From positions 5,208,001 to 5,272,000 of the forward strand of contig CM060731.1 in the NCBI GenBank assembly GCA_030704615.1: a stretch of DNA of 64,000 nucleotides, in the 5' to 3' direction. The DNA is from Takakia lepidozioides. Lineage: Eukaryota > Plantae > Bryophyta. The translations under genes and the position numbers were made by a program. Shown here one piece after another: positions 1 to 64,000 of this stretch. The notes under the pieces were generated by a model. The model saw only the letters and a program-made list of their open reading frames with translations. It was not told the DNA's origin and did no database searches. Every line of letters begins with the position of its first letter. The first letter of the stretch is position 1.

Positions 1-2774
1 CATTGCACTTGATACGGTCATACGTAACCAATGTCGGCACCAGAAATGAGTCTGTCTGCTTCAAGAGATGAATGCACTCCATGTCTATGTGCTGTAAAAA
101 AGATATAAGAACATGATAAAAGGTCATTAAGGATACAAACCACAAGTGGGTGCAACCAACGTTTCCGAGCAAACATTATGGAAAATAATTTCTCAACGTG
201 TGAAGACACGTTGCCAAGGAGCTCAAAATGTGAAAAATTGAAAGCAAACAAACAGAAGATGAAAAAAGAAAAGAAAAGATCCAACCATGCCAATGAAATA
301 AAGGTGCACTTTAAGAAAGAAAAACTCTTCTGTCTAGCAGAACAATATATTACTTCGACCAGAAAAAACCTCGAAGTCATGACGAGGGAAAGAGACATTG
401 CCATGTTCGATGGAGCGAACTCCTAACTCGAGGCAACGTTTGATAGCAGCTGCAGTGTATGCATGTGCACATACATATGTGCCTGCATGCCTAGCCTCCT
501 CCACGATTGCTGATATCTCCTCTGCAGAAAACTACCCAACCCCAACGAGTTTTATCAAGTACACACATTTGTGAAGCTAAAACAGATGGAAAATGGTTGT
601 GCACAATCAACTGCGTAAGATGAATTAGGACATAGAAAAGCTTGAGAAGGTACAAAAATACTGATGACATGTGGTAGTCAGCAGCACTCTTCACCCTCTA
701 AGGCAACTACTTCCATTAACAGAGGTTAACACCTTCCAATTGTTGTCACCATGTATCGTGGTTGCCCCCTAGTTCTCCCCTCAAGGATTCAGTACATGCA
801 AAAAGGTGAATCTACACATAAAACCCTAGCCTGACAAGTGCAACTATAAGACCATCACATTCAATGAGTTTTTAAGAGGATCACAATGCTTGTTTTCAGT
901 CTAAAACCTGTAGGTTAGAAAGGCGGTCGGTGGGGGATGAAACACCACCAGACGCCATGATCTTGATCTGGTGAGCACCTTTACGAAGTTCCTCTCGGGC
1001 AGCTACACGGACTTGGTCCACCCCATCGCACACTCGGCCCAATGATAGGGGACAGCAGCTGGGCTCTCTGTCTTCTCCGCGAAGCCGCATATCCCCATGC
1101 CCGCCCGTCTGAGAGAGTGCAGTCCCACTAAAGAGTATGCGTGGCCCTAGGATGGTCCCTTCCTCCACTGCCTGGGACCTCCAGTCACTATATGTCAGAA
1201 AACACAATTCCAGTAAAAAATCATGAATGAGAAGAATAAATAGGAACAGCGGCCAATTTTTCTTGGTTTTTTCTGAGACCTCCCGAGCTTAACTTGCTTT
1301 CCACTTGTAAGGCACCGCTTGGAAAATTCCATCTTGTCCTTACACCGGTAAGGTTAATCGTGCATTCACTTACAGCAATTTCGGACAGGAATTCAGGCTA
1401 CCGCCCTTGTGCCATCCAATCCACAATTGCAAGAAGGCATGCATGCATGGAACTTACTCTATCCTGTAAGTCCAACCAGAGTAGTGTCAAAGAAGCATAA
1501 TGCATGGGGCTACTGTCTTACCCTTCGGAATGTGAGGACATCCCTACCGACAATTCTTATATGCAATAGAAGTTGCAGCTTTTGCGGTAGCCAGGGATTT
1601 TCAGAGCAGTACTGGGCATATCTCACCTTAGCAAGGCCCCAGTCGCATCCGCCAGCATCTCGAACAGTTGTAAATCCACGCATCAACATGTCTCGAAGTA
1701 TCACTGAAGCACGTGCAGTCACGAGGCTATGAGGCAACACTAGCAAGTCATGCAAGTTGGCCGATACAGCAGTCACATGGACATGGGCATCACAGAGACC
1801 TGGAAGCACGTATGCTCCATGGATGTCTACTGTCTGTTGCATCCCCTCACACACAGCATTGCAATCAGAAATCAGTAATGTTTGGAGGGATACATAATTG
1901 GCACCTGTTGTGCTAACAATAATCGAAAGTGAACAGAGCCTTTACAAGCTTTTGTTCTTGTGCTCAAATCTATTGTTGTCCAATGCATAACTTAGCTTTA
2001 CAAGGCATTTCAGCTTCTGTGTCAAATGCAATAGGCCCATGAACATTAGTATGGACTTTCGCGGTATGATAATCCTCATGATTGCAGAGAAAAACCCACA
2101 AAAAAAATGTAACTAATGTAACTAGATATGCGTCGAAGGTAGCCAGGACCCTTTACCATGGACCATCTGCTGCTAGATCCTTCGTGTAGAGGAAATTTTG
2201 TGGCCACAGCCTGCACAGAGAGAACTTGCAATCCCTTGATGGAGACGAAACAAAAATGCTTGCCATGGCAGCTGCCTACCTTTGAGGAGGTGGATGCCTT
2301 GTTTTGGCAGTAATCCAAGCTTTGTAATTTCAAAAGTCATCCCCTAGGAACCAGACACAATCGGATGACCTCTCAACCCATCATCCCTGTGTCCACTAGA
2401 CCAGCCAACCGAACTCCAAACTTTCCAGATCTGTAATGATTTGATGAGGTAGGTCACTCTAATCTTAAGAAGAAATCCCATTTAACCTCGGAAACAACCA
2501 CTACGAAACACATTACTGCATGGACAATCTGCCGATCTAACAATCTTGTGGGTCATAATTATCTGATTCCAATCTGTGCAGTCGCGTGAGAGAGAGAGAC
2601 CTGAGATGCTGCGGGGGGAGAAGGCCCGACGTACGCTATCCGCTTGTCCTTCACCAACACATGCACCCCGGGAGTGACTTCCACCTCGCCATTCATGCTT
2701 ATCACGTTACAATTCCGCAGCAATAACCCCCCTCCGCCTTTCTCCCACACCTGCTCCGAATCCTCCATCCCCAA
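1..2774 (-). CDS. Metal-dependent amidohydrolase (Xaa-Pro dipeptidase/prolidase-like, Amidohydro_1); 3' end runs off the window
   Basis: Exons 2601-2774, 1627-1845, 908-1171, 397-531 and 1-91 join in frame across GT-AG introns. Motifs: LPGLCDAHVH (HxH), GFTTVRDAGG, SQTGGHGD, QIKIMASGGV, AHAY, SIEHGN, FLVPTLVTY. Confidence 0.88.
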
Positions 2775-3024
2775 TGACTATCACCACCTCATCACACACT
2801 CGCCTACTCCTTACGACACTTTTGAGCTACCATCTCCACAATCTGGCCACGCTCATGCACAATACCCCATTCCCGGCGCTTTCATCCGAATCCCTCTGGT
2901 CGGGCCAGTGACAACCTCCTTCTGAAGCTTAGGAACTAAAGGGTGAGTCAACGAGTCAGACCTTCGCATCCTCGGCAACCAGAATCTCTACTACAATATT
3001 GTCCGGACACACAGACACTTCAAT

Positions 3025-3388
3025 AGAGTTATCCGTAAAGTGAGCCTGAGTTTGGTACCCTGTTTGGACCCGAGTTACGGGTTTCATCCTGAGTTTGAGT
3101 TAATCCGTAAAGTGCAGAAAACTGAGCACGAAGTCAGAAAAGAGGGCACCAAATCATAAACTGGGGATGAGGGCAACCGCTGCTATGGCGCGAGCTCGTG
3201 AGCTCTGACCGCCTCCACCTCCACGACTAACAAAACTCGGCTCCAAACTCCTGCCACCCCATTTTCCTAGTCCTGGCAGTTTGGTCCAGTGTTTTTTTCT
3301 AGTCGTTCCTGAGTTTGGAGTTTCATACCGAGTTTTGGCCAAACTCAGGGTTCTCATGCCGAGTTTGAGACCCTTTACGGATAACTCT
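3025..3388. mobile_element. MITE (Tourist/PIF-like)
   Basis: Perfect 16-bp TIRs AGAGTTATCCGTAAAG (3025-3040) and CTTTACGGATAACTCT (3373-3388), flanked by a 3-bp direct repeat AAT; internal GAGTTTG/CAAACTC motifs; non-coding. Confidence 0.75.
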
Positions 3389-3849
3389 AATATGGGATGG
3401 ACGTCTTTCAGACTTTGAGAGAGTTTTGGCATCCATCATCCGTTTGGTGACCAGCGCTTCCGACAGACTAGAGACCTCATCAGCAACTGGGATCGATGAG
3501 CAATGAGCATCATAGGTTCCGAAGCACAGCATCTGATAAAGCTTAGGAATCTCGAGGACAACTGAGCCTAGGAATCCGGACTTGCAGCAGCAGGGATAAG
3601 CTTACGTCGTAGTGAGACAGAGATGAGCTGGAAATATGACGTCGACCACTGAGCTGGCATTGAGAGTAACCCGAGTTCTACAGGTGATAAGGTAACCCCA
3701 CCAGAATGGCTCAGTGGGTCCTCTTCACAAGTACGTTGAGAACAACAAATGCTACAGAGACTCCCATTGCCTACGCAATACTGCTGATAAACATTCCGCC
3801 CACGAGGATAAGTGGGATTGCCGGTAGATTGCAGAAGGAGAGCCAGTAC

Positions 3850-4535
3850 TCTTTTCCTGATCATCTCAACCTCTGTGTCTTCCAAATCCATGGGAGTCCT
3901 CACCTCTCTCTTCGAGAAATGCCGTCACTTCTCTTTTCGGTAAATTCCAGGCCAATCCTCCACACATGCACCATGTGGCGGCAATTCATACAGGAATCCC
4001 GAGGTGGGCGAGGACTGCTATGAGGGCCCGGTCCTTCGTTCGCGCTTCAACCTCTGAGAGGAAGGACAGAAAGATAGTGTCCGTGCGCATGCGGCATCTG
4101 AGTAGTGATGAAGTACTGCACAATGTAGCTTGACAAATCGTGTGTACCAAGAATGTTGGGAGGTCAGCAACGCGTACCAATGGTGAAAACCCGGGCAGGC
4201 AAGTGATGGGGCGAGCAAGAGCTACTAACTCCTCAGCAGTCTGGGCTGGGAGTAGAGATTGGTTCAGCGGAGCGGAAGATTGTGGGGGGTGGTAGAGGTA
4301 TGAGGCCCTCAGCAATCAACTTTGGAATTTTGTCGAAAGTATAAATGGAAGCTGTAGTGGGCGTGGTCAATGCTGCAACCTGAATGCCAAATATATTGCC
4401 TGGCCTGTGCGTGAATGACATGTTGATGTCAGTGATGATGCATGTCACCGGGGACTCTACAATTACTTGCTCTATAAACTCCTCAAACACACCAGGCCAA
4501 TGTTCCTCCAAATGTTCCTCCAATTTTGCAGTCAA
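3850..4535 (-). pseudogene. UDP-glycosyltransferase (family 1) fragment
   Basis: Fragments PVTCIITDINMSF...IPKLIAEGLIP, ITCLPGFSPLVRVADLPTFL and MNCRHMVHVWRIGLEF resemble plant UGTs. Frameshifted, no intact PSPG box seen, 5' end cut near the Harbinger insertion. Confidence 0.7.
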
Positions 4536-4815
4536 GCATGGTATAACTTATCCGCAGTGCGAGGGTGATCTTGATAGCAGGGCCACACTGGACGCAGGGC
4601 ACGTTGGGACTCAGGACGGATAGCCTTGCTGGACGGACGCAGCGTGGCGGCCACACAGGCCAACGTCACGGTTTGCGTTCTCTACGTGGCCTACAGAAGA
4701 GTGGTCGACATCCTGGCCCCTCCAACGGCCCACGTTCTTTCACCCTTTCATCTTCTATCTTACAAGTTACCTGCAATGCATCACGGCAGGGGATCCACTT
4801 GAGTTCCCTTGTTAA

Positions 4816-5920
4816 GTGCGACCCACAGGACCTGTAGCTTACGTTTTCTTGCAAAGAGTGTTGGAGAACAATGGAGCCTACAGAATTCTTGATATTATCA
4901 CCCTTTTTTGCTTGCAACTGATGCAGATTCGATATTACACATTTTTCTTCTATTATATACGGTCGTGGTGGGTGAGTATGTGCAGAGAAGACAGAAACAC
5001 AGGTGAGTCTTCTAGTCACATTTGGAGAACAACTCATAATGATGTTTGGCATTGTAGTGCACAGGTACAAGATTCTGTGTGGCTGGAAACATACATGATG
5101 AAATACGCAACATTTAGAAGGCTCTGCAATTTATTGACTCCTTTCATTCAGAGACAGACAACAAACTGGCGGAAGCCAATCGAGATTGATAGAGCAGTTG
5201 CTACGGTTTTACATAAGTTGGCATTTGGGTACTCCAATAGGCTTGTAGCCAATCTATTCTGCGTTGGGCGTAATACTGTGTACTTATATACCAAGTTTAT
5301 CACCGAATGTCTATCTAACAAATATATGTTGAACTAATCTCATTTTGTGAGCATTCCTGAGGGAGAACGTGTAGGGTCTATTATACAGGGATTCTAAGAT
5401 GTTACAGGTTTAGGGTACCAGCTATAGGCGGCTCCCACAATAGATTGGCCGAAAAGCCAGACATAATTTATGTCCCAACTGACTATTGGAGCTTCTTCAC
5501 TGTATCGCAAATTTATAAATAGAGAAATACTGCAATAGCATGTGGTGACAATGTCGGGAGTGCGAATTCAACCTTACATTGTTGGGGATTTTGCCTATCC
5601 TCTGACAAAAGCATTCTTAGCTAGGGAGTGTGGAGACTGGCCTGTCAATGACACCTACGATAGGAATTTGTGCAAAGCAAAGAGTCCGAATTGAAAATTC
5701 GTTTGGACAACTTAAAAACAGATGGAGGGTGTTGAAGTGCTTGAATTTCTCAGTTCCATATGCGGCTCAAATTACTTTGGCATGTGTTGCTTTACACAAC
5801 TTCTGCAAGATGTGTGGAGAAGAAGCAATGGAAGACCCCACAGACGGTGGAAACTACTACCCAAATTTGAATGTCAATCTTGTTCCTAGAATCCCTGACA
5901 ATGAGAGAGTATCTAGATAG
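4816..5920 (+). pseudogene. Harbinger/PIF DDE transposase (HARBI1/ALP1-like), disrupted
   Basis: MKYATFRRLCNLL...KPIEIDRAVATVLHKLAFG...VANLFCVGRNTV, IVGDFAYPL, RVRIENSFGQLKNRWRVL, ITLACVALHNFC; internal stops and frameshifts. Confidence 0.85.
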
Positions 5921-6427
5921 TATGAGAACAAAATTGATACAAAGTACACTTCTACAACATTGGGCTAAACATAGACACCACGACTAGAATGAGAATTTGT
6001 TTCTTCAATGTATTCTGAAGTTAGTACAACAAAGGCTTTTTGGCCACACTTTCCAATTGTCAATAGGAGTCATGTAGAGAGAGAAAAGAAGAAAACTCCG
6101 GACGAAGCCGGCGTAACTAAGAGCTACTTCGCCTCACGGCTACTGCCCCATTTCAGGGGTGGGCCCTATAAAGGGGAGTCATCTAATTGTATCACTACAT
6201 TTAGTACACTCACTCTCATTGCCATGAAATTGATTATTTATTTTTAGAGCTTCCAAACTCTAACTTCATACGAAAAATCTTCATCTTCAAGTTCTCCGCA
6301 CGAGCCAACTGTTGATGTGCCATTGCTTGTTTGCTTTTATGAAGACACACTTCTCATTCCGGCCGTTCAGAGTGCATTTGGTGTGCCAATGCCATGTGGT
6401 CCCGTGCGAATTGAAATTTGGTCTCCT

Positions 6428-7050
6428 CTAAACTTTGGCAAGTGTCTCCAATAAGGACTCTGCAATGGGCCGAGATAAGGTCAAATTATGTTGGCTTGCA
6501 CGTTGCTTATTCAGTCTCCCCTCCACACGAGGCAATTTGTACACTCTCTCCCTTGGTGACCTATGGCTAGGTTCTCCCGGAGGGGTTGATTCTATCTCTT
6601 CCACATCCGGTGCAGAGGTCGACCTTCCTTGTCGAGGACTACCAGGTGGAGTCGCAATTGTGCACTCCTCGTTCAAATCAAAATGTTCATAATCTTGCAA
6701 ATCCACAACTCGACCAGTGTACTTGACTTTCTTACCTCCATCTTTGGCCCCTCGAATATCTGCTGCTTTTGGTGTACAACCCCACAGTTGTCGCATTTGT
6801 CATAGAAATGTCAGTCCGATGGCACTCCTCCTAAAGTCTTCACAACTTCCTCTCGTTTTTTTTTGTACCGCTTCTTCATGCTGTCGTTGACCGCATCTGT
6901 GCTTGAGTTGCATTTCTTCCAGGTCGTTCGATGACATCTGCTACAAAGTCTATCCATTGGCTCTGTCACAAGTCCCCACGCTTCCTATACATATATTTGT
7001 CAGCCCAAATGTCCATGAAGATATCTGTCAAAGTGTATGTCCATACAAAG
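6428..7050 (-). pseudogene. Harbinger-associated Myb/SANT (trihelix-like) DNA-binding protein, disrupted
   Basis: DIFMDIWADKYMYRKRGDL*QSQWIDFVADV and SMKKRYKK...HFYDKMRQLWG fragments, followed by a low-complexity tail; contains stops and frameshifts. Confidence 0.6.
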
Positions 7051-9044
7051 CTGGCCGCTTTCGTAATAGCCGTTGATATGTTGTTGGATGAAGCCATACC
7101 TGGAAACCAAATCACATTTTACAATCAATGGCTCAGAGCCTTAGAGAGGGAAACACAAGGTTGGAGTAGCAAAATGTTAAAAAAAAAAATAGAATCATCT
7201 CAAATTGTAGGTCTGAGAACCCCTTTGGCATTGCATGGGGCCCTCACAAGTTTGCCTACATCTTTTGACCAATGCCACTACCTGGAACATGGATACCTGC
7301 AATGGGAGCCTTGACGAGGCCTACACAAGGATTGAGCAAGACTTATGTACATTCACAAAGATATCATATTTCAGGTCTGAGTAACCCACTAGTTATTGAA
7401 ACAGGAATGAGGAATTCAATGAAGAGGTCAAAGAAGGGCCTATATGTTTTGATCAAGTCTGTGACATGGACCAGTGGAAAAATAACCACTGGGATCCATA
7501 GAGGCTAGAACGCATGGGGAACCTCCCAGAAACCAAGCGAGCTAAAAAGGGATTCAAGCTAGCCTACGAGCTGCAGGCTAAGTATCAAGCAAGAGAACTG
7601 AAAATCCAGAGCGCATCCTGGAACAATCCCAAAGCCAGGGCTAAAGAAGAACAAAAGGATAATCAACCAAAAGAAAGGAAGGATAGCATCTTTGTAAGAG
7701 AGAAAGCCCAAAGGCCTTGCTAAACACAGAGACAGGTAAGAGCAAAACACATATGCAGCTAAGTAGCATCTCCAAAGTTCAGATGAGTCTTGGGGGAGCT
7801 CTGAATTTCACTTGATTCGAATGTCAAATGAGCGGGAGCAGAGGACTAAGTTCGTGCCCCAGGAGTTGTCGAATGCTGAAAGAAGTTGTCGTTGCAATAA
7901 TCAATTCAAAGTAAATCCTAAAGAGATTACTGGGCCTTGCCTTCAAGAGCAAGAGAGCATCTAGATCTCCAAATATGACATGTTAATTTATTATGGCATT
8001 GTTTGCATTTTTCTTGGGCCTTGCGTCTAGAGCCCACTACTTAATAAGTTAGTAAATAGTAAGAGGCAAGGGGCATCTCCTTTATATACCCTCTGAGGGT
8101 GGTGGGACCTTTGTAGAAGCTCACCCACCCCTCAAGCGGTTGGACCCTTCTAGAAGGTTGCCCTGGGACACATGTCACCCTTAGAAACCACCACGTGATA
8201 CCTTTTTTACCCCAATTTAGCGCCTAAACCATCCCCAATTTAATAGCTCTCGCCTTCCTCCCTTCTTTTTTCTTACCCCCTTATATGATGTTTATTAATC
8301 CGAATCCTGGTGTAGCTTAATATAACCCCCACTTTTAAATTGCTAGACCACCCTCTAATCTTCACACCTGACACAAACCTGGGGCCTTTATTTGAGGATA
8401 GCCCATAGGGCCAATGGGAATTCAATGTTTTTTTCCCAATACAATAAAGTGATGATCTCTGAATGTGATTTGTATTATAGCATGTAAGATAGAAAAGCTG
8501 GAGAGGTACTTTAATAAGCTTCTTACTAAATTTCACTACAGAAGAAGCAGAAGATCTTTCAACTACGTGGGCTCACCAGTGGGCTGCTTGATAGCAGGGC
8601 CACAATAGACGCATGCGCCCACCGGACACAGCTCCCACGCTTCGGCGCGCAGCTGTGCCAGAGCGTCCCGAGACGCCGTTCATAGCTCCGCGCAACGCAT
8701 TTCGAAATGGCGTCAAGCTTTGCGTCCGTCCCCATAACGCACGTCCCGGGCCCCGCGCGTCATTTGGGATCTTGGCACCTATCCAAGATGAACTCTTTTC
8801 CACCTTAGTAAATTATCCCCACAACTCATACAGTCATTTTTCGACAAGGAACCAACAATGACCGTGACGTGAAGTAGGGAAGGGAAGAAGAGATGATTCT
8901 ACAACAGTGAACATGACATGTATGATTTTGTGTTCTTGAATAGATTCTACACTCAAACCTGATTTGTGCCCCTCTAAGGCCTCCATTGCACCGAGCCTCC
9001 CTGAAAATGGTGGCCTTCGTCAAAAAATAAGAGGCCCTCTCCAA

Positions 9045-11420
<2,376 letters not shown>

Positions 11421-12099
11421 CTGCAAGCGTCCAAAGAACAAAGGGGTAAGCTAACGATTGTTAGAATGACACTTCACCATAATACTAACCAGCATAAACC
11501 AGAACAAACGTAACACAGGTGACAAAAAGTGATCTTCTCAAGTGATGCTAGGCATCCCACAAAGTCCTGGAGCCACACCCATCTGATGCAGCGGTAGAAG
11601 AGAACAAGTGTAGCAAGTGCAGCTAGCATCAGTAATGGCCCCATCCTTCCCTCAAATTCAGAGGTGTGGCCTCTTGCATCTGACAAGTGGTCAGTGCTGA
11701 AGCCTAGATATACTTCATGGGTATGAGCATCAAGAGTTCTCAGAACTGTGGGACTTACGCATGGCAGCTGTTTTGGGATCCAACACCCAGGCAGCAGTTA
11801 TTTCCTCTCGTAGAAGCTTGTCTGGGACATTCAATTTCTCAACCAGTACCTGAAGAAAACAGACAGATTCATTCTTTAGCTACTCTTGACTTTCCTAATA
11901 CATCGTTCCCAATCTCCTTCTGTATACCAGAAACACTGATGGTGGGACAGGCTGCAAAAGAATCCAACCCTATTCATCGCTACCAACATTGAAACGCTCA
12001 AGTAGCAATGTACCTATGATCAAGTTAGGATCATAACAAGCTAAAGAAAGCTCTTCAGTTGGTAGCCAAAGCCAACTCAACGTGTCTAGATACTGAATT

Positions 12100-12506
12100 A
12101 GCTTGAACAGTGGGTGACACAACATTGAATTTTGACAAGACCCTCTCTTCTTCTCCACATTTGGGTTCTCAATCCTTGTGTAGGACTCCATAAGGCTCCC
12201 ATATTATGTCTCCATGCTCCATTTCGTGGAGCTGGTCCAAAGATATAGACCTCCTTTGGAGGTGCTCATCCAATGCCAAAGTAGCTTGCAGTGGGTGTCT
12301 TAGACCTGAATTTTGACAAGACCCTCTATTTTTTTCCACTTTTGGGTTCTCAATCCTTGTGTAGGCCTCCATAAGGCTTCCATACCATGTCTCCATGCTC
12401 CATTTCATGGAGGTGGTAAAAAGTTAGGGTCCCCCTTGTGAAGTGAGAATTCCATGCCAAAGTAGCTTGAGAGTGGGTATCTTAGACCTGAATTTTGACA
12501 AGACCC
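12100..12506. repeat. About 180-bp tandem repeat, 2-3 copies, third cut by the copia LTR
   Basis: GAATTTTGACAAGACCCT recurs at about 12128, 12309 and 12490; TTTGGGTTCTCAATCCTTGTGTAGG recurs in the first two copies. Confidence 0.75.
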
Positions 12507-12854
12507 TATTGAAATACAAGTATTACTAATAACTAATACAATGTAGAACAAGACAGAAGCAGAATTGTATTGCTATACTCAGCAAAAGGAAGACTCGTTA
12601 ATGAGATCAAATAAGCTTGTGTGATTCATAGTACTACAACTTGATCAGAGAGCTGCAACTACGTGATAAAAATAAAGTGACGCACACTCACAACAGCGTG
12701 ACCCAGTCCTCAGGCAAAATTGCCGCGCATAAGCCTATTCAAAATCAGCCAGTTGTCAATACGTGTAATCTAAGTTACTAATTTAGCACAGTAACTAGCA
12801 TGAGTCCAAGTAACTAATTAACAAATAAACAGTCTTTCAGAAATAATTCCAATA
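12507..12854 (-). repeat. 3' LTR of copia A (TA...TA termini)
   Basis: Bounded by the imperfect inverted termini TATTGAAAT and ATTCCAATA; directly abuts the PPT complement CTCCCACTCA. Confidence 0.6.
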
Positions 12855-15713
12855 CTCCCACTCAGTATACTTTGTTAACTAGTGCACTGTCTGCCTCTCA
12901 TTACTCCCACTCGGGACACTACGTTAACCTGTATGTGCACCAAAGAGCGAAGCTTTATGAACTTGTCAGGAGCCAAAGCTTTTGTAAAAATGTTAGCCAA
13001 CTGATCATTTGTGCCGATGTAATGAATATCAATCTCCCCATTTTGGTGATGCTCACGGATAATATGATATTGGACATCTATGTGTTTTGTGCGCTTGTGG
13101 TATTCCGGATTATGCACAAAGCGAATGCATCCCTGGTTATCACTGTATAGGTACGTTGCTACTTCCTGCGGATAACCAATGCTGGTTAAAAGCCTTCGAG
13201 CCCACACAGTTTCCTTTGTTGTGTGACAGGCTGCTACATACTATCAGTTGTGGACCCTGCGGTACATTGATGTTTCCTGCTGCTCCACATAATAGGGCCA
13301 TTATTCAAGAAAAGCACACAACCACTACGTGATTTCCTGTCGTCTAAGTCACCAGCAAAGTCAGCGTCACATTAGGTAGTGATCTTTTGACCATCACCGC
13401 CACTGTAGCAGATAGAGAAGTCCTTAGTGCCTTTAAGGTACTTCATGATCCTGCGGACTGCAGTGCAGTGTATTCTTTTCAGGTTCTTCGAGAACTTGGA
13501 AACATAGCTGATAGCATAGTTCAAATCTGGTCGAGTTCCCAGCATGCAAAACATTATACTGCCAACAATTTCAGAGTAGGTAATAGACTCTGAGTGTTCA
13601 TCGTCATCTGCAGTATTGAGGCACAAGTGAACATTTGGGTCTGCAGGTGTGGAAACCGGATTTGCAGCATCAAAACCAAATTTCCTCAAGATCTTGGCAA
13701 TATAGTGAACTTGGTCAATGTAGAGTAGCCCGACATCTCGATTTCTGGTTATGTGGAGGCCAACATAACAATCTGCTGCACCACTCTTAGTTTCAAACAT
13801 TGTGTTTAGGTAGGCCACCATTGCATGAAGCGTATCCTGGCTAAGGCAACACCCGAGACCATCATCGACAAAAATGGTAATAATGATCTGAAGTTCCTTG
13901 CTCCTGAAAAACACGCATGGACCGGCTGTGCTTTGAACAAGTTCATATCGCCTCAGAAAGGCTGTAAACTTGTCATTCCAAACCCTTGAGGCTTGTTTTA
14001 GGCCGTATAGAATTTTTTAAGCCTGCACACCTTTCCTGGTTGACCTTCAACTTCGAAACCTTGAGGTTGAACCATGTAAATTTCCTCCGTCAATTCTCCA
14101 TACAAGAAAGCAGTTTTGACGTCAAATTGAATCATCTCCATATTTTCTCTGGCTGCGATGGCTAGCACTGTCCTTATAGAGTCATATTTCACGACAAGAG
14201 CAAAGGTTTCTTCGTAATCAAGACCATACTGCTGTGAATAGCCTTTCGCCACAAGCCTGGCCTTAAAACGCTCTACGATCCCAGCAGATGTAGTTTTTAC
14301 TTTATAAACCCATTTGTGGGAGATCCATCAGTTCCCACGTTTGGTTCTGAATCAGAGAATTGAACTCTTCTTGCATAGCCATTTGTCACTCATTCTTTTG
14401 CTTTGATTTGTTGGCTTCCACAAAAGATCGAGGCTCCTCAATCTCTGATCCAACTAGACATGCAAGAGATGGTCCTGTTCTGCTGCTTTCAGTATGATAA
14501 GCCCAGTCACCATACCTGACTGGCGGTTTTCTTGTTCGTGGAGGGAGGACCTCTTCAGTAGTATCAGGACAGGCACCATCAATGATATTAGGTCCTGCCA
14601 CATCAACAACAGGTCCTTGCATATCACCTGCGTCTGGTCCTTGCACATCATTAGCATTTGGTTCGACCTGAGATTCTTGTAAATCGTGAAATGCCGTTGT
14701 GCAATTAGCGGTTTCATTTGCCAAATATGGCCACTCCTCGTGAACAGAGACATCTAGATTCCCTTGAATCTGACCTTCATTCAGGGAAGATTGTCTTGCA
14801 GATAAGTCCTCGTTGAAAACAACATCCCGACTCACTACAACCTTTTTTCTCTGTTTGTCCCATAGACGATAGGCCTTGCTCTCATCACAATAGCCAAGAA
14901 ACATACATTTTCGACTTTTTGAATCAAGCTTGGCTCTGAGTTTCTTCGGAACATGAACAAAGGCATCATAGCCGAACACACGTAGATGTCCCACTGTGGG
15001 TTTCTCACCCTTCCACGCTTCAATGGGGGTTCTCCCTTTCAAACTTCTGCTTCTCGTTCGATTCAACACATAATCCGCTGTGTGTATAGCCTCAGCCCAA
15101 AAGATTGGACTAGTTCCACTATCATGGATCATGCTCTTTGCACTTTCTACAATAGTGCGGTTGTCTCTTTCCGAAACTCAGTTCTGTTCAGGGCTATAAG
15201 AAGCAGTTGTTTCATGATGAATACCCGCCTCTTCAAGGTACCTCTGAAAATCGCCGCTGAGATATTTGCCGCCTCTGTCACTCTGAATCCTCAAGATCTT
15301 ATTTCCTGTTTCCCTGAGAGTTAGATGTAACATCTTCTTGAAACAAGCCATCACCTCAGATTTTGCAGCTACACAATAAACCAGTCGAAACCCTGAGTAA
15401 TCATCTTTGAATAAGACATAATACATAGATCCTCCAAGTGACTGCTGCATTGGTCCACACACGTCCGTGTGGATTAGCTCTCCTGGTTTGGATACCTTGC
15501 TTCTTTCTGCATGGGTTGGAAACATCAGTCTCCGGTTCTTACCATGTGCACACCCTTCACAGAATGGCATATCAGACCCCTTATCCACAATCGTCAGTCC
15601 CTCAACCACTCATGTTGCTTCCATGTGTTTGATCATTGTTGAACTTACATGACCAAACCTCTGATGCCACAATTTCAGACTCTTCTTGGTTCCAAGCTCC
15701 CCGCTGACGGCAC
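12507..15713 (-). mobile_element. Ty1/copia LTR retrotransposon A (3' half: integrase, RT, RNase H, 3' LTR), degenerate
   Basis: LWHQRFGH, IHTDVCGPM, IQSDRGG, WAEAIHTADYVLNR, AKGYSQQYGLDYEETF, QFDVKTAFLYG, IFVDDG, SDNQG, HKRTKHIDV; PPT at about 12855-12864. Confidence 0.92.
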
Positions 15714-16026
15714 TGTTGAGTTTTGCTAATCAGTCTGCTTCCACTAGCTCTTAGATCACATACTAACCACAATCATGCAATGAAGTACACACAAGAAAGG
15801 AGTAACAAATGAATAAGCTTGAATTGTATTGAGCCAAAAGTATAATCTGTTGTACTATGCACACTCCGCTAACTGCATAAAGCTACATTGTATGAGAGTC
15901 ACCTACTGTCGCTATGGTTCACTGATCGATAAGCGAAGCAGCGGCAGTCATCGCCCTATATCTATTCTGAACTACTCAAAAGTGAAATAGCAAGAAATCT
16001 ACTGTCAAGAAACAAGAGGGCCGTTA
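15714..16026 (-). repeat. LTR of copia B (3' copy)
   Basis: Near-identical to 19518-19827 (about 7 substitutions and one 3-bp indel by eye). Confidence 0.9.
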
Positions 16027-17239
16027 AAGATCTCCGTTCAGAAACGCTGTCTTGATATCGAACTGGGCCATCTCCATGTCCACTGCTGCTGCTATTGCAA
16101 GGATTGTACGTAGGGAGTCATATTTGACCACAGGTGCGAAAGTTTCAGCATAGTCAATGCCTAATTGCTGGGAGTAGCCTTTGGCGACCAGCCTCAAACT
16201 CCTCATTCATTGCAACATTCCACTCTGGTATTCCTTCTGCCTCGGAGTAGTTTCTTGGCTCTTCAAACAGTTCTCCTGTTCTTGCAATATATGCATTCGA
16301 CCCTCCAACGCTTCCACTTCCTGGCTTCCACCATTCACCGTATCTGTTCAGTGGTTTCTTTTCTCTTTGTGAGCGCGCACGAAGTGTCGACTTCAATGTA
16401 TTTGCTTGAATCCCTTCTATGATCACTTCTTCTTCAGACAATTCAGGGGTTATTACAATGTCTGAAGCTGGTGTGATTATCTCTTCGATGACTTCTTGTT
16501 CGTGATTCTGAACCCTCTCATCCCTCCTGCCTCCGGGATCTAAGGGTAGCTGCAAATCTTCTCTATTAAGATTAGGCGGCACTGCTCCATCTCTTGTGGC
16601 TGTTACTTTTTCCGTTGCGCCCCTTCCTGGCTCCGGAACGAAGAAAAAAGGGCGCAACTTACAATTTATTCGCAATGCGAATGAAGTGGTTTTAGCCTGA
16701 GAAGATGCGTGGAAGGGAAAAAAAAAGCCTCCGCCGGATAGACGGGTGGCCAGATGGGTGCAAGTGGAAGCCTTTTTTATAGACGGCTTTAGAATATAAA
16801 TTGACAAAAGTCTAACTACTATCAGTAAATTGGGTATTACACCATACACTTGTAAATCAATCGGGGTCTTTCACCTCGCTATCTGTGCTCTCGCTCCGCG
16901 CCTTTGACTCAGTAAAACGAGTCGTGGTTCGATTCAATAAGTAAAACACGGATACCGTGTTCGAAGTATCCGTGTTCGAAGCTTCTGTTCGCGCATCGCT
17001 TCCCCGCGGCGGCACTCCCTTCCCCAGCACTCTTCTAGCCCTTGCTCAAGTCTCATGGCGTGAGCTCTAAAAGACCGCCCCCATGTAGGGCAAATGTGAA
17101 AAGGTTTGTCAATTATCACTTAGATGGTCGACGATCCATACTCCGGCGAGAAAGCACAAGACGTCATTAAAGGAAATAGGGTTTACGGCCTCATAATTCA
17201 CCACTATTGCGTCGCCTAAACAAACTACACATAGTTCGA

Positions 17240-17397
17240 GGGTTTCATGGAAAACTTGGCCCTCTTCTCTATTAAGATCAGGCAGCACCGCTCCATCTCT
17301 TGTGGCTGTTAGGGTTTCATGGAAAACTTGGCCCTCTTCTCTATTAAGATCAGGCAGCACCGCTCCATCTCTTGTGGCTGTTAGGGTTTCATGGAAA
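17240..17397. repeat. 72-bp in-frame tandem duplication inside copia B pol
   Basis: FHETLTATRDGAVLPDLNREEGQV occurs twice; a further partial copy lies at about 16558-16605, beyond an unrelated insert of about 630 bp. Confidence 0.85.
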
Positions 17398-19517
17398 AAC
17401 CCGTCACGACTAATCACGATCTTTCTCTTCGTTTGATTCCACAACCTATACGCCTTGCTCGTATCAGAGTATCCCACACACATTAGTTTCTCACTCTTTG
17501 CATCCAGTTTCGCAAAGCCTTGGGAATGTGCATGAACGCATCACATCCAAAAACCTTCAAGTGAGCCACACAAGGCTTCTTTCCATGTCACGCTTCATAT
17601 GTGGTTTTGTCACTCAAAGTCCGGGTTGCTCCTCTATTGAGTACATGAACTGCAGTATGAGTTGCCTCTGCCCAAAGTTCAAGCGCTACTCCTTGTGCAT
17701 GAAGCATGTTTCTCGCGCTCTCCACTATGGTTCTATTATCTCTCTCTGCAACTCCATTTTGTTCAGGTGAGTAGGGGGCAGTGATTTCGTGTTTGATTCC
17801 TGCATGTTGGAGATACTCACTGAGCTCCTTACTCATGTATTCTCCCCCTCTATCTGACCGTAATTTCTTGATCCTTCTCCCTGTGTCATTCACAACCATC
17901 TTCTCTAATTTCTGGAAACAGGAGAACACTTTAGATTTGTTCTTCACAAAGAACACAAACCTATAGCCGCTGTGGTCATCCTTAAAGAAGACAAAATATC
18001 TGGAACCTCGCACTGAATCTATGCTCATGGGGCCGCATACATCTGAATGGAAGAACTCTCCAGGTTTCGTTGCCTTTTCTTGATCTTGGTTAGCATGGAA
18101 AGGTAATCGGTGTTGTTTCCCATACTCACAACCTTCACAAAAAATCATCTCCTTAAGTATGAGGAGCACTTTTACCATTTGGCCCTTGTCCATCTTCTTT
18201 ATTGCCCCAAGATTTACGTGCCCCAAGCGGTGGTGCCAGATCTGCAGGCTACCATTTGCTCGTTCTTCTTTGATATCCCCAGTAGTAACCACATTTGCTT
18301 GTGACTGAGGTGACACAACTTCAATTTCCAAGCGGTAAAGTTTTCTCTCGCGTACCCCCACCATGACTGTTTTTTCTTCGTGATTTTGCATCTGACATCC
18401 TTGCTTTCCGTATGTAATAGAGATATTCTTATCGGCAGCCTGTCCAATCGAAAACAAGTTCGATGCCTGCAACCCAAAGTCGTCGATTGTCTGCAACATG
18501 ACTGCCCACTGTCCCTGTGGAATGGCCTTCAGATTCTTGAACCAGTCTTGTCTATCCGTCATATGCTCTGAAGCTCCACCGTCGGCTAACCAAACACTTT
18601 GATCTGCTCCCAATCCTGAGTCAGCCGAGAAAGCTTCACTCTCATTCGTCTCACTACTCGACGCAGTCTCACTTGCCGACACATTTTCTTGACTCGCATT
18701 ATTGCAGGGCTTATTCTTCTTGCATGCGCGCGACCAATGCCCTGTCTCCCCACATTTGTTACATCTCGTCCGCTTCTTAAGGGCGCTGATGTATTCTGCA
18801 TGGGATCTCTTTGTATACTCTTCTTTCTTCTTGCCTGCAGAGAAGAACGCTTGATCTGCATGTTCTTCCACGCCTCCCCTCACCTTGTCCAAGGTTTCCT
18901 CCTTTAGAAGCCTTGTCGTGAGAGTTTCGATCGTTTGCTTCTCTTCGGGTACATTATCCCAGGCAGCTATGATGTGCTTGTAGCTGGAAGGCAAGCTACA
19001 TATGACCTTGGTGATCACTGCAGAATCAGACGTATGCTCGCCCAAATCGTTGAGTTGCCTAGCCATCGCTTCAACTTTGCTTATGTGGCTCGCAATATCG
19101 TCACCTGCCTGCATCCTGTACTCAAAGAATTTTTGATGTAAAACATGTTTATTCTCAGATGCATTCTGTTCATGGATTGTGATCAACCGTGACCACATCT
19201 GATGGGATGTGTTGCAATTGCAAATGCTTTTCATCAACAACAGCACATATGAACATTTTAGCAGTGTTATTCTCTTCGTCCCACTGCTTCAAAGCCTCTT
19301 CTCCAACTACACTTGATCGCTCTACTGAACCATCTACAACTCCATAGATTTCTTTGGCCTCAAACACAATTTTCATTTGGAACTTCCATAGCTGGAAATT
19401 CTCCCCAGTGAACCTAGTAATGTGAGCCATGTCCTTGAGATCTCCTCCCCCCTTCATGTCGTGATACTAACTTTTCAATTGTGAAGATGAGGTATAGTGT
19501 GTGGTGGGCCCATAACC

Positions 19518-19827
19518 TGTTGAGTTTTGCTAATCAGTCTGCTTCCACTAGCTCTTAGATCACATACTAACCACAATCATGCAATGAAGTACACACAAGA
19601 AAGGAGTAACAAATGAATAAGCTTGAATTGTATTGAGCCAAAAGTATAATCTGCTGTACTCTGCACACTCGGCTAACTGCATGAAGCTACACTGTATGAG
19701 AGTCTACTGTCGCTATGGTTCAGTGATCGATAAGCGAAGCAGCGGCAGTCATCGCCCTATATCTATTCTGAACTACTCAAAAGTGAAATAGCAAGAAATC
19801 TACTATCAAGAAACAAGAGGGCCGTTA
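19518..19827 (-). repeat. LTR of copia B (5' copy; outer end uncertain)
   Basis: Begins TGTTGAG directly next to the PBS; matches 15714-16026. Confidence 0.88.
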
Positions 19828-21046
19828 TAGTCCAGGTGTGCGCTCAAATGTCTCATCCTCGTCTCATCGGAATGTATCAGGAAGCCCACTTCCAGAAATG
19901 AAGATACTTACATTATGAGTGGGATAGTTTGTGGCAGAGCGTCAGAAAACCATGCGGAGTGGAAGACATCTATGTAACAACGACAAACTTCAAAAAAACG
20001 TTGACTCATCTCTCAGAAGCGATAGGTCTAGGGCAGGATGGTGTTGTTTTTCCAAATTGGAGTTCGATGCTTGCAGTATTTCCAGTACAAATTATGCACC
20101 TGAGTTGAGCCGCGAGACTGGGATCATGCGGACGAGACACAAATAAGTTCTGTGAGAACTGCCAGGAATGAGTTACAAAGGTCAGAGGTATCGAGTATCG
20201 ACCAGGCAATGGAGACTGCCACAAGTCATGCGAAGCATCATTATCATGTAAGGCTATTCCTCTAGCAATAGATAAGCATCTCGATTAGGGGTATCTGACA
20301 AGAATTAGCTGTGATAAGATGGTTAAGCCTTTAATCATTTCAGATGCATGTGCAATGAAATCACAATCTTGCAATATCTCCTGCATTTTTTGATTGAGAT
20401 CAATCACTCTTGGCTTGCAACTTGGGTTTTATTTCTGATCCTGATAGCAGATAATCAGGGGTATTATCTCAGTTCTCCTCATTGTTCCTGGGGTGAGCCT
20501 GAGATTCTAGCTCCACCTCCCCACTTGCAGACCAAACTGAAGCCAATGAATGTCTGCACTCCATAGACAAACCCCCATTCAATCTTTGCACAATCATGCA
20601 CTTGCTGCTCGAACAATCCGAAGTGCCTCTAATTTAACTTTGTCCTTCGTCAAGGATTGTTATCAGCATTCTGTTATGCAGTACCATGTGACTTCAGCAT
20701 GAATGGTTTGTGGTTTCTGATGTGCAGATGAGATAATTACCCACCAAGTAGGTTGTGATTCTGTGTCTTATGTACCATGGTCCTGTATCTTTGTAATCTT
20801 CTCCCCAGAGAACTGCTCTTGAGGTGTGTGCCATCAGTCCAACCTGGACGTCCCTCACACACATCCAAAGGAGGAAGAGCAGAGGAGGTGAGAAAGGATG
20901 CCAGTATTGCCTTTGAAGACCCCATCCACAGGAGAGAACAGAGGTCTGAAAATCAGCACCAGATAATAGCAAAGTAATAAAATGATAGTCCAACAAAAAT
21001 GCGATTAGCCAAATTCTGCATTCATTGTCATTGACCATCAACTACC

Positions 21047-21199
21047 TGTGACAAGCCAAATGTTTAGCTGACCAAAGAACTTGACTTGCAGTAGCCCAGG
21101 GCCGTCTTGCGCTCAATGTTGGAATGAAGGTCAGCCTTCTTCAGCTCTTCTAGTCTCTTTTGTTGAGCATCCTTCACTTCTGCAGGTAGGACCTATACA
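21047..21199 (-). pseudogene. Inverted, diverged copy of EFG1 exon 2 plus flanking intron ends
   Basis: Reverse complement reads TGTATAGGTCCTACCTGCAGAAGTGAAGGATGCTCAACAAAAGAGACTAGAAGAG...AAGTCAAGTTCTTTGG...AAACATTTGGCT, matching 22799-22962. Confidence 0.9.
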
Positions 21200-22493
21200 A
21201 AGAGAAACCTGGCAGAGTTGCTGGTGGCTATGGGCCCTCGTTAATCTAGGAAGCTTGTGATGGGTGGCATAGGACGCAAAAATATGTCTAATGAAATAGA
21301 GCTGCATTACCACTGTTCATGATTCCAAGCTACATAAAACATAGCAAGAGAAGAACAGGCACCCTTAAGAACTAAGGACAATGCTTCCACAGATCAATTG
21401 CAGTGTGAATAGTAGAAGCAGCAAAGCAGCATGAAGCTCACTCTCTCCCTCTTTCCTGCGCAAAAGAGATCATCTCACCAGTTGCAAAGAGCAAAGAGGA
21501 ATTCACTCTTGGGCACACCAGGTAAGGGAATACCGATGTACTCATCCACATTTCTATCCACCTTCCCCCAACCTCTCACTCTGAACGCGCAATTCCATCA
21601 AAGAACTGCAAAGACTTCAACTCCATACAACACCATCCAAGTAACCCAACTCCATACGAATCAACCATATTCGACTGAGTGAGTTGAGAGTCTCATATTT
21701 CCCTTGTGGGTTGAAACTTGAAACTCCATAACTGACGTGGGAGAGGCGGCGGTCGGGACTGACTAGCCACAGTTTGGAATAGACGCTAAGTGCATCGACT
21801 ATCTCTCTCGCTCTCTCTTTCTCTGGATTGCTGTTAACCATGGCGAAAATCCATTACTTGCAGTCATCGGAGCCAAACAAACAAACAAACAGGACAAGGA
21901 GATGAGAAGTTGTTCTCTCGATAAACTCTACAAACCAAAGACCACATCACGCCGTTGAACTCCATCAGTGAATACATGTAGCTACTCCCCACATACCATT
22001 TCAACCAAACAAATAGAATGGGATGAATGGCTTGGTGTAGTCTGTGACTTGAGTGGGCTCGACAGGAATTTTTGGCAATCTTCAGTATCTGCTCTTGCAA
22101 AGCTATGCTGCCTCAAAATCGAGAAAGATTAGGGTTATCCACCATAAACCGGAGCATATTATTATCCGATCATGTCGGCTACTCCAATTCTAGGGTATTA
22201 GCTGTCGTTTATAACTTAGGCCGAAGACTTACTGTACAATCCCCTTTTTCCGAGTGAGAAACTGATCCAACTGGGGCTCAAGCAAAATTTCGCGCAGGAT
22301 ATTCAGAAGAGAATGTTCATAACACCCTGGCAGTGTGTGAAGTGCCATCGACTCTCCCAGAAACCCTTGATCTGCTCACAACTGATTTTGCCTTAGACCT
22401 TGCATGGTGGGGAGTCCAGTTGTGGTTTCTCTGCGTTAAATTGAAGACTCTGTACGTGGATTCGAACTCACAGGAAACCCACTGGCGGGCTGA

Positions 22494-25228
22494 ATGGCAC
22501 ATGGCGGATATGGAAAGAGGAAGGTGGCAGGCAGACCTCCATTGTCCCGTGGTTCAGGGTCTAGCCGGGGATGGGGCAGAGGACCAGGTGTTCGCAAAGA
22601 GACGGACAAGAAGTCCAAAATTGTGTCCACAAAGAATCAGATTCGCTCCATCGAGCGATTGCTGAAGAAGGTGTCCCCCATTGAGCTCACGCCTGTTAGA
22701 TATCAATCCTAGGGTGGTTTGTCATGTAGTTTGTAGTGCGATCTGCAGATGTTTCATGCTGTCCTCTCAGTATTAACGTAGTATTAACTTTCTGCATGTG
22801 TATAGGTCCTACCTGCAGAAGTGAAGGATGCTCAACAAAAGAGACTAGAAGAGTTGAAGAAGCAGTCCGAGCTCCATGCCAGGATTGAGCTTGAGCGCAA
22901 GATGGCGCTGCGCTACCGCAAAGTCAAGTTCTTTGGTGAGGTTAAACATTTGGCTGGTCACACTTTGCTGAATGGTAGTAATACATGAATGTGGTCAATC
23001 ACAGGCTTGTCATCCTCTGTCAATAGCATCAGAAAGTACAGCCATTGCCTCTGTCTATCCTGGGCCCAGGTGTGGCAGGGTGGGCAGACACCGAGTGATA
23101 AGTTCCTGACTTTGTAAACCTTGTGACTGGTTGTGGAGATACAGAGAGATTCAGGGTCTCGAGCAGAACCCTATGACAATTGTGTGTGTTGTTGTTAAAG
23201 TCCTTTATTATGGTTGCTAAGGAATGTAGGCTTGGTACAAACTTGCTCTTGTGTAGCTGCAGGGAGTTTCAAATCCTCCTGGCTTTCTCTCGGGCTGCAT
23301 CAAACTGCTTGCTGAAATGTCTGGCCACCATTGAACAGCTTAATCCTTGGCAAACTGCATATCATGGCTATCAATATGTTACCGAAGGAAGTCAGTTTGG
23401 TTGTCTGTGACATCACACTTCCTCCACCTATTCAAGACACCTTCATTCACATCTTCTAGATACGGTGGATGATCACTAGTTTAATTGGAGCTGTCACTAT
23501 TACAACCCATATAAGTTTCATGGTTTTAACTATGGACTGTTATGTGGCACGTCTGTACTGTGTTATTTCACTAGGACTCATCAATAACATGGGGGTTGGG
23601 GTTCCTTGCTTTACGTCCAGAGAGGAGGAAGATAGAGCGCAGAATACGCCGGCTGGAGAAGCAGCAAAGAGGCTTGTTGGATCATGCCTCTGATGACAAC
23701 ACTGAACAACTTGCCAATCTGACTGAACAGCTCGCTCAGCTGAAGGAGGACCTTGAGTATGTTCGGGTACGTCTCCCTCTCTCTCATTCACCTTCTCACA
23801 CAGAATTCATGAGCTATGTCCATTGACTGGGATGTCTCACTTGTGAGTGTGCAGTTTTTCCCAAAGACGGAAAAGTATGTGTCTCTGTTCATGGGCAATG
23901 AAGACGAGCAGGTCGTTGCAAAAAGAGGTGACCTCCGGGAAAAGATCAAGGCCAACTTGGCTGCTGCAACTGCTGCTGGGGTGGACCTGGAAGGTGTGAT
24001 TTTGATAAACACTACACCATTTCTGTGGCCTCAATATTTGAAGGGAAATATTGGATTACGGGAAAGGTGGGTGGGTGGGTGGGTCGGGGGGGGGGACCGG
24101 TTCAGAGAGAAGGATATGGGTGAACAGCAGGGATGAATTGAATCTTGCATGTACCTGTGCTTTGTAGACACCTCTGCAACGTATAGATTGATTGTTTGCA
24201 GCTCTGGCAAGTAACAAATTAACATGTTACAGAGACGGGAAGCGAGGATGAGGCCATGGATATGAGTGAGGATGACTTCTTCATGGCTGGCTCCTCTAGT
24301 GACGATGCTGATGATGAATGGACAGACAAGAGCCCCAGGTAACTGACCCTGGCTTGTGGGGTTTTCGCTTTTGCACAATGTGTGTGACTTCCCAGTGTAG
24401 GTTGTGAATGGGGCAGATATGTGCAACGTTGTCAAGTCAGTATCAGTGCCATGCGTCAGTGGCTTTTATCCTGTTCAAGAGGATTTCATATTCCTTCCCA
24501 CATCAGAAGTACCTCAATGATCTGATGACACCGTCCGCAGACTGGGAGAGGATAAGGATGACACTTCAAAGGAGCTGGTTCCTTTGAATCAACCATTGAG
24601 ATCATCACTTAGCAAAGCTTCTAAGCGCACACTCACAACCAGGAAAAACCAGGTATGCCCCTCCTGGTGACTTGCAGGTTCCTTCACAATGATTCCAGGT
24701 CTTCTCTTATCTCTCTTTCGTAGATAATGCAGTTTTAAAGCATGTGCCACTGACTTTTTCTATTATACAGGCCTCTCATCAATGTAACATGTCCAATTTC
24801 TTTTTATGCAGAGCGAAAAGTCAGCGAGGGTCCTAATGCCACCCCCGGGACCAAAGAGGCAGGGTCCATCATCTAGCAGAAATCCTCGGGTTGGTAAGTT
24901 CAGTAACAGCAGAACTCCATCAAGCAGCAGCGCTGGAGAGACAGGGAAAAGAGTCCGGTACAATCAGCACTCGTCCAGTAATGGTGAGGGAGAGACAGGG
25001 AAAAGAGTCCGGTACAATCAGCGCTCGTCCAGTAATGGTGAGGGAGAGACACGGAAAAGAGTCCGGTACAATCAGCGCTCGTCCAGTAATGGTGAGGAAG
25101 TTACCAGAGCTCGGAGCCAGCGGTCAAATAGTACTGTAAGCTGGGAAAATGTGAAGAGTTCGGCATCTGACACTCAACAATCTAAGCCCAAGCGCAAGAG
25201 ATCAAGGCCAAAGAAGAAGAAGACGTGA
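22494..25228 (+). CDS. EFG1: rRNA-processing protein EFG1 homolog
   Basis: Exons 22494-22670, 22806-22935, 23621-23766, 23855-23993, 24233-24338, 24541-24652 and 24812-25228 are phase-consistent. Motifs: KNQIRSIERLL, KMALRYRKVKFFERRKIERRIRRLEK, EDLEYVRFFPKTEKYVSLF; basic C-terminal tail. Confidence 0.88.
24935..25097 (+). repeat. Coding 54-bp tandem repeat x3 in the EFG1 last exon
   Basis: GETGKRVRYNQ(H/R)SSSNGE occurs three times. Confidence 0.9.
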
Positions 25229-26643
25229 ATGCACAGTCTAGGAACTCCTGCCTCTGTACACTAAGTTTACCCAGATGTGCAAACCATTTGGTCTTTGGTG
25301 AGGATTAGAGCACTTTCTCCAGTATTGTGCCATGGGTGTGGACTCTCTTCAGAAGCATGAAAGAGACTGTGACAGATCAATTAGGTGGTATGACCTCAGC
25401 TCTTGGAGATCTTTTGCAGCAATATCAGAAGGTCTGAATTCGTGGGTTGTGACCTGCCTGAGGTCTGACCCTTGGATCAACACACATCAATTGCTTGTGC
25501 GATAGTAGTGCGGCAAGGCCAGAAAATTTCCACATAGCGGCCATAGCGGCCTCTGGCAGGTAGCGGCCATTCTGTGCTCCCCCTATTCCCTTCCCATTCT
25601 CCCCCTTTCTGCTCTGTCCACTCAGCATGTGGTCTAAGGCCAATCCAGGCAAAGTACGATGTTATCTTCTCTGCCTGCCTGCTTCTTAGTGAACAGATAC
25701 ATCAGACAGTTCTGGGCCTGTTTATACTCAAGCCTTGTCCTCTCGTCCTCTCGTCCTCCCTCCCTCCCTCGTACATTTGGGCTGCGCCCCAAACACTCAG
25801 GCAAACTGCACTTGGTTTTAATTTGGTGTGTGACATGATACTTAAGAGTATTATAGCTTCAAGAGTGTTTTCCTGCTACAATATCGACAAGGCAAAGCAT
25901 TCAAGTCTCTGCATACTTAATCTCTCCCTACCTTTTCTTGAAAAGTAACATTCATTTCTTGTGGTGCTCTAGTTTAACGAAGGCCTCAGTCAACTGTTTC
26001 TTTAACCTCTTAATGGACATCAGGAGGACCAGCAGAGCTCCTCTACTACTGTTTCTCATGCTAAGCTTCCAAAAACAAATCTGCGCGCAAGATAAGCGAA
26101 TCTGCCAATCTCCATTCGCTTTCCAAATCTTGTTTTTTCCAAGAGAAGATCTGAAATGTGACTCCCTGCTGTCTTCCCCTTGTTTCTACGACAATTCCGC
26201 CTCGCATCTTGTGACTTATTACTTTGCAAAACTATGATCATATTCTCAACATTGTTTCTACAATCGTTCCGCCTGTCGGTGCTGGGCAGTTTCGATCACA
26301 GGCGCTCGGACTGATTGAATGACTGCCCCAACTTGTCTCGTGCGTGAAGTGTGAAGCTTTACCTTGCCAAGTGTCTGGAGGATGTCTGGAGCATCTAACG
26401 TTGTTGAATACATGGAAGAATAGTGGCATGTAGATGAAAGTTCCTCATCCCTAAGTGGGTCTCGAGTCCTGAGAAGCTTGTGTGTGACGATGTATTCTGC
26501 ACACGGATGCCAGAAGTTGTCTCTCTACCCTTCAATTTGAGGTCACAAAAGCGTGGTTGAATCTGAGAAGGAAGCGAACAGACAACACAATTTGTCCAAA
26601 GGATTTCTTGATTGTGTAAGACAGGAAAAGATTTGTCCCAGAG

Positions 26644-29600
26644 ATGACGAAGTCAGGTGCGGGACAATGGCTGCAGCAAGCTTTGCTGGACCTGTGTTCA
26701 GATGAAGAGTCAGGGCTGCAGCTTGATCCGGAAGTTATCAGCAGCTTAGTGTCTTACTGTGAGCTGGCACCACCTTCGGATGCCCAGGAGTATCTCCTGG
26801 TAAGTGGCCGTCATTCCAGTGCTCGCATTTCTCATCATATCACAAGGATTCTCATCTTCGGCCCAGCAGTAGGACTGGTGACAATACCAACCTGTATATC
26901 ATGTTTGAATTCTGGATACCTCTTGGAATGACCTGAACAATGACAATGAGATGAAATTAATTCGAAAGAGGTCTAATTTTCTGTCCTTTGCTCACTTCCG
27001 TTTGGATTGGTCATGCAACCGCAGCACAAGTTTGCCTGTAAATGAATGCGGAGGGCTGAAGCAGGGTGCTGGAATTGAACCATACGAATGTTCAATGCTT
27101 GGTCCGGGACTTTCGGAAGAATCCTAATTCCAGGCCAAAGAAAACGAGCTGCATGTTTAGTGTAAGAATTAGGGCTAGGTTGAGGGGTGTGTGGTACATT
27201 TCCACGAACATCATTGTAGATGGAAAAACATTCCACCCATAGTCTGTGTGACGGAGAGCCTAAGCTCACTGGTGGGAGTGTAGGGGTTCACTTGAAATAG
27301 GAGTCTGATGTAAATGGTCTGGATCTGGGAGTGTGATGCTTATCACCTGAAGGTAGAATTGCTTACAAAAGAGGAAAAACATTCAAAATGGTTCTGATTT
27401 TTGGAGGTGGCTTTTCACCTGCGTTGGTGCTCAAGCTGCACCATGGGTGACCCATTTTCTGGTTCTTAGTTCCCACTCTCTTTTCTTATGTTGAAGACCT
27501 TCCTGGAGGAACTCTTTAAGGCGACAGACACCTTGAAATACAAGATGGATATTGCGAGTGGAATGAGTTTGGTGATGGTGGTGGACCATGTCCGCACCTG
27601 TCACGTACCCCTGTAACTGGTCAGTCCAAACTGGGTACACGCCCATGTCCACAAGGCTATGGCTAGCAAAGTCCAATGAACACACTCCGGATCTCCTTTC
27701 ATCTTGGCACTATGTGGCAACTTACTTGTAAAACCCATTCAACGGGCTTCACAAATACCAGGGGTTGACAGCAGGGGTTGACAGCAGTAATTTTTGTTGA
27801 CTGGATGTCACCTTGTTTATTGCTGATCATTGTTTCTTGGCTTTTATAATGGGATCAGCTTGTTTATGTGTGACAGTTTGAAATGATATGCAGAACATTG
27901 TGGGAGATGAACGGTGCCAAGTCATTGTGTCTGAGTATCTGCAAAGAAGAGGAGAGGGCATGCCAGGCAGCATGCTCCCCCCGAGCAATCTTGCACAAGG
28001 GACCACTCAGAGTGGGGCAGGGATGCAAGCCTACATGAAGCCCCAGGAGGACGAGACTTGGTCTGTAGGCAGTAAGAGACTCCCCAAAACTGCAAGATCG
28101 AAACCTGGAATCCTAGATGGCCAAGGAAATGTAACAGCAAGTAGACAAGGTAAGCACAAAACTTGTGGCATTCTGTTGCCAAGTGTCCTGCAGTGGGAGC
28201 TGGATTGTGGACTGTTTGGATAAAATGGGTTATTGATTGTGTGGCTAATTGTTTGTAGCCAATGGAGCCCCTCCCACAAAAGCAGGGCCGTCTCAACCAG
28301 CCAAGATAGGCCGTACCAAAGGGCGGAAAGGTGGTAAAGGGATCTCATTGGCCGAGGCTGCTGAAGGCCTGGCTCTGTTTCCACGCGGCGGTCACTGCAG
28401 TTGCCAGGCTAGCAGACACAAACTGATTAACAACTGCCTTGGTTGTGGCAAGATCGTGTGTGAGCAAGAAGGGGAGGGGCCCTGTAATTTCTGTGGGGCT
28501 CTGGTGCTAAGGGAAGGGAGTGATTATGCGGGTCTTGAAGGAGTCAGTTTACCACCAGTCAATGAAGCCGAGGCAGCTGCCCAGGCCTTCAAGGACAGGC
28601 TGGTGGAGTATGATCGTTCCGCCACACAGCGAACCACTGTCATTGATGATCAGAGTGACTATTTCGAGATTGATGGAAATGCTTGGCTTTCGGAGAAGGT
28701 TGGATCTGGACTTGCTTTGTGACTTTCTGGGAGGTGTGGTTATTGTTCTCTGGAGTGTTGAGTGTTGTCATGTCTGGGGTGGATTGCCCAGTTACTTTGG
28801 GGGAACAGCCCTTGACCCTCTGCTTGTGGTGTGGACAGTGCACAGTTCCAGATGCTGGTGGTGGGCCATCACTGTCAGAGTCGTAGGGATAGGGTTTTGC
28901 TAAAAGCCAGGGGTTTATTGGAGGTGGTAGCTTCCTAGGCTTGTGATTTGAAAGATGAGCTTGTTTGGGACATTTATGAAGTTGAGGCATGTCTGTGAGC
29001 AATTGCCAGGGGAAAACTGGAGTCCTGATGTGCTTGGGCTCTTGGGGTTTATAGGAGAAACAACTGTTGCGGCAGCGGCAGGAGGAAGAAGATCGTGCTG
29101 AAGAGGAGAGACGGAAGCGTGTGATTGTCACCATTGACCTTCTTGGTCGTAAAGTATGCTATACATCACTTCTTTTATTTATGAGAATTCACTCACAGTG
29201 GTGGAACTTAGATAACAGACTATGCTGATATCTTACTGCATGAGCTCCTCTGAGGATGATGACTTGCCCTTAGTTGATAACATGAAGGCTGAACCCCACC
29301 GCTATGACTGCAACAACATGCTGATTCTGGCTGAGGAACGAAGGTGCTAACACTCTGTTGCAGAATATGGGGAGTCATATGCTTTTACCTGGAATGCCTG
29401 CAGCAGGTTCATGGTTGGGTGTGATGAACAGGTGGTGATGGCAGACACAGTAGCAGGCAATGAGGACACAAACAATGGGCACCTCATATTGGCAGGGAAC
29501 CCATTTGGAGAGAATGAGAGGGCCCCCAGTCTCCGCATCAAGCCTAACCCATTCCTCTCTGAAGTTCCGGTATTTGTGGAGACTAGAGGATCAGAATATA

Positions 29601-31963
29601 CTGGTATCAGGACAGACAAAGAAACAAAGAAACACCTGAGGGGTGCCATATTGAAGACAACAGGGAGGGTCCAGCATGATGACCCTGTAGTGGAGGCTGT
29701 TATTGGCCAGACATTTGGAGATCTTCAAATCCGGGGTGACAATGGAGAACCTGATAGCTGGCAAGGTCCAGTGAGGCAGATGCATGGCTCAACAGAGGAA
29801 GAAGATGAGGAATGTTTGCTTGATCGTCGGGCAATGCAAGGAAATAGTGAACGGGAACCATTTGACACAACAAGCTCAACCAGTAAAAAGAATAACAAAA
29901 GTAGAGAACGTCATGGGAGTGGTAGAGTATCCAGTAAGATTATGCCAGTAGTGGAGGCAGATTCTACTGTGGCTCCACCACCATTATTTGATATTTGTCA
30001 GCTTGAGACACAAATGCAGAAAGGGAAGGAAAAGCCCGTAGTCTTGGCGCCCTCCTTACTGGCTCAGAAACAGTCTGAACGGATGCATGCATCAACTGGG
30101 GCTCACCGCCAGTTGATGCCAGGGGTAATTTTGCTGAAGAAATGGCTGTCTATTGATGACCAGGTGCTTGTACTTTCCTTGAGGCTTTTCTTGACAATCA
30201 CTTCTGTACAATGTAATGTTAGTTAAGAAGATGATGCGTTTTCTGTGTTCTCCCTTTAGACGAGATAAAAGAAAAAGTCAAATTGAAGCCTCTGTAAATT
30301 CTCTCTCTCTCTCTCTCTCCCTTTCTTGCCGGGCAGCTCACCCACAGCAATTTGATGCTTGTGTGAAGGGCTTTCTAGACGATATCTGGAAAACCCGAGC
30401 TAATCGTCTTTGTCACACTACCAGGGTGAGCCCCTCACAAAGGTAGTTTCTGCTCCCTTTTGTTCCACCCAAACTGGGCACCAGTCTATGGCCACAAAGC
30501 TATGGCAATCAACATCTTATGAGTACATTCTCTCTCTCTCTCTCTCTCAAACTGGGAGCGGGGTCTATGGCCACAAAGCTACAGCAAACAATGTCTCATG
30601 AGTACATTCTCTCCCTCTCTCTGAAAACCTGGTGGGCTGAAACTTCACAACTGGCTTGGGGGTTAGTATCCTGCCGGGACCATGCCCATTATAGAGGGAA
30701 CAGTCAATGACATGATCTTTTTGTCATTGAACCACCACGAATAGCTTTGGAAGGGTTAATAGCCCATGAGATTCGGCCCTTAAGGGTAGTGGCATGATGG
30801 TTAATAAATACATCCTTCTCTTGCACACCCACATAGACAGTTGCTCATTTCAAACCTGCTACTTCACTATCACAGGTGGAAATTGTGAGAGAGTGCCGGA
30901 CGCTTGGCACTGGCCCTGGGGGTTTTTATCAGCCCATCTTCAGGGATGGCAGCCACATGCAATTGCAGATGATGTGCCTCGGTATCAAGCACTGGGAACC
31001 TACCACCAGTTCATATGAGCCTCAGCGAGTTAAATATGACAATGCAACACCGCCACCAATACCGTCTCATTTCGTAGCTATGGTGAGGATTGCACTTCAG
31101 AGAGCCCAGCAGTTGGCTCAAGGAGCTGGAGGCCGGCAGCCGGGTAGATCACAGGCTGACAGGTTGTTGCCAGGCATGAGCCCAACATTGTGTATTGTCA
31201 ATTTCTACGAACAAAGGGGCAGTCTTGGAATGCACCAGGTGGGATTTTCTGTCTCTTTTCTCCCCCTTTGTCCCTTTTTCTCCAAGGTTATTTTTTGTTC
31301 TAAGTTATCCCTTGGGCCTCCCGAAGCTATTATAAATTCCTTTCTGTCTCTTCGCTAGTTTAGTTTCTTGGAGCACATCCATATTGCTAGGTGCTGTAGG
31401 GAATGAGATTTACTTGCTATACTTTGATTGCTGTAGCCTCCCTCAGCCAACTTTGTCTGAATTCAGTAAGGGTTAAATGAGACTAAACTGGAGCAGCAGT
31501 GTCATGTGAAGTAAAGATAAAACTACCTTCCCTCATTGACTACAAGATCAGACCAAGCGTTAATGCTGAAGGCTGGATTACCAGTGGCCTGATCTGAGCT
31601 TTGTGTTCTTTTAAAATCTTCCTTGATGGCTGTCACACTCTATTCAAATAGAAGTGTTTCTCAATATCATCTATGTCATTCTCGCAGGACAAGGATGAAA
31701 GCCCTGAGAGCCTGCAGCGAGGGGCCCCTGTAGTGTCATTTTCGGTGGGCGATCATGCAGACTTCAGCTATGGGAAAGAAAGAGACATTGAGAAGGCTAG
31801 TAAGGTAACACTTGAATCAGGGGATGTCCTTGTCTTTGGTGGGCCAGCACGCATGCTATTTCATGGAGTGACACAAGTTCACACTCACACTGCTCCAAAG
31901 GAGCTAATAGAGAGGACAAGTTTGCGACCTGGTCGTCTGAACCTCACATTCAGAGAGCTTTGA
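26644..31963 (+). CDS. ASC-1/TRIP4-like zf-C2HC5 protein fused to a C-terminal AlkB-family 2OG-Fe(II) dioxygenase (about 773 aa)
   Basis: Exons 26644-26799, 27894-28149, 28259-28698, 29055-29153, 29432-30163, 30876-31238 and 31688-31963 total 2322 nt, in frame. zf-C2HC5: CSCQASRHKLINNCLGCGKIVCEQEGEGPCNFCG and RTTVIDDQSDYF. AlkB: CIVNFY, GMHQDKDE, LESGDVLVFGG, FHGV, RLNLTFR. Confidence 0.88.
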
Positions 31964-33250
31964 TTGCTGATTTTATGGTAGATCTGCATACGTTTCTTCT
32001 CGAGTAAACTACCATCCGATTTTGCAAATTGCCCTTTGGCTATGGACAACTGAAGCTAGTCAGGAGTCCCAAGGTACTCCTTTTCATGTCATTTTCAGTA
32101 AATACCGGCTTCATAATACTGACCTCACTTGAGGGTAGAGGAAGGCCATGCTTAGAGTTCTCCAGGAACAAGGCACGTCCTTCTTACTATCTCCCATATC
32201 ACTGTTGGTTGGCTATAGCTGCCACTGGGATAGTCAACAATTTGAAATGCATGTCTGCACCAACTGCTGAAGCATCCGATTTCCTTTGCTGATTGCATGT
32301 CAGAATCATGATTGATGGAATGCTTGTAAGGTGACATCTACATGCCCCATCACGCACATTGCTGAGATGCATCGTAAGTATAGTGCTCATTTGTGTTCCA
32401 ATTGATTTGCCATACAGGCACAACAAGAGTAACCTCATTTCGAAGTCAAACCAACTTCCCCTTGAAGAACTGAGGACCAAAAGTTAGGCGAGTTATCTAA
32501 CACTGCTAGACATGGTATCACCTGAAGTGACTGCAGTGACACCAGGGACCACAATGTCCCGAGCAAATCATTTCCTCGGAGGTTCAAAGATGTATGTCTT
32601 GGCAATTCCTCGGGATTAAGCACCTCTCAGGACATACCAACATCAGCAAACCTATAACAACAGGCTCATGGACTGTAGAAAACAAGGAAAATTTAAGACA
32701 GTTGGATGCGCGAAGGAGAAACCTACATTGGCATTTTGTACAATCCCAAAAAGCCTACACCCCAGTTACGCATAGCAAAGGGAATTCAACCACCTGCTTT
32801 GACAATATATCCCCAATGCTCATTTGGCAAGGAAGAAGCAGGATGTCTTCAACACCTGGTAATATCTGACGTATTGCTCTACATCTTGCCCTTGATAATC
32901 TAGAGAACACCACATAGCCGAAGGACAGATGAGTCCATCAATAGCCAACAGATAAAATGCACCCTATAGAAACGAGCATACTGTAGAGACAAGCACGGTG
33001 TATGCTTGTAGCAACGGGAGCAAATCTAAAACCTTAGTTGGAATTTAAAAAATTAAACATAAGAACATAGTTAAACCCAAAAGCTAAATTACAAATGTTG
33101 AAATTCCATTTTGTTAAGTACAAAATTGAATAATAATACCTAAATATAAATTATTTAAAAAAAAACAATTGTCAATTTGCTGAGTGCTGGACTTCAGCCG
33201 CTCAAGTTGTCAACTTGAGAGGCTGAGTGCCTGACTTGAGTGGAAACGGA

Positions 33251-33700
33251 CACCGTGTAGAAATGAGCACCCTATAGAGACAAGCTCTGTAAAACGAGCA
33301 ATGCACAGAAGAGCACCGTGTAGAAATGAGCACAATATAGAAACAAGGATTGTGTAGAAACCATCCCTGTAGAGAATCGAGCATCGTTGAAACAAGCACC
33401 GCATAGAAACGAGCACCATGTACAAATCAATGAGAAATGAATACCATGTAGAAATGAGCACAATATGTAAACGAGCAGTGTAGAAACGAGCACCATGTAG
33501 AAACGAACAAGAAACAAGCACCGTGTAGAAATGAATGAGAAATGAATACCGTGTAGAAATGAGCACCGTATGTAAACGAGCAGTGTAGAATGAGCACCGT
33601 GTAGAAACGAGCACCATAGAAAAACGAGCAGTGTAAAATGAGCACCATGTAGAAAGGAGCACCGTGTAAAAACAAGCACTTTAGAAACAAGCACCGTGGA
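33251..33700 (+). repeat. Array A of 15-17-bp repeat GAGCACCGTGTAGAAAC
   Basis: Many degenerate head-to-tail copies; a short outlier sits at about 32959-33000. Confidence 0.9.
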
Positions 33701-34117
33701 GAAATCCCAGGTTACATAGTATGTTGGAAAGAGACAACAGAAGTTCAAGGAACGCAATGAGAAATCACGGATTTCAGCAGGGATATATGGAACCTTAAAC
33801 ACATAAGACATAATAAGAGAACGAGCCAAGGTGAGGGAAAATCCAAAAGGAAGAAGACAGCAAGGCCACGCTCCCACGCTGATGTCCTTTGGATGAAATA
33901 ACCTTCACCACAGGAAGGTAATGGATGAACAGGGCCGAATGAAATCTCATATGAGCATGGGACCTGATATTCCCATGACAGGCACTTGATATTCCAAAAT
34001 ATCAGAAAAGCGGGCTAAATATTAGCAGTTGCTGCAAGAAAGACGGCGGGCTCCACAACAAACGGGCTTGTAAATGAATCAATAAAGGAAGATGAAGAGA
34101 GGGCACCATGTACAAAC

Positions 34118-34980
34118 CAGTGTTGGGCGGTTTTTGCATTTGTGAAGGAACCTTCGGTTCCGGTTCGACAATTATTTCAAGAGACGGTTCGGGATCCGGT
34201 TCTGGTTTTTTTTTATTGAGCCGGTTCCGGATCCAACTTTTAAACATGGGGGGGGGGCGTTTACCGGTTTCGGTTACCGGTCAGTTGCTGATAAAAACCA
34301 CGGTTCCGGTTAGGTTCCGGTTATATATATATATATATAATTAGATTTAAAATATTTTATCAGTCCGGGAGACTAATAGCAATGTATTCACATATTTGAA
34401 CTAAAATCCAATGATTTTATTAGTTTTCACTAACACACAAAAAAAAACAAAAAAACAAAACAAAACAAAACAAAACAAACAAAAATACTCTAAATAAACT
34501 GGTAGAAGAAAATGGGTAACATTTTATGGGTTGAAATTACTATTCAGCTATCTGGCAAGTATTGGCATCTTCTAACATTTTCATTAATGAACTTAGCCAG
34601 GATATCATGGAGCTGGAGATTGAACCCAAGATCTCATGACGTTGAAGCGTTGAACATATAATGTCATGGTCTTCAAGCATTGAACCCAGGATCTCATGGA
34701 GCTTGAGAGCATTAAAGAAGTTTTGTCATGGGGCCACCGGGCTCTCCAGGTTATGCCATCTTATGCCAAGGGCCCACCAAGGGTTCAAGAACTCGAACCT
34801 ATTTTTATCCAGATGCGCCCCGGTTCTCTTGTTCCCACACCTAGCAGGAACCGTTTTTCTGTGCCGATTCCCATTGGCAGGTTTCGGGTCTGGGTCAGGT
34901 TATGCAGGAATGAGCCCCGTTTCGCTCCGGTTCTGGTTAACCTGACCCGGCGGTTAACCGGGTCCCTGCGCCCAACACTG
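34118..34980. mobile_element. hAT-type MITE inserted into repeat array B
   Basis: 12-bp TIRs CAGTGTTGGGCG / CGCCCAACACTG; 8-bp TSD GTACAAAC / GTAGAAAC (1 mismatch); subterminal AACCGG/GGTTCC motifs; AT-rich core. Confidence 0.85.
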
Positions 34981-35255
34981 GTAGAAACAAGCACAATCTG
35001 TAAACGAGCACCGTGTAGAAACGAGCACAATCTGTAAACTAGCACCGTGTAGAAACGAGCACCGTATAGAAACAAGCGGCATTGGGTAAACGAGCACCAT
35101 GTAGAAACGAGCACCGTATAGAAACAAGCGGCAGTGGGTAAACGAGCACCATGTAGAAACGAGCACCGTATAGAAACAAGCGCCTTAGGTAAACGAGCAC
35201 GATGTAGAAATGAGCACGGTAGAGAAACGAGCAGGGTAGAACGAGCACTGTGTAA
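34981..35255 (+). repeat. Array B of the same 17-bp repeat (begins at about 34102, split by the MITE)
   Basis: GTAGAAACGAGCACCGT units with a higher-order period of about 53 bp. Confidence 0.9.
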
Positions 35256-38200
35256 AAACAACTGGTAATATGAAAGAACCAGTGTACCCATCACTGGTGA
35301 TTGACTTCAATATGATGTAAGTCTATGCTCTTAAGGGACAGAGCCAACAAATAGGTTCGTTACCACATTTTCTCCATTGACTTCAACAAGATGTAAAGTC
35401 TATGCTCTTAAGGGACAAAGCCAACAAATAACTTATTGAAACTGTGAATACTGTCAATCTCTGAACGTTCCAATGTTCAGATCAACTTGTTCCGAATGTA
35501 ATTTTCCTCAATCAACTTCTGCAAATCATAACTCTATTGAATCTAATCCAACAATCCCTGCACATTCTTAGACCGTCAATCAACTCTTAGTTCCTCTCGA
35601 GCATTGATATTGTCAAACAACTCACTCCAAATCCATGTAGTACAGATAACTATGAGCTGCAAAATCTCCCCACAACAGTAAAACTTCGGCCAAGTCAAGT
35701 ACATTTTACATTGATTCCCTCTTGTTATACATCCATATTTCCTTGTGAAGCCATGTTGGATGCAACCAATTTAGCATGGACTTTCCTTTACGCTCTCACG
35801 GCCACCCTTGCGTTGTGTTCAAGTTTGACGACGCTACCCGAGCTGAATTTATCCACCCGTGCTAGTCTTGAAAAGCATGCCATCTAATTTCGAGAGGGAA
35901 GTTAGATCATCTGTCCGGAGATATTAACATCAGAAGGGCCTGTACTTTGTTGGTGTGGCTGATGGTGGCATTTCTGCTTGCAGTGATGATTTCTCTCAAA
36001 TAAAGCACTTTTGATTTCAGCTTTGACCAACGTTGACTGAGTAGCAGGTGGGTGTTCAACCCTTCTAGATACAACGTGATCTTTCAGAAGTGAAGTAACA
36101 GCAAATTAAGCATCATGTCCTAATATAGAGTTATCATGTCTGTCGCCCTGAAGATATTGTTCTTGATTAACTGTTATGGTTGAAGTATATAGGGGTGCCT
36201 TTCAGACTTGCTTGTCACTTACCAAACCATGAGACTTCTACCAGTAGAGGGATAGAGCGCAAGCTTCAAATTAATCGAATCATACTTGGAGAACTTTCGC
36301 CTTGTGCGGCAGGTCTCACTTGGTACACCTATCAATAAGACTGAATACTCTGCTACAACCTGTATAGAACTATACGATGCCATGATTGCACAGCGCAATC
36401 AAGAAACCGCTTTGATTGCTGCCTGGAGGGTCAAACGAATGGCCAAATCCCACAAAAGTGCTGGAGTCCTCCGATCTGGATGAAAAAGTGAAGACCTATA
36501 TCACAGATTTGGGTATTCAGGTAAGGGCCTTGTCAAGCCAGCAATCTGCGATTGCACGCTCGGTGATGACAAGTGTGGAAGATGGTGGAGTGTCGACACA
36601 TCTAGATTTTTGACGATGGATTCTACTTCTGGACACCTCTCCTCAGCATGTATGTCTGTACTGGACTACGCTTCACAGCAATTCTCAACATTTTATTTCA
36701 CAAAGAATTGGGTTCTCGTCTCATTTGTCGAACTAGTATGAGAGCAGTTGATTTTGTGGAAAACATAGCCATATCCAGCTTAATTCGGCAAATTGGTGGG
36801 GTAAGAAGTAAGTGAGTTCTTGCTGTTGTAAATTTTATTTTGGATTGGAGGTACGAATTCAGCCATGTGAGGCTTGTCGATGCAAGAGCAGTCTTCTTTT
36901 GCACAGACCACTACGTGAAGTTTTTCTGGGTGTGCATAGGATCGGAATTGTGATTTCTCTGCTTGAGCACCTTCCTGATTTGAACTTACGAACTCCGTTC
37001 TCCCACCTAATTGGTTTGCACCAATTTTTCAGCTTTCACATGCCTTGGCACAGACAATGTGTGGCTTGAATTGGCCGGTGGAATATCGTGTTGAGCTGCT
37101 AAGGTGCTCACAAAGTCGCGTGAGGCTCCACCGTTCTCCGTCTATCCTGCAAATCAAACGAAGATTTCGTACATCTCCTTGACGCTGTACTATGTCAGCT
37201 GCAGATCTGATTTACAAAGCTAGATCGACCACGTATAGGGCAACCATGTAATATATAGAAACGAAGCTGATCCCCAGGAATATATTCAGTTTCGGACCAT
37301 TTCGCACATGTATGGCAACGTAAGAGTACAACCTCTGTAGCTTCCACGTTGTCATTACACATTGCAAGAGTGGCCTTCATTACAAACTCCTCATTCTCAT
37401 CTCTTGCTTCTGGAACAAGCAGCACTGGCATGGTTATCCAGCTACATATATTTTACCATCAGCTCCAGCCTACTTTCCATAAGCAGCATTTAGTAACAAT
37501 AGTAATATAACTGGAAAGAAGAAAGGAAGTGTTATAAAGAATGGACGTTACGCCTTAATAACGTCCAAGGGAAGCTCAAACATCATACGAAAATGGGGCC
37601 CCAACAACCAGCCACAACAACCATAAGACTACAATTCAACGGCTAGAGATTTTCTATAGCCAAAACAAACGTTATAATGTCCACAGGGGCCCCTGAGCGC
37701 TACATTTCGAGAAAACAGACAGGTGCTCTAATACCTTAGGGATCCTGCCCAGTTTGTGCATCCCTATATTGCGAATGTGCACTTTGGACAGAAGGTCGAA
37801 GACAAAGTGTAATATGACTTCAGTGTTGGTTCAACTGACCAGTCAGTTATGTATTTTGTTTTATCGCTGGCATAAATTGCTTCAAATTCTGATCACTTTA
37901 GGAACACCTAAAAGAAACACAAGATGAGGTAGTCATTGTTTGAGTTGACAGAAAATTAGAGTTGACCTACTTCTCATTCACTACCTCTCTGGTACTGGCA
38001 GATGTCTGAAGCTACTTCAACCAGTAATGCAAGAGGGGTTGAAAATGGAACCTTCGGTGCCCTCCGGAGATATAAGCACAAGCCATGAAGATACTCTCCC
38101 CTCTGATCTTTGGACATTTTCAGCAGCCATGACACTCAAGACAGCACTCGTTGGGAATCCAGACGGTACTCTACGATGACGGATTTCTTTTTGAGCAGGC

Positions 38201-38479
38201 CACAGTTTCTGCTAAGTAGTCGGTCTTGTAGTCCCCTGATCTATTTGGGTCATACAAACAGATGTTGGGGCAGATGTATGTTAATTAGGGGCCCGGGACA
38301 ATTCTCTCTCTGTGCATAACCCAGGTGGATAGTAAATAGAGTCTCTGGATCAAGATCGTTGCACCTTCCCATCTCCGTGGGCAGCCTGACCAGTAATCTC
38401 CAACTCCTTCCTCTGTTCTCCAGTTTCATGTCGTTTGTTTGCCGACTTCTCTCGTATTGTGGGCGCTCGCCGTGTGCTT

Positions 38480-38810
38480 GGTCGGGACGGCGTTTGTGTT
38501 GGGGACAACGCTGTGTGTGCAATGCAGGGACTGGACGGCGAGTGTGTCGGGGACAACGCCGTGTGTGCAATGTAGGGACGGGACGACGTGTGTGTCGGGG
38601 ACAATGTCGTGTGTGTGCTGGGACAACGTCGTGTGTGTGTGCGGGGACGGGAAGACGTGTGTGCTGGGGACAACGCCGTGTGTGCAATGCAAGGACGGGA
38701 CGGCGAGTGTGTCGGGGACAACATCGTGTGTGTGCTGGGACGGGGACGGCGAGTGTGTTGGGGACGACGGCGTGTGTGCAATGCAGGGACGGGACGGCGA
38801 GTGTGTTGTT
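38480..38810. repeat. GC-rich minisatellite (about 43-49-bp units)
   Basis: CGTGTGTGCAATGCAGGGACGGGACGGCGAGTGTGTCGGGGACAA variants in tandem. Confidence 0.85.
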
Positions 38811-39490
38811 GGTATGGCGTATGGCTAACCGAGGTGTGGTGTCCTGGATTGCGATGGTCGTAGGATACGGCCGGTATGGATGTGGGGATGCCAGCTTTGG
38901 AGACTTCTGAGCAAGGGACTCGGACGAGAGGTAGAGCCGGACAGATCACCCAGATCACGTTCGTGTGCGTTGTGCCGGCTTGGCAGACCTGGGACAGGGC
39001 AAGTGATCCATGCTGACATCCGTAAAGCTGGGATTGTACCAAATATATCATCTTGACTACCCCGATGGACATGTACGGCAAATGTGGTAGCATTAGTTAA
39101 AGATGCAAAAGAAGTGTTTGACCAAATGACTGATCGAAATGTAAGTAGTGTCGTTGAATGCGACGATCGCTGAATGCAAGCTTTGGAGACATATGAACAA
39201 ATGGGGCAGGAATTAGTGAAGCCGGACCAAGTCACATTTGTTTGCATTTGCAATGCGTGTGCAAGCCTGGCAACCCTGGAAAGGGCAAGGAGGTCCATGC
39301 TGACATCATGAAAGCTGGAATTGTGCCAAATGTATTGGAGAATGCATCGAGGATGCAACGGGAGTGTTTGACAATATGGCTGAACCAATTGTGGTGTCAT
39401 GGAGTGCGATGATCGCAGGATATGCCTAGGATGGGAGCGATATGAAGGCTTTCGAGATGTACAAGCAAATGAAGCAGGAAGGTGTGACAT
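38800..39490 (+). pseudogene. PLS-class pentatricopeptide repeat protein fragment
   Basis: Frameshifted PPR motifs: EVWCPWIAMVVGYGRYG, PDQITFVC, IHADIRKAGIVPNI, MDMYGKCGS, AKEVFDQMTDRNV, VKPDQVTFVCICNACASL, SWSAMIAGYA. Confidence 0.8.
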
Positions 39491-41125
39491 AAAGATATTC
39501 GAAAGTATGGAGCGACCAGCTGTGTGCGAACCTGACTGGGCGAAGCGATTTCAGCTTCGTCGGGGGAGATGTCACCTGCAGCCTTTCTCTATCGTATTCG
39601 TTGTGTGTAACCTCCTATGGAATCACAACCCAGTGGCAAAGCCGACATTGTAAAGGAGTTGCAGGGTAGATGTCCTCATCTTTATGCACATTAGACATAA
39701 CTTGGTTTCCTCAATGTGGTTAGTATGTATGCAGCTTGGTTGCATTGATTCACCAATGCATTGTGAGATAGAAAGGTGAGGAGATAAGCAGGTTGAAATT
39801 TAGGAATGTCAAACTCAAGAGAGAGAAAGTATATTAAAAAGTATATGGGGAGGTATTCCCTCTACAGTGGTTTAAGATGCTGCATAGGAAGAGTTGCAAA
39901 TAGAACAATGGGCATGAGAATATTATGCATTGTGTTGCAAGTGTTGTTGCATTGAAGTAATACAAAAACAAAAAGATGAGATGTACTCAGTGCTTGGTTA
40001 GATGTTTACTTGTGTTTGTCGGTTGGTCATGGGTCCGTTGGACACATCGATATATAAATACTAAGCAAGTTCAAACCTACCCTAGTTTTGACTGGGCTCT
40101 TCATAGTTTGTTGTCTTTCTTTCTCTCCTCCCAAAGATGATATTAGGGCTTCCATTCAATGTGAACAATTGTGCCATCTCGTCCTCCACTCACCAGACAC
40201 TTAATTATGCAGGGCACAAGAGATCATCTGCATGATTCAGCTAAGAGAGGTGCCATGCTGCAAGCTCACTACTAGTCCACTGTATCCAGTACCTCGATGC
40301 TGGTGTGTTTGTCTTCCCACCTTCTGCCACTAGGTTTTTTAACTGAATCTGATAGTCCATGCATGTGCATACATCTTTTTTAAATGGGAAAAAGATCCGC
40401 CCAGGGCTAATTATTATACGTTTACATCAAATTGTCATAAAATGGGTGCACACCAATTTTTGTCATGGTCCATGTTGTCACTTTCGAGAAGCCTCATCAT
40501 AGCCATATGGGAAGTGGAGCTCCAGAGCTTGTTATCTACTAGTCACTTGTTAAATGCATCTAACCCCCAACACAATCTTTGGGACTGGAAACCTTGCCCA
40601 GATCAAGGATATTGTAGAGGAGATGCTCCAGGAGCGGAGCAGTGGCAAATATGATCAGAAACCATGTTCACTTGCTCTACAGTAAGATAATGATGGCAAA
40701 AAGCCTGCTGGCAGCTGCCATCGGCATGCGAGTCAACCCATGGCTGCATAGAGCCACGACCTCTTCAACACTTGCGAGTCTGTGTTGAAATGTTTGTCTT
40801 GAACAAGCCTCCCAGATTTCACACCCACTAGTCCTAAGGAAACAAAGAGTACTCAAACAGACTTTCCAACAATTGGTTGAGACACTCTCCTAGATTGACT
40901 GGACTTACTGAGGTAATTGGCTAGACTAGTGACTTCATGTTCAAACATTGTTACTGTACATTCATGAGCAACCTCATAATATTCTTAAACATCCTAAACT
41001 AGACCCCGAAGCTCATGTTTTAGCTGCTGCTCAACTCTCTCCGGGTCAGGTAGTGACAGACTATTGGGGGTATGGGAGGCATGGGCGGAAGGGGGGGGGG
41101 GGTAGGAATACCCGAGTTCCGTTAG

Positions 41126-41810
41126 GTGATGGCATGTTTGGCAGCGGAACAGAGAACGTTTTTTCGGACGTCGGGCAGATTAGATAATGCCTTCAGATCA
41201 TTTGGTGAAGGGGGCCCGTTCATGCCTCGTAAAGCAGCCCCTGTGGAAAACAAGCTGCAATGCAGTCTAGAGGAGCCCTATAAGGGCTCAACCAGGAAGA
41301 TGAAAATCTCCATAAGTATCGCTGATGCAAGTGGTAAGACACTCCCCGTTGAGGAGATTTTGACAATTGAGGTGAAGCCTGGTTGGAAGAAGGGGACTAA
41401 GATCACGTTCCCAGAAGAAGGGAAAGAGCAGCCCAACATGGTGGCTGCAGACCTAGTCTTTGTCATTGATGAGAGGCAACACGAAGTGTACAAGCGCAAC
41501 GGTAATGACTTAATTGTGGTACAGAAGGTCTCCCTTGTTGAGACGCTCACAGGTTGTACAGTCTCGTTGAAGATGAGAGGACATTGGGAGATAGGTGGGA
41601 GGACATGGATAGATGGGAGGACACTGAACCTATCTTTCTTAGATGTCGTCTGTCCTGGATATGTAAAAGGTTGTACCTAAGGAGGGGATGCCGGTTGCGA
41701 AGGAGCCCAGCAGAAAAGACAATTTGAGGATAAAATTTGAGATTGAATTCCCGACCAGGCTGACTGCAGACCAGAAAACAGGCTTGAACTGTTGGGGGCT
41801 AGCTAAAACA
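41126..41810 (+). pseudogene. Class B DnaJ/Hsp40 C-terminal substrate-binding region, no J-domain, frameshifted
   Basis: RKAAPVENKLQCSLEE, EILTIEVKPGWKKGTKITF, ADLVFVIDE, then PKEGMP...NLRIKFEIEFPTRLT in another frame; no introns in the fragment. Confidence 0.85.
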
Positions 41811-44739
41811 TCTTTGTTTCGCACAGCTGAGATGTAATGAGGTGTAATAACTATACATATGTTTGAATTAAAGCCACATCTGTGCATAGTCTTAAGCCAA
41901 GGACGGGATTGGTAAGCCTGAAGTATATATTTGTATTTCACCTCATGCACTTTTGCAGATCTTATTGCCTTTTTGGGGGAAATAAAATTTGTTTCGAACG
42001 GACTATTGGTTTGTGCATTACTCCTGTGGTATTCTATGCAATATGCAAGGCTTCTCTCTCTCTCTCTCCAAAACTCACATGGCTTCCTTTCTCTCAATGT
42101 TTCTTCTTTGCCCCTTATTTGTAGTTTTCGGTCCAACCCATGTCCATTGCAACATTTCCCTTGCACCGAGTGCCTGAAGTATATATTTGTATCTCACCTC
42201 ATGCATTTCAGATTGTGAGTCTGCATTATTCCTGCGGTGTTCTATTCAATATGTGTGGTTTTTTTCTCTCCCTCTCTCTCCCTCTCTCCGACTCTCAAAT
42301 CTGCATGGCTTCTTTCAATGTTTTTTCCTTGCCCCTTATTTGTGTTTTTGAGTGTAGGTTACGGCCATGTTAACTCTCTCCCTTGCCCTGAGTAACCTCA
42401 TGGGTATGTGTTGTCCCACTAGAGTTGTTTCAGGCTATCAGAGAAATCGGTGATCTTCTTGCCTTAGGGGCAATCAGGGACTAACAAAACTTGAATTTAC
42501 GAGGTTAAGAGTTCACAAGAGAAGGTTGCTAACTCTATATAGTGAGTGTTCCTGGTTGAGAGAAATGTGCAATCCAGGGACACGATGTGGAGGATAGTGA
42601 AGCATGTTCTGGCCATCTGCAATGGGTCCTCTTGCAATGATACCTCTGTATTGAAAGCATCAAAACAGACTGGCTGCACTTGCTTCTACTCACATCAAGA
42701 AGTGATTCATGTGTTGTGATGTCAATGTCTATCTTACAGGGAATCCCTTTCTTGTGTACCAATGTGTTTGGTTGACCCATAAAACTGCAAATGAAATGAA
42801 ATGGCTAGCTTCAGGATTATTGAAGTTGTCTGTAGGATGAGTTCTGCAATACAAGATCATTGCAATCAGACCCAGGTAGTACTTGTACCTATTTCAGAGC
42901 TAGTGCCAATTATCTTTTTGGCTCTGCCACTGGGCTTGTTCTTCTGTAGGACATTTTCTCATTTGAAGATACTGTCTCGAGACTGTTTGGAATAATTATT
43001 GATAGTTCCAAATCCAGTTATGTTCACGAGCTTATGTCTGGGTCACGTTATATATCCACCGCAGCTGAAGCTGCCTGCTTCTGAAGAGCAGGAGGTACGT
43101 GATTATCAATTGATGGTGATCATAACGGGGTAATCAGATGACTCAAATACATGCTTTTTGATTGCTTTTATTGAGTCCTTGAACCACGGCCTTCGTCAAT
43201 GTGCTGCCACCTTGCATTTAACAGCGACCATGAGTGGCAAACAAGGACAGCAGTAAAGCTTGAATGCTTGCCACTAGAGAGAAGGAAGGTACAAAAAACA
43301 CCACTGCTTGGAACAAAATCTAACTAACTATACTTATTACACATTCCTTGCTCATCCCCCAAGGGAAACAACCGAGGGGAAAAGGCTGTTTACACTGACT
43401 TTGGCTAACGTCGTCTCTCTACCTCTCTGAAACACTATGCAGTGCTCCCTACCTCTCCAATTTCAAGACTACGCATGCTTCACCAAAGCATTCTCAGCTG
43501 AAATGGATGGAGCTGCAGGAGCTCCACATGATCAACTGTCTCCAGGATCAGCAAGGACCATCAATACACAATAATCTAGACTGCATCTACTTTCAGTAAT
43601 AAATTTTGCGGTGAACAGCTGTAAACAGCACAAGAACTACTTCCAACTGTATACCTGTAGTTGTTTCCCATCTCCATGGGACTAAATGTATGGTAAACAT
43701 AAACAAGCCACAATGTGAGCTGGTTTCCAATGCATTTCAGCTTGATGTGAGGAGGTGTTCATAATTAGCCTCCGTACCATCTACTTTAATTGGACAAAAA
43801 ACGACACAACAACAAGAAACTAATACCTGCATCATGGGAGTGTGCCATATCCTCGAGTGACATTCGAACCTCATGAAATCCAAAAAACCCTAGGAGAGAA
43901 AGAAATAAATGGGCTTTAAGTATAGCCCTCGAGAAGCCCACTACAAACGCACTAAAACACAATCGTTGCAGAAGGACAACATGAGGGCCTCGCACTTCGA
44001 TAAAGGAGAGTAAATCAAAGAAAGTGAAGTAATTACTGATAATCTAAAAGTAAGTACTTTAATAATTAGTGCCAACTACACGGCGCTCCCCCAACATGGT
44101 GGAAAGATAGATATCATGTACTCCTGATTGTGGTGTGGATGTTGGAGCTCCTTGGAAGCTCGCAAGCCAACACAACGCTCCCCGAAACTACGGCGGCACA
44201 CTGTGGAAAGATATACAATGCACTCCTGATTGGCATTGGTGCGATTTTGTTGAGACTGCTGCAATTTGGGGGATTTGAGGTGTTCACACCTACTTCCCGT
44301 TACTTGATTGACTCCCTCTTGGGTCACAGTGAGCGAGCTTACCAAGGATACCTCGTTATCCTCCCCCACGAACCATGCACCGGGTTAACATAGAGGCACA
44401 ATCAACCCAATCACTATTGTTTCCCTGAGCGAAATCGGACCGTCTTTCTCGGTGACGTAACAAACTATAACAAGATGATGAGGGACCTCCCGTCGCCCTG
44501 CACGTACGTATCTTGCTTTGTTTGCCCTGCAAAGCATTTCAGACCGCAAACTCTGGTGCATTGGCAAAGTTAGCCAACACAAGTAAATCTGTCTTCGGAT
44601 AAATTTATTAAATATGTACCTAACACTAGATAGCATGTAGATTGAATTAGCACAGTGTAGATCAAACTGCTGAAATACATTCGAGTAACCTTGTAATGCA
44701 TGAAGTTGTGTGGACAACAATGACACTTGATTTACATAC

Positions 44740-45310
44740 CAACTAAGATTTCATGACATTATGACTTCCATTGGCACCCAAAACGAGTCACAAAGACGGA
44801 GAGCGATCGCATCAGCTCCCCACTTACTCGTCGGCGAAGTTCCAGTCCTTCACATTTGATTAGTTATTTAGACAATCCCCAACTGCGTTGCGTGCTTCGA
44901 GCTCGATGCAGATTGATCGAGCCAACACAATACAAGTGTCTCACCTGGTGCGGCCGCTTAGTGACCGACAAGCCAGCAGGAAGATCACGTGAAGATTTTC
45001 GTCAGGGGCCATTCCTGGTTTCCAACGTGTCTATCAATGCTCTCTATAGACACTTGGCTGTCTCTATCTCTCGTCGAGTTTCCCCTTTTTCTAAAGCCCT
45101 CCCAACTACAGCATTGGGGCAAGATAACCGACTCTCTGCACTCATGGTCGCTGTTTGAATCCTGGGTTGGCAGCACATTGACGAAGGCCGTGGACTTAAG
45201 GACTGTATAAAAGCAATAAAAAGGCATGCATTTGAGCCATCTGATTACCCTGTGATGGTCACCGTTGAAATTCACTTGCCTCCTGCTCTTCAAAAGCAGA
45301 CAGCCACAGT
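44740..45310 (+). pseudogene. Phosphoinositide phospholipase C X-domain remnant (may extend about 44100-46460)
   Basis: GSTLTKAVDL, CIKAIK, HAFEPSDYPVMVTVEIHLPPALQK followed by a GTGAGT donor; upstream LRARCRLIE-like remnant; frameshifted. Confidence 0.65.
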
Positions 45311-46499
45311 GAGTTTGTGTTCACACTTCATCGTGTTTCTCATGAAGAGCGTTTTGATAGCTATGCTTGAGTATGAGAATGGCACCAGCGGGTAGTAGCT
45401 TTGCAGGCCTATCCAGAGGCTACATCAAGTGCAGTCTAAAGGTTATTACTATGTTGGTGTCACTTGCATTTCTAGTGTCTGTTTGACTGTTAATGTCCTT
45501 TAAGAAAGAATATTGAAGTGTGGATTTGTGTGCTTGTGCATGTGCATGTGTTCCAGTCACGACAAGGCAAGATAATCCTATTGATAATATAATGCAGATG
45601 TTGAAGGCTATCATAGGTGACCGTTTACGCCGGCCCCTGTTCTATTTGCATCACCAAAGGCGTTGAAGGGTTTCCTCAATTGTCTCTGATAAACCTCGGC
45701 CATGAGATTATGTTGAAGAGTAGGTACTTTTGTGCCCATACTTTCATCATACGAAACCCTTCGAAAATCCTCATACTTAGTGGCTTCGTGTACAACTACG
45801 TCAACTTACCATCAACTTGGGTTGAACTAGAGGGTCTAACGGCCTCAAAATCAGAAGCGCCGCCAAGACAGTAAATTTGTTACCCATCGCAGACAAAAAC
45901 AATTGTAGTTCAACTTCTGTTGATAAATTCTATTCTGGGGGTATGCTGAAGGGCCATTTTTGGGCCCTTACCCTGAAAAGGTTGTGTTACCAGAAGTTCA
46001 ATTTCTTAAGACTGCCCAGCTCTGATAGGAAATATATGGTAGTGGCACAGTTCTGAGTGTGTTATGTACAACTGTTGAGATGGTGGTTTTAGTGTATATT
46101 CTTTGTATACAATTCATGGTTGGCTTTCTCTAAGATGTTCTTCACTCTATTAGCTTCCCCCCATATACAACCCCCCCCCCCCCCCCCCCCCCTTGACCAA
46201 ATCAGCTTCCATGTTTCCATCCACTTAATGGACTTACGGTTAGACCGCCAAATGTGTGGCACAAGCTCCCGAGGTAACTACTCGACATCTCATTGCAGAT
46301 AATGTTATTGATGGGAGCAACTCACCTGATCTAGATTCCTCAAAAATTGCAGAAGCCAAGGTTCATGCAAAAAAAGCTGAGAGAAAGACCGTGCAAAAAG
46401 TGACCACCACTGTTGCCAGAGCTGGACCTCATTCAGATTCCAATGTTCAAAGTCATACCTAAGACTTTTGAGTTTGAGGAGTTTGAGGCAATATACGAC

Positions 46500-46728
46500 A
46501 ACTATCATAATCGGCACCCAAATCCACCAATGATATCCATCACATGGATCCTCCTGGAAGAGCTCACCTAGTAGCGTACTTGTTTTGAACATTTGGAGTC
46601 CACACCCCCAGGTCGAAAGATAGTCTCCCTACTCCCCAACATTTCTGCTTGAGGACCTAAAGTTGCTTGGTCAACCATAGTATCTGACATGACTTTCACA
46701 AGACAGTGGTCAGATTAAGAGCAAATTC
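46500..46728 (-). ncRNA. Candidate Fanzor omegaRNA scaffold region (hypothetical)
   Basis: Immediately 3' of the Fanzor stop; imperfect hairpin ATCTGAC...GTCAGAT at 46682-46715. The assignment rests only on position, by analogy with TnpB/Fanzor loci. Confidence 0.25.
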
Positions 46729-49458
46729 TCATAGGGTACTGTGGGAAGTTTGTCCTCCCCTGCAGAAGGCTGGATGGCGAGGGAGAGAGTCGTGCATCTC
46801 CAGGAACCTATGCATGATGTTGATCGCGCCATTCACGTCCCGGTTCCAAACTGTCCAAGAACACGTTATGTTGGGACAAAGTCGGACCGAGTAGGAACCG
46901 CGACGCCCCGTGTTCCCTGGAAATTGACACATAGGCATGCCCTCCATCCTTTCCTCGCAAGCACAACACAATTGGTTCGTCCTAAACTCGTCCACCATCA
47001 CAAACTGCCCAGCTTTATCTCGGATCTTAGAAGTTGGGGTTAACTCCATCCCTGGGCTGTTGTGCACAAAAGAGGCATCCTTGACTATTGTGGCATAGGC
47101 ACGCTCTATCTTTATGCATGTCGCCCACCAAAGCTTCCTCATCCTCTTACTCACCACATAAAAGTTGTTCAATACACGAAGGTATTTCAACACTGTCCTA
47201 GCGTAGAGTATATAATCCTACAAAGTTGTCACCTTGGGAGAAATGGTGTTGTCCCGTGAATTAAACTCCATCACCCCTTGGTTTTTGGCCATCCACTACT
47301 TCGTCAACTTGGTCCGTCGTCTGTACCCACAGAGTGTGTAAAATCGGGAACTGCTGCATCTAATCAGGTGGAACCTGACCACCTTGTCCACCCAAGGATC
47401 CTGAAGTGCGGCCTCCCCTTTGGCCAAATGCACCACTCCGGTGTACAGTTGTTTTCGTCCTGGATCAATGGCCACGAGGCGTTGAGGAAGCATTGCCACC
47501 AGTTTGGGTGCCTCCATTTTTTGGCGTCCCTTAATCTGCAAAAGACGAGTACTATAATTAGTAGCCAAACACCGTAACACCGTACGCGCGCACGTATATA
47601 TCTTAGGTCATGTCATGAGGGACTCAAGGACTAACCATGCGTACATTGGTGGTGGAGGGTTTGTGACAGGTTGAGCCTGTCAGAATGCTGACTGAAACCC
47701 CGTCCGTAACGATGAAGTTTTGGAATGTGCGACCGCATATTTTGAATCTTCGATCAATCTTGAAAAAACTGTTGCAATATGATAAGAAACATATTATCCA
47801 CAATTAGTAAACGGAACCTGCATCAAGAGTTGAAGAATACCGTAATTGCAGTATGCATATAATAACCAAGGCCTTCACGTTGGATAGATCTATGTCTGTA
47901 AGAGACCCCTTGGCGAACCAAGCAACAAGGTTGAGCCTCCTTGTGTTGGAATAACCAAGAGAGAGAGTAGCAACATGAGGAAGAACATGGAGAAGGAGAA
48001 GCAAAGTAGGATCAGGCTAGAAAGGGCCAAAGCCATAGCCACCATTGAAAAAAATCTCAGCGGTATGTGGGGCACTTGGGCTTGACAAGCAGCAGAAGGG
48101 AACATAAGAAAGCATGTCTACGTTTGTATTTTATCCAGCCGTAATACCCATCAGCAGTTGAGGTAATTCTACCCCTATACGTGGTATCTATTTAGGTACT
48201 AGTTTATCAGTGTGGCTTATTCAGACACTAGTTGGTAGTAATTAGATCAGTCGAACATAAATGCATTCATGAGGCTAGTTTTCGTAGGGGCTGTGTACCC
48301 GAGGACTTCTTTCGAGGCCAAAAATGAGGTGGACCTCCTTCTTATCATTAAAACGGTCATTCAAATGCAGCATATGAAGTATAGCAAACAGTATGAAAGC
48401 AATTCTCGAGTCATATATGCGGGCAATCAATTCACTGGGAGAAATTAAAGACTCACAATCTCCATAGTTCCTCGTTGCTCAGGCTCTCTAGACCAGGGTG
48501 CCTCTCCACGATATTTGTTGCCTTCGTCGCTAACGACCGCAAGATGGAGTTGCTCATGGCCAATTGGATTGGTCTGATGTTTTTTTGTGGTAGGAGGGAG
48601 AACAGACCAAGACCCTTGAGCTTTTTTGAAACTATGGGGCGTCGTCCTTGATGTGGCGTCATGTAGCTAGGCATTGGAAACCTCTATGTGGTACATCTGT
48701 ACTTCGCGCAAGATTTTCCAAGTGGCCGTCGTGTAATCCAGTCTCCTCAAGTCTAGAGGTAGCAGCCCTGCTAGTAGATCGGTTTTGATAAGGTGACAAA
48801 TGTGAATGAGTTGTCCGACCTTATCGACCCCTATATCTCGAAGAGTGGTGTAGTTTACCATACGCACCCGAATGGCCGTCTCTGCAGACCCATGTTCTTT
48901 GGCCAGTGCGGCGTTCACGACCAAGTTGATGGCAAAGCGAGCCTCCTTAGTCTGAAATGAGCCAGATTTAGATAGCATCATCCTAATCCACTTTTTCAAC
49001 CGAAGGACAAAGTTGGACGAGATGGAAGTTTTGAAATTGTTGTGCATATGGTCGGCCAACATTCCTATGAGTTGAACCCAATGCGGTTTCCGGATGGGAG
49101 CACTGTATCATGTAGGCCGAAGAAGCTTGAACTCTTGGAATGAGGTCAAGAACTCGAATTTGAATCAGGGATCCTTGTTGATTTGTCAGAGTTTCCCATC
49201 GTTCAACACCATGCAAACAGCTCGGTTGAAGAACGTGGAGTTGCAATGCCATTTCTCAGGCAAGGATACCCCTTCAGCCAAACACCTCAGAATGTGATAA
49301 GAAACAAACAAGGAGGCTTCTACAGCTAAAGGGGTAAGCTCCCTAATAGTCTCTTCAATGACCCTTTTCATGGCCTCCCTCAAGCAAAATTTGGAGTCAA
49401 ATCCAACCTTTGTGGAGCTATACTTGATGACCTCTCGTTTAGCTATCCATTGCTTCAA
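46729..49458 (-). pseudogene. Fanzor1 (eukaryotic TnpB-like RNA-guided RuvC endonuclease), intron-containing, inactivated
   Basis: RuvC-I LVAIDPGRKQL; RuvC-II VMVDEFRTNQLCCAC; Zn finger ...LCPNITC; RuvC-III WNRDVNGAINI. Also FQNFIVTDGVSVSI, NNFKTSISSNFVLRLKKWI, LFSLLPQ and KRMRKLWW. GT-AG introns at 47769-48456 and 47536-47644 restore the frame. In-frame TAG stops at 47296 and 47218, plus frameshifts in the 5' part. Confidence 0.88.
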
Positions 49459-49714
49459 CCTCTTACCGGAAGCACCTTTTGATCAAGCCGACAATAAATT
49501 TGATGTGCCATAGTTAGTTCGTTGGGAGACCTATTTCTTGAGTAAATTCGCAGGGCCCCACATAAAGCACATAGCAACACATCTATGAAATTTTCTCTGA
49601 AATGTTGTAGCAAGTCTAATAGCTCTAGTACCTTCCACATTAATGGCCCTGACAGGTTATAAAGTGAAAATGAGCTCTCTTCTTTACAAGCATACACACC
49701 TTTCTGAGAGCTTG

Positions 49715-50820
49715 CCATCCTTGGACAGATCTTCAGAGACAGGAAAACAACATAGAAAACAACGTCAAAATATTTCATGATCATATGCATGTCTTATATA
49801 GGGAGAACAAGCTTGGGTCCAAGGCAGCCTCAAGTAGCTAATGGTGGATCTGTAACTGATAAAGATCAATATCCCCCTGGAGTAATGATATGATTGTTTT
49901 ACATCAGTACGCACATCAGATGATGAGGACGAGATAGGTGCAGCCAACTCACTAATATTATTTTCTCTATCTACAGATCGGGTATTAATTTCATAATTTC
50001 TACTCCAGACTCTCCAGATGATTTAGTTTCTCTACAGCTTAATTTCAAGCCTAATATTTGCTCAACACTGACGCCATACTGAAATCTCTTTTCATACCTT
50101 CATTCCATACTGTCTCACATATAAGAACTATTAATGCTAATCGCTAAAGGAAGAAAAAGATCGATCTTCGAGTTAGGGACTATGCACATCACTCTGCTGA
50201 CTGCTCACATCTGACTCCGTGGTCCAAAATAGGTTGGTTCTCCAAAATCACCCATAGGCTCCACTGACCATCCTTGGACAGATCTTCAGAGACAGACAAA
50301 CAAATTATATGATCATATGCATGTCTTAGAAAAGGAGAGCGTGCTTGCGTCCCGAGCAGCCTCAAGCAGATAATGGTGGATCTGTAACTGATAAAGATCA
50401 ATATCGCCCTGGAATGATGTTTGTTCTACATCATATGCACATCAGATGATATGGACGAGACATGTGTAACCAACTCTAATAAAATTACTTTCTCTATAGA
50501 TCACATATCAGGTATTAACTTCATAAACTGAAATTCCTAATCCAGACTGCCTAGTCCAAACTCTCCAGATCATTTGTTTCTCTACTTCATTTCTACAAGC
50601 CTAATATTTGCTCAATATTGACGCTATACTAAAATCTCTTTTCATACCTTCAGTCCACACTCACTCACTTAGAACTGTTAATGCTCAGTATAATCGCTAA
50701 AGGAAGAAAAAAAAATCAATCTTCGAATTAGAGCCTATGCACATCACTATGCTGACTGCTCACATTTGAGATCTGACTTCGCGGTCCGAAATAGGTTGGT
50801 TCTCCAAAATCACCCACAGG
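49715..50820. repeat. About 555-bp tandem duplication upstream of the Fanzor
   Basis: CCATCCTTGGACAGATCTTCAGAGACAG at about 49715 and 50268; AAATAGGTTGGTTCTCCAAAATCACCCA at about 50227 and 50790. Confidence 0.85.
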
Positions 50821-50849
50821 CGTGTTGGACCTCCACCAAAGGTCGATTC

Positions 50850-51465
50850 TGCAGTGCTCGTGTTTACACTATGTGCTCATTTCGCTACGGTGCTCGTTTT
50901 TTTACTCCGCTCATTTCTACACGGTGCTCTCTTTTCTCTACGGTGCTGGTTGCTACACCGCTATGGCACTCTCGCCTCAACACGGTGCTCATTTTTTTAT
51001 TCTGCTCGTTTCTACTGTGTTGAGCAGTAGGCTCTGTAAATTCACTGGACGTTAAAGAAACTTTATCTTTATCTCTTTTATCTACGGTGCTGGTTGCTAC
51101 ACGCGGGTGCTCGTGTTTCTACTGTGGTTGTTTCTCTACGTGTGTTGAGCAGTAGGCTCTGTAAATTCACTGGATGTTAAAAAAACTTTATCTTATCTTA
51201 TCTATGGTGTTGGTTTCTACGTTTCTACGGTACTCTCGTCTGAATACGGTGCTCGTTTTTCTACTATGCTTGTTTATCTACGGTGCTAGTTTCAACACAG
51301 TGCTTGTTTTTCTATACGGTGCTCGTTTCCACAATGCTTAATACTAGTACACAGTGCTCGTTTTTTTATACGGTGTCGATTCTCGTTTCCACACGGTGCT
51401 GGTTTCTACAGTACTCTAGTTTCAACACAGTGCTTGTTTCTACGGTGTCAACACGGTGCTCGTAA
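50850..51465 (-). repeat. Array C of the 17-bp repeat, inverted relative to A/B
   Basis: ACGGTGCTCGTTTCTAC units; internal duplication of about 55 bp at 51017 and 51142. Confidence 0.88.
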
Positions 51466-52254
51466 CGTGTGCATTTGTCCAGCCGTCCATCTTAGCATCC
51501 TTTATCCTACGAATTTCACCATTATGTTACCCACTCGCAGATTTTGTGTTCAGATGAAATAACACTCGGAAGAGCAATGAGCTGCAGACTAGCAAGTAGC
51601 CTCTAGAATATGCTTATCCCTAACAAGAATGCACGGAAGAAAAATTGGATAAACAGGAAGCATGATTTCTTTCTACATGACTTTGCGAAGTTCAAATAGA
51701 AACAGAATGGAGAGTCATTAGAGAGATAGATTACAAAATTTCACTGGACTTTCAATAAAATCCTCCAAGATCACTGATAAAGCAACTAGGTCCTTGAGAT
51801 AATCAAATTACCACGCAACATGGTCTCATACTGCCGCCACCGCTACAAAGGATAACACTTCTACTGCTCTCTAACATAACGCTCAAACAAACAAGGCTGA
51901 ACAGCCCAAACGGTTCGATAGTGTCCACTGGATCCAGTCCCAAGACCGTAGGTAGAAGGGTGCCCTCCACTGGTGCCTATACCCATGTTCCGTAAGCCTA
52001 CACCAAACAGTCAACGTATTGATAATGGGATGAACGCCCGCAGAATATAGAGAGGGGTCTACGGAAAAATCCCCACACACCTGGATCATCCATGGCCGCC
52101 CTAACCAAACAAATCCAAACCACTAGATGATCGAGATTCTCCGCATTCATGAAATCGACATTCATGAAATTTCGCAATATTGAAGATATAGATCCCCATT
52201 GAAAACTTTTCTAATCTTATCAGGGGTGTACATTTCGTGGTTCACGATAGAGAG

Positions 52255-52713
52255 CGTTTCTCCACTGTGCTCGTTTCTACACGGTGCTCGTTTTTCTACT
52301 CCGGTCGTTTTTACAATGTGCTCGTTCTCTACGGTGTTCGTTCCACGCGGTGCTCGTTTCTAAGGTGCGCTCATTTCTACACGGCGCTCGTTTCCACACG
52401 GTGCTCGTATCTAAGCTGGTGCGCTTGTTTCTACCGGTGGTCGTTTCTAAGGTGCGCTCGTTTCTACCGGTGCTCGTTTCTAAGCTTGTGCGCTCATTTC
52501 TACCGTCGCTCATTTCTAAGGTGTGCTCGTTTCTGCCGTTGCTCATTTCTAAGGTGCGCTCGTGCCCACACAATGTTTGTTTCTAAGCTGGTGCGCTCAT
52601 TCTTTACGGTGCTTGTTTCTACCGATGCTCGTTTCTAAGCTAGTGCGCTCGTTTCCACACGGTGCTAGTTTCTACACGATGTTCCTGTCTAGGGTGCTTG
52701 TGTCTACACGGTG
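52255..52713 (-). repeat. Array D of the 17-bp repeat, inverted relative to A/B
   Basis: ACGGTGCTCGTTTCTAC and TAAGGTGCGCTCGTTTC variants; ends ...CTACACGGTG. Confidence 0.9.
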
Positions 52714-53079
52714 TATGTCCATATATACATTATATACAGAAATAAGTTAAAAATTATAGATTACAATTCAATTGAATTACAAATTTACAATTCAATTGAA
52801 TAGGTTGCAAATTAAGGTTGTTTTCAAGCTAGTTTTAGCAGTTCAATCGAATTGCGTACTTTTAGGAGCAGGGATGCCTCGGCGTGAGCCTGGTCACGTG
52901 AGCGCGACTGCGCTCACGCCACGTCACCTTGCGCAAATGCCACGTCACGGGGCTCAGTCCACGTCATCACACGTGGAGGCCGAGTCACCACGCACCCAGA
53001 AAGAAGTGGAGTGTATTCCCGCGGATTGGCACCCTTTACCGCGGAAACAAGCTGGACGACATAATAAAAGGCATTGAAT

Positions 53080-53430
53080 AAATGATGGATGAATGTACAG
53101 TTGGATGATAAACAGATGGATGAGTTTGAAAAATCTATGTAGATGGATGAATGACGGATGGATAAGAGTAAAATGGATGAATGTATAATGGATGTTGAGC
53201 AATGACAAAAATTCATGACAGGAAGATGCATGACCAAATCTTTTGACGAATGCACAAAGTATATGAAATGAGTGTGGAAGGTTTGTGGGGTGGATTAAAG
53301 AGTACAGAGGATGAATGTACAATGGATGTTGTACAAAGGAAGCTTTCATGAATGGAGCACGCATGAATACAGTGTAGATGAATGCACAATGGATATGAGA
53401 AGAGTCAGGAAGGTTTGTGAGATGGATTCA
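53080..53430. repeat. ATGGATGA-rich low-complexity repeat downstream of the methyltransferase gene
   Basis: Recurrent ATGGATGAATG(T/C)AC motifs. Confidence 0.6.
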
Positions 53431-53887
53431 TACATATAGCAATTTAAACGAAAGTTGATTCTGTGATTATTATTTGTTCTAAAGGAACAACTACGGTAGA
53501 GTAAGGGGATTCAACGTTTTCCAGATAATATGAAAATGAATATTAAAAGAATACAGTTCAGTCTGACTCAGAGTCAGTACAATGTATCCCCTCTTCCTCT
53601 GCATCTAAGTCTAAGTATTTTAGAACACCGGATCCACGCTGGATACACCTACGGCTGGCCACTAAAAAGTCAGGGGATAGGGACTCGGACGCGTGAAGTG
53701 CCATTGCTTCGGCATAAACAGGGAGCAGAAAATTGGAAAGGGGGCTGTCGAAAACAGACTCGCCAGAAATGACTGTATTTCCTGAAGATCCACTGCTGGC
53801 TTTCCTGAAAGACAGCCTGAAAAAGTTATTACTGTAACTTTGATGTTATCGAGAAATTGAGTATGACTCCCAAAGAGGGTTTAGCAC

Positions 53888-56800
53888 TTACTCACATGAA
53901 AAGTCGTTGTCGACCTGCTTATCTTCGGGATCGTCATCATTTCGAATATGAATCCGATCAGTCTGTGTGCCTGAAGTGGAGCCAGACAAAAGGGGGAGGA
54001 GCACTGTGTTGTAGAGGTCAGAATCACCCTCCATACCAAAAAGGCTTCTTCCGCCTGCCTTGCATGCGTGGTAAGTTGCTCCTGCACCAGACAGGAGAAC
54101 ATAAGCAGTTTGGAGGAGGGGATTTAAGCAGATGAAACTGTTGAAAGGAAACCAATTCGGAAGGGAGAAAACGAACCTGTGGACACAGAAAGATCGACCA
54201 TCCGTGCAGAGGGGTGGCTGCATGACTCCAGCAGTATTTGCATGAATGCTGGTGACTTTTCCTTTGCACCTCTCCAGGGAGTGCCATCTGGTCTCTTCAG
54301 AGTCTGACTGGACTGCATGAAGTTGTACAAAATGTCATCGACATGGGGCTCATAGGGGGGGTTGACGAAACAACCCGGGTCAGAAATCTCAAAGCTGCGG
54401 ATGGAGGATGGTGTCTTTGATGTGCGAATCCTCCGCAGGCAGATCGCCTCGAACATCCTCGTCTGCCAAAGATAGCAGGTTAGTGTGGTAAACACAATCT
54501 AAAGTGGAAGTGTGTACATCGGCTATTCAGAACTCTGACACCAAAAAACCATGAATCGTTGATGATCGGTGTCGATCATAAAACATTCTACCAGAGTGGA
54601 GCTGCAGAGAAAATTGAAACTCATGATCAAAGCATAAGCAGAAGGCAGACGGCATACCAGCTGACCAGGGAAACCCCCTTTCACAAGGTAGAGGCTGTTC
54701 ACACAATTCCATGTGCGCAAAACTTCAAACCCTGAAGACTTGAGGTATGATGCCAATGCCCGACGACTATCATTGTCACATGACTGAAAAAGCAGAAGTG
54801 TCCCTGCATCAGAGAGGAAATTGTTACAGAACCCGAATACCCAACTCCAGTAGTTGTCCTCGAATTTGTTCCACCCTGGCGTCTTGCCCTTTGGAAGAAC
54901 TTCTGGCACAGCCTGGCCATCCGGGATGTCGAGAATGACAATGTCGGCCGCATAAGTTTTCTGCACACCGCACACGAAGGTGGGACCTGTGCTCACCTGC
55001 AACAGACATGTTTTTTATAAGAACGATGGCAAGAATGTTTTCTAAGAACGAGACTGAAATACTACCAACGAAACATTCAGAGAAAAAGGAAAGAAAGTGG
55101 AATTCTCACCAGATTGAGGAATGAGATTATATTGTCCCAGGTAGGGGATGGCACCCCAGTGTATCCTCTCTTTCGACTCTGCATCATCGAAAGCCAACCC
55201 TCATTAACAATTTTCATCTCTCCTGCTGAATCAGAACGGGAAGGGTGTGGCTTGGCATCGAACACGCACTGAAGAGTGCGGGTATATCTTCCAGCACTAA
55301 AGTCCTGCCCACTCTCCATCTCCTTTTCATTCTCCTTCCCCTTGTCCTTTTCTTTCTCTTTGGACTTGTCTTTGTCCTTTGGCTTTGCTGGTGAGATGGC
55401 TATGACATCAACAGCCTTGTCTTTTGGTTTGCGGCCCGCCTTCTTTCCCTTCTGCGGCGTTCCCTGAGCATCAGGCTCCTTGGCAGCCAAGGTTGCTATG
55501 TTTCGTTGATACTCTTCGTCAGTCAAAGGCGCCAGCATCTCAGCGTTATTGTTCAAGTATTTCATATGCTGTTCTTGAAAGGTCGTGTGCTCAGGTGGGC
55601 AGTCAAGGTACCACCCACAGTCTCTGAAGTGAGAAGGACTCCAGTCCTTCAATATCCCTGCAGTATACATGGTTGGATCGTTTGCAGGGTCCGACCACAT
55701 GTCAAGATAGTCGGGAATTCCGCTCAGGTGATTTCCTTCCATAAGCACATATTTCGTGTACCTGAAAAAAGGAGATGAATCCCAACCCACAAAAGCGCTC
55801 AGTGAGTAAGATGCAAGTAGAACAGAAAGAATAAAACATGGATTGAAATGGCTCTGACAACTGCTCCAAGGACCTTTCAGGACCACACTACTGCTCCAGA
55901 TATGAATGTCGTCAACGCCATTCAGAACATTCCATTCCATGACACTGTAAATACATCCTAATCCAGGTGAATGCAAATAAGCGATTAGAAATGACACAGA
56001 CATAGAAGTGAATGTCGTCAACGACATTCAAGAATGAAGCCAAATTATTACTGAAATGAAGCAAAATCACAGGATGGAAATAAAAAAATTGAGTAAGGAA
56101 CCATCCAAGAAAACTCAATGCACATTCATAACGAACCTATCACTGAGGACCTCACAACATCACTGTATATGAATGGCGTCAACGCCATTCACAAAAATAC
56201 AAAAAAGAAACCAATTACTTAGCTCCCCAATCCATGAAAATTGAATTTGTCGTTTTTGAATAATACAGACACAGCTGTGAATGTCGTCAACGACATTCAC
56301 TTTGGATTTCTTAAAACAGAGCTTATCAAGCCTCCATATTCATCGCAAGAGGAAAAAACAATGCAGAACAACTGAATGTCTGCATTGACATTCAGCAAAA
56401 TGAAGTGATCAACCCTCATTGTAACCTCTATGGACATTACAAAAATTTAAATAACCTTGAGGACCACACAACAACTCCGTATGTGAATGTCGTCAACGCC
56501 ATTCAAGGACATTATCAATTCTAATCAGGGACAATATAATTGCACCCTTAGATCCTAACCAGGTGAATTCATATACTCGCTTAAGAATGACTCAGACAAA
56601 GAAGTGAATGTCGTCAACGACATTCAATCTGGATCTAAGATTGCAATCCATATGAAGCCACAATTTTTCCCAAAAAAATAGTAGAGTTTCAAGTATGACA
56701 TTTCACCTGTACACAACTCGCATCATGGCCCACTCTCCTCCAACCTGACTGTCAAAGTCGTTGGACCGTAAAATGTTACCATCTTTGGAGAACTCCCGGA

Positions 56801-59006
56801 AAAAACAGTATCTCCAGGTGAGACCTCTCCACTTCCTTATGTATGCCTCCAATGACATTTGGGGAGGGGAAACAATCGCAATGTTCAGGTCCTTCAAAGT
56901 CTGATCCAGCACAATGACGGCGCGCTTTTCGAGCTGCAAATAGTATATTTGTCAGAATTGCAAAAAAGAAACACATCACATACTTGAAGAGAAGAAACAG
57001 CATGTTCGAATACACACCTGACTCCAAAATGTAGCCTTGTGGAGCCAGTTATCAAACACCAAATCACTGATTCCTTCCACCTTTGTGCCAGGCTGTATGG
57101 TGCTCTTTGGGAACTGATTCAAGTCCTTTCCTGTTTGATCTGAGTTCCATATCTCCAGCCACCTTATTTTTGTTTGTGGGTCGACCATCGATATGGCCAG
57201 CCGGTGCAATTTCTCCTGCTGCATCTCCGGATGCACATGCTTGTCATAGTGTGTTTTGATCTGCTGAAGGAACTCAGGACCAAGTCCAGGATCTACTATT
57301 CTAAGCTGCTTTCCGAAGGCTGACATCAATTTGGTTCTTCGCATCTCAAACTCCTTCTTTATTGCAGCTTCCACACCCTTTGATGTCCTTAGTTCCTCTG
57401 GTGTAGTGCGGTAATATTCGGATTTTCCCTTCTCAGCTGCCTCTGCCAGTTCTTGCTGCATTCATTCAAGTAGTGATTAGCTCCGAAGGGACTCTAAACA
57501 TGTATTCGAAAAGTAAACAGATTACAGACTCGGGCTTACCGCATACATGTACTCCAGAAACGCCTCTCGTGTCAAAGAATACCAAGTGCCTGCAGCTCTT
57601 TCTGTTTCGCACTTCTTGATGATATTGGGTGGTAGTACTGTCCGAAAATCATCCAGCTTCATCAGACCAATCCTCTGAATTCGGAATAGTGTGTGAACCA
57701 AGCTTGTTGTCACATGCGATTTCTCTGTCGATCTGCAAAAACATTGAAAACATTGCATTCCTTAACACTGTTTTTTGAGGATCAACAAGACACTACAGAG
57801 GGAATCAAATCTCCTGGATGACTTACTTGTTCACGTCGTGCATAGCTGTAAGAAGCCTAGCGATGTCGTTTCCTGGATCCAAAACCATTGCCTCCACAGC
57901 AACATGCTTGTCTTTGTCTTTCGAATGGTGTTTCTGAATGTATCCCATCCATGCCAGCAATCGGTGGTTGCCGTCCCAGACGTAGAACATGTGGTTGCAA
58001 AATTGCTGGGTGTTCTTTCCCATCATGAGGCCCAGCTCGAACTCCTCATTGGCATCTTTCCAGCACTCATCCCAGTTATCACTGATCTCTGGAGAAACTA
58101 ATGTGCTTTTCCCATTTATATCCGTCAGTGACACATAAAAAACTTGTGCACCAAGTCTATATCCATGCACAAAATCACTCTCCAATTTTGTTATGTCATG
58201 GGAAAGAGGTGGACGCACAACAGGCATTGATATCATCCGGCACAGAGGTATGTCCAGACGCCCTCCAGATACGAGCATGTCCCTTATAACCTCCTGAGAG
58301 TTTACCTTCTGGAATGACATGAGTTCTTTCACCTTGTCAAGGTAGTGCACTTCGGATTCATCTGCTTCATCTGTATTCTCTGAGCTTTTTGCGGACTCGT
58401 CCCCATCTCCAGATCCTTTCCCCTCTGATCCTGTAGGCTTCGACCTCACAGTTTTCTGCACGATGCCAGTCAGTTCTGACTAAGTGATTTGCAAATAGTG
58501 AATGGCGGTAACGACAATCACTCTGTATTAAGGAAACTCACCATGAATGGTGTGAAAGAATTCAGCACAATCTACACATGCAAAGCCGAGACTGCCGTAT
58601 TCAAAACAAAAGTGAGAGCGATAGCGAACGGCGTTAATGACAATCACAAAAGATAACAACCTGCCGGATCGGTGTTGTGTAATGACATATATGTGCAACT
58701 GATTGACGGCAACGACATTCAGTGTAGTTTAGGGAGAATAGTAAGTGCAGACTCTCTCTTCAAACACATAGGTACATAAATCTCATGAGCAGAATCGAAT
58801 GGCGTTAACGACGCTCGCGATTCAGTAGTTCCTGCTAAAGAATGGAAGAGGAAGGACTCCTTGAAAGGCAATCACACAGACTATATGATAAAACTTACTG
58901 GCACCTTCTTAGGTTTTGAAATTTGATCCCCTTCTGCAGCTTTCCTCTTCCCTCTCACATCTGCTGGAGTTTCTGTCTGCGCAAGGGTTTCTTGACCTTC
59001 TTCCAT
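53888..59006 (-). CDS. ParB/Sulfiredoxin-domain protein fused to a beta-class N4/N6 amino-DNA-methyltransferase-like domain (about 1020-1030 aa, 9 exons)
   Basis: Exons 58899-59006, 57827-58479 (alternative acceptor 58455), 57540-57732, 57018-57455, 56707-56933, 55110-55761, 54658-54996, 54177-54462 and 53888-54081; all GT-AG, phase-consistent, no stops (3090 nt). ParB-like: VVRPP...KLESDF...FYVWDGNHRLLAW. MTase: ADIVILDIPDG (motif IV-like), then EKSPAFMQILLESCSHPSARMVDLSVSTGATYHACKAGGRSLFGMEGD (motifs X-I-II). Confidence 0.8.
55903..56626. repeat. Seven spaced 22-bp palindromes TGAATGTCG-TCAA-CGACATTCA in intron 5 of the ParB-MTase gene
   Basis: Copies start at 55903, 56009, 56170, 56278, 56373, 56484 and 56605. 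Confidence 0.9.
58499..58817. repeat. Four degenerate copies of the same palindrome in intron 1
   Basis: TGAATGGCGGTAACGACAATCA (58499), CGAACGGCGTTAATGACAATCA (58625), TGATTGACGGCAACGACATTCA (58701), CGAATGGCGTTAACGACGCTCG (58796). Confidence 0.7.
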
Positions 59007-59151
59007 TAGGAAGGCAAACGTTTGAGAAATTTAGAACGGCGTTGGGTGTTTGTAGTCTGTTTGAGATCAGCAACAAAGGACAGATTAGCACCAAAGAAAA
59101 AGAATTTGGTTGACAGAATACCCTAGAGAAGATGCTAAGATTGAGAGGAGG

Positions 59152-61690
59152 TGTTAGAAAATTAGTGACTCTCTCAGCATATGGCCCACTCGTGAGGTGG
59201 CCTCCCTTGTAGTATTTAGTTCAATTTAGTGTTAGTCAATTGGCCATCCAGGTTTCTAGGCTTTCCCCACCCAACCACTGTTTATTACTAGTTAATGCAC
59301 TCCTTCAATATTTCGTGCGAGCATGGAAAACCGGGTTTCGAGCAATCTTTGCACTGCTCTGATTGTCACATTTGATCACATTTGGTCCATCCTTCAGAAT
59401 ACCTAATTCCTCGTACAATCTTCGCAACCAACTGGTCTCCTTAACACCTTCAGTGAGTGCGCGATATTCAGCTTCTGTGGACGACAACGCCACAGTTGGC
59501 TGTTTTTTGGATCTCCAAGTGATTGCACTTTCTCCCATTCTAAAGACATCATGAAGTTTTATCACTCTCACCCACCCAGTCTGCGTCTGTGTGACCATTT
59601 AGCAAAGTACCTGATCCCCTTCGATAAAAGATCCCATAATCTGTTGTACCAGCTACATATCTTAGGATGTGATCGACCGCATCCATGTGAGCCTTCTATG
59701 GCACCTCTATGTAACGACTCACTGCTCCAACCGAGTACACCAAGTCGGGTCTGGTGTTCGTCAAATAAACAAGTTTCCCTACCTTTCTTCAATACAATGT
59801 TGCATCTGAAAGTGGAGTGCCCATGTCAATTGACAATTTGAGATTCTCGATCATAGGCACTTCATGTGGATTGCAATGAGAGAATCCTAATTCTACAAGC
59901 AATTTCTTAACATACCCCCTCTGAGTGATCATAATGCCCTCTTCGAGATGAAGAAATTCAGCTACTAAATATAGTTGTATGAGGCCAAGATCAGTCATAT
60001 CGTAAGCAAGCTTGAATTGTTCGTGCATCCAGACTATCTTTTTTGAGTGACTGCCGGTTAGCAGTAAATCATCCTTGTCATTCTCTTTGTAATAGTAGAG
60101 ATTGTAATATGCACCAGAGCGGTTAAGACCTTGAGATTGAAGGAAGGAATCGATGTTTGCATACCAAGCACGTGACACTTGCTTGAGGCCGTAAAGTACC
60201 TTCAACAAGTTACATACCTTAGTTTCATGACCTGGCTTTTGAAATCCCTCTGGTTGTCTCATAAAGACTTCCTCTTTCAATTCGCCATTCAAGAACGCGG
60301 TTTTGACATCCATGTGAAAGATCACCCAGTTTGAGTATGCGGCAAGTGCAACAATCGGTCGAATAGTTCCCCACTTCACCACAAGGGCAAATGTCTCGTT
60401 ATAATCGATTCCCTCGCGCTGTTGGAAGCCACGTGCAACCAACCTTGCTTTGAGCTTGTCTGGTGACCCATCAACTTTTTGCTTGATTTTGTAAACCCAC
60501 TTAGCAGTGATTGGAGTTTTCCCAGGAGGAAGGTCCACTAATTCCCAAGTTCTATTCTTGGAAATCGAGTCCATTTCTGACTGCATTGCATCGCACCAAC
60601 CCTCCACCTGAGAAGCTTCATGAAAGCTTGTAGGTTCCTCACTTTCAACCACATTCACATAGTCATCCAAGAGAGCTGGCCTTCGACGAACTCTTGTTGA
60701 CGTGCGTTCAATAGTGTGCATAGGAGTGGCAACTTGCTTGTGAGTTGGTTCAATAGGTCCTGCCTCATCTTCAATATGTACATCATCTTCTGGGTTAATC
60801 TGAAGATCAACGTGAATGTCAATAGCAGGAGGGGTCGGTGGATTTGGTATTGTGGCCGTTTGTTGGACTATTGATTCTTCAGAACAATCATCATCTCCAT
60901 CATGCATTCGATGTCAATCAGAGTGTTGCTCTGCTTCAGGTGCATCTCCTTGAACAGGGATCTTCTCGATAAACGTCACATCCCGACTAACAAAGATCTT
61001 ACGTGTGGTAGGATTGAATAATCTGTAAGCCTTCGTTTCGATGTCGTAACCAACTAGGATAAAAACTATGGATTTTGGATCCAACTTGCCCCTGTATTGT
61101 TTATCAACATGAACAAAAGACTTGCTGCCAAAAATGCGAAGATGAGATATCACTGGTTTGGTACCTGAAAACTTCTCATGTGGAGTCATACCAGCATTTG
61201 CACTTGAAGGACACCAATTTATCAGATAAGCAGCTGTATTCACAACTTCCGACCACATAAACTTTGGTAGATCAGCTTCGAGTACCATACTCCTTGCGCG
61301 TTCAAGTACAGTGCGATTTTTGCGCTTTGAAACACCGTTTTGCTGTGGTTGCGAGGTTGACTGAGTTGTCGTGTGATCCCCTGCTCATGGAGATATTTAG
61401 TGACAGCATGAGACATAAATTCACGACCACGATCTGCTCTCAAACATTTGATCGTCTTTCCAGTCGCATTCTCAATCATGTTGAAAGTTTTGAAGTTTTG
61501 CAGAGCCTCATCTTTCCTTCTCAAAAAATACACCCATGTGTATCGGCTATAATCATCAGTTATGGCCATAAAGTACCTTGAGCTTGAGAGTGATGGTGCC
61601 TGCATAGGACCACACAAGTTCGTGTGCAACAGTTGGAGTATCTCAGTAGCTCTATGTTCAGCTTAGGAAATTTCTTTCGTTGATGTTTTC
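59152..61690 (-). mobile_element. Ty1/copia retrotransposon C, 5'-truncated and degenerate
   Basis: HTNLCGPM, DDYSRYTWVYFL, LRADRG, WSEVVNTAAYL, KARLVARGFQQ, HMDVKTAFLNG, SSTEAEY, KCDNQS, FHARTK; left boundary and LTR uncertain. Confidence 0.88.
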
Positions 61691-62169
61691 CTAGTACATG
61701 TTTTCATGTTTGTTTGTCGTTGTAATGCGCGTGCGAGACAAGCAGCCCAAAAGAGAAGCTCATAGATTGAACCCACAACCGTCGTGCAGCCTTGCCCAAC
61801 CCTCTATCGACGACAAACTAATAAGGCCCACAAGATAAATGAAGCTTGTGAACCACAAACGTGGAAATCACAGTAGAAGGAGACAAAATTAACCAACAAA
61901 TGCTAATCAGTTTGTGCACAATTTCACAATTTCAACCCAGCTTGCATTGTCACCACAACAAACCTCCGTAGGGTACAAAAAAAAGAAACGAAGAGAGGCC
62001 TAATCATTGTGATGAAAGCTCCTGCAGCTTCAGGGAAGCAAGCAAGCTGACGGGCACTGCGAAAGCCCGTGATGGTCAGACCTCTGCTTGTCTTTATTAC
62101 TTAGAACGCCTTTGTGGCCGTGGAGCCGCGGAGTACACAGCGGAAAGGAAACCGCAAATTGGCAGTGCC

Positions 62170-62420
62170 TCCTCCATGTCCATCCGATGCATCCATGTTA
62201 ACCCGGTGCCTCCTCCATGTGTTCCATGTTAATCCGGTGCCTCCATGTCACCCAATACCTCCTATATGATGCATCCATGTTAACCTGGTACCTGCTCCAT
62301 GTCTCACATGAGTATCCCATGCCACCATGTCAACCCAGTGTCTCCATGTCCTTCATGCTCTGTCAATCCAATGCTTCAATGTTAAACCAGTGTCTCCAAT
62401 GTCTACTCGGTGCTTCTACC
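62170..62420. repeat. Degenerate CCATGTTAACCCGGTGCCTC tandem repeat
   Basis: About 6 imperfect copies. Confidence 0.7.
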
Positions 62421-62589
62421 AGTTTTGTCGTTGTGGTTGCCGATGTCGTCGTCGTGTCATGCCAGCATGTCAAGAGCGACGGTTCGATCATGAAGTTAGA
62501 CCTAATAATTAGTTGTTCTCTCATGCAAACTTCTCTGCATCGCAATTCACTTGATCACCCCCCCCCCCCTCCTAAAACAACGACGCAAT

Positions 62590-62745
62590 GGCGTGAGCGT
62601 TGCACGTGAGCGCGCGAGCGTACGCTCACGCCAGCTGACGTGGCGTGAGCCTGCACACATGCTGACGTGGCGTGAGCGTCATGTCAGCATGCTGATGTGG
62701 CGGTAAATGATGACGTGGCACTGTCCGTCAACTGCCACGTCAGCA
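62590..62745. other. GC-rich hairpin/ACGT-motif cluster related to 52881-52950
   Basis: GGCGTGAGC...GCTCACGCC hairpin. TGACGTGGCGTGAGC (62636, 62664) is the exact reverse complement of GCTCACGCCACGTCA (52912). Confidence 0.7.
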
Positions 62746-63195
62746 TTAACATGCGCCGCCTATAACCGTGGATGGTCCTATGACCGTGGAATTAATGCAG
62801 GGAATCTTGCCTAAATAGAATCAAGACGAGCGTTGAGGCCTACAATTGCAGCATCCAACATTGTGCAATTACAAATGTTTGTTTCACTTTTACAATTACG
62901 AAGACGACAAAATATCCTCACAAAGTGTGCGCCATAAAGGCTGCCACGAGAAGACTTCCTCCCTCCTCAAATAACAATGAGAGTTATGATCATCTTCAAA
63001 AGATGATTGTAGTGCATAGCGACAGCAAGACATGTAGACTTCGAACGGTGCAATGACAAATGTGCACTACCTAAAAGTTGTCACTCAGAGCTCACTCCGT
63101 ATAGTTGGAGGCCATATCATTGCACAGCCGACGAATTGATGTGAATTACACATTTCAAATCATGGTCATCCACATACCACATTACATAGTTCATG

Positions 63196-64000
63196 CTACC
63201 CATGTGTTGTATCCCGCTGCAAAAGAGTATCGACCTCGTTGAAACTCATAGTGGCCTGGTGAATGAAGTTGTCACGTTTGGGATCGCAAACCATCCTCCT
63301 CAAAAATATGAAATACAAATGTTTGCAGGGTATGAATTTACCTCTCTTGCCCAAACTGGTTGATAGCATATTCACAAAATCAGGACATGTGCAATTGGGG
63401 AAATTGGAAACCGTGATGTCGTAGGTCCTGTCATGAACAGCAGATGTGGAAGTGATGATTGTGAATACCCGACCATATCCTGGATCGGGTACTTCCGTGG
63501 TGCTTCCGACACGAGCTTGGAGCATTCTTGCGGACTCCACTTTGCCAAAGTGTTCAGCGGTTGGAGGGAAACGCCGAACGAGCTTTCCATCTCGTTTGGT
63601 TGGCCACAAGTCAAGATTTGCCGGGGGGACCCGGGAGGACGCAGGAGTAGTAGCACATGCATGGAGTTGGGGTTGTCTCGCAAGGGAAAAACCTGCCTCC
63701 TCCAGCATTTCAATCTCCTGAAAGCTGAGATGTGTTCCCACCTTCACGGGCCAAACGGTTGGAGGAGATGGCTTCATCACTACGGAAGGACGCATAGTTC
63801 CATGCACACATCTGGCACAATCATCTGCGCAGAACCAGAACTTGTGGTTCTTGGCTTCTGGTTGACCGTATGGACGCATCAAGCCCGTGAAAGTCGGAGC
63901 AGGAGTTCGGGCACCACCTCTGGATATAGATGAAGTGCACTTCTCGAAATTAGTTGCCCTGATCGCTGTACATTTCACACGAGACCCGACACTTGTGCGT
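63196..64000 (-). CDS. SWIM zinc-finger protein, partial (5' end beyond the window), probably transposon-associated
   Basis: Open frame to the window edge; YDITVSNFPNCTCPDF...IPCKHLYFI (CxC...CxH) plus an upstream Cys cluster KC...KC...FWFCADDCARC. Confidence 0.75.
   Translation of the reverse strand, partial: RTSVGSRVKCTAIRATNFEKCTSSISRGGARTPAPTFTGLMRPYGQPEAKNHKFWFCADDCARCVHGTMRPSVVMKPSPPTVWPVKVGTHLSFQEIEMLEEAGFSLARQPQLHACATTPASSRVPPANLDLWPTKRDGKLVRRFPPTAEHFGKVESARMLQARVGSTTEVPDPGYGRVFTIITSTSAVHDRTYDITVSNFPNCTCPDFVNMLSTSLGKRGKFIPCKHLYFIFLRRMVCDPKRDNFIHQATMSFNEVDTLLQRDTTHG

What the first reader, a model, noticed from the sequence alone, without database searches (positions are those of the whole stretch)
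26644..31963. ASC-1/TRIP4 zinc-finger protein fused to an AlkB dioxygenase
Seen: one uninterrupted exon (29432-30163) links the ASC-1-like C-terminus (RIKPNPFL, TGRVQHDD) to the start of the AlkB domain (LMPGVILLKKWLSIDDQ), so the fusion does not depend on a guessed splice. HxD...H and RxxxxxR are intact. Known: human ASC-1/TRIP4 belongs to the ASCC complex, which works with ALKBH3 in alkylation repair and in ribosome quality control; to my knowledge angiosperms encode these two protein types separately. Inference: a Rosetta-stone fusion coupling ASCC/RQT recruitment to nucleic-acid demethylation.
Basis: partly seen in the sequence, partly recalled or inferred. Interest (0 to 1): 0.72.

Follow-up and report, generated by a model that had tools for sequence, protein, structure and literature searches.

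The report
Moss TRIP4–AlkB fusion gene, conserved
This is a real seven-exon moss gene that joins the helicase-docking zinc-finger protein TRIP4/RQT4 to an AlkB nucleic-acid demethylase, but the same fusion is already catalogued, uncharacterised, from green algae to conifers, so this copy is an ordinary member of an old family.

Summary
A 7-exon, all GT-AG gene on the + strand (26644-31963, 773 codons) encodes a C2HC5 zinc finger and the TRIP4 third domain. A 244-codon open exon (29432-30163) follows, then a complete AlkB dioxygenase with all catalytic residues.

That one exon carries both the C-terminal motifs of plant ASC-1-like proteins and the N-terminal motifs of the AlkB clade. The fusion therefore does not depend on a guessed splice.

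It is not unique. The same three-domain architecture occurs in predicted proteins or cDNA contigs of mosses, liverworts, ferns, a lycophyte, conifers, zygnematophytes and chlorophytes. Probable prasinophyte proteins also keep ASCH. Spliced cDNA contigs from a related moss and a Psilotum transcript carry the fused reading frame.

Trees of each half follow the species tree. Angiosperm ALKBH1D-like proteins are sister to the AlkB half of the gymnosperm fusions, so the split state in angiosperms is secondary. The closest solved structure is rice OsALKBH1 (5XEG).

One Ginkgo family survey mentions the zinc finger in passing. I found no paper that interprets the fusion.

Inferred, untested mechanism: the TRIP4 module docks on an ASCC3/Slh1-type helicase and a disordered tether presents AlkB to the unwound strand.

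No reads could be laid on this locus. The scan had noted this only on this same stretch.

The parts
26644..26799 (+). Exon 1 (52 codons): start codon and N-terminal helical, PWI-like domain of TRIP4/RQT4-type proteins
   Evidence: 56-76% identity to the N-termini of fused and unfused plant homologues. The residues 1-73 of the Ceratodon orthologue that cover this exon (its match is residues 1-52) fold as a confident helical bundle, pLDDT about 90. The donor is GTAAGT.
27894..28149 (+). Exon 2 (256 nt): weakly conserved spacer, predicted disordered in the orthologue
   Evidence: tblastn matches of 33-49% to homologues. Orthologue residues 75-158 have pLDDT below 50. Splice sites are AG/GT and the exon ends in phase 1.
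28259..28698 (+). Exon 3: C2HC5 zinc finger (eight ligands, 28396-28494) and the first part of the TRIP4 third domain (about 28582-28698)
   Evidence: Pfam zf-C2HC5 5.9e-12. It aligns to human ASC-1 8alz_A residues 159-213 and 267-304, and to yeast RQT4 7zpq residues 135-220 and 326-355. Identity to Ceratodon is 83-92%.
29055..29153 (+). Exon 4 (33 codons): rest of the TRIP4 third domain (charged helix)
   Evidence: Pfam TRIP4_3rd profile positions 22-52. 88% identity to mosses and contiguous with the exon 3 and exon 5 matches in homologues.
29432..30163 (+). Exon 5 (244 codons): the bridging exon. Codons 1-133 (29432-29830) form the ASC-1-like C-terminal region, with the RIKPNPF motif at 29534-29554 and the GRVQHDDP motif at 29660-29698. 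Codons 134-185 (29831-29986) are a variable Ser/Lys-rich tether. Codons 186-244 (29987-30163) are the conserved N-terminal extension and start of the AlkB domain.
   Evidence: Open frame. Unfused seed-plant and Selaginella ASC-1-like proteins end at about codon 128-133. Angiosperm ALKBH1D-like proteins begin to align at codon 166-186. The orthologue model is disordered over the equivalent of codons 1-160.
30876..31238 (+). Exon 6 (121 codons): AlkB domain with nucleotide-recognition region, NxY (31200-31208) and the His of HxD (31233-31235)
   Evidence: Pfam 2OG-FeII_Oxy_2 1.8e-12. 69-71% identity to mosses. The acceptor and donor are confirmed by collinear moss cDNA L001.
31688..31963 (+). 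Exon 7 (91 codons plus stop): AlkB core with the Asp of HxD (31688-31690), second His (31862-31864), RxxxxxR (31934-31954) and TGA stop
   Evidence: Pfam 2.2e-24. 5xeg OsALKBH1 at 7.8e-32 and E. coli AlkB at 4e-7, with aligned catalytic columns.

Best explanation
Shown: this is the intact moss orthologue of an ancient green-lineage gene. In it the TRIP4/ASC-1/RQT4 scaffold (PWI-like N-domain, C2HC5 zinc finger, third domain, but no ASCH) is joined by a disordered linker of about 160 residues, carrying short conserved motifs, to a catalytically complete AlkB-proper dioxygenase. That dioxygenase belongs to the OsALKBH1/AtALKBH1D clade. Inferred: the zinc finger and third domain dock the protein on the plant ASCC3/Slh1-type helicase, as they do in human ASC-1 and yeast Rqt4. 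The helicase exposes single-stranded RNA or DNA at collided ribosomes or at blocked transcription or replication. The tethered AlkB domain then removes N-methyl groups (m1A/m3C-type lesions, possibly 6mA) by Fe(II)/2-oxoglutarate oxidation. On this reading the plant achieves in one polypeptide the helicase-dealkylase coupling that humans achieve with ASCC3 plus ALKBH3. In the database hits listed here, the fusion is the only TRIP4 homologue of bryophytes and ferns. My odds: real fused gene and orthology about 0.9; helicase docking about 0.5; repair rather than epigenetic role about 0.4.
For: Gene model and domains. The single bridging exon holds motifs of both halves. Fused spliced mRNA exists in relatives. 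Three moss cDNA contigs, L001-L003, carry one ORF with all three domains and are collinear with the window's exons. A Psilotum Trinity transcript, P0007, does the same. Logan contigs of 2.1-3.1 kb encode 640-730 aa fusions. The architecture spans Viridiplantae. Both half-trees follow the species tree, and angiosperm ALKBH1D-like proteins are sister (SH-aLRT 99) to the gymnosperm fused AlkB. With the Sphagnum TRIP4 part as query, every bryophyte and fern hit is fused. The retained TRIP4 segments align to human ASC-1 159-213 and 267-304 and to yeast RQT4 135-220 and 326-355. These overlap the two Rqt4 pieces, 171-219 and 323-381, that were docked on Slh1 (PMC9938168). The AlkB half matches OsALKBH1 with TM 0.94-0.95 and 50% identity, and E. 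coli AlkB with TM 0.86-0.89; the catalytic columns align. Human ASCC3 couples to ALKBH3, and TRIP4 binds the same helicase (PMC11214414).
Against: No binding or enzymatic data exist for any fused member. The angiosperm relatives are reported as DNA 6mA demethylases (OsALKBH1, PMC8118384; AtALKBH1D, Li et al. 2024 as cited). AtALKBH1D localises partly to chloroplasts (PMC3265494), which does not obviously fit a ribosome- or helicase-coupled role. In humans TRIP4 competes with ALKBH3 for ASCC3 and is not critical for alkylation responses. The absence of unfused TRIP4 in bryophytes rests on a 120-row listing and a length window of 359-1143 aa.
Confidence: 0.6

Rival explanations
1. The protein is chiefly a DNA N6-methyladenine demethylase with an epigenetic role, like its angiosperm relatives OsALKBH1 and AtALKBH1D. 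On this reading the TRIP4 part serves as a transcription-coactivator or chromatin-targeting module, not as a ribosome-quality-control or repair adaptor.
For: The closest solved structure is OsALKBH1, at 1.6e-71 and TM 0.95. Rice knock-outs raise 6mA two- to three-fold (PMC8118384). AtALKBH1D is reported as a 6mA demethylase (cited). Iyer et al. proposed TRIP4/ASC-1 as a possible reader of adenine methylation in transcription (PMC4738411).
Against: That proposal rests on the ASCH domain, which is absent here. The active-site string is identical to that of the E. coli repair enzyme AlkB. The conserved TRIP4 segments are the helicase-contacting ones.
Confidence: 0.25
2. The locus mainly yields two separate products. 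An internal promoter, or polyadenylation in exon 5 or intron 5, gives an ASC-1-like protein and an AlkB-only protein, and the full fusion is a minor isoform.
For: The break point of the seed-plant split proteins lies inside exon 5, in a variable stretch at codons 134-185. Some databases hold AlkB-only or TRIP4-only models for a fern and for Ginkgo: P0012 and P0015. No reads were available for this locus.
Against: The frame stays open through the whole of exon 5, with no stop for an ASC-1-only product. Assembled cDNAs of a related moss and of ferns span the junction in one ORF. P0015 stops exactly at the exon 5 end equivalent, as a truncated gene model would.
Confidence: 0.1
3. The fusion is an artefact, or the gene is dead: two neighbouring genes or a decaying pseudogene read together.
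For: None beyond the lack of expression data for this locus.
Against: There are seven open exons with canonical splice sites and intact catalytic and zinc ligands. Exon-by-exon collinearity holds with more than 20 homologues. Identity to other mosses is 69-92% in the domains.
Confidence: 0.03

Closest known systems
Fused orthologues in other green plants, for example Ceratodon purpureus M758_10G151100, Sphagnum fallax BDL97_15G031200, Marchantia polymorpha AXG93_857s1170, Ginkgo GbALKBH1B
   Same: They share the domain order PWI-like, C2HC5 finger, TRIP4 third domain, motif-bearing linker, AlkB. The exons are collinear. Identity to mosses is 83-92% in the finger exon and about 70% in AlkB.
   Different: The linker is only 41-46% identical even among mosses. 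All are annotated only as hypothetical or Fe2OG dioxygenase proteins. None has been studied as a fusion. The Marchantia preprint names an MpALKBH1D, which I did not link to this accession, and none of the terms C2HC5, TRIP4 or zinc finger occurs in its text. The Ginkgo paper lists the finger domain without comment.
Rice OsALKBH1 (PDB 5XEG/5XOI) and Arabidopsis AtALKBH1D (At5g01780)
   Same: They are relatives of the C-terminal half: 50-51% identity and TM 0.94-0.95 for the moss orthologue model, the same catalytic residues, and the same conserved N-terminal extension (FDIC ... PSLL motifs) in the angiosperm ALKBH1D-like proteins aligned. The angiosperm ALKBH1D-like clade is sister to the gymnosperm fused AlkB. 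OsALKBH1 and AtALKBH1D themselves were not in that tree.
   Different: They stand alone, without the TRIP4 part. They are reported as DNA 6mA demethylases, and AtALKBH1D is partly chloroplastic.
Human TRIP4/ASC-1 (PDB 8ALZ, with ASCC3) and yeast Rqt4 (PDB 7ZPQ, RQT complex on the ribosome)
   Same: They are homologous to the N-terminal half: all eight zinc ligands and the third-domain motif align. These are the segments seen on the helicase in the yeast structure.
   Different: Human TRIP4 ends in an ASCH domain and neither protein has an AlkB domain. Here ASCH is undetectable and AlkB takes the C-terminal position. Some algal relatives have both, in the order finger, third domain, ASCH, AlkB.
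Human ASCC3-ALKBH3 alkylation-repair coupling
   Same: It works alike in principle: an AlkB-family dealkylase is brought to a Ski2-like helicase that supplies single strands (papers cited).
   Different: In humans this is a non-covalent partnership, and TRIP4 competes with ALKBH3 for ASCC3. The plant enzyme is not ALKBH3-type (TM 0.61-0.68 to ALKBH3 against 0.95 to OsALKBH1). No interaction data exist for plants.

Membership tests
AlkB-proper subfamily of Fe(II)/2-oxoglutarate dioxygenases (Pfam PF13532) | Profile match above the curated threshold | tested here: met
   Exon 6 scores 48.3 bits and exon 7 scores 87.2 bits against a cut-off of 31.2. Together they cover profile positions 17-194, and positions 1-16 fall in exon 5.
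AlkB-proper subfamily of Fe(II)/2-oxoglutarate dioxygenases (Pfam PF13532) | Iron triad HxD...H, and the 2-oxoglutarate ligands RxxxxxR and NxY | tested here: met
   All are present. The H and D are split by intron 6. The columns align with OsALKBH1 and E. coli AlkB.
AlkB-proper subfamily of Fe(II)/2-oxoglutarate dioxygenases (Pfam PF13532) | Double-stranded beta-helix fold closer to AlkB than to ALKBH1, ALKBH2 or ALKBH3 | tested here: met
   Tested on the Ceratodon orthologue model, not on the window's joined protein. pLDDT is above 90 over the domain. TM is 0.95 to OsALKBH1, 0.86-0.89 to E. coli AlkB, 0.37-0.49 to ALKBH1 and 0.6-0.69 to ALKBH2/3.
AlkB-proper subfamily of Fe(II)/2-oxoglutarate dioxygenases (Pfam PF13532) | Oxidative demethylase activity and substrate range | not testable with these tools
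   This needs an enzyme assay.
TRIP4 / ASC-1 / RQT4 | C2HC5 zinc finger with eight ligands | tested here: met
   PF06221 scores 45.8 bits against a cut-off of 25.8. All Cys/His columns align with human ASC-1 and yeast RQT4.
TRIP4 / ASC-1 / RQT4 | TRIP4 third domain (PF23134) | tested here: met
   The domain is split by intron 3. The two pieces score 26.5 and 27.5 bits, each just under the 27.7 cut-off, and cover profile positions 1-17 and 22-52. Unsplit orthologues score 61-73 bits.
TRIP4 / ASC-1 / RQT4 | C-terminal ASCH domain (present in human TRIP4) | tested here: not met
   No ASCH hit at E below 0.1 in any exon, nor in the streptophyte and chlorophyte proteins scanned here. Only the algal proteins of about 1000 aa keep it. 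Plant ASC-1-like proteins also lack it.
TRIP4 / ASC-1 / RQT4 | Binding to the ASCC3/Slh1 helicase | not testable with these tools
   Only an inference: the helicase-contacting segments of Rqt4 are the conserved ones.
ALKBH3 (partner of the human ASCC complex) | ALKBH2/3-type catalytic domain | tested here: not met
   ALKBH3 structures match at TM 0.61-0.68 and 16-17% identity, well below AlkB and OsALKBH1. ALKBH3 does not appear in the PDB sequence search.

The most novel reading that the evidence does not exclude
In bryophytes and ferns the only TRIP4/RQT4 orthologue carries the AlkB domain, so their ASCC/RQT helicase complex would have a built-in nucleic-acid dealkylase. The angiosperm '6mA demethylases' ALKBH1D/OsALKBH1 would be fission products of this gene. 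They may still act with ASC-1-like and ASCC3 on single-stranded RNA or DNA rather than as free epigenetic erasers.
Probability: 0.35. Interest if true: 0.65.

Novelty: new member of a known kind. Interest (0 to 1): 0.42.

Why it matters
The gene itself is an ordinary orthologue. Its value lies in what the family says. Plant enzymes currently treated as DNA 6mA erasers (OsALKBH1, AtALKBH1D) descend from, and in most green lineages still are, the C-terminal domain of the TRIP4/RQT4 adaptor of the ASCC3/Slh1 helicase. That is a textbook Rosetta-stone link. It predicts a physical or functional partnership between ALKBH1D, ASC-1-like and ASCC3 in flowering plants. It also offers tractable bryophyte models (Physcomitrium, Marchantia) for testing whether helicase-coupled dealkylation serves ribosome quality control, alkylation repair or adenine demethylation. 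This bears on the disputed role of 6mA in eukaryotic DNA. I found no paper in the searched library that makes this connection.

Tried and rejected
- **Candidate extra exon.** I considered an exon at 29219-29344 with an alternative acceptor at 29404. I rejected it because in every homologue the exon 4 match is directly contiguous with the exon 5 match starting at 29432.
- **Joined protein.** Exons were searched one by one by reference. The full-length Ceratodon orthologue P0039 served as proxy for the fold and for the PDB sequence search.
- **ASCH remnant in the linker.** No Pfam hit, and the orthologue model is disordered there.
- **Same-species transcripts.** The third word search, with exon 5, looked for same-species transcript fragments. 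The best hits were only 41-42% identical.
- **Literature.** Searches for an explicit description of the fusion found one passing remark on Ginkgo.
- **Neighbours.** Upstream there is only a Copia element and downstream a DnaJ gene, with no functional link.
- **ParB-methyltransferase gene.** Another reader noted such a gene at 53.9-59.0 kb. Six long minus-strand ORFs there gave no Pfam hit, so I neither confirmed nor pursued it.
Full report
**Observation**

The + strand between 26644 and 31963 holds seven exons that are open in frame and bounded by canonical GT and AG sites. They are 26644-26799, 27894-28149, 28259-28698, 29055-29153, 29432-30163, 30876-31238 and 31688-31963. Together they make 2322 nt, which is 773 codons plus a stop, and an in-frame stop lies just upstream of the ATG.

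Pfam scans of the exons by reference gave these results:
- zf-C2HC5 in exon 3.
- The TRIP4 third domain split over exons 3 and 4.
- 2OG-FeII_Oxy_2 in exons 6 and 7. Only profile positions 1-16 are missing from those two exons, and they fall at the end of exon 5.

The ORF around exon 5 is open for 271 codons. The iron triad HxD...H, the RxxxxxR pair and NxY are all present, and the H and D are separated by intron 6.

Each exon was searched by reference, and a full-length orthologue was used where a whole protein was needed.

**Is the bridging exon truly both halves?**

Yes. In an alignment of exon 5 with homologous segments (coordinates):
- Unfused ASC-1-like proteins of Selaginella, Ginkgo and angiosperms share the RIKPNPF and GRVQHDDP motifs. 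They then terminate at about exon 5 codon 128-133.
- Angiosperm ALKBH1D-like proteins begin to align at codon 166-186, with a conserved FDIC ... PSLL ... LLK.WLS stretch that runs into the AlkB domain.
- Codons 134-185 are a variable tether.

So one exon carries the end of one protein type and the start of the other.

**Expression**

A word search with exon 5 found no same-species fragment. Indirect RNA evidence from relatives is good:
- Three Logan contigs of about 2.1 kb, from three runs (L001-L003), carry one uninterrupted ORF with all three domains.
- L001 aligns collinearly with the window's exons 1, 3, 4, 5 and 6. The breaks fall at the splice sites inferred here. These are therefore spliced moss mRNAs.
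- A Psilotum Trinity transcript (P0007) and several fern-like Logan contigs of 2.3-3.1 kb encode the same fusion.

**Distribution**

A HMMER search of 1.84 billion representatives with exon 5 returned 15 hits. Four were full-length proteins of 671-762 aa, from Riccia, Calypogeia, Psilotum and Diphasiastrum. Three carry all three domains, and the Calypogeia model P0006 scored only the third domain and AlkB.

A word search with the Psilotum protein showed the same architecture in many other taxa:

| Group | Taxa with the fusion |
|---|---|
| Ferns | Ceratopteris |
| Liverworts | Marchantia, Riccia fluitans |
| Mosses | Sphagnum, Ceratodon |
| Conifers | Taxus, Cryptomeria |
| Zygnematophytes | Mesotaenium, Closterium |
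| Chlorophytes | Edaphochlamys, Volvox, Astrephomene |

Metagenomic proteins of about 1000 aa have the order finger, third domain, ASCH, AlkB. One sits on a compact, apparently intron-poor contig next to an SF-assemblin gene, which suggests a prasinophyte-like alga.

Angiosperms have separate ASC-1-like proteins (about 400 aa, no ASCH) and ALKBH1D-like proteins (about 380-480 aa).

By exon identity the window is a moss that is not in the database. It is 83-92% identical to Ceratodon in the finger exon.

**Evolution**

Trees of the TRIP4 part and of the AlkB part both follow the species tree (quick IQ-TREE searches with SH-aLRT support, rooted on chlorophytes).
- In seed plants the TRIP4 tree shows two clades. 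One holds the fused gymnosperm genes on a long branch. The other holds the unfused ASC-1-like proteins of gymnosperms and angiosperms.
- In the AlkB tree the angiosperm ALKBH1D-like clade is sister to the gymnosperm fused clade (support 99).

The fusion is therefore ancestral. A duplication in the seed-plant lineage produced an unfused ASC-1-like copy, and in angiosperms the fused copy lost its TRIP4 part.

With the Sphagnum TRIP4 part as query, every bryophyte and fern hit was fused. This rests on a 120-row listing and on proteins of 359-1143 aa only.

**What the halves are**

- *N-terminal half.* The finger exon aligns to human ASC-1 (8alz_A, 1.6e-25) at residues 159-213 and 267-304. It aligns to yeast RQT4 (7zpq) at residues 135-220 and 326-355. 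In the yeast RQT-ribosome structure, the Rqt4 pieces docked on the Slh1 helicase are 171-219 and 323-381 (PMC9938168).
- *C-terminal half.* The moss orthologue matches rice OsALKBH1 at 1.6e-71 and E. coli AlkB at 1.7e-15. It matches ALKBH1 only at 7e-9.
- *Fold.* An AlphaFold model of the Ceratodon orthologue has a confident N-terminal helical domain, a moderate-confidence finger and third-domain helices. Residues 313-473 are disordered, and the AlkB domain has pLDDT above 90. That domain superposes on OsALKBH1 at TM 0.94-0.95 and on E. coli AlkB at 0.86-0.89. It superposes on ALKBH1 at 0.37-0.49 and on ALKBH2/3 at 0.6-0.69.

**Literature**

- OsALKBH1 and AtALKBH1D are reported as DNA 6mA demethylases (PMC8118384; Li et al. 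2024 as cited).
- AtALKBH1D localises to chloroplast and nucleus (PMC3265494).
- A Ginkgo family survey lists a zf-C2HC5 domain in GbALKBH1B without comment (PMC13296198).
- A Marchantia preprint names MpALKBH1D, and none of the terms C2HC5, TRIP4 or zinc finger occurs in its text.
- Human TRIP4 is reported to compete with ALKBH3 for ASCC3 (PMC11214414).
- No paper in the searched library interprets the fusion.

**Mechanism (inference)**

The conserved finger and third domain dock on the plant ASCC3/Slh1-type helicase. The flexible tether, with its conserved short motifs, lets the AlkB domain reach the single strand that the helicase exposes. There it removes N-methyl groups by oxidation. Whether the native substrate is damaged RNA or DNA (m1A, m3C) or 6mA is open. 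The active-site string is identical to that of the E. coli repair enzyme, while the angiosperm relatives are reported to act on 6mA.

**Verdict**

This is a regular member of an ancient, catalogued and functionally unexplored family.

Noticed in passing
window 14386-19246, minus strand: Copia-type LTR retrotransposon coding region (gag, zinc knuckle, integrase, retroviral SH3-like domain) about 7 kb upstream of the gene.
   Followed up: partly
window 41126-41680, plus strand: ORF with a DnaJ C-terminal domain (2.3e-23), probably one exon of a DnaJ/Hsp40 gene downstream.
   Followed up: no
window 30300-30319 and 30529-30548 (intron 5): Two (TC)10 microsatellites about 230 bp apart. Each is flanked by similar sequence, suggesting a short duplicated segment inside the intron that separates the bridging exon from the AlkB exons.
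   Followed up: partly
window 53888-59006: Another reader noted a ParB plus N6-adenine methyltransferase gene here, 22 kb from this AlkB-type gene. Six long minus-strand ORFs there gave no Pfam hit, so I could not confirm it. If it is real, the proximity of an adenine methylase and an adenine-demethylase relative deserves a synteny check in other mosses.
   Followed up: partly
L004:3105-6137 (ENA metagenome contig k119_45171) and proteins P0074, P0079, P0099, P0124: Proteins of about 1000 aa with finger, third domain, ASCH and AlkB in one chain. They lie on a compact contig with SF-assemblin and NTF2 genes. They are probably prasinophyte-like algae and represent the fullest, possibly ancestral, architecture.
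   Followed up: partly
P0143 (Riccia fluitans R1flu_002774) versus P0037 (R1flu_002776): By locus-tag numbering, two gene models from the fused gene, Riccia fluitans has a second AlkB copy of the same clade. It is annotated together with a Ufd2P_core domain, so it is a likely local duplicate or a merged gene model.
   Followed up: no

What the first reader, a model, noticed from the sequence alone, without database searches (positions are those of the whole stretch)
46729..49458. Intron-containing Fanzor1 (RNA-guided TnpB-family nuclease) in an apparent land-plant genome
Seen: scattered minus-strand ORF pieces join, through two canonical GT-AG introns (47769-48456, 47536-47644), into one protein carrying RuvC-I (AIDPG), RuvC-II (VDEFRT), a CxxC...CxxxxC Zn finger, RuvC-III (NRDVNGAINI) and a TDGVSVSI motif. 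Known: this architecture defines Fanzor1, OMEGA nucleases characterised mainly from fungi, algae, protists, molluscs and giant viruses. Inference: the introns indicate long residence in the nucleus rather than bacterial contamination. This copy is dead (two TAG stops, frameshifts), but all three catalytic acidic residues remain, so intact paralogues may exist as a plant-native programmable nuclease family.
Basis: partly seen in the sequence, partly recalled or inferred. Interest (0 to 1): 0.92.

Follow-up and report, generated by a model that had tools for sequence, protein, structure and literature searches.

The report
Dead Fanzor1 gene in a moss
A moss chromosome (probably Takakia) carries a broken, intron-containing copy of Fanzor1, a known RNA-guided DNA-cutting enzyme of jumping genes; it shows that this family reached land plants, possibly through giant viruses, but this copy cannot work.

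Summary
Observation confirmed. Minus-strand pieces at 49482-46729 tile a Fanzor1 profile in order. The two GT-AG introns carry no profile match, and removing intron 1 restores homologue spacing exactly. The TDG motif, DPG, the relocated RuvC-II glutamate, the C4 finger and the RuvC-III aspartate are all present. Homologue profiles and folds match solved Fanzor1 structures far better than Fanzor2 or TnpB. The copy is more damaged than reported: five stops, one frameshift, a 39-nt deletion in RuvC, and no detectable omega-RNA or transposon ends. DNA contigs reproduce the five stops, the frameshift and the deletion. Two probable RNA runs show no exon coverage, so splicing is inferred. The closest relatives are intact Fanzors in 2.1-kb Mariner-like elements on giant-virus-type contigs, but a viral donor is not established. 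The scan noted further Fanzor relics elsewhere in this genome. I found no paper reporting an embryophyte Fanzor, though key supplements were unavailable. Verdict: new member of a known family with a notable host extension; no intact copy shown.

The parts
48670..49482 (-). Exon 1, first reading frame: N-terminal WED/REC part of Fanzor1; three TGA stops (49188, 49167, 49110); start codon not identified
   Evidence: profile positions 11-258, i-E 1.6e-38; tblastn of several homologues
48457..48669 (-). Exon 1 after the frameshift (shift lies at about 48673-48644); ends in a split codon, phase 2
   Evidence: profile positions 261-304, i-E 8.7e-10; frame change in tblastn
47769..48456 (-). Intron 1, 688 nt, GTGAGT...CTAAT...CAG, phase 2
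   Evidence: removal gives W-to-TDG spacing of 23 aa versus 22-26 in 15 homologues; no profile match inside; not seen in RNA
47645..47768 (-). Exon 2 with the Fanzor1-specific TDG motif of the WED domain (47707-47699)
   Evidence: profile positions 325-355, i-E 4.9e-7; motif per PMC10711439
47536..47644 (-). Intron 2, 109 nt, GT...CTAAT...TTTTGCAG, phase 0; donor could also be 47635
   Evidence: spliced TDG-to-DPG spacing 44 aa (homologues 34-62); unspliced 80.3 codons with a frame change
46729..47535 (-). Exon 3: RuvC-I, REC2 helices, RuvC-II, zinc finger, RuvC-III; TAG stops at 47298 and 47220
   Evidence: profile positions 393-649, i-E 1.4e-69; Pfam PF07282 E 1.3e-7
47464..47466 (-). RuvC-I catalytic Asp in a DPG motif
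47078..47079 (-). Site of an in-frame deletion of about 39 nt (13 codons) that removes a conserved RuvC strand
   Evidence: gap against all homologues; D-to-E spacing 159 versus 164-180; a paralogous contig of the same sample holds 40 letters here (table 5c)
46987..46989 (-). RuvC-II catalytic Glu in the Fanzor-type relocated position (six residues between it and the first Cys)
   Evidence: definition in PMC10711439
46861..46968 (-). C4 zinc finger (CxxC ... CxxxxC)
46837..46839 (-). RuvC-III catalytic Asp in NRD
46562..46731 (.). Place where the omega-RNA should lie; occupied instead by sequence that resembles a transcribed host gene
   Evidence: RNA-run contigs match 46562-46684 (15 other letters) and 46668-46731; fold z-scores -1.8 to +1.1; no match to omega-RNA-like tracts of relatives

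Best explanation
A pseudogene of a Fanzor1 nuclease in the nuclear genome of an early-diverging moss, probably Takakia lepidozioides. Shown: protein family, exon order, lesions, moss host, diverged paralogues. Inferred from the family: the ancestor was cargo of a DNA transposon. It was transcribed by the host, spliced, and loaded with an omega-RNA made from the element's right end plus a short stretch of flanking DNA. It cut double-stranded DNA next to a short AT-rich motif at the vacated donor site, so that repair restored the element (homing). The gene stayed functional in a nucleus long enough to gain two spliceosomal introns and to spread to several loci. This copy then lost its right end and omega-RNA and decayed. 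The most likely entry route is a giant virus (about 50%, not established).
For: Colinear profile match of all four pieces. Homologue profile hits SpuFz1 7.5e-26, GtFz1 4.3e-24, PpFz1 8.5e-19 and no TnpB or Fanzor2 at E<0.01. Model of the close homologue P0151 (pLDDT 85) matches Fz1 at TM 0.63-0.70, Fz2 0.25, TnpB 0.23. The window's own C-terminal piece ranks Fz1 chains first, though weakly. Host gene at 26.6-32 kb groups with mosses (95/94) and falls outside Sphagnum+Bryopsida in two of three exon trees; 5085 windows x 64 kb is about 325 Mb with a piece over 68 Mb, matching Takakia 325 Mb, N50 83 Mb (PMC13120521). DNA contigs match 46412-47014, 47113-47989 and 48001-49868 with no differences; about 20 contigs under 90% identity show related copies. 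Nearest relatives are 2.11-2.17 kb elements with ~27-bp inverted ends and TA termini, with a 120-138 nt structured post-stop tract showing compensatory changes; three lie on one giant-virus contig, one on a virus-like contig.
Against: No RNA evidence for splicing or expression (only two contig-level runs, RNA status guessed). No transposase, inverted ends, target duplication or omega-RNA found around this copy. The invariant Ser after the RuvC-II Thr is Asn here. Species name is inferred, not read from a record. The DNA runs may be the assembly's own sample. Sister grouping with viral copies depends on sampling (97/96; SH-aLRT 84; unsupported).
Confidence: 0.88

Rival explanations
1. Same gene, but inherited vertically from streptophyte algae (or taken from an algal or fungal associate such as Trebouxia) rather than from a giant virus.
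For: Fanzor1 is published from Klebsormidium and Chlamydomonas (PMC10530073). Trebouxia copies belong to the same broad clade and also have introns. AU test does not reject a moss+Trebouxia clade (p 0.13).
Against: Moss introns lie at homologue positions about 323 and 355-365; the Trebouxia-type gap mapped here lies near 569 in the zinc-finger linker. No annotated protein from Ceratodon, Sphagnum, Marchantia, Riccia, ferns or seed plants appeared among the Fanzor hits although their host genes are in that database. Viral copies are the nearest rows in every tree.
Confidence: 0.35
2. The gene is part of an endogenous giant-virus fragment that never worked in the plant; the 'introns' are later insertions into a dead gene.
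For: Giant-virus fragments are known in moss and lycophyte genomes (PMC4083422). No spliced transcript seen. Intron 1 contains a short repeat with raised contig depth.
Against: Intron 1 has a canonical donor, branch-like word and acceptor at the phase-compatible position that restores homologue spacing; random insertions would rarely do that twice. No other viral gene was recognised in the window; flanks are host-gene fragments, Copia remnants and other elements.
Confidence: 0.08
3. Contaminating algal or fungal DNA mis-assembled into the moss chromosome.
For: Close relatives occur in Trebouxia and in soil, rock and lichen metagenomes.
Against: Exact-match contigs bridge both gene ends into flanking DNA, the 3' flank resembles host transcripts, and contig depth equals that of the flanks. 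GC (46%) is the same as the window. Related relics were noted on other pieces (unchecked).
Confidence: 0.03
4. A domesticated, nuclease-dead host gene (for example an RNA-guided repressor).
For: Introns and a gene-like layout.
Against: All three catalytic residues are intact while the frame is broken by five stops and a frameshift; no expression seen.
Confidence: 0.02

Closest known systems
Fanzor1 (SpuFz1 of Spizellomyces punctatus, GtFz1 of Guillardia theta, PpFz1 of Parasitella parasitica; PDB 8gkh, 9cer, 9cf0)
   Same: About 630-aa layout WED/REC/RuvC/ZnF; TDG, DPG, relocated Glu, C4 finger, NRD; family profile and fold match.
   Different: Only 13-18% identity between the modelled homologue and the solved ones; this copy is a pseudogene with two introns and no detectable omega-RNA; host is a land plant.
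Intron-containing CrFNuc (Chlamydomonas, Helitron2) and intronless KnFNuc (Klebsormidium nitens), PMC10530073
   Same: Fanzor1 in the nuclear genome of a green-lineage organism, multi-copy; introns in CrFNuc.
   Different: Those hosts are algae and have intact copies; no carrier transposon was identified here.
Fanzor1 in IS630-Tc1-Mariner elements of the Chlamydomonas giant endogenous virus (bioRxiv 10.1101/2024.09.03.611062)
   Same: The nearest relatives found here are Fanzor-only elements with inverted ends and TA termini on giant-virus-type contigs; that paper shows virus-host sharing of Fanzors.
   Different: The moss copy has no such ends and sits among host fragments, not viral genes.
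Fanzor2 / IS607 TnpB / IS605 TnpB / Cas12f
   Same: RuvC triad and zinc finger (Pfam PF07282; NCBIfam guided_TnpB weak, 28 bits versus cut-off 100).
   Different: TDG motif and long REC present; fold scores far lower (TM 0.21-0.25); no serine recombinase or Y1 transposase nearby.

Membership tests
Fanzor (both classes) | DPG motif at RuvC-I (PMC10711439) | tested here: met
   Asp codon at 47466 in AIDPG
Fanzor (both classes) | Relocated RuvC-II Glu six residues before the first CxxC | tested here: met
   ExxxxxxCxxC at 46989
Fanzor/TnpB | D-X(125-275)-[TS]-[TS]-X-X-C4 finger-X(5-50)-RD (PMC3627910) | tested here: met
   Spacing, four Cys and RD present; one mismatch, second [TS] is Asn; Pfam PF07282 above cut-off
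Fanzor1 | TDG motif in the WED domain | tested here: met
   47707-47699, invariant TD in 22 homologues
Fanzor1 | Extended REC/WED, about 600+ aa, Fz1 fold | tested here: met
   Pieces cover profile positions 11-649 of 652; homologue model matches Fz1 at TM 0.63-0.70. The window's own 162-aa piece gave a low-confidence model with Fz1 as top but non-significant hits. The joined protein was not folded.
Fanzor1 | Encoded in a eukaryotic or giant-virus genome | tested here: met
   Moss host gene in the same window; junction contigs
Fanzor1 OMEGA system | omega-RNA scaffold downstream of the ORF, running to the element's right end | tested here: not met
   Not found at this copy; present in the nearest viral relatives. 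Only known-relative-like tracts and fold energy were tested, so a divergent moss scaffold is not fully excluded.
Fanzor1 OMEGA system | Carried by a DNA transposon (ends, target duplication or transposase) | tested here: inconclusive
   No inverted ends near the gene; paralogues share the upstream region; inverted 17-bp arrays flank a 20-kb segment but no termini were defined
Fanzor1 OMEGA system | Intact frame and RNA-guided, motif-dependent DNA cleavage | tested here: not met
   Five stops, one frameshift, one deletion; cleavage itself cannot be tested with these tools
Fanzor2 / IS607 | Close similarity to IS607 TnpB, linked serine recombinase, no TDG insertion | tested here: not met

The most novel reading that the evidence does not exclude
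The moss genome still holds at least one intact, spliced Fanzor1 with its omega-RNA, descended from a giant-virus Mariner-type element: a land-plant-native RNA-guided nuclease family and a direct trace of virus-to-plant transfer followed by intron gain.
Probability: 0.17. Interest if true: 0.8.

Novelty: new member of a known kind. Interest (0 to 1): 0.55.

Why it matters
The Fanzor papers I could read place the family in fungi, protists, animals, algae and giant viruses; their 'plant' examples are algae. A multi-copy, intron-bearing Fanzor1 family in a moss extends the range to embryophytes and shows that such an enzyme once worked in a land-plant nucleus. It gives a test case for giant viruses as carriers of selfish nucleases into plants and for de novo intron gain in a transferred gene. 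As a tool source its value depends on a naturally intact copy, which was not shown. The intact viral relatives, with clear element ends and a folded omega-RNA-like tract, are the more usable by-product.

Tried and rejected
In scripts, single exon pieces were read through with X at stops. Pfam found nothing meaningful in the N-terminal pieces. Rfam: no match at 44-53 kb. Six 150-nt windows around the stop fold no better than shuffles. DNA profiles of viral and Trebouxia-type post-stop tracts and the viral inverted end do not match near the gene. The metagenome scan gave intron-split relatives that first looked like moss copies; they come from Antarctic rock communities (PMC7171226) and end like the Trebouxia copies, so I found no second land plant. 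The IMG/VR scan gave only distant giant-virus Fanzors at about 20-26%. A link to the upstream ParB-methyltransferase gene (53.9-59 kb) was set aside: it has its own repeat motifs and earlier notes place it in a separate cassette (unchecked). A strict viral-sister claim was dropped because support changed with taxon sampling. Supplement searches for land-plant names in three Fanzor papers gave nothing, but the files held lacked even known algal names, so this is uninformative.

Full report
Observation. The stop-free C-terminal piece (46732-47217) matches Pfam Cas12f1-like_TNB above its cut-off (E 1.3e-7) and found 205 relatives at E<0.001 among 1.84 billion representatives. tblastn of intronless full-length relatives (620-740 aa) against the window gives four colinear blocks in frames -2, -3, -1, -2. 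Scored separately against a profile of 22 relatives (alignment A1), the pieces occupy profile positions 11-258, 261-304, 325-355 and 393-649 of 652, and the two intervening sequences score below zero in every frame.

Introns. Intron 1 (48456-47769, 688 nt) has GTGAGT, a CTAAT word and CAG. It is phase 2, and its removal gives a spacing of 23 residues between the conserved Trp and the TDG motif, against 22-26 in 15 homologues. Intron 2 (47644-47536, 109 nt) has GT, CTAAT and a pyrimidine tract before CAG. Spliced, the TDG-to-DPG distance is 44 residues (homologues 34-62); unspliced it is 80.3 codons with a frame change. Its donor is uncertain between 47644 and 47635. Both introns are inferred from homology and signals. 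Two probable RNA runs of the same species have no contig on any exon, which shows neither splicing nor silence.

Damage. There are five premature stops (TGA 49188, 49167, 49110; TAG 47298, 47220), one frameshift near 48673-48644, and an in-frame loss of about 13 codons at 47078/47079 that removes a strand conserved in all relatives. Contigs of DNA runs match 46412-47014, 47113-47989 and 48001-49868 without differences, so the stops and the frameshift are not assembly errors, with the caveat that these runs may be the assembly's own sample. The deletion site lies between two of these exact contigs; a related contig of that sample holds 40 letters there, which supports a deletion in this copy. 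About 20 contigs under 90% identity lie on the region; one matches both exon 1 and exon 3, so diverged paralogues exist. The three catalytic acidic residues are intact. No ATG start was identified.

Family. The published fingerprints of Fanzors are DPG at RuvC-I and a Glu six residues before the zinc finger; Fanzor1 adds a TDG motif in WED (PMC10711439). All are present. The profile of relatives hits SpuFz1, GtFz1 and PpFz1 in the PDB (E 7.5e-26, 4.3e-24, 8.5e-19) and no TnpB or Fanzor2. A confident model of the close relative P0151 matches Fz1 structures at TM 0.63-0.70, against 0.25 for Fanzor2 and 0.23 for TnpB. The window's own piece gave a poor model whose top hits were still Fz1 chains, not significant. 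The protein is therefore a Fanzor1. The locus is not a complete OMEGA system: no omega-RNA-like fold or match was found after the stop, and the sequence from 46731 to 46562 resembles a transcribed host gene, so the right end appears lost.

Host. An ASC-1/AlkB fusion gene at 26644-31960 is most similar to Ceratodon and Sphagnum orthologues and groups with mosses (95/94 in the best-resolved exon tree). In two of three exon trees it falls outside Sphagnum plus Bryopsida. The scan covers 5085 windows (about 325 Mb) with a piece longer than 68 Mb. Takakia lepidozioides is sister to all other mosses with a 325 Mb genome and N50 83 Mb (PMC13120521). The species is an inference; another agent reached the same guess, which is not independent evidence. 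Contamination is unlikely: exact contigs bridge both gene ends into flanking DNA at the depth of the flanks.

Relatives and origin. The best-scoring full-length relatives lie on contigs with giant-virus hallmarks: VLTF3, PCNA and D5 primase, RNA polymerase, capping enzyme, major capsid protein. Others are from Trebouxia, Tetrabaena and Amoeboaphelidium; no annotated land-plant protein appeared. Three copies on one 395-kb viral contig and one on a virus-like contig are 2.11-2.17 kb elements with about 27-bp inverted ends and TA termini, a conserved 120-138 nt tract after the stop, and variable sequence beyond. The tract folds into three stems, five pairs showing two-sided changes among only four related sequences. 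This is the layout expected of a non-autonomous Mariner-type Fanzor element with omega-RNA and guide, as described for the Chlamydomonas endogenous virus. In trees of exon 3 these copies are always the nearest rows (44-45% identity over aligned columns). The sister grouping scored 97/96 with 42 rows, SH-aLRT 84 under a mixture model, and was unsupported with 90 or 22 rows and for the N-terminal piece. A moss+Trebouxia clade is not rejected (AU p 0.13). Algal Fz1 reference sequences were not in these trees. Giant-virus fragments are known from moss and lycophyte genomes (PMC4083422). A viral donor is the leading guess at about even odds. Trebouxia-type copies have a gap consistent with an intron at another position, which fits independent intron gain.

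Mechanism. Shown: family, exon order, lesions, host clade, presence of paralogues. Inferred from established Fanzor1 biology (PMC10432273, PMC10530073, PMC13565253): the ancestor was transposon cargo that used an RNA from the element's right end to cut vacated donor sites and promote restoration of the element. Intron gain implies a period of transcription and selection in a nucleus, though that nucleus need not have been a moss's. This copy is inert. The carrier transposon is unidentified. Inverted arrays of a 17-bp unit at 33.2-35.3 kb and 50.8-52.7 kb enclose the gene together with DnaJ and phospholipase C fragments, which could mark a gene-capturing element, but no termini were found.

Novelty. 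Fanzor1, its introns, and its presence in green algae including a streptophyte alga are published. I found no report from an embryophyte in ten literature searches, but taxon tables of the main surveys were not available and one survey lists Streptophyta without detail. The scan had noted at least nine other Fanzor-related findings in this genome, among them another intron-containing copy with a candidate omega-RNA (unchecked). Verdict: new member of a known kind with a real host-range extension; interest 0.55; the chance of an intact, virus-derived plant-native family is put at 0.17.

Noticed in passing
L001:9819-11992, L172:2656-4816, L173:2447-4602, L168:1498-3608: Fanzor1-only elements of 2.1-2.2 kb on giant-virus-type contigs, with about 27-bp inverted ends, TA termini and a conserved folded 120-138 nt post-stop tract followed by variable flanks: omega-RNA candidates.
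   Followed up: partly
L101, L103, L105, L116, L161, L169 (3' ends): Trebouxia-type intron-containing Fanzor1 copies share a post-stop tract of about 110-150 nt with a sharp right end; a second family (L125, L130, L131, L146, L152) has a different tract.
   Followed up: partly
window 26644-31960 (+): ASC-1/TRIP4 zinc finger fused to an AlkB dioxygenase; the same fusion is annotated in mosses, liverworts, a lycophyte, a fern, gymnosperms and some algae, while most angiosperm hits carry only one part. Used here to place the host.
   Followed up: yes
window 33200-35300 and 50840-52720: Arrays of a degenerate 17-bp unit in opposite orientation, two on each side, enclosing about 15 kb that holds the Fanzor gene and host-gene fragments; no termini or target duplication found.
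   Followed up: partly
window 45228-45663 (+) and 41126-41680 (+): Broken fragments resembling a phosphoinositide phospholipase C gene (weak Pfam hit; a paralogue is spliced at 45308/45598 in an RNA run) and a DnaJ C-terminal domain.
   Followed up: partly
window 43065-43236 and 45139-45309: Inverted pair of about 170 nt at 83% identity, 1.9 kb apart; the right arm overlaps the phospholipase C exon.
   Followed up: no
window 49715-50821: Tandem duplication of about 550 nt directly upstream of the Fanzor gene; related contigs cover this region too.
   Followed up: no
window 53888-59006 (-): Multi-exon gene with ParB-like and methyltransferase-like motifs and repeated palindromes in its introns; no Pfam hit for four single ORFs tested.
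   Followed up: no
window 8826-10543 (-), 13372-19830, 59300-60907, 63196-63978: ER-type calcium ATPase fragments, nested Copia remnants, and a SWIM-finger ORF.
   Followed up: no
L172:6035-6460: An ATG8/APG12-family gene on the giant-virus contig, near a Fanzor copy.
   Followed up: no
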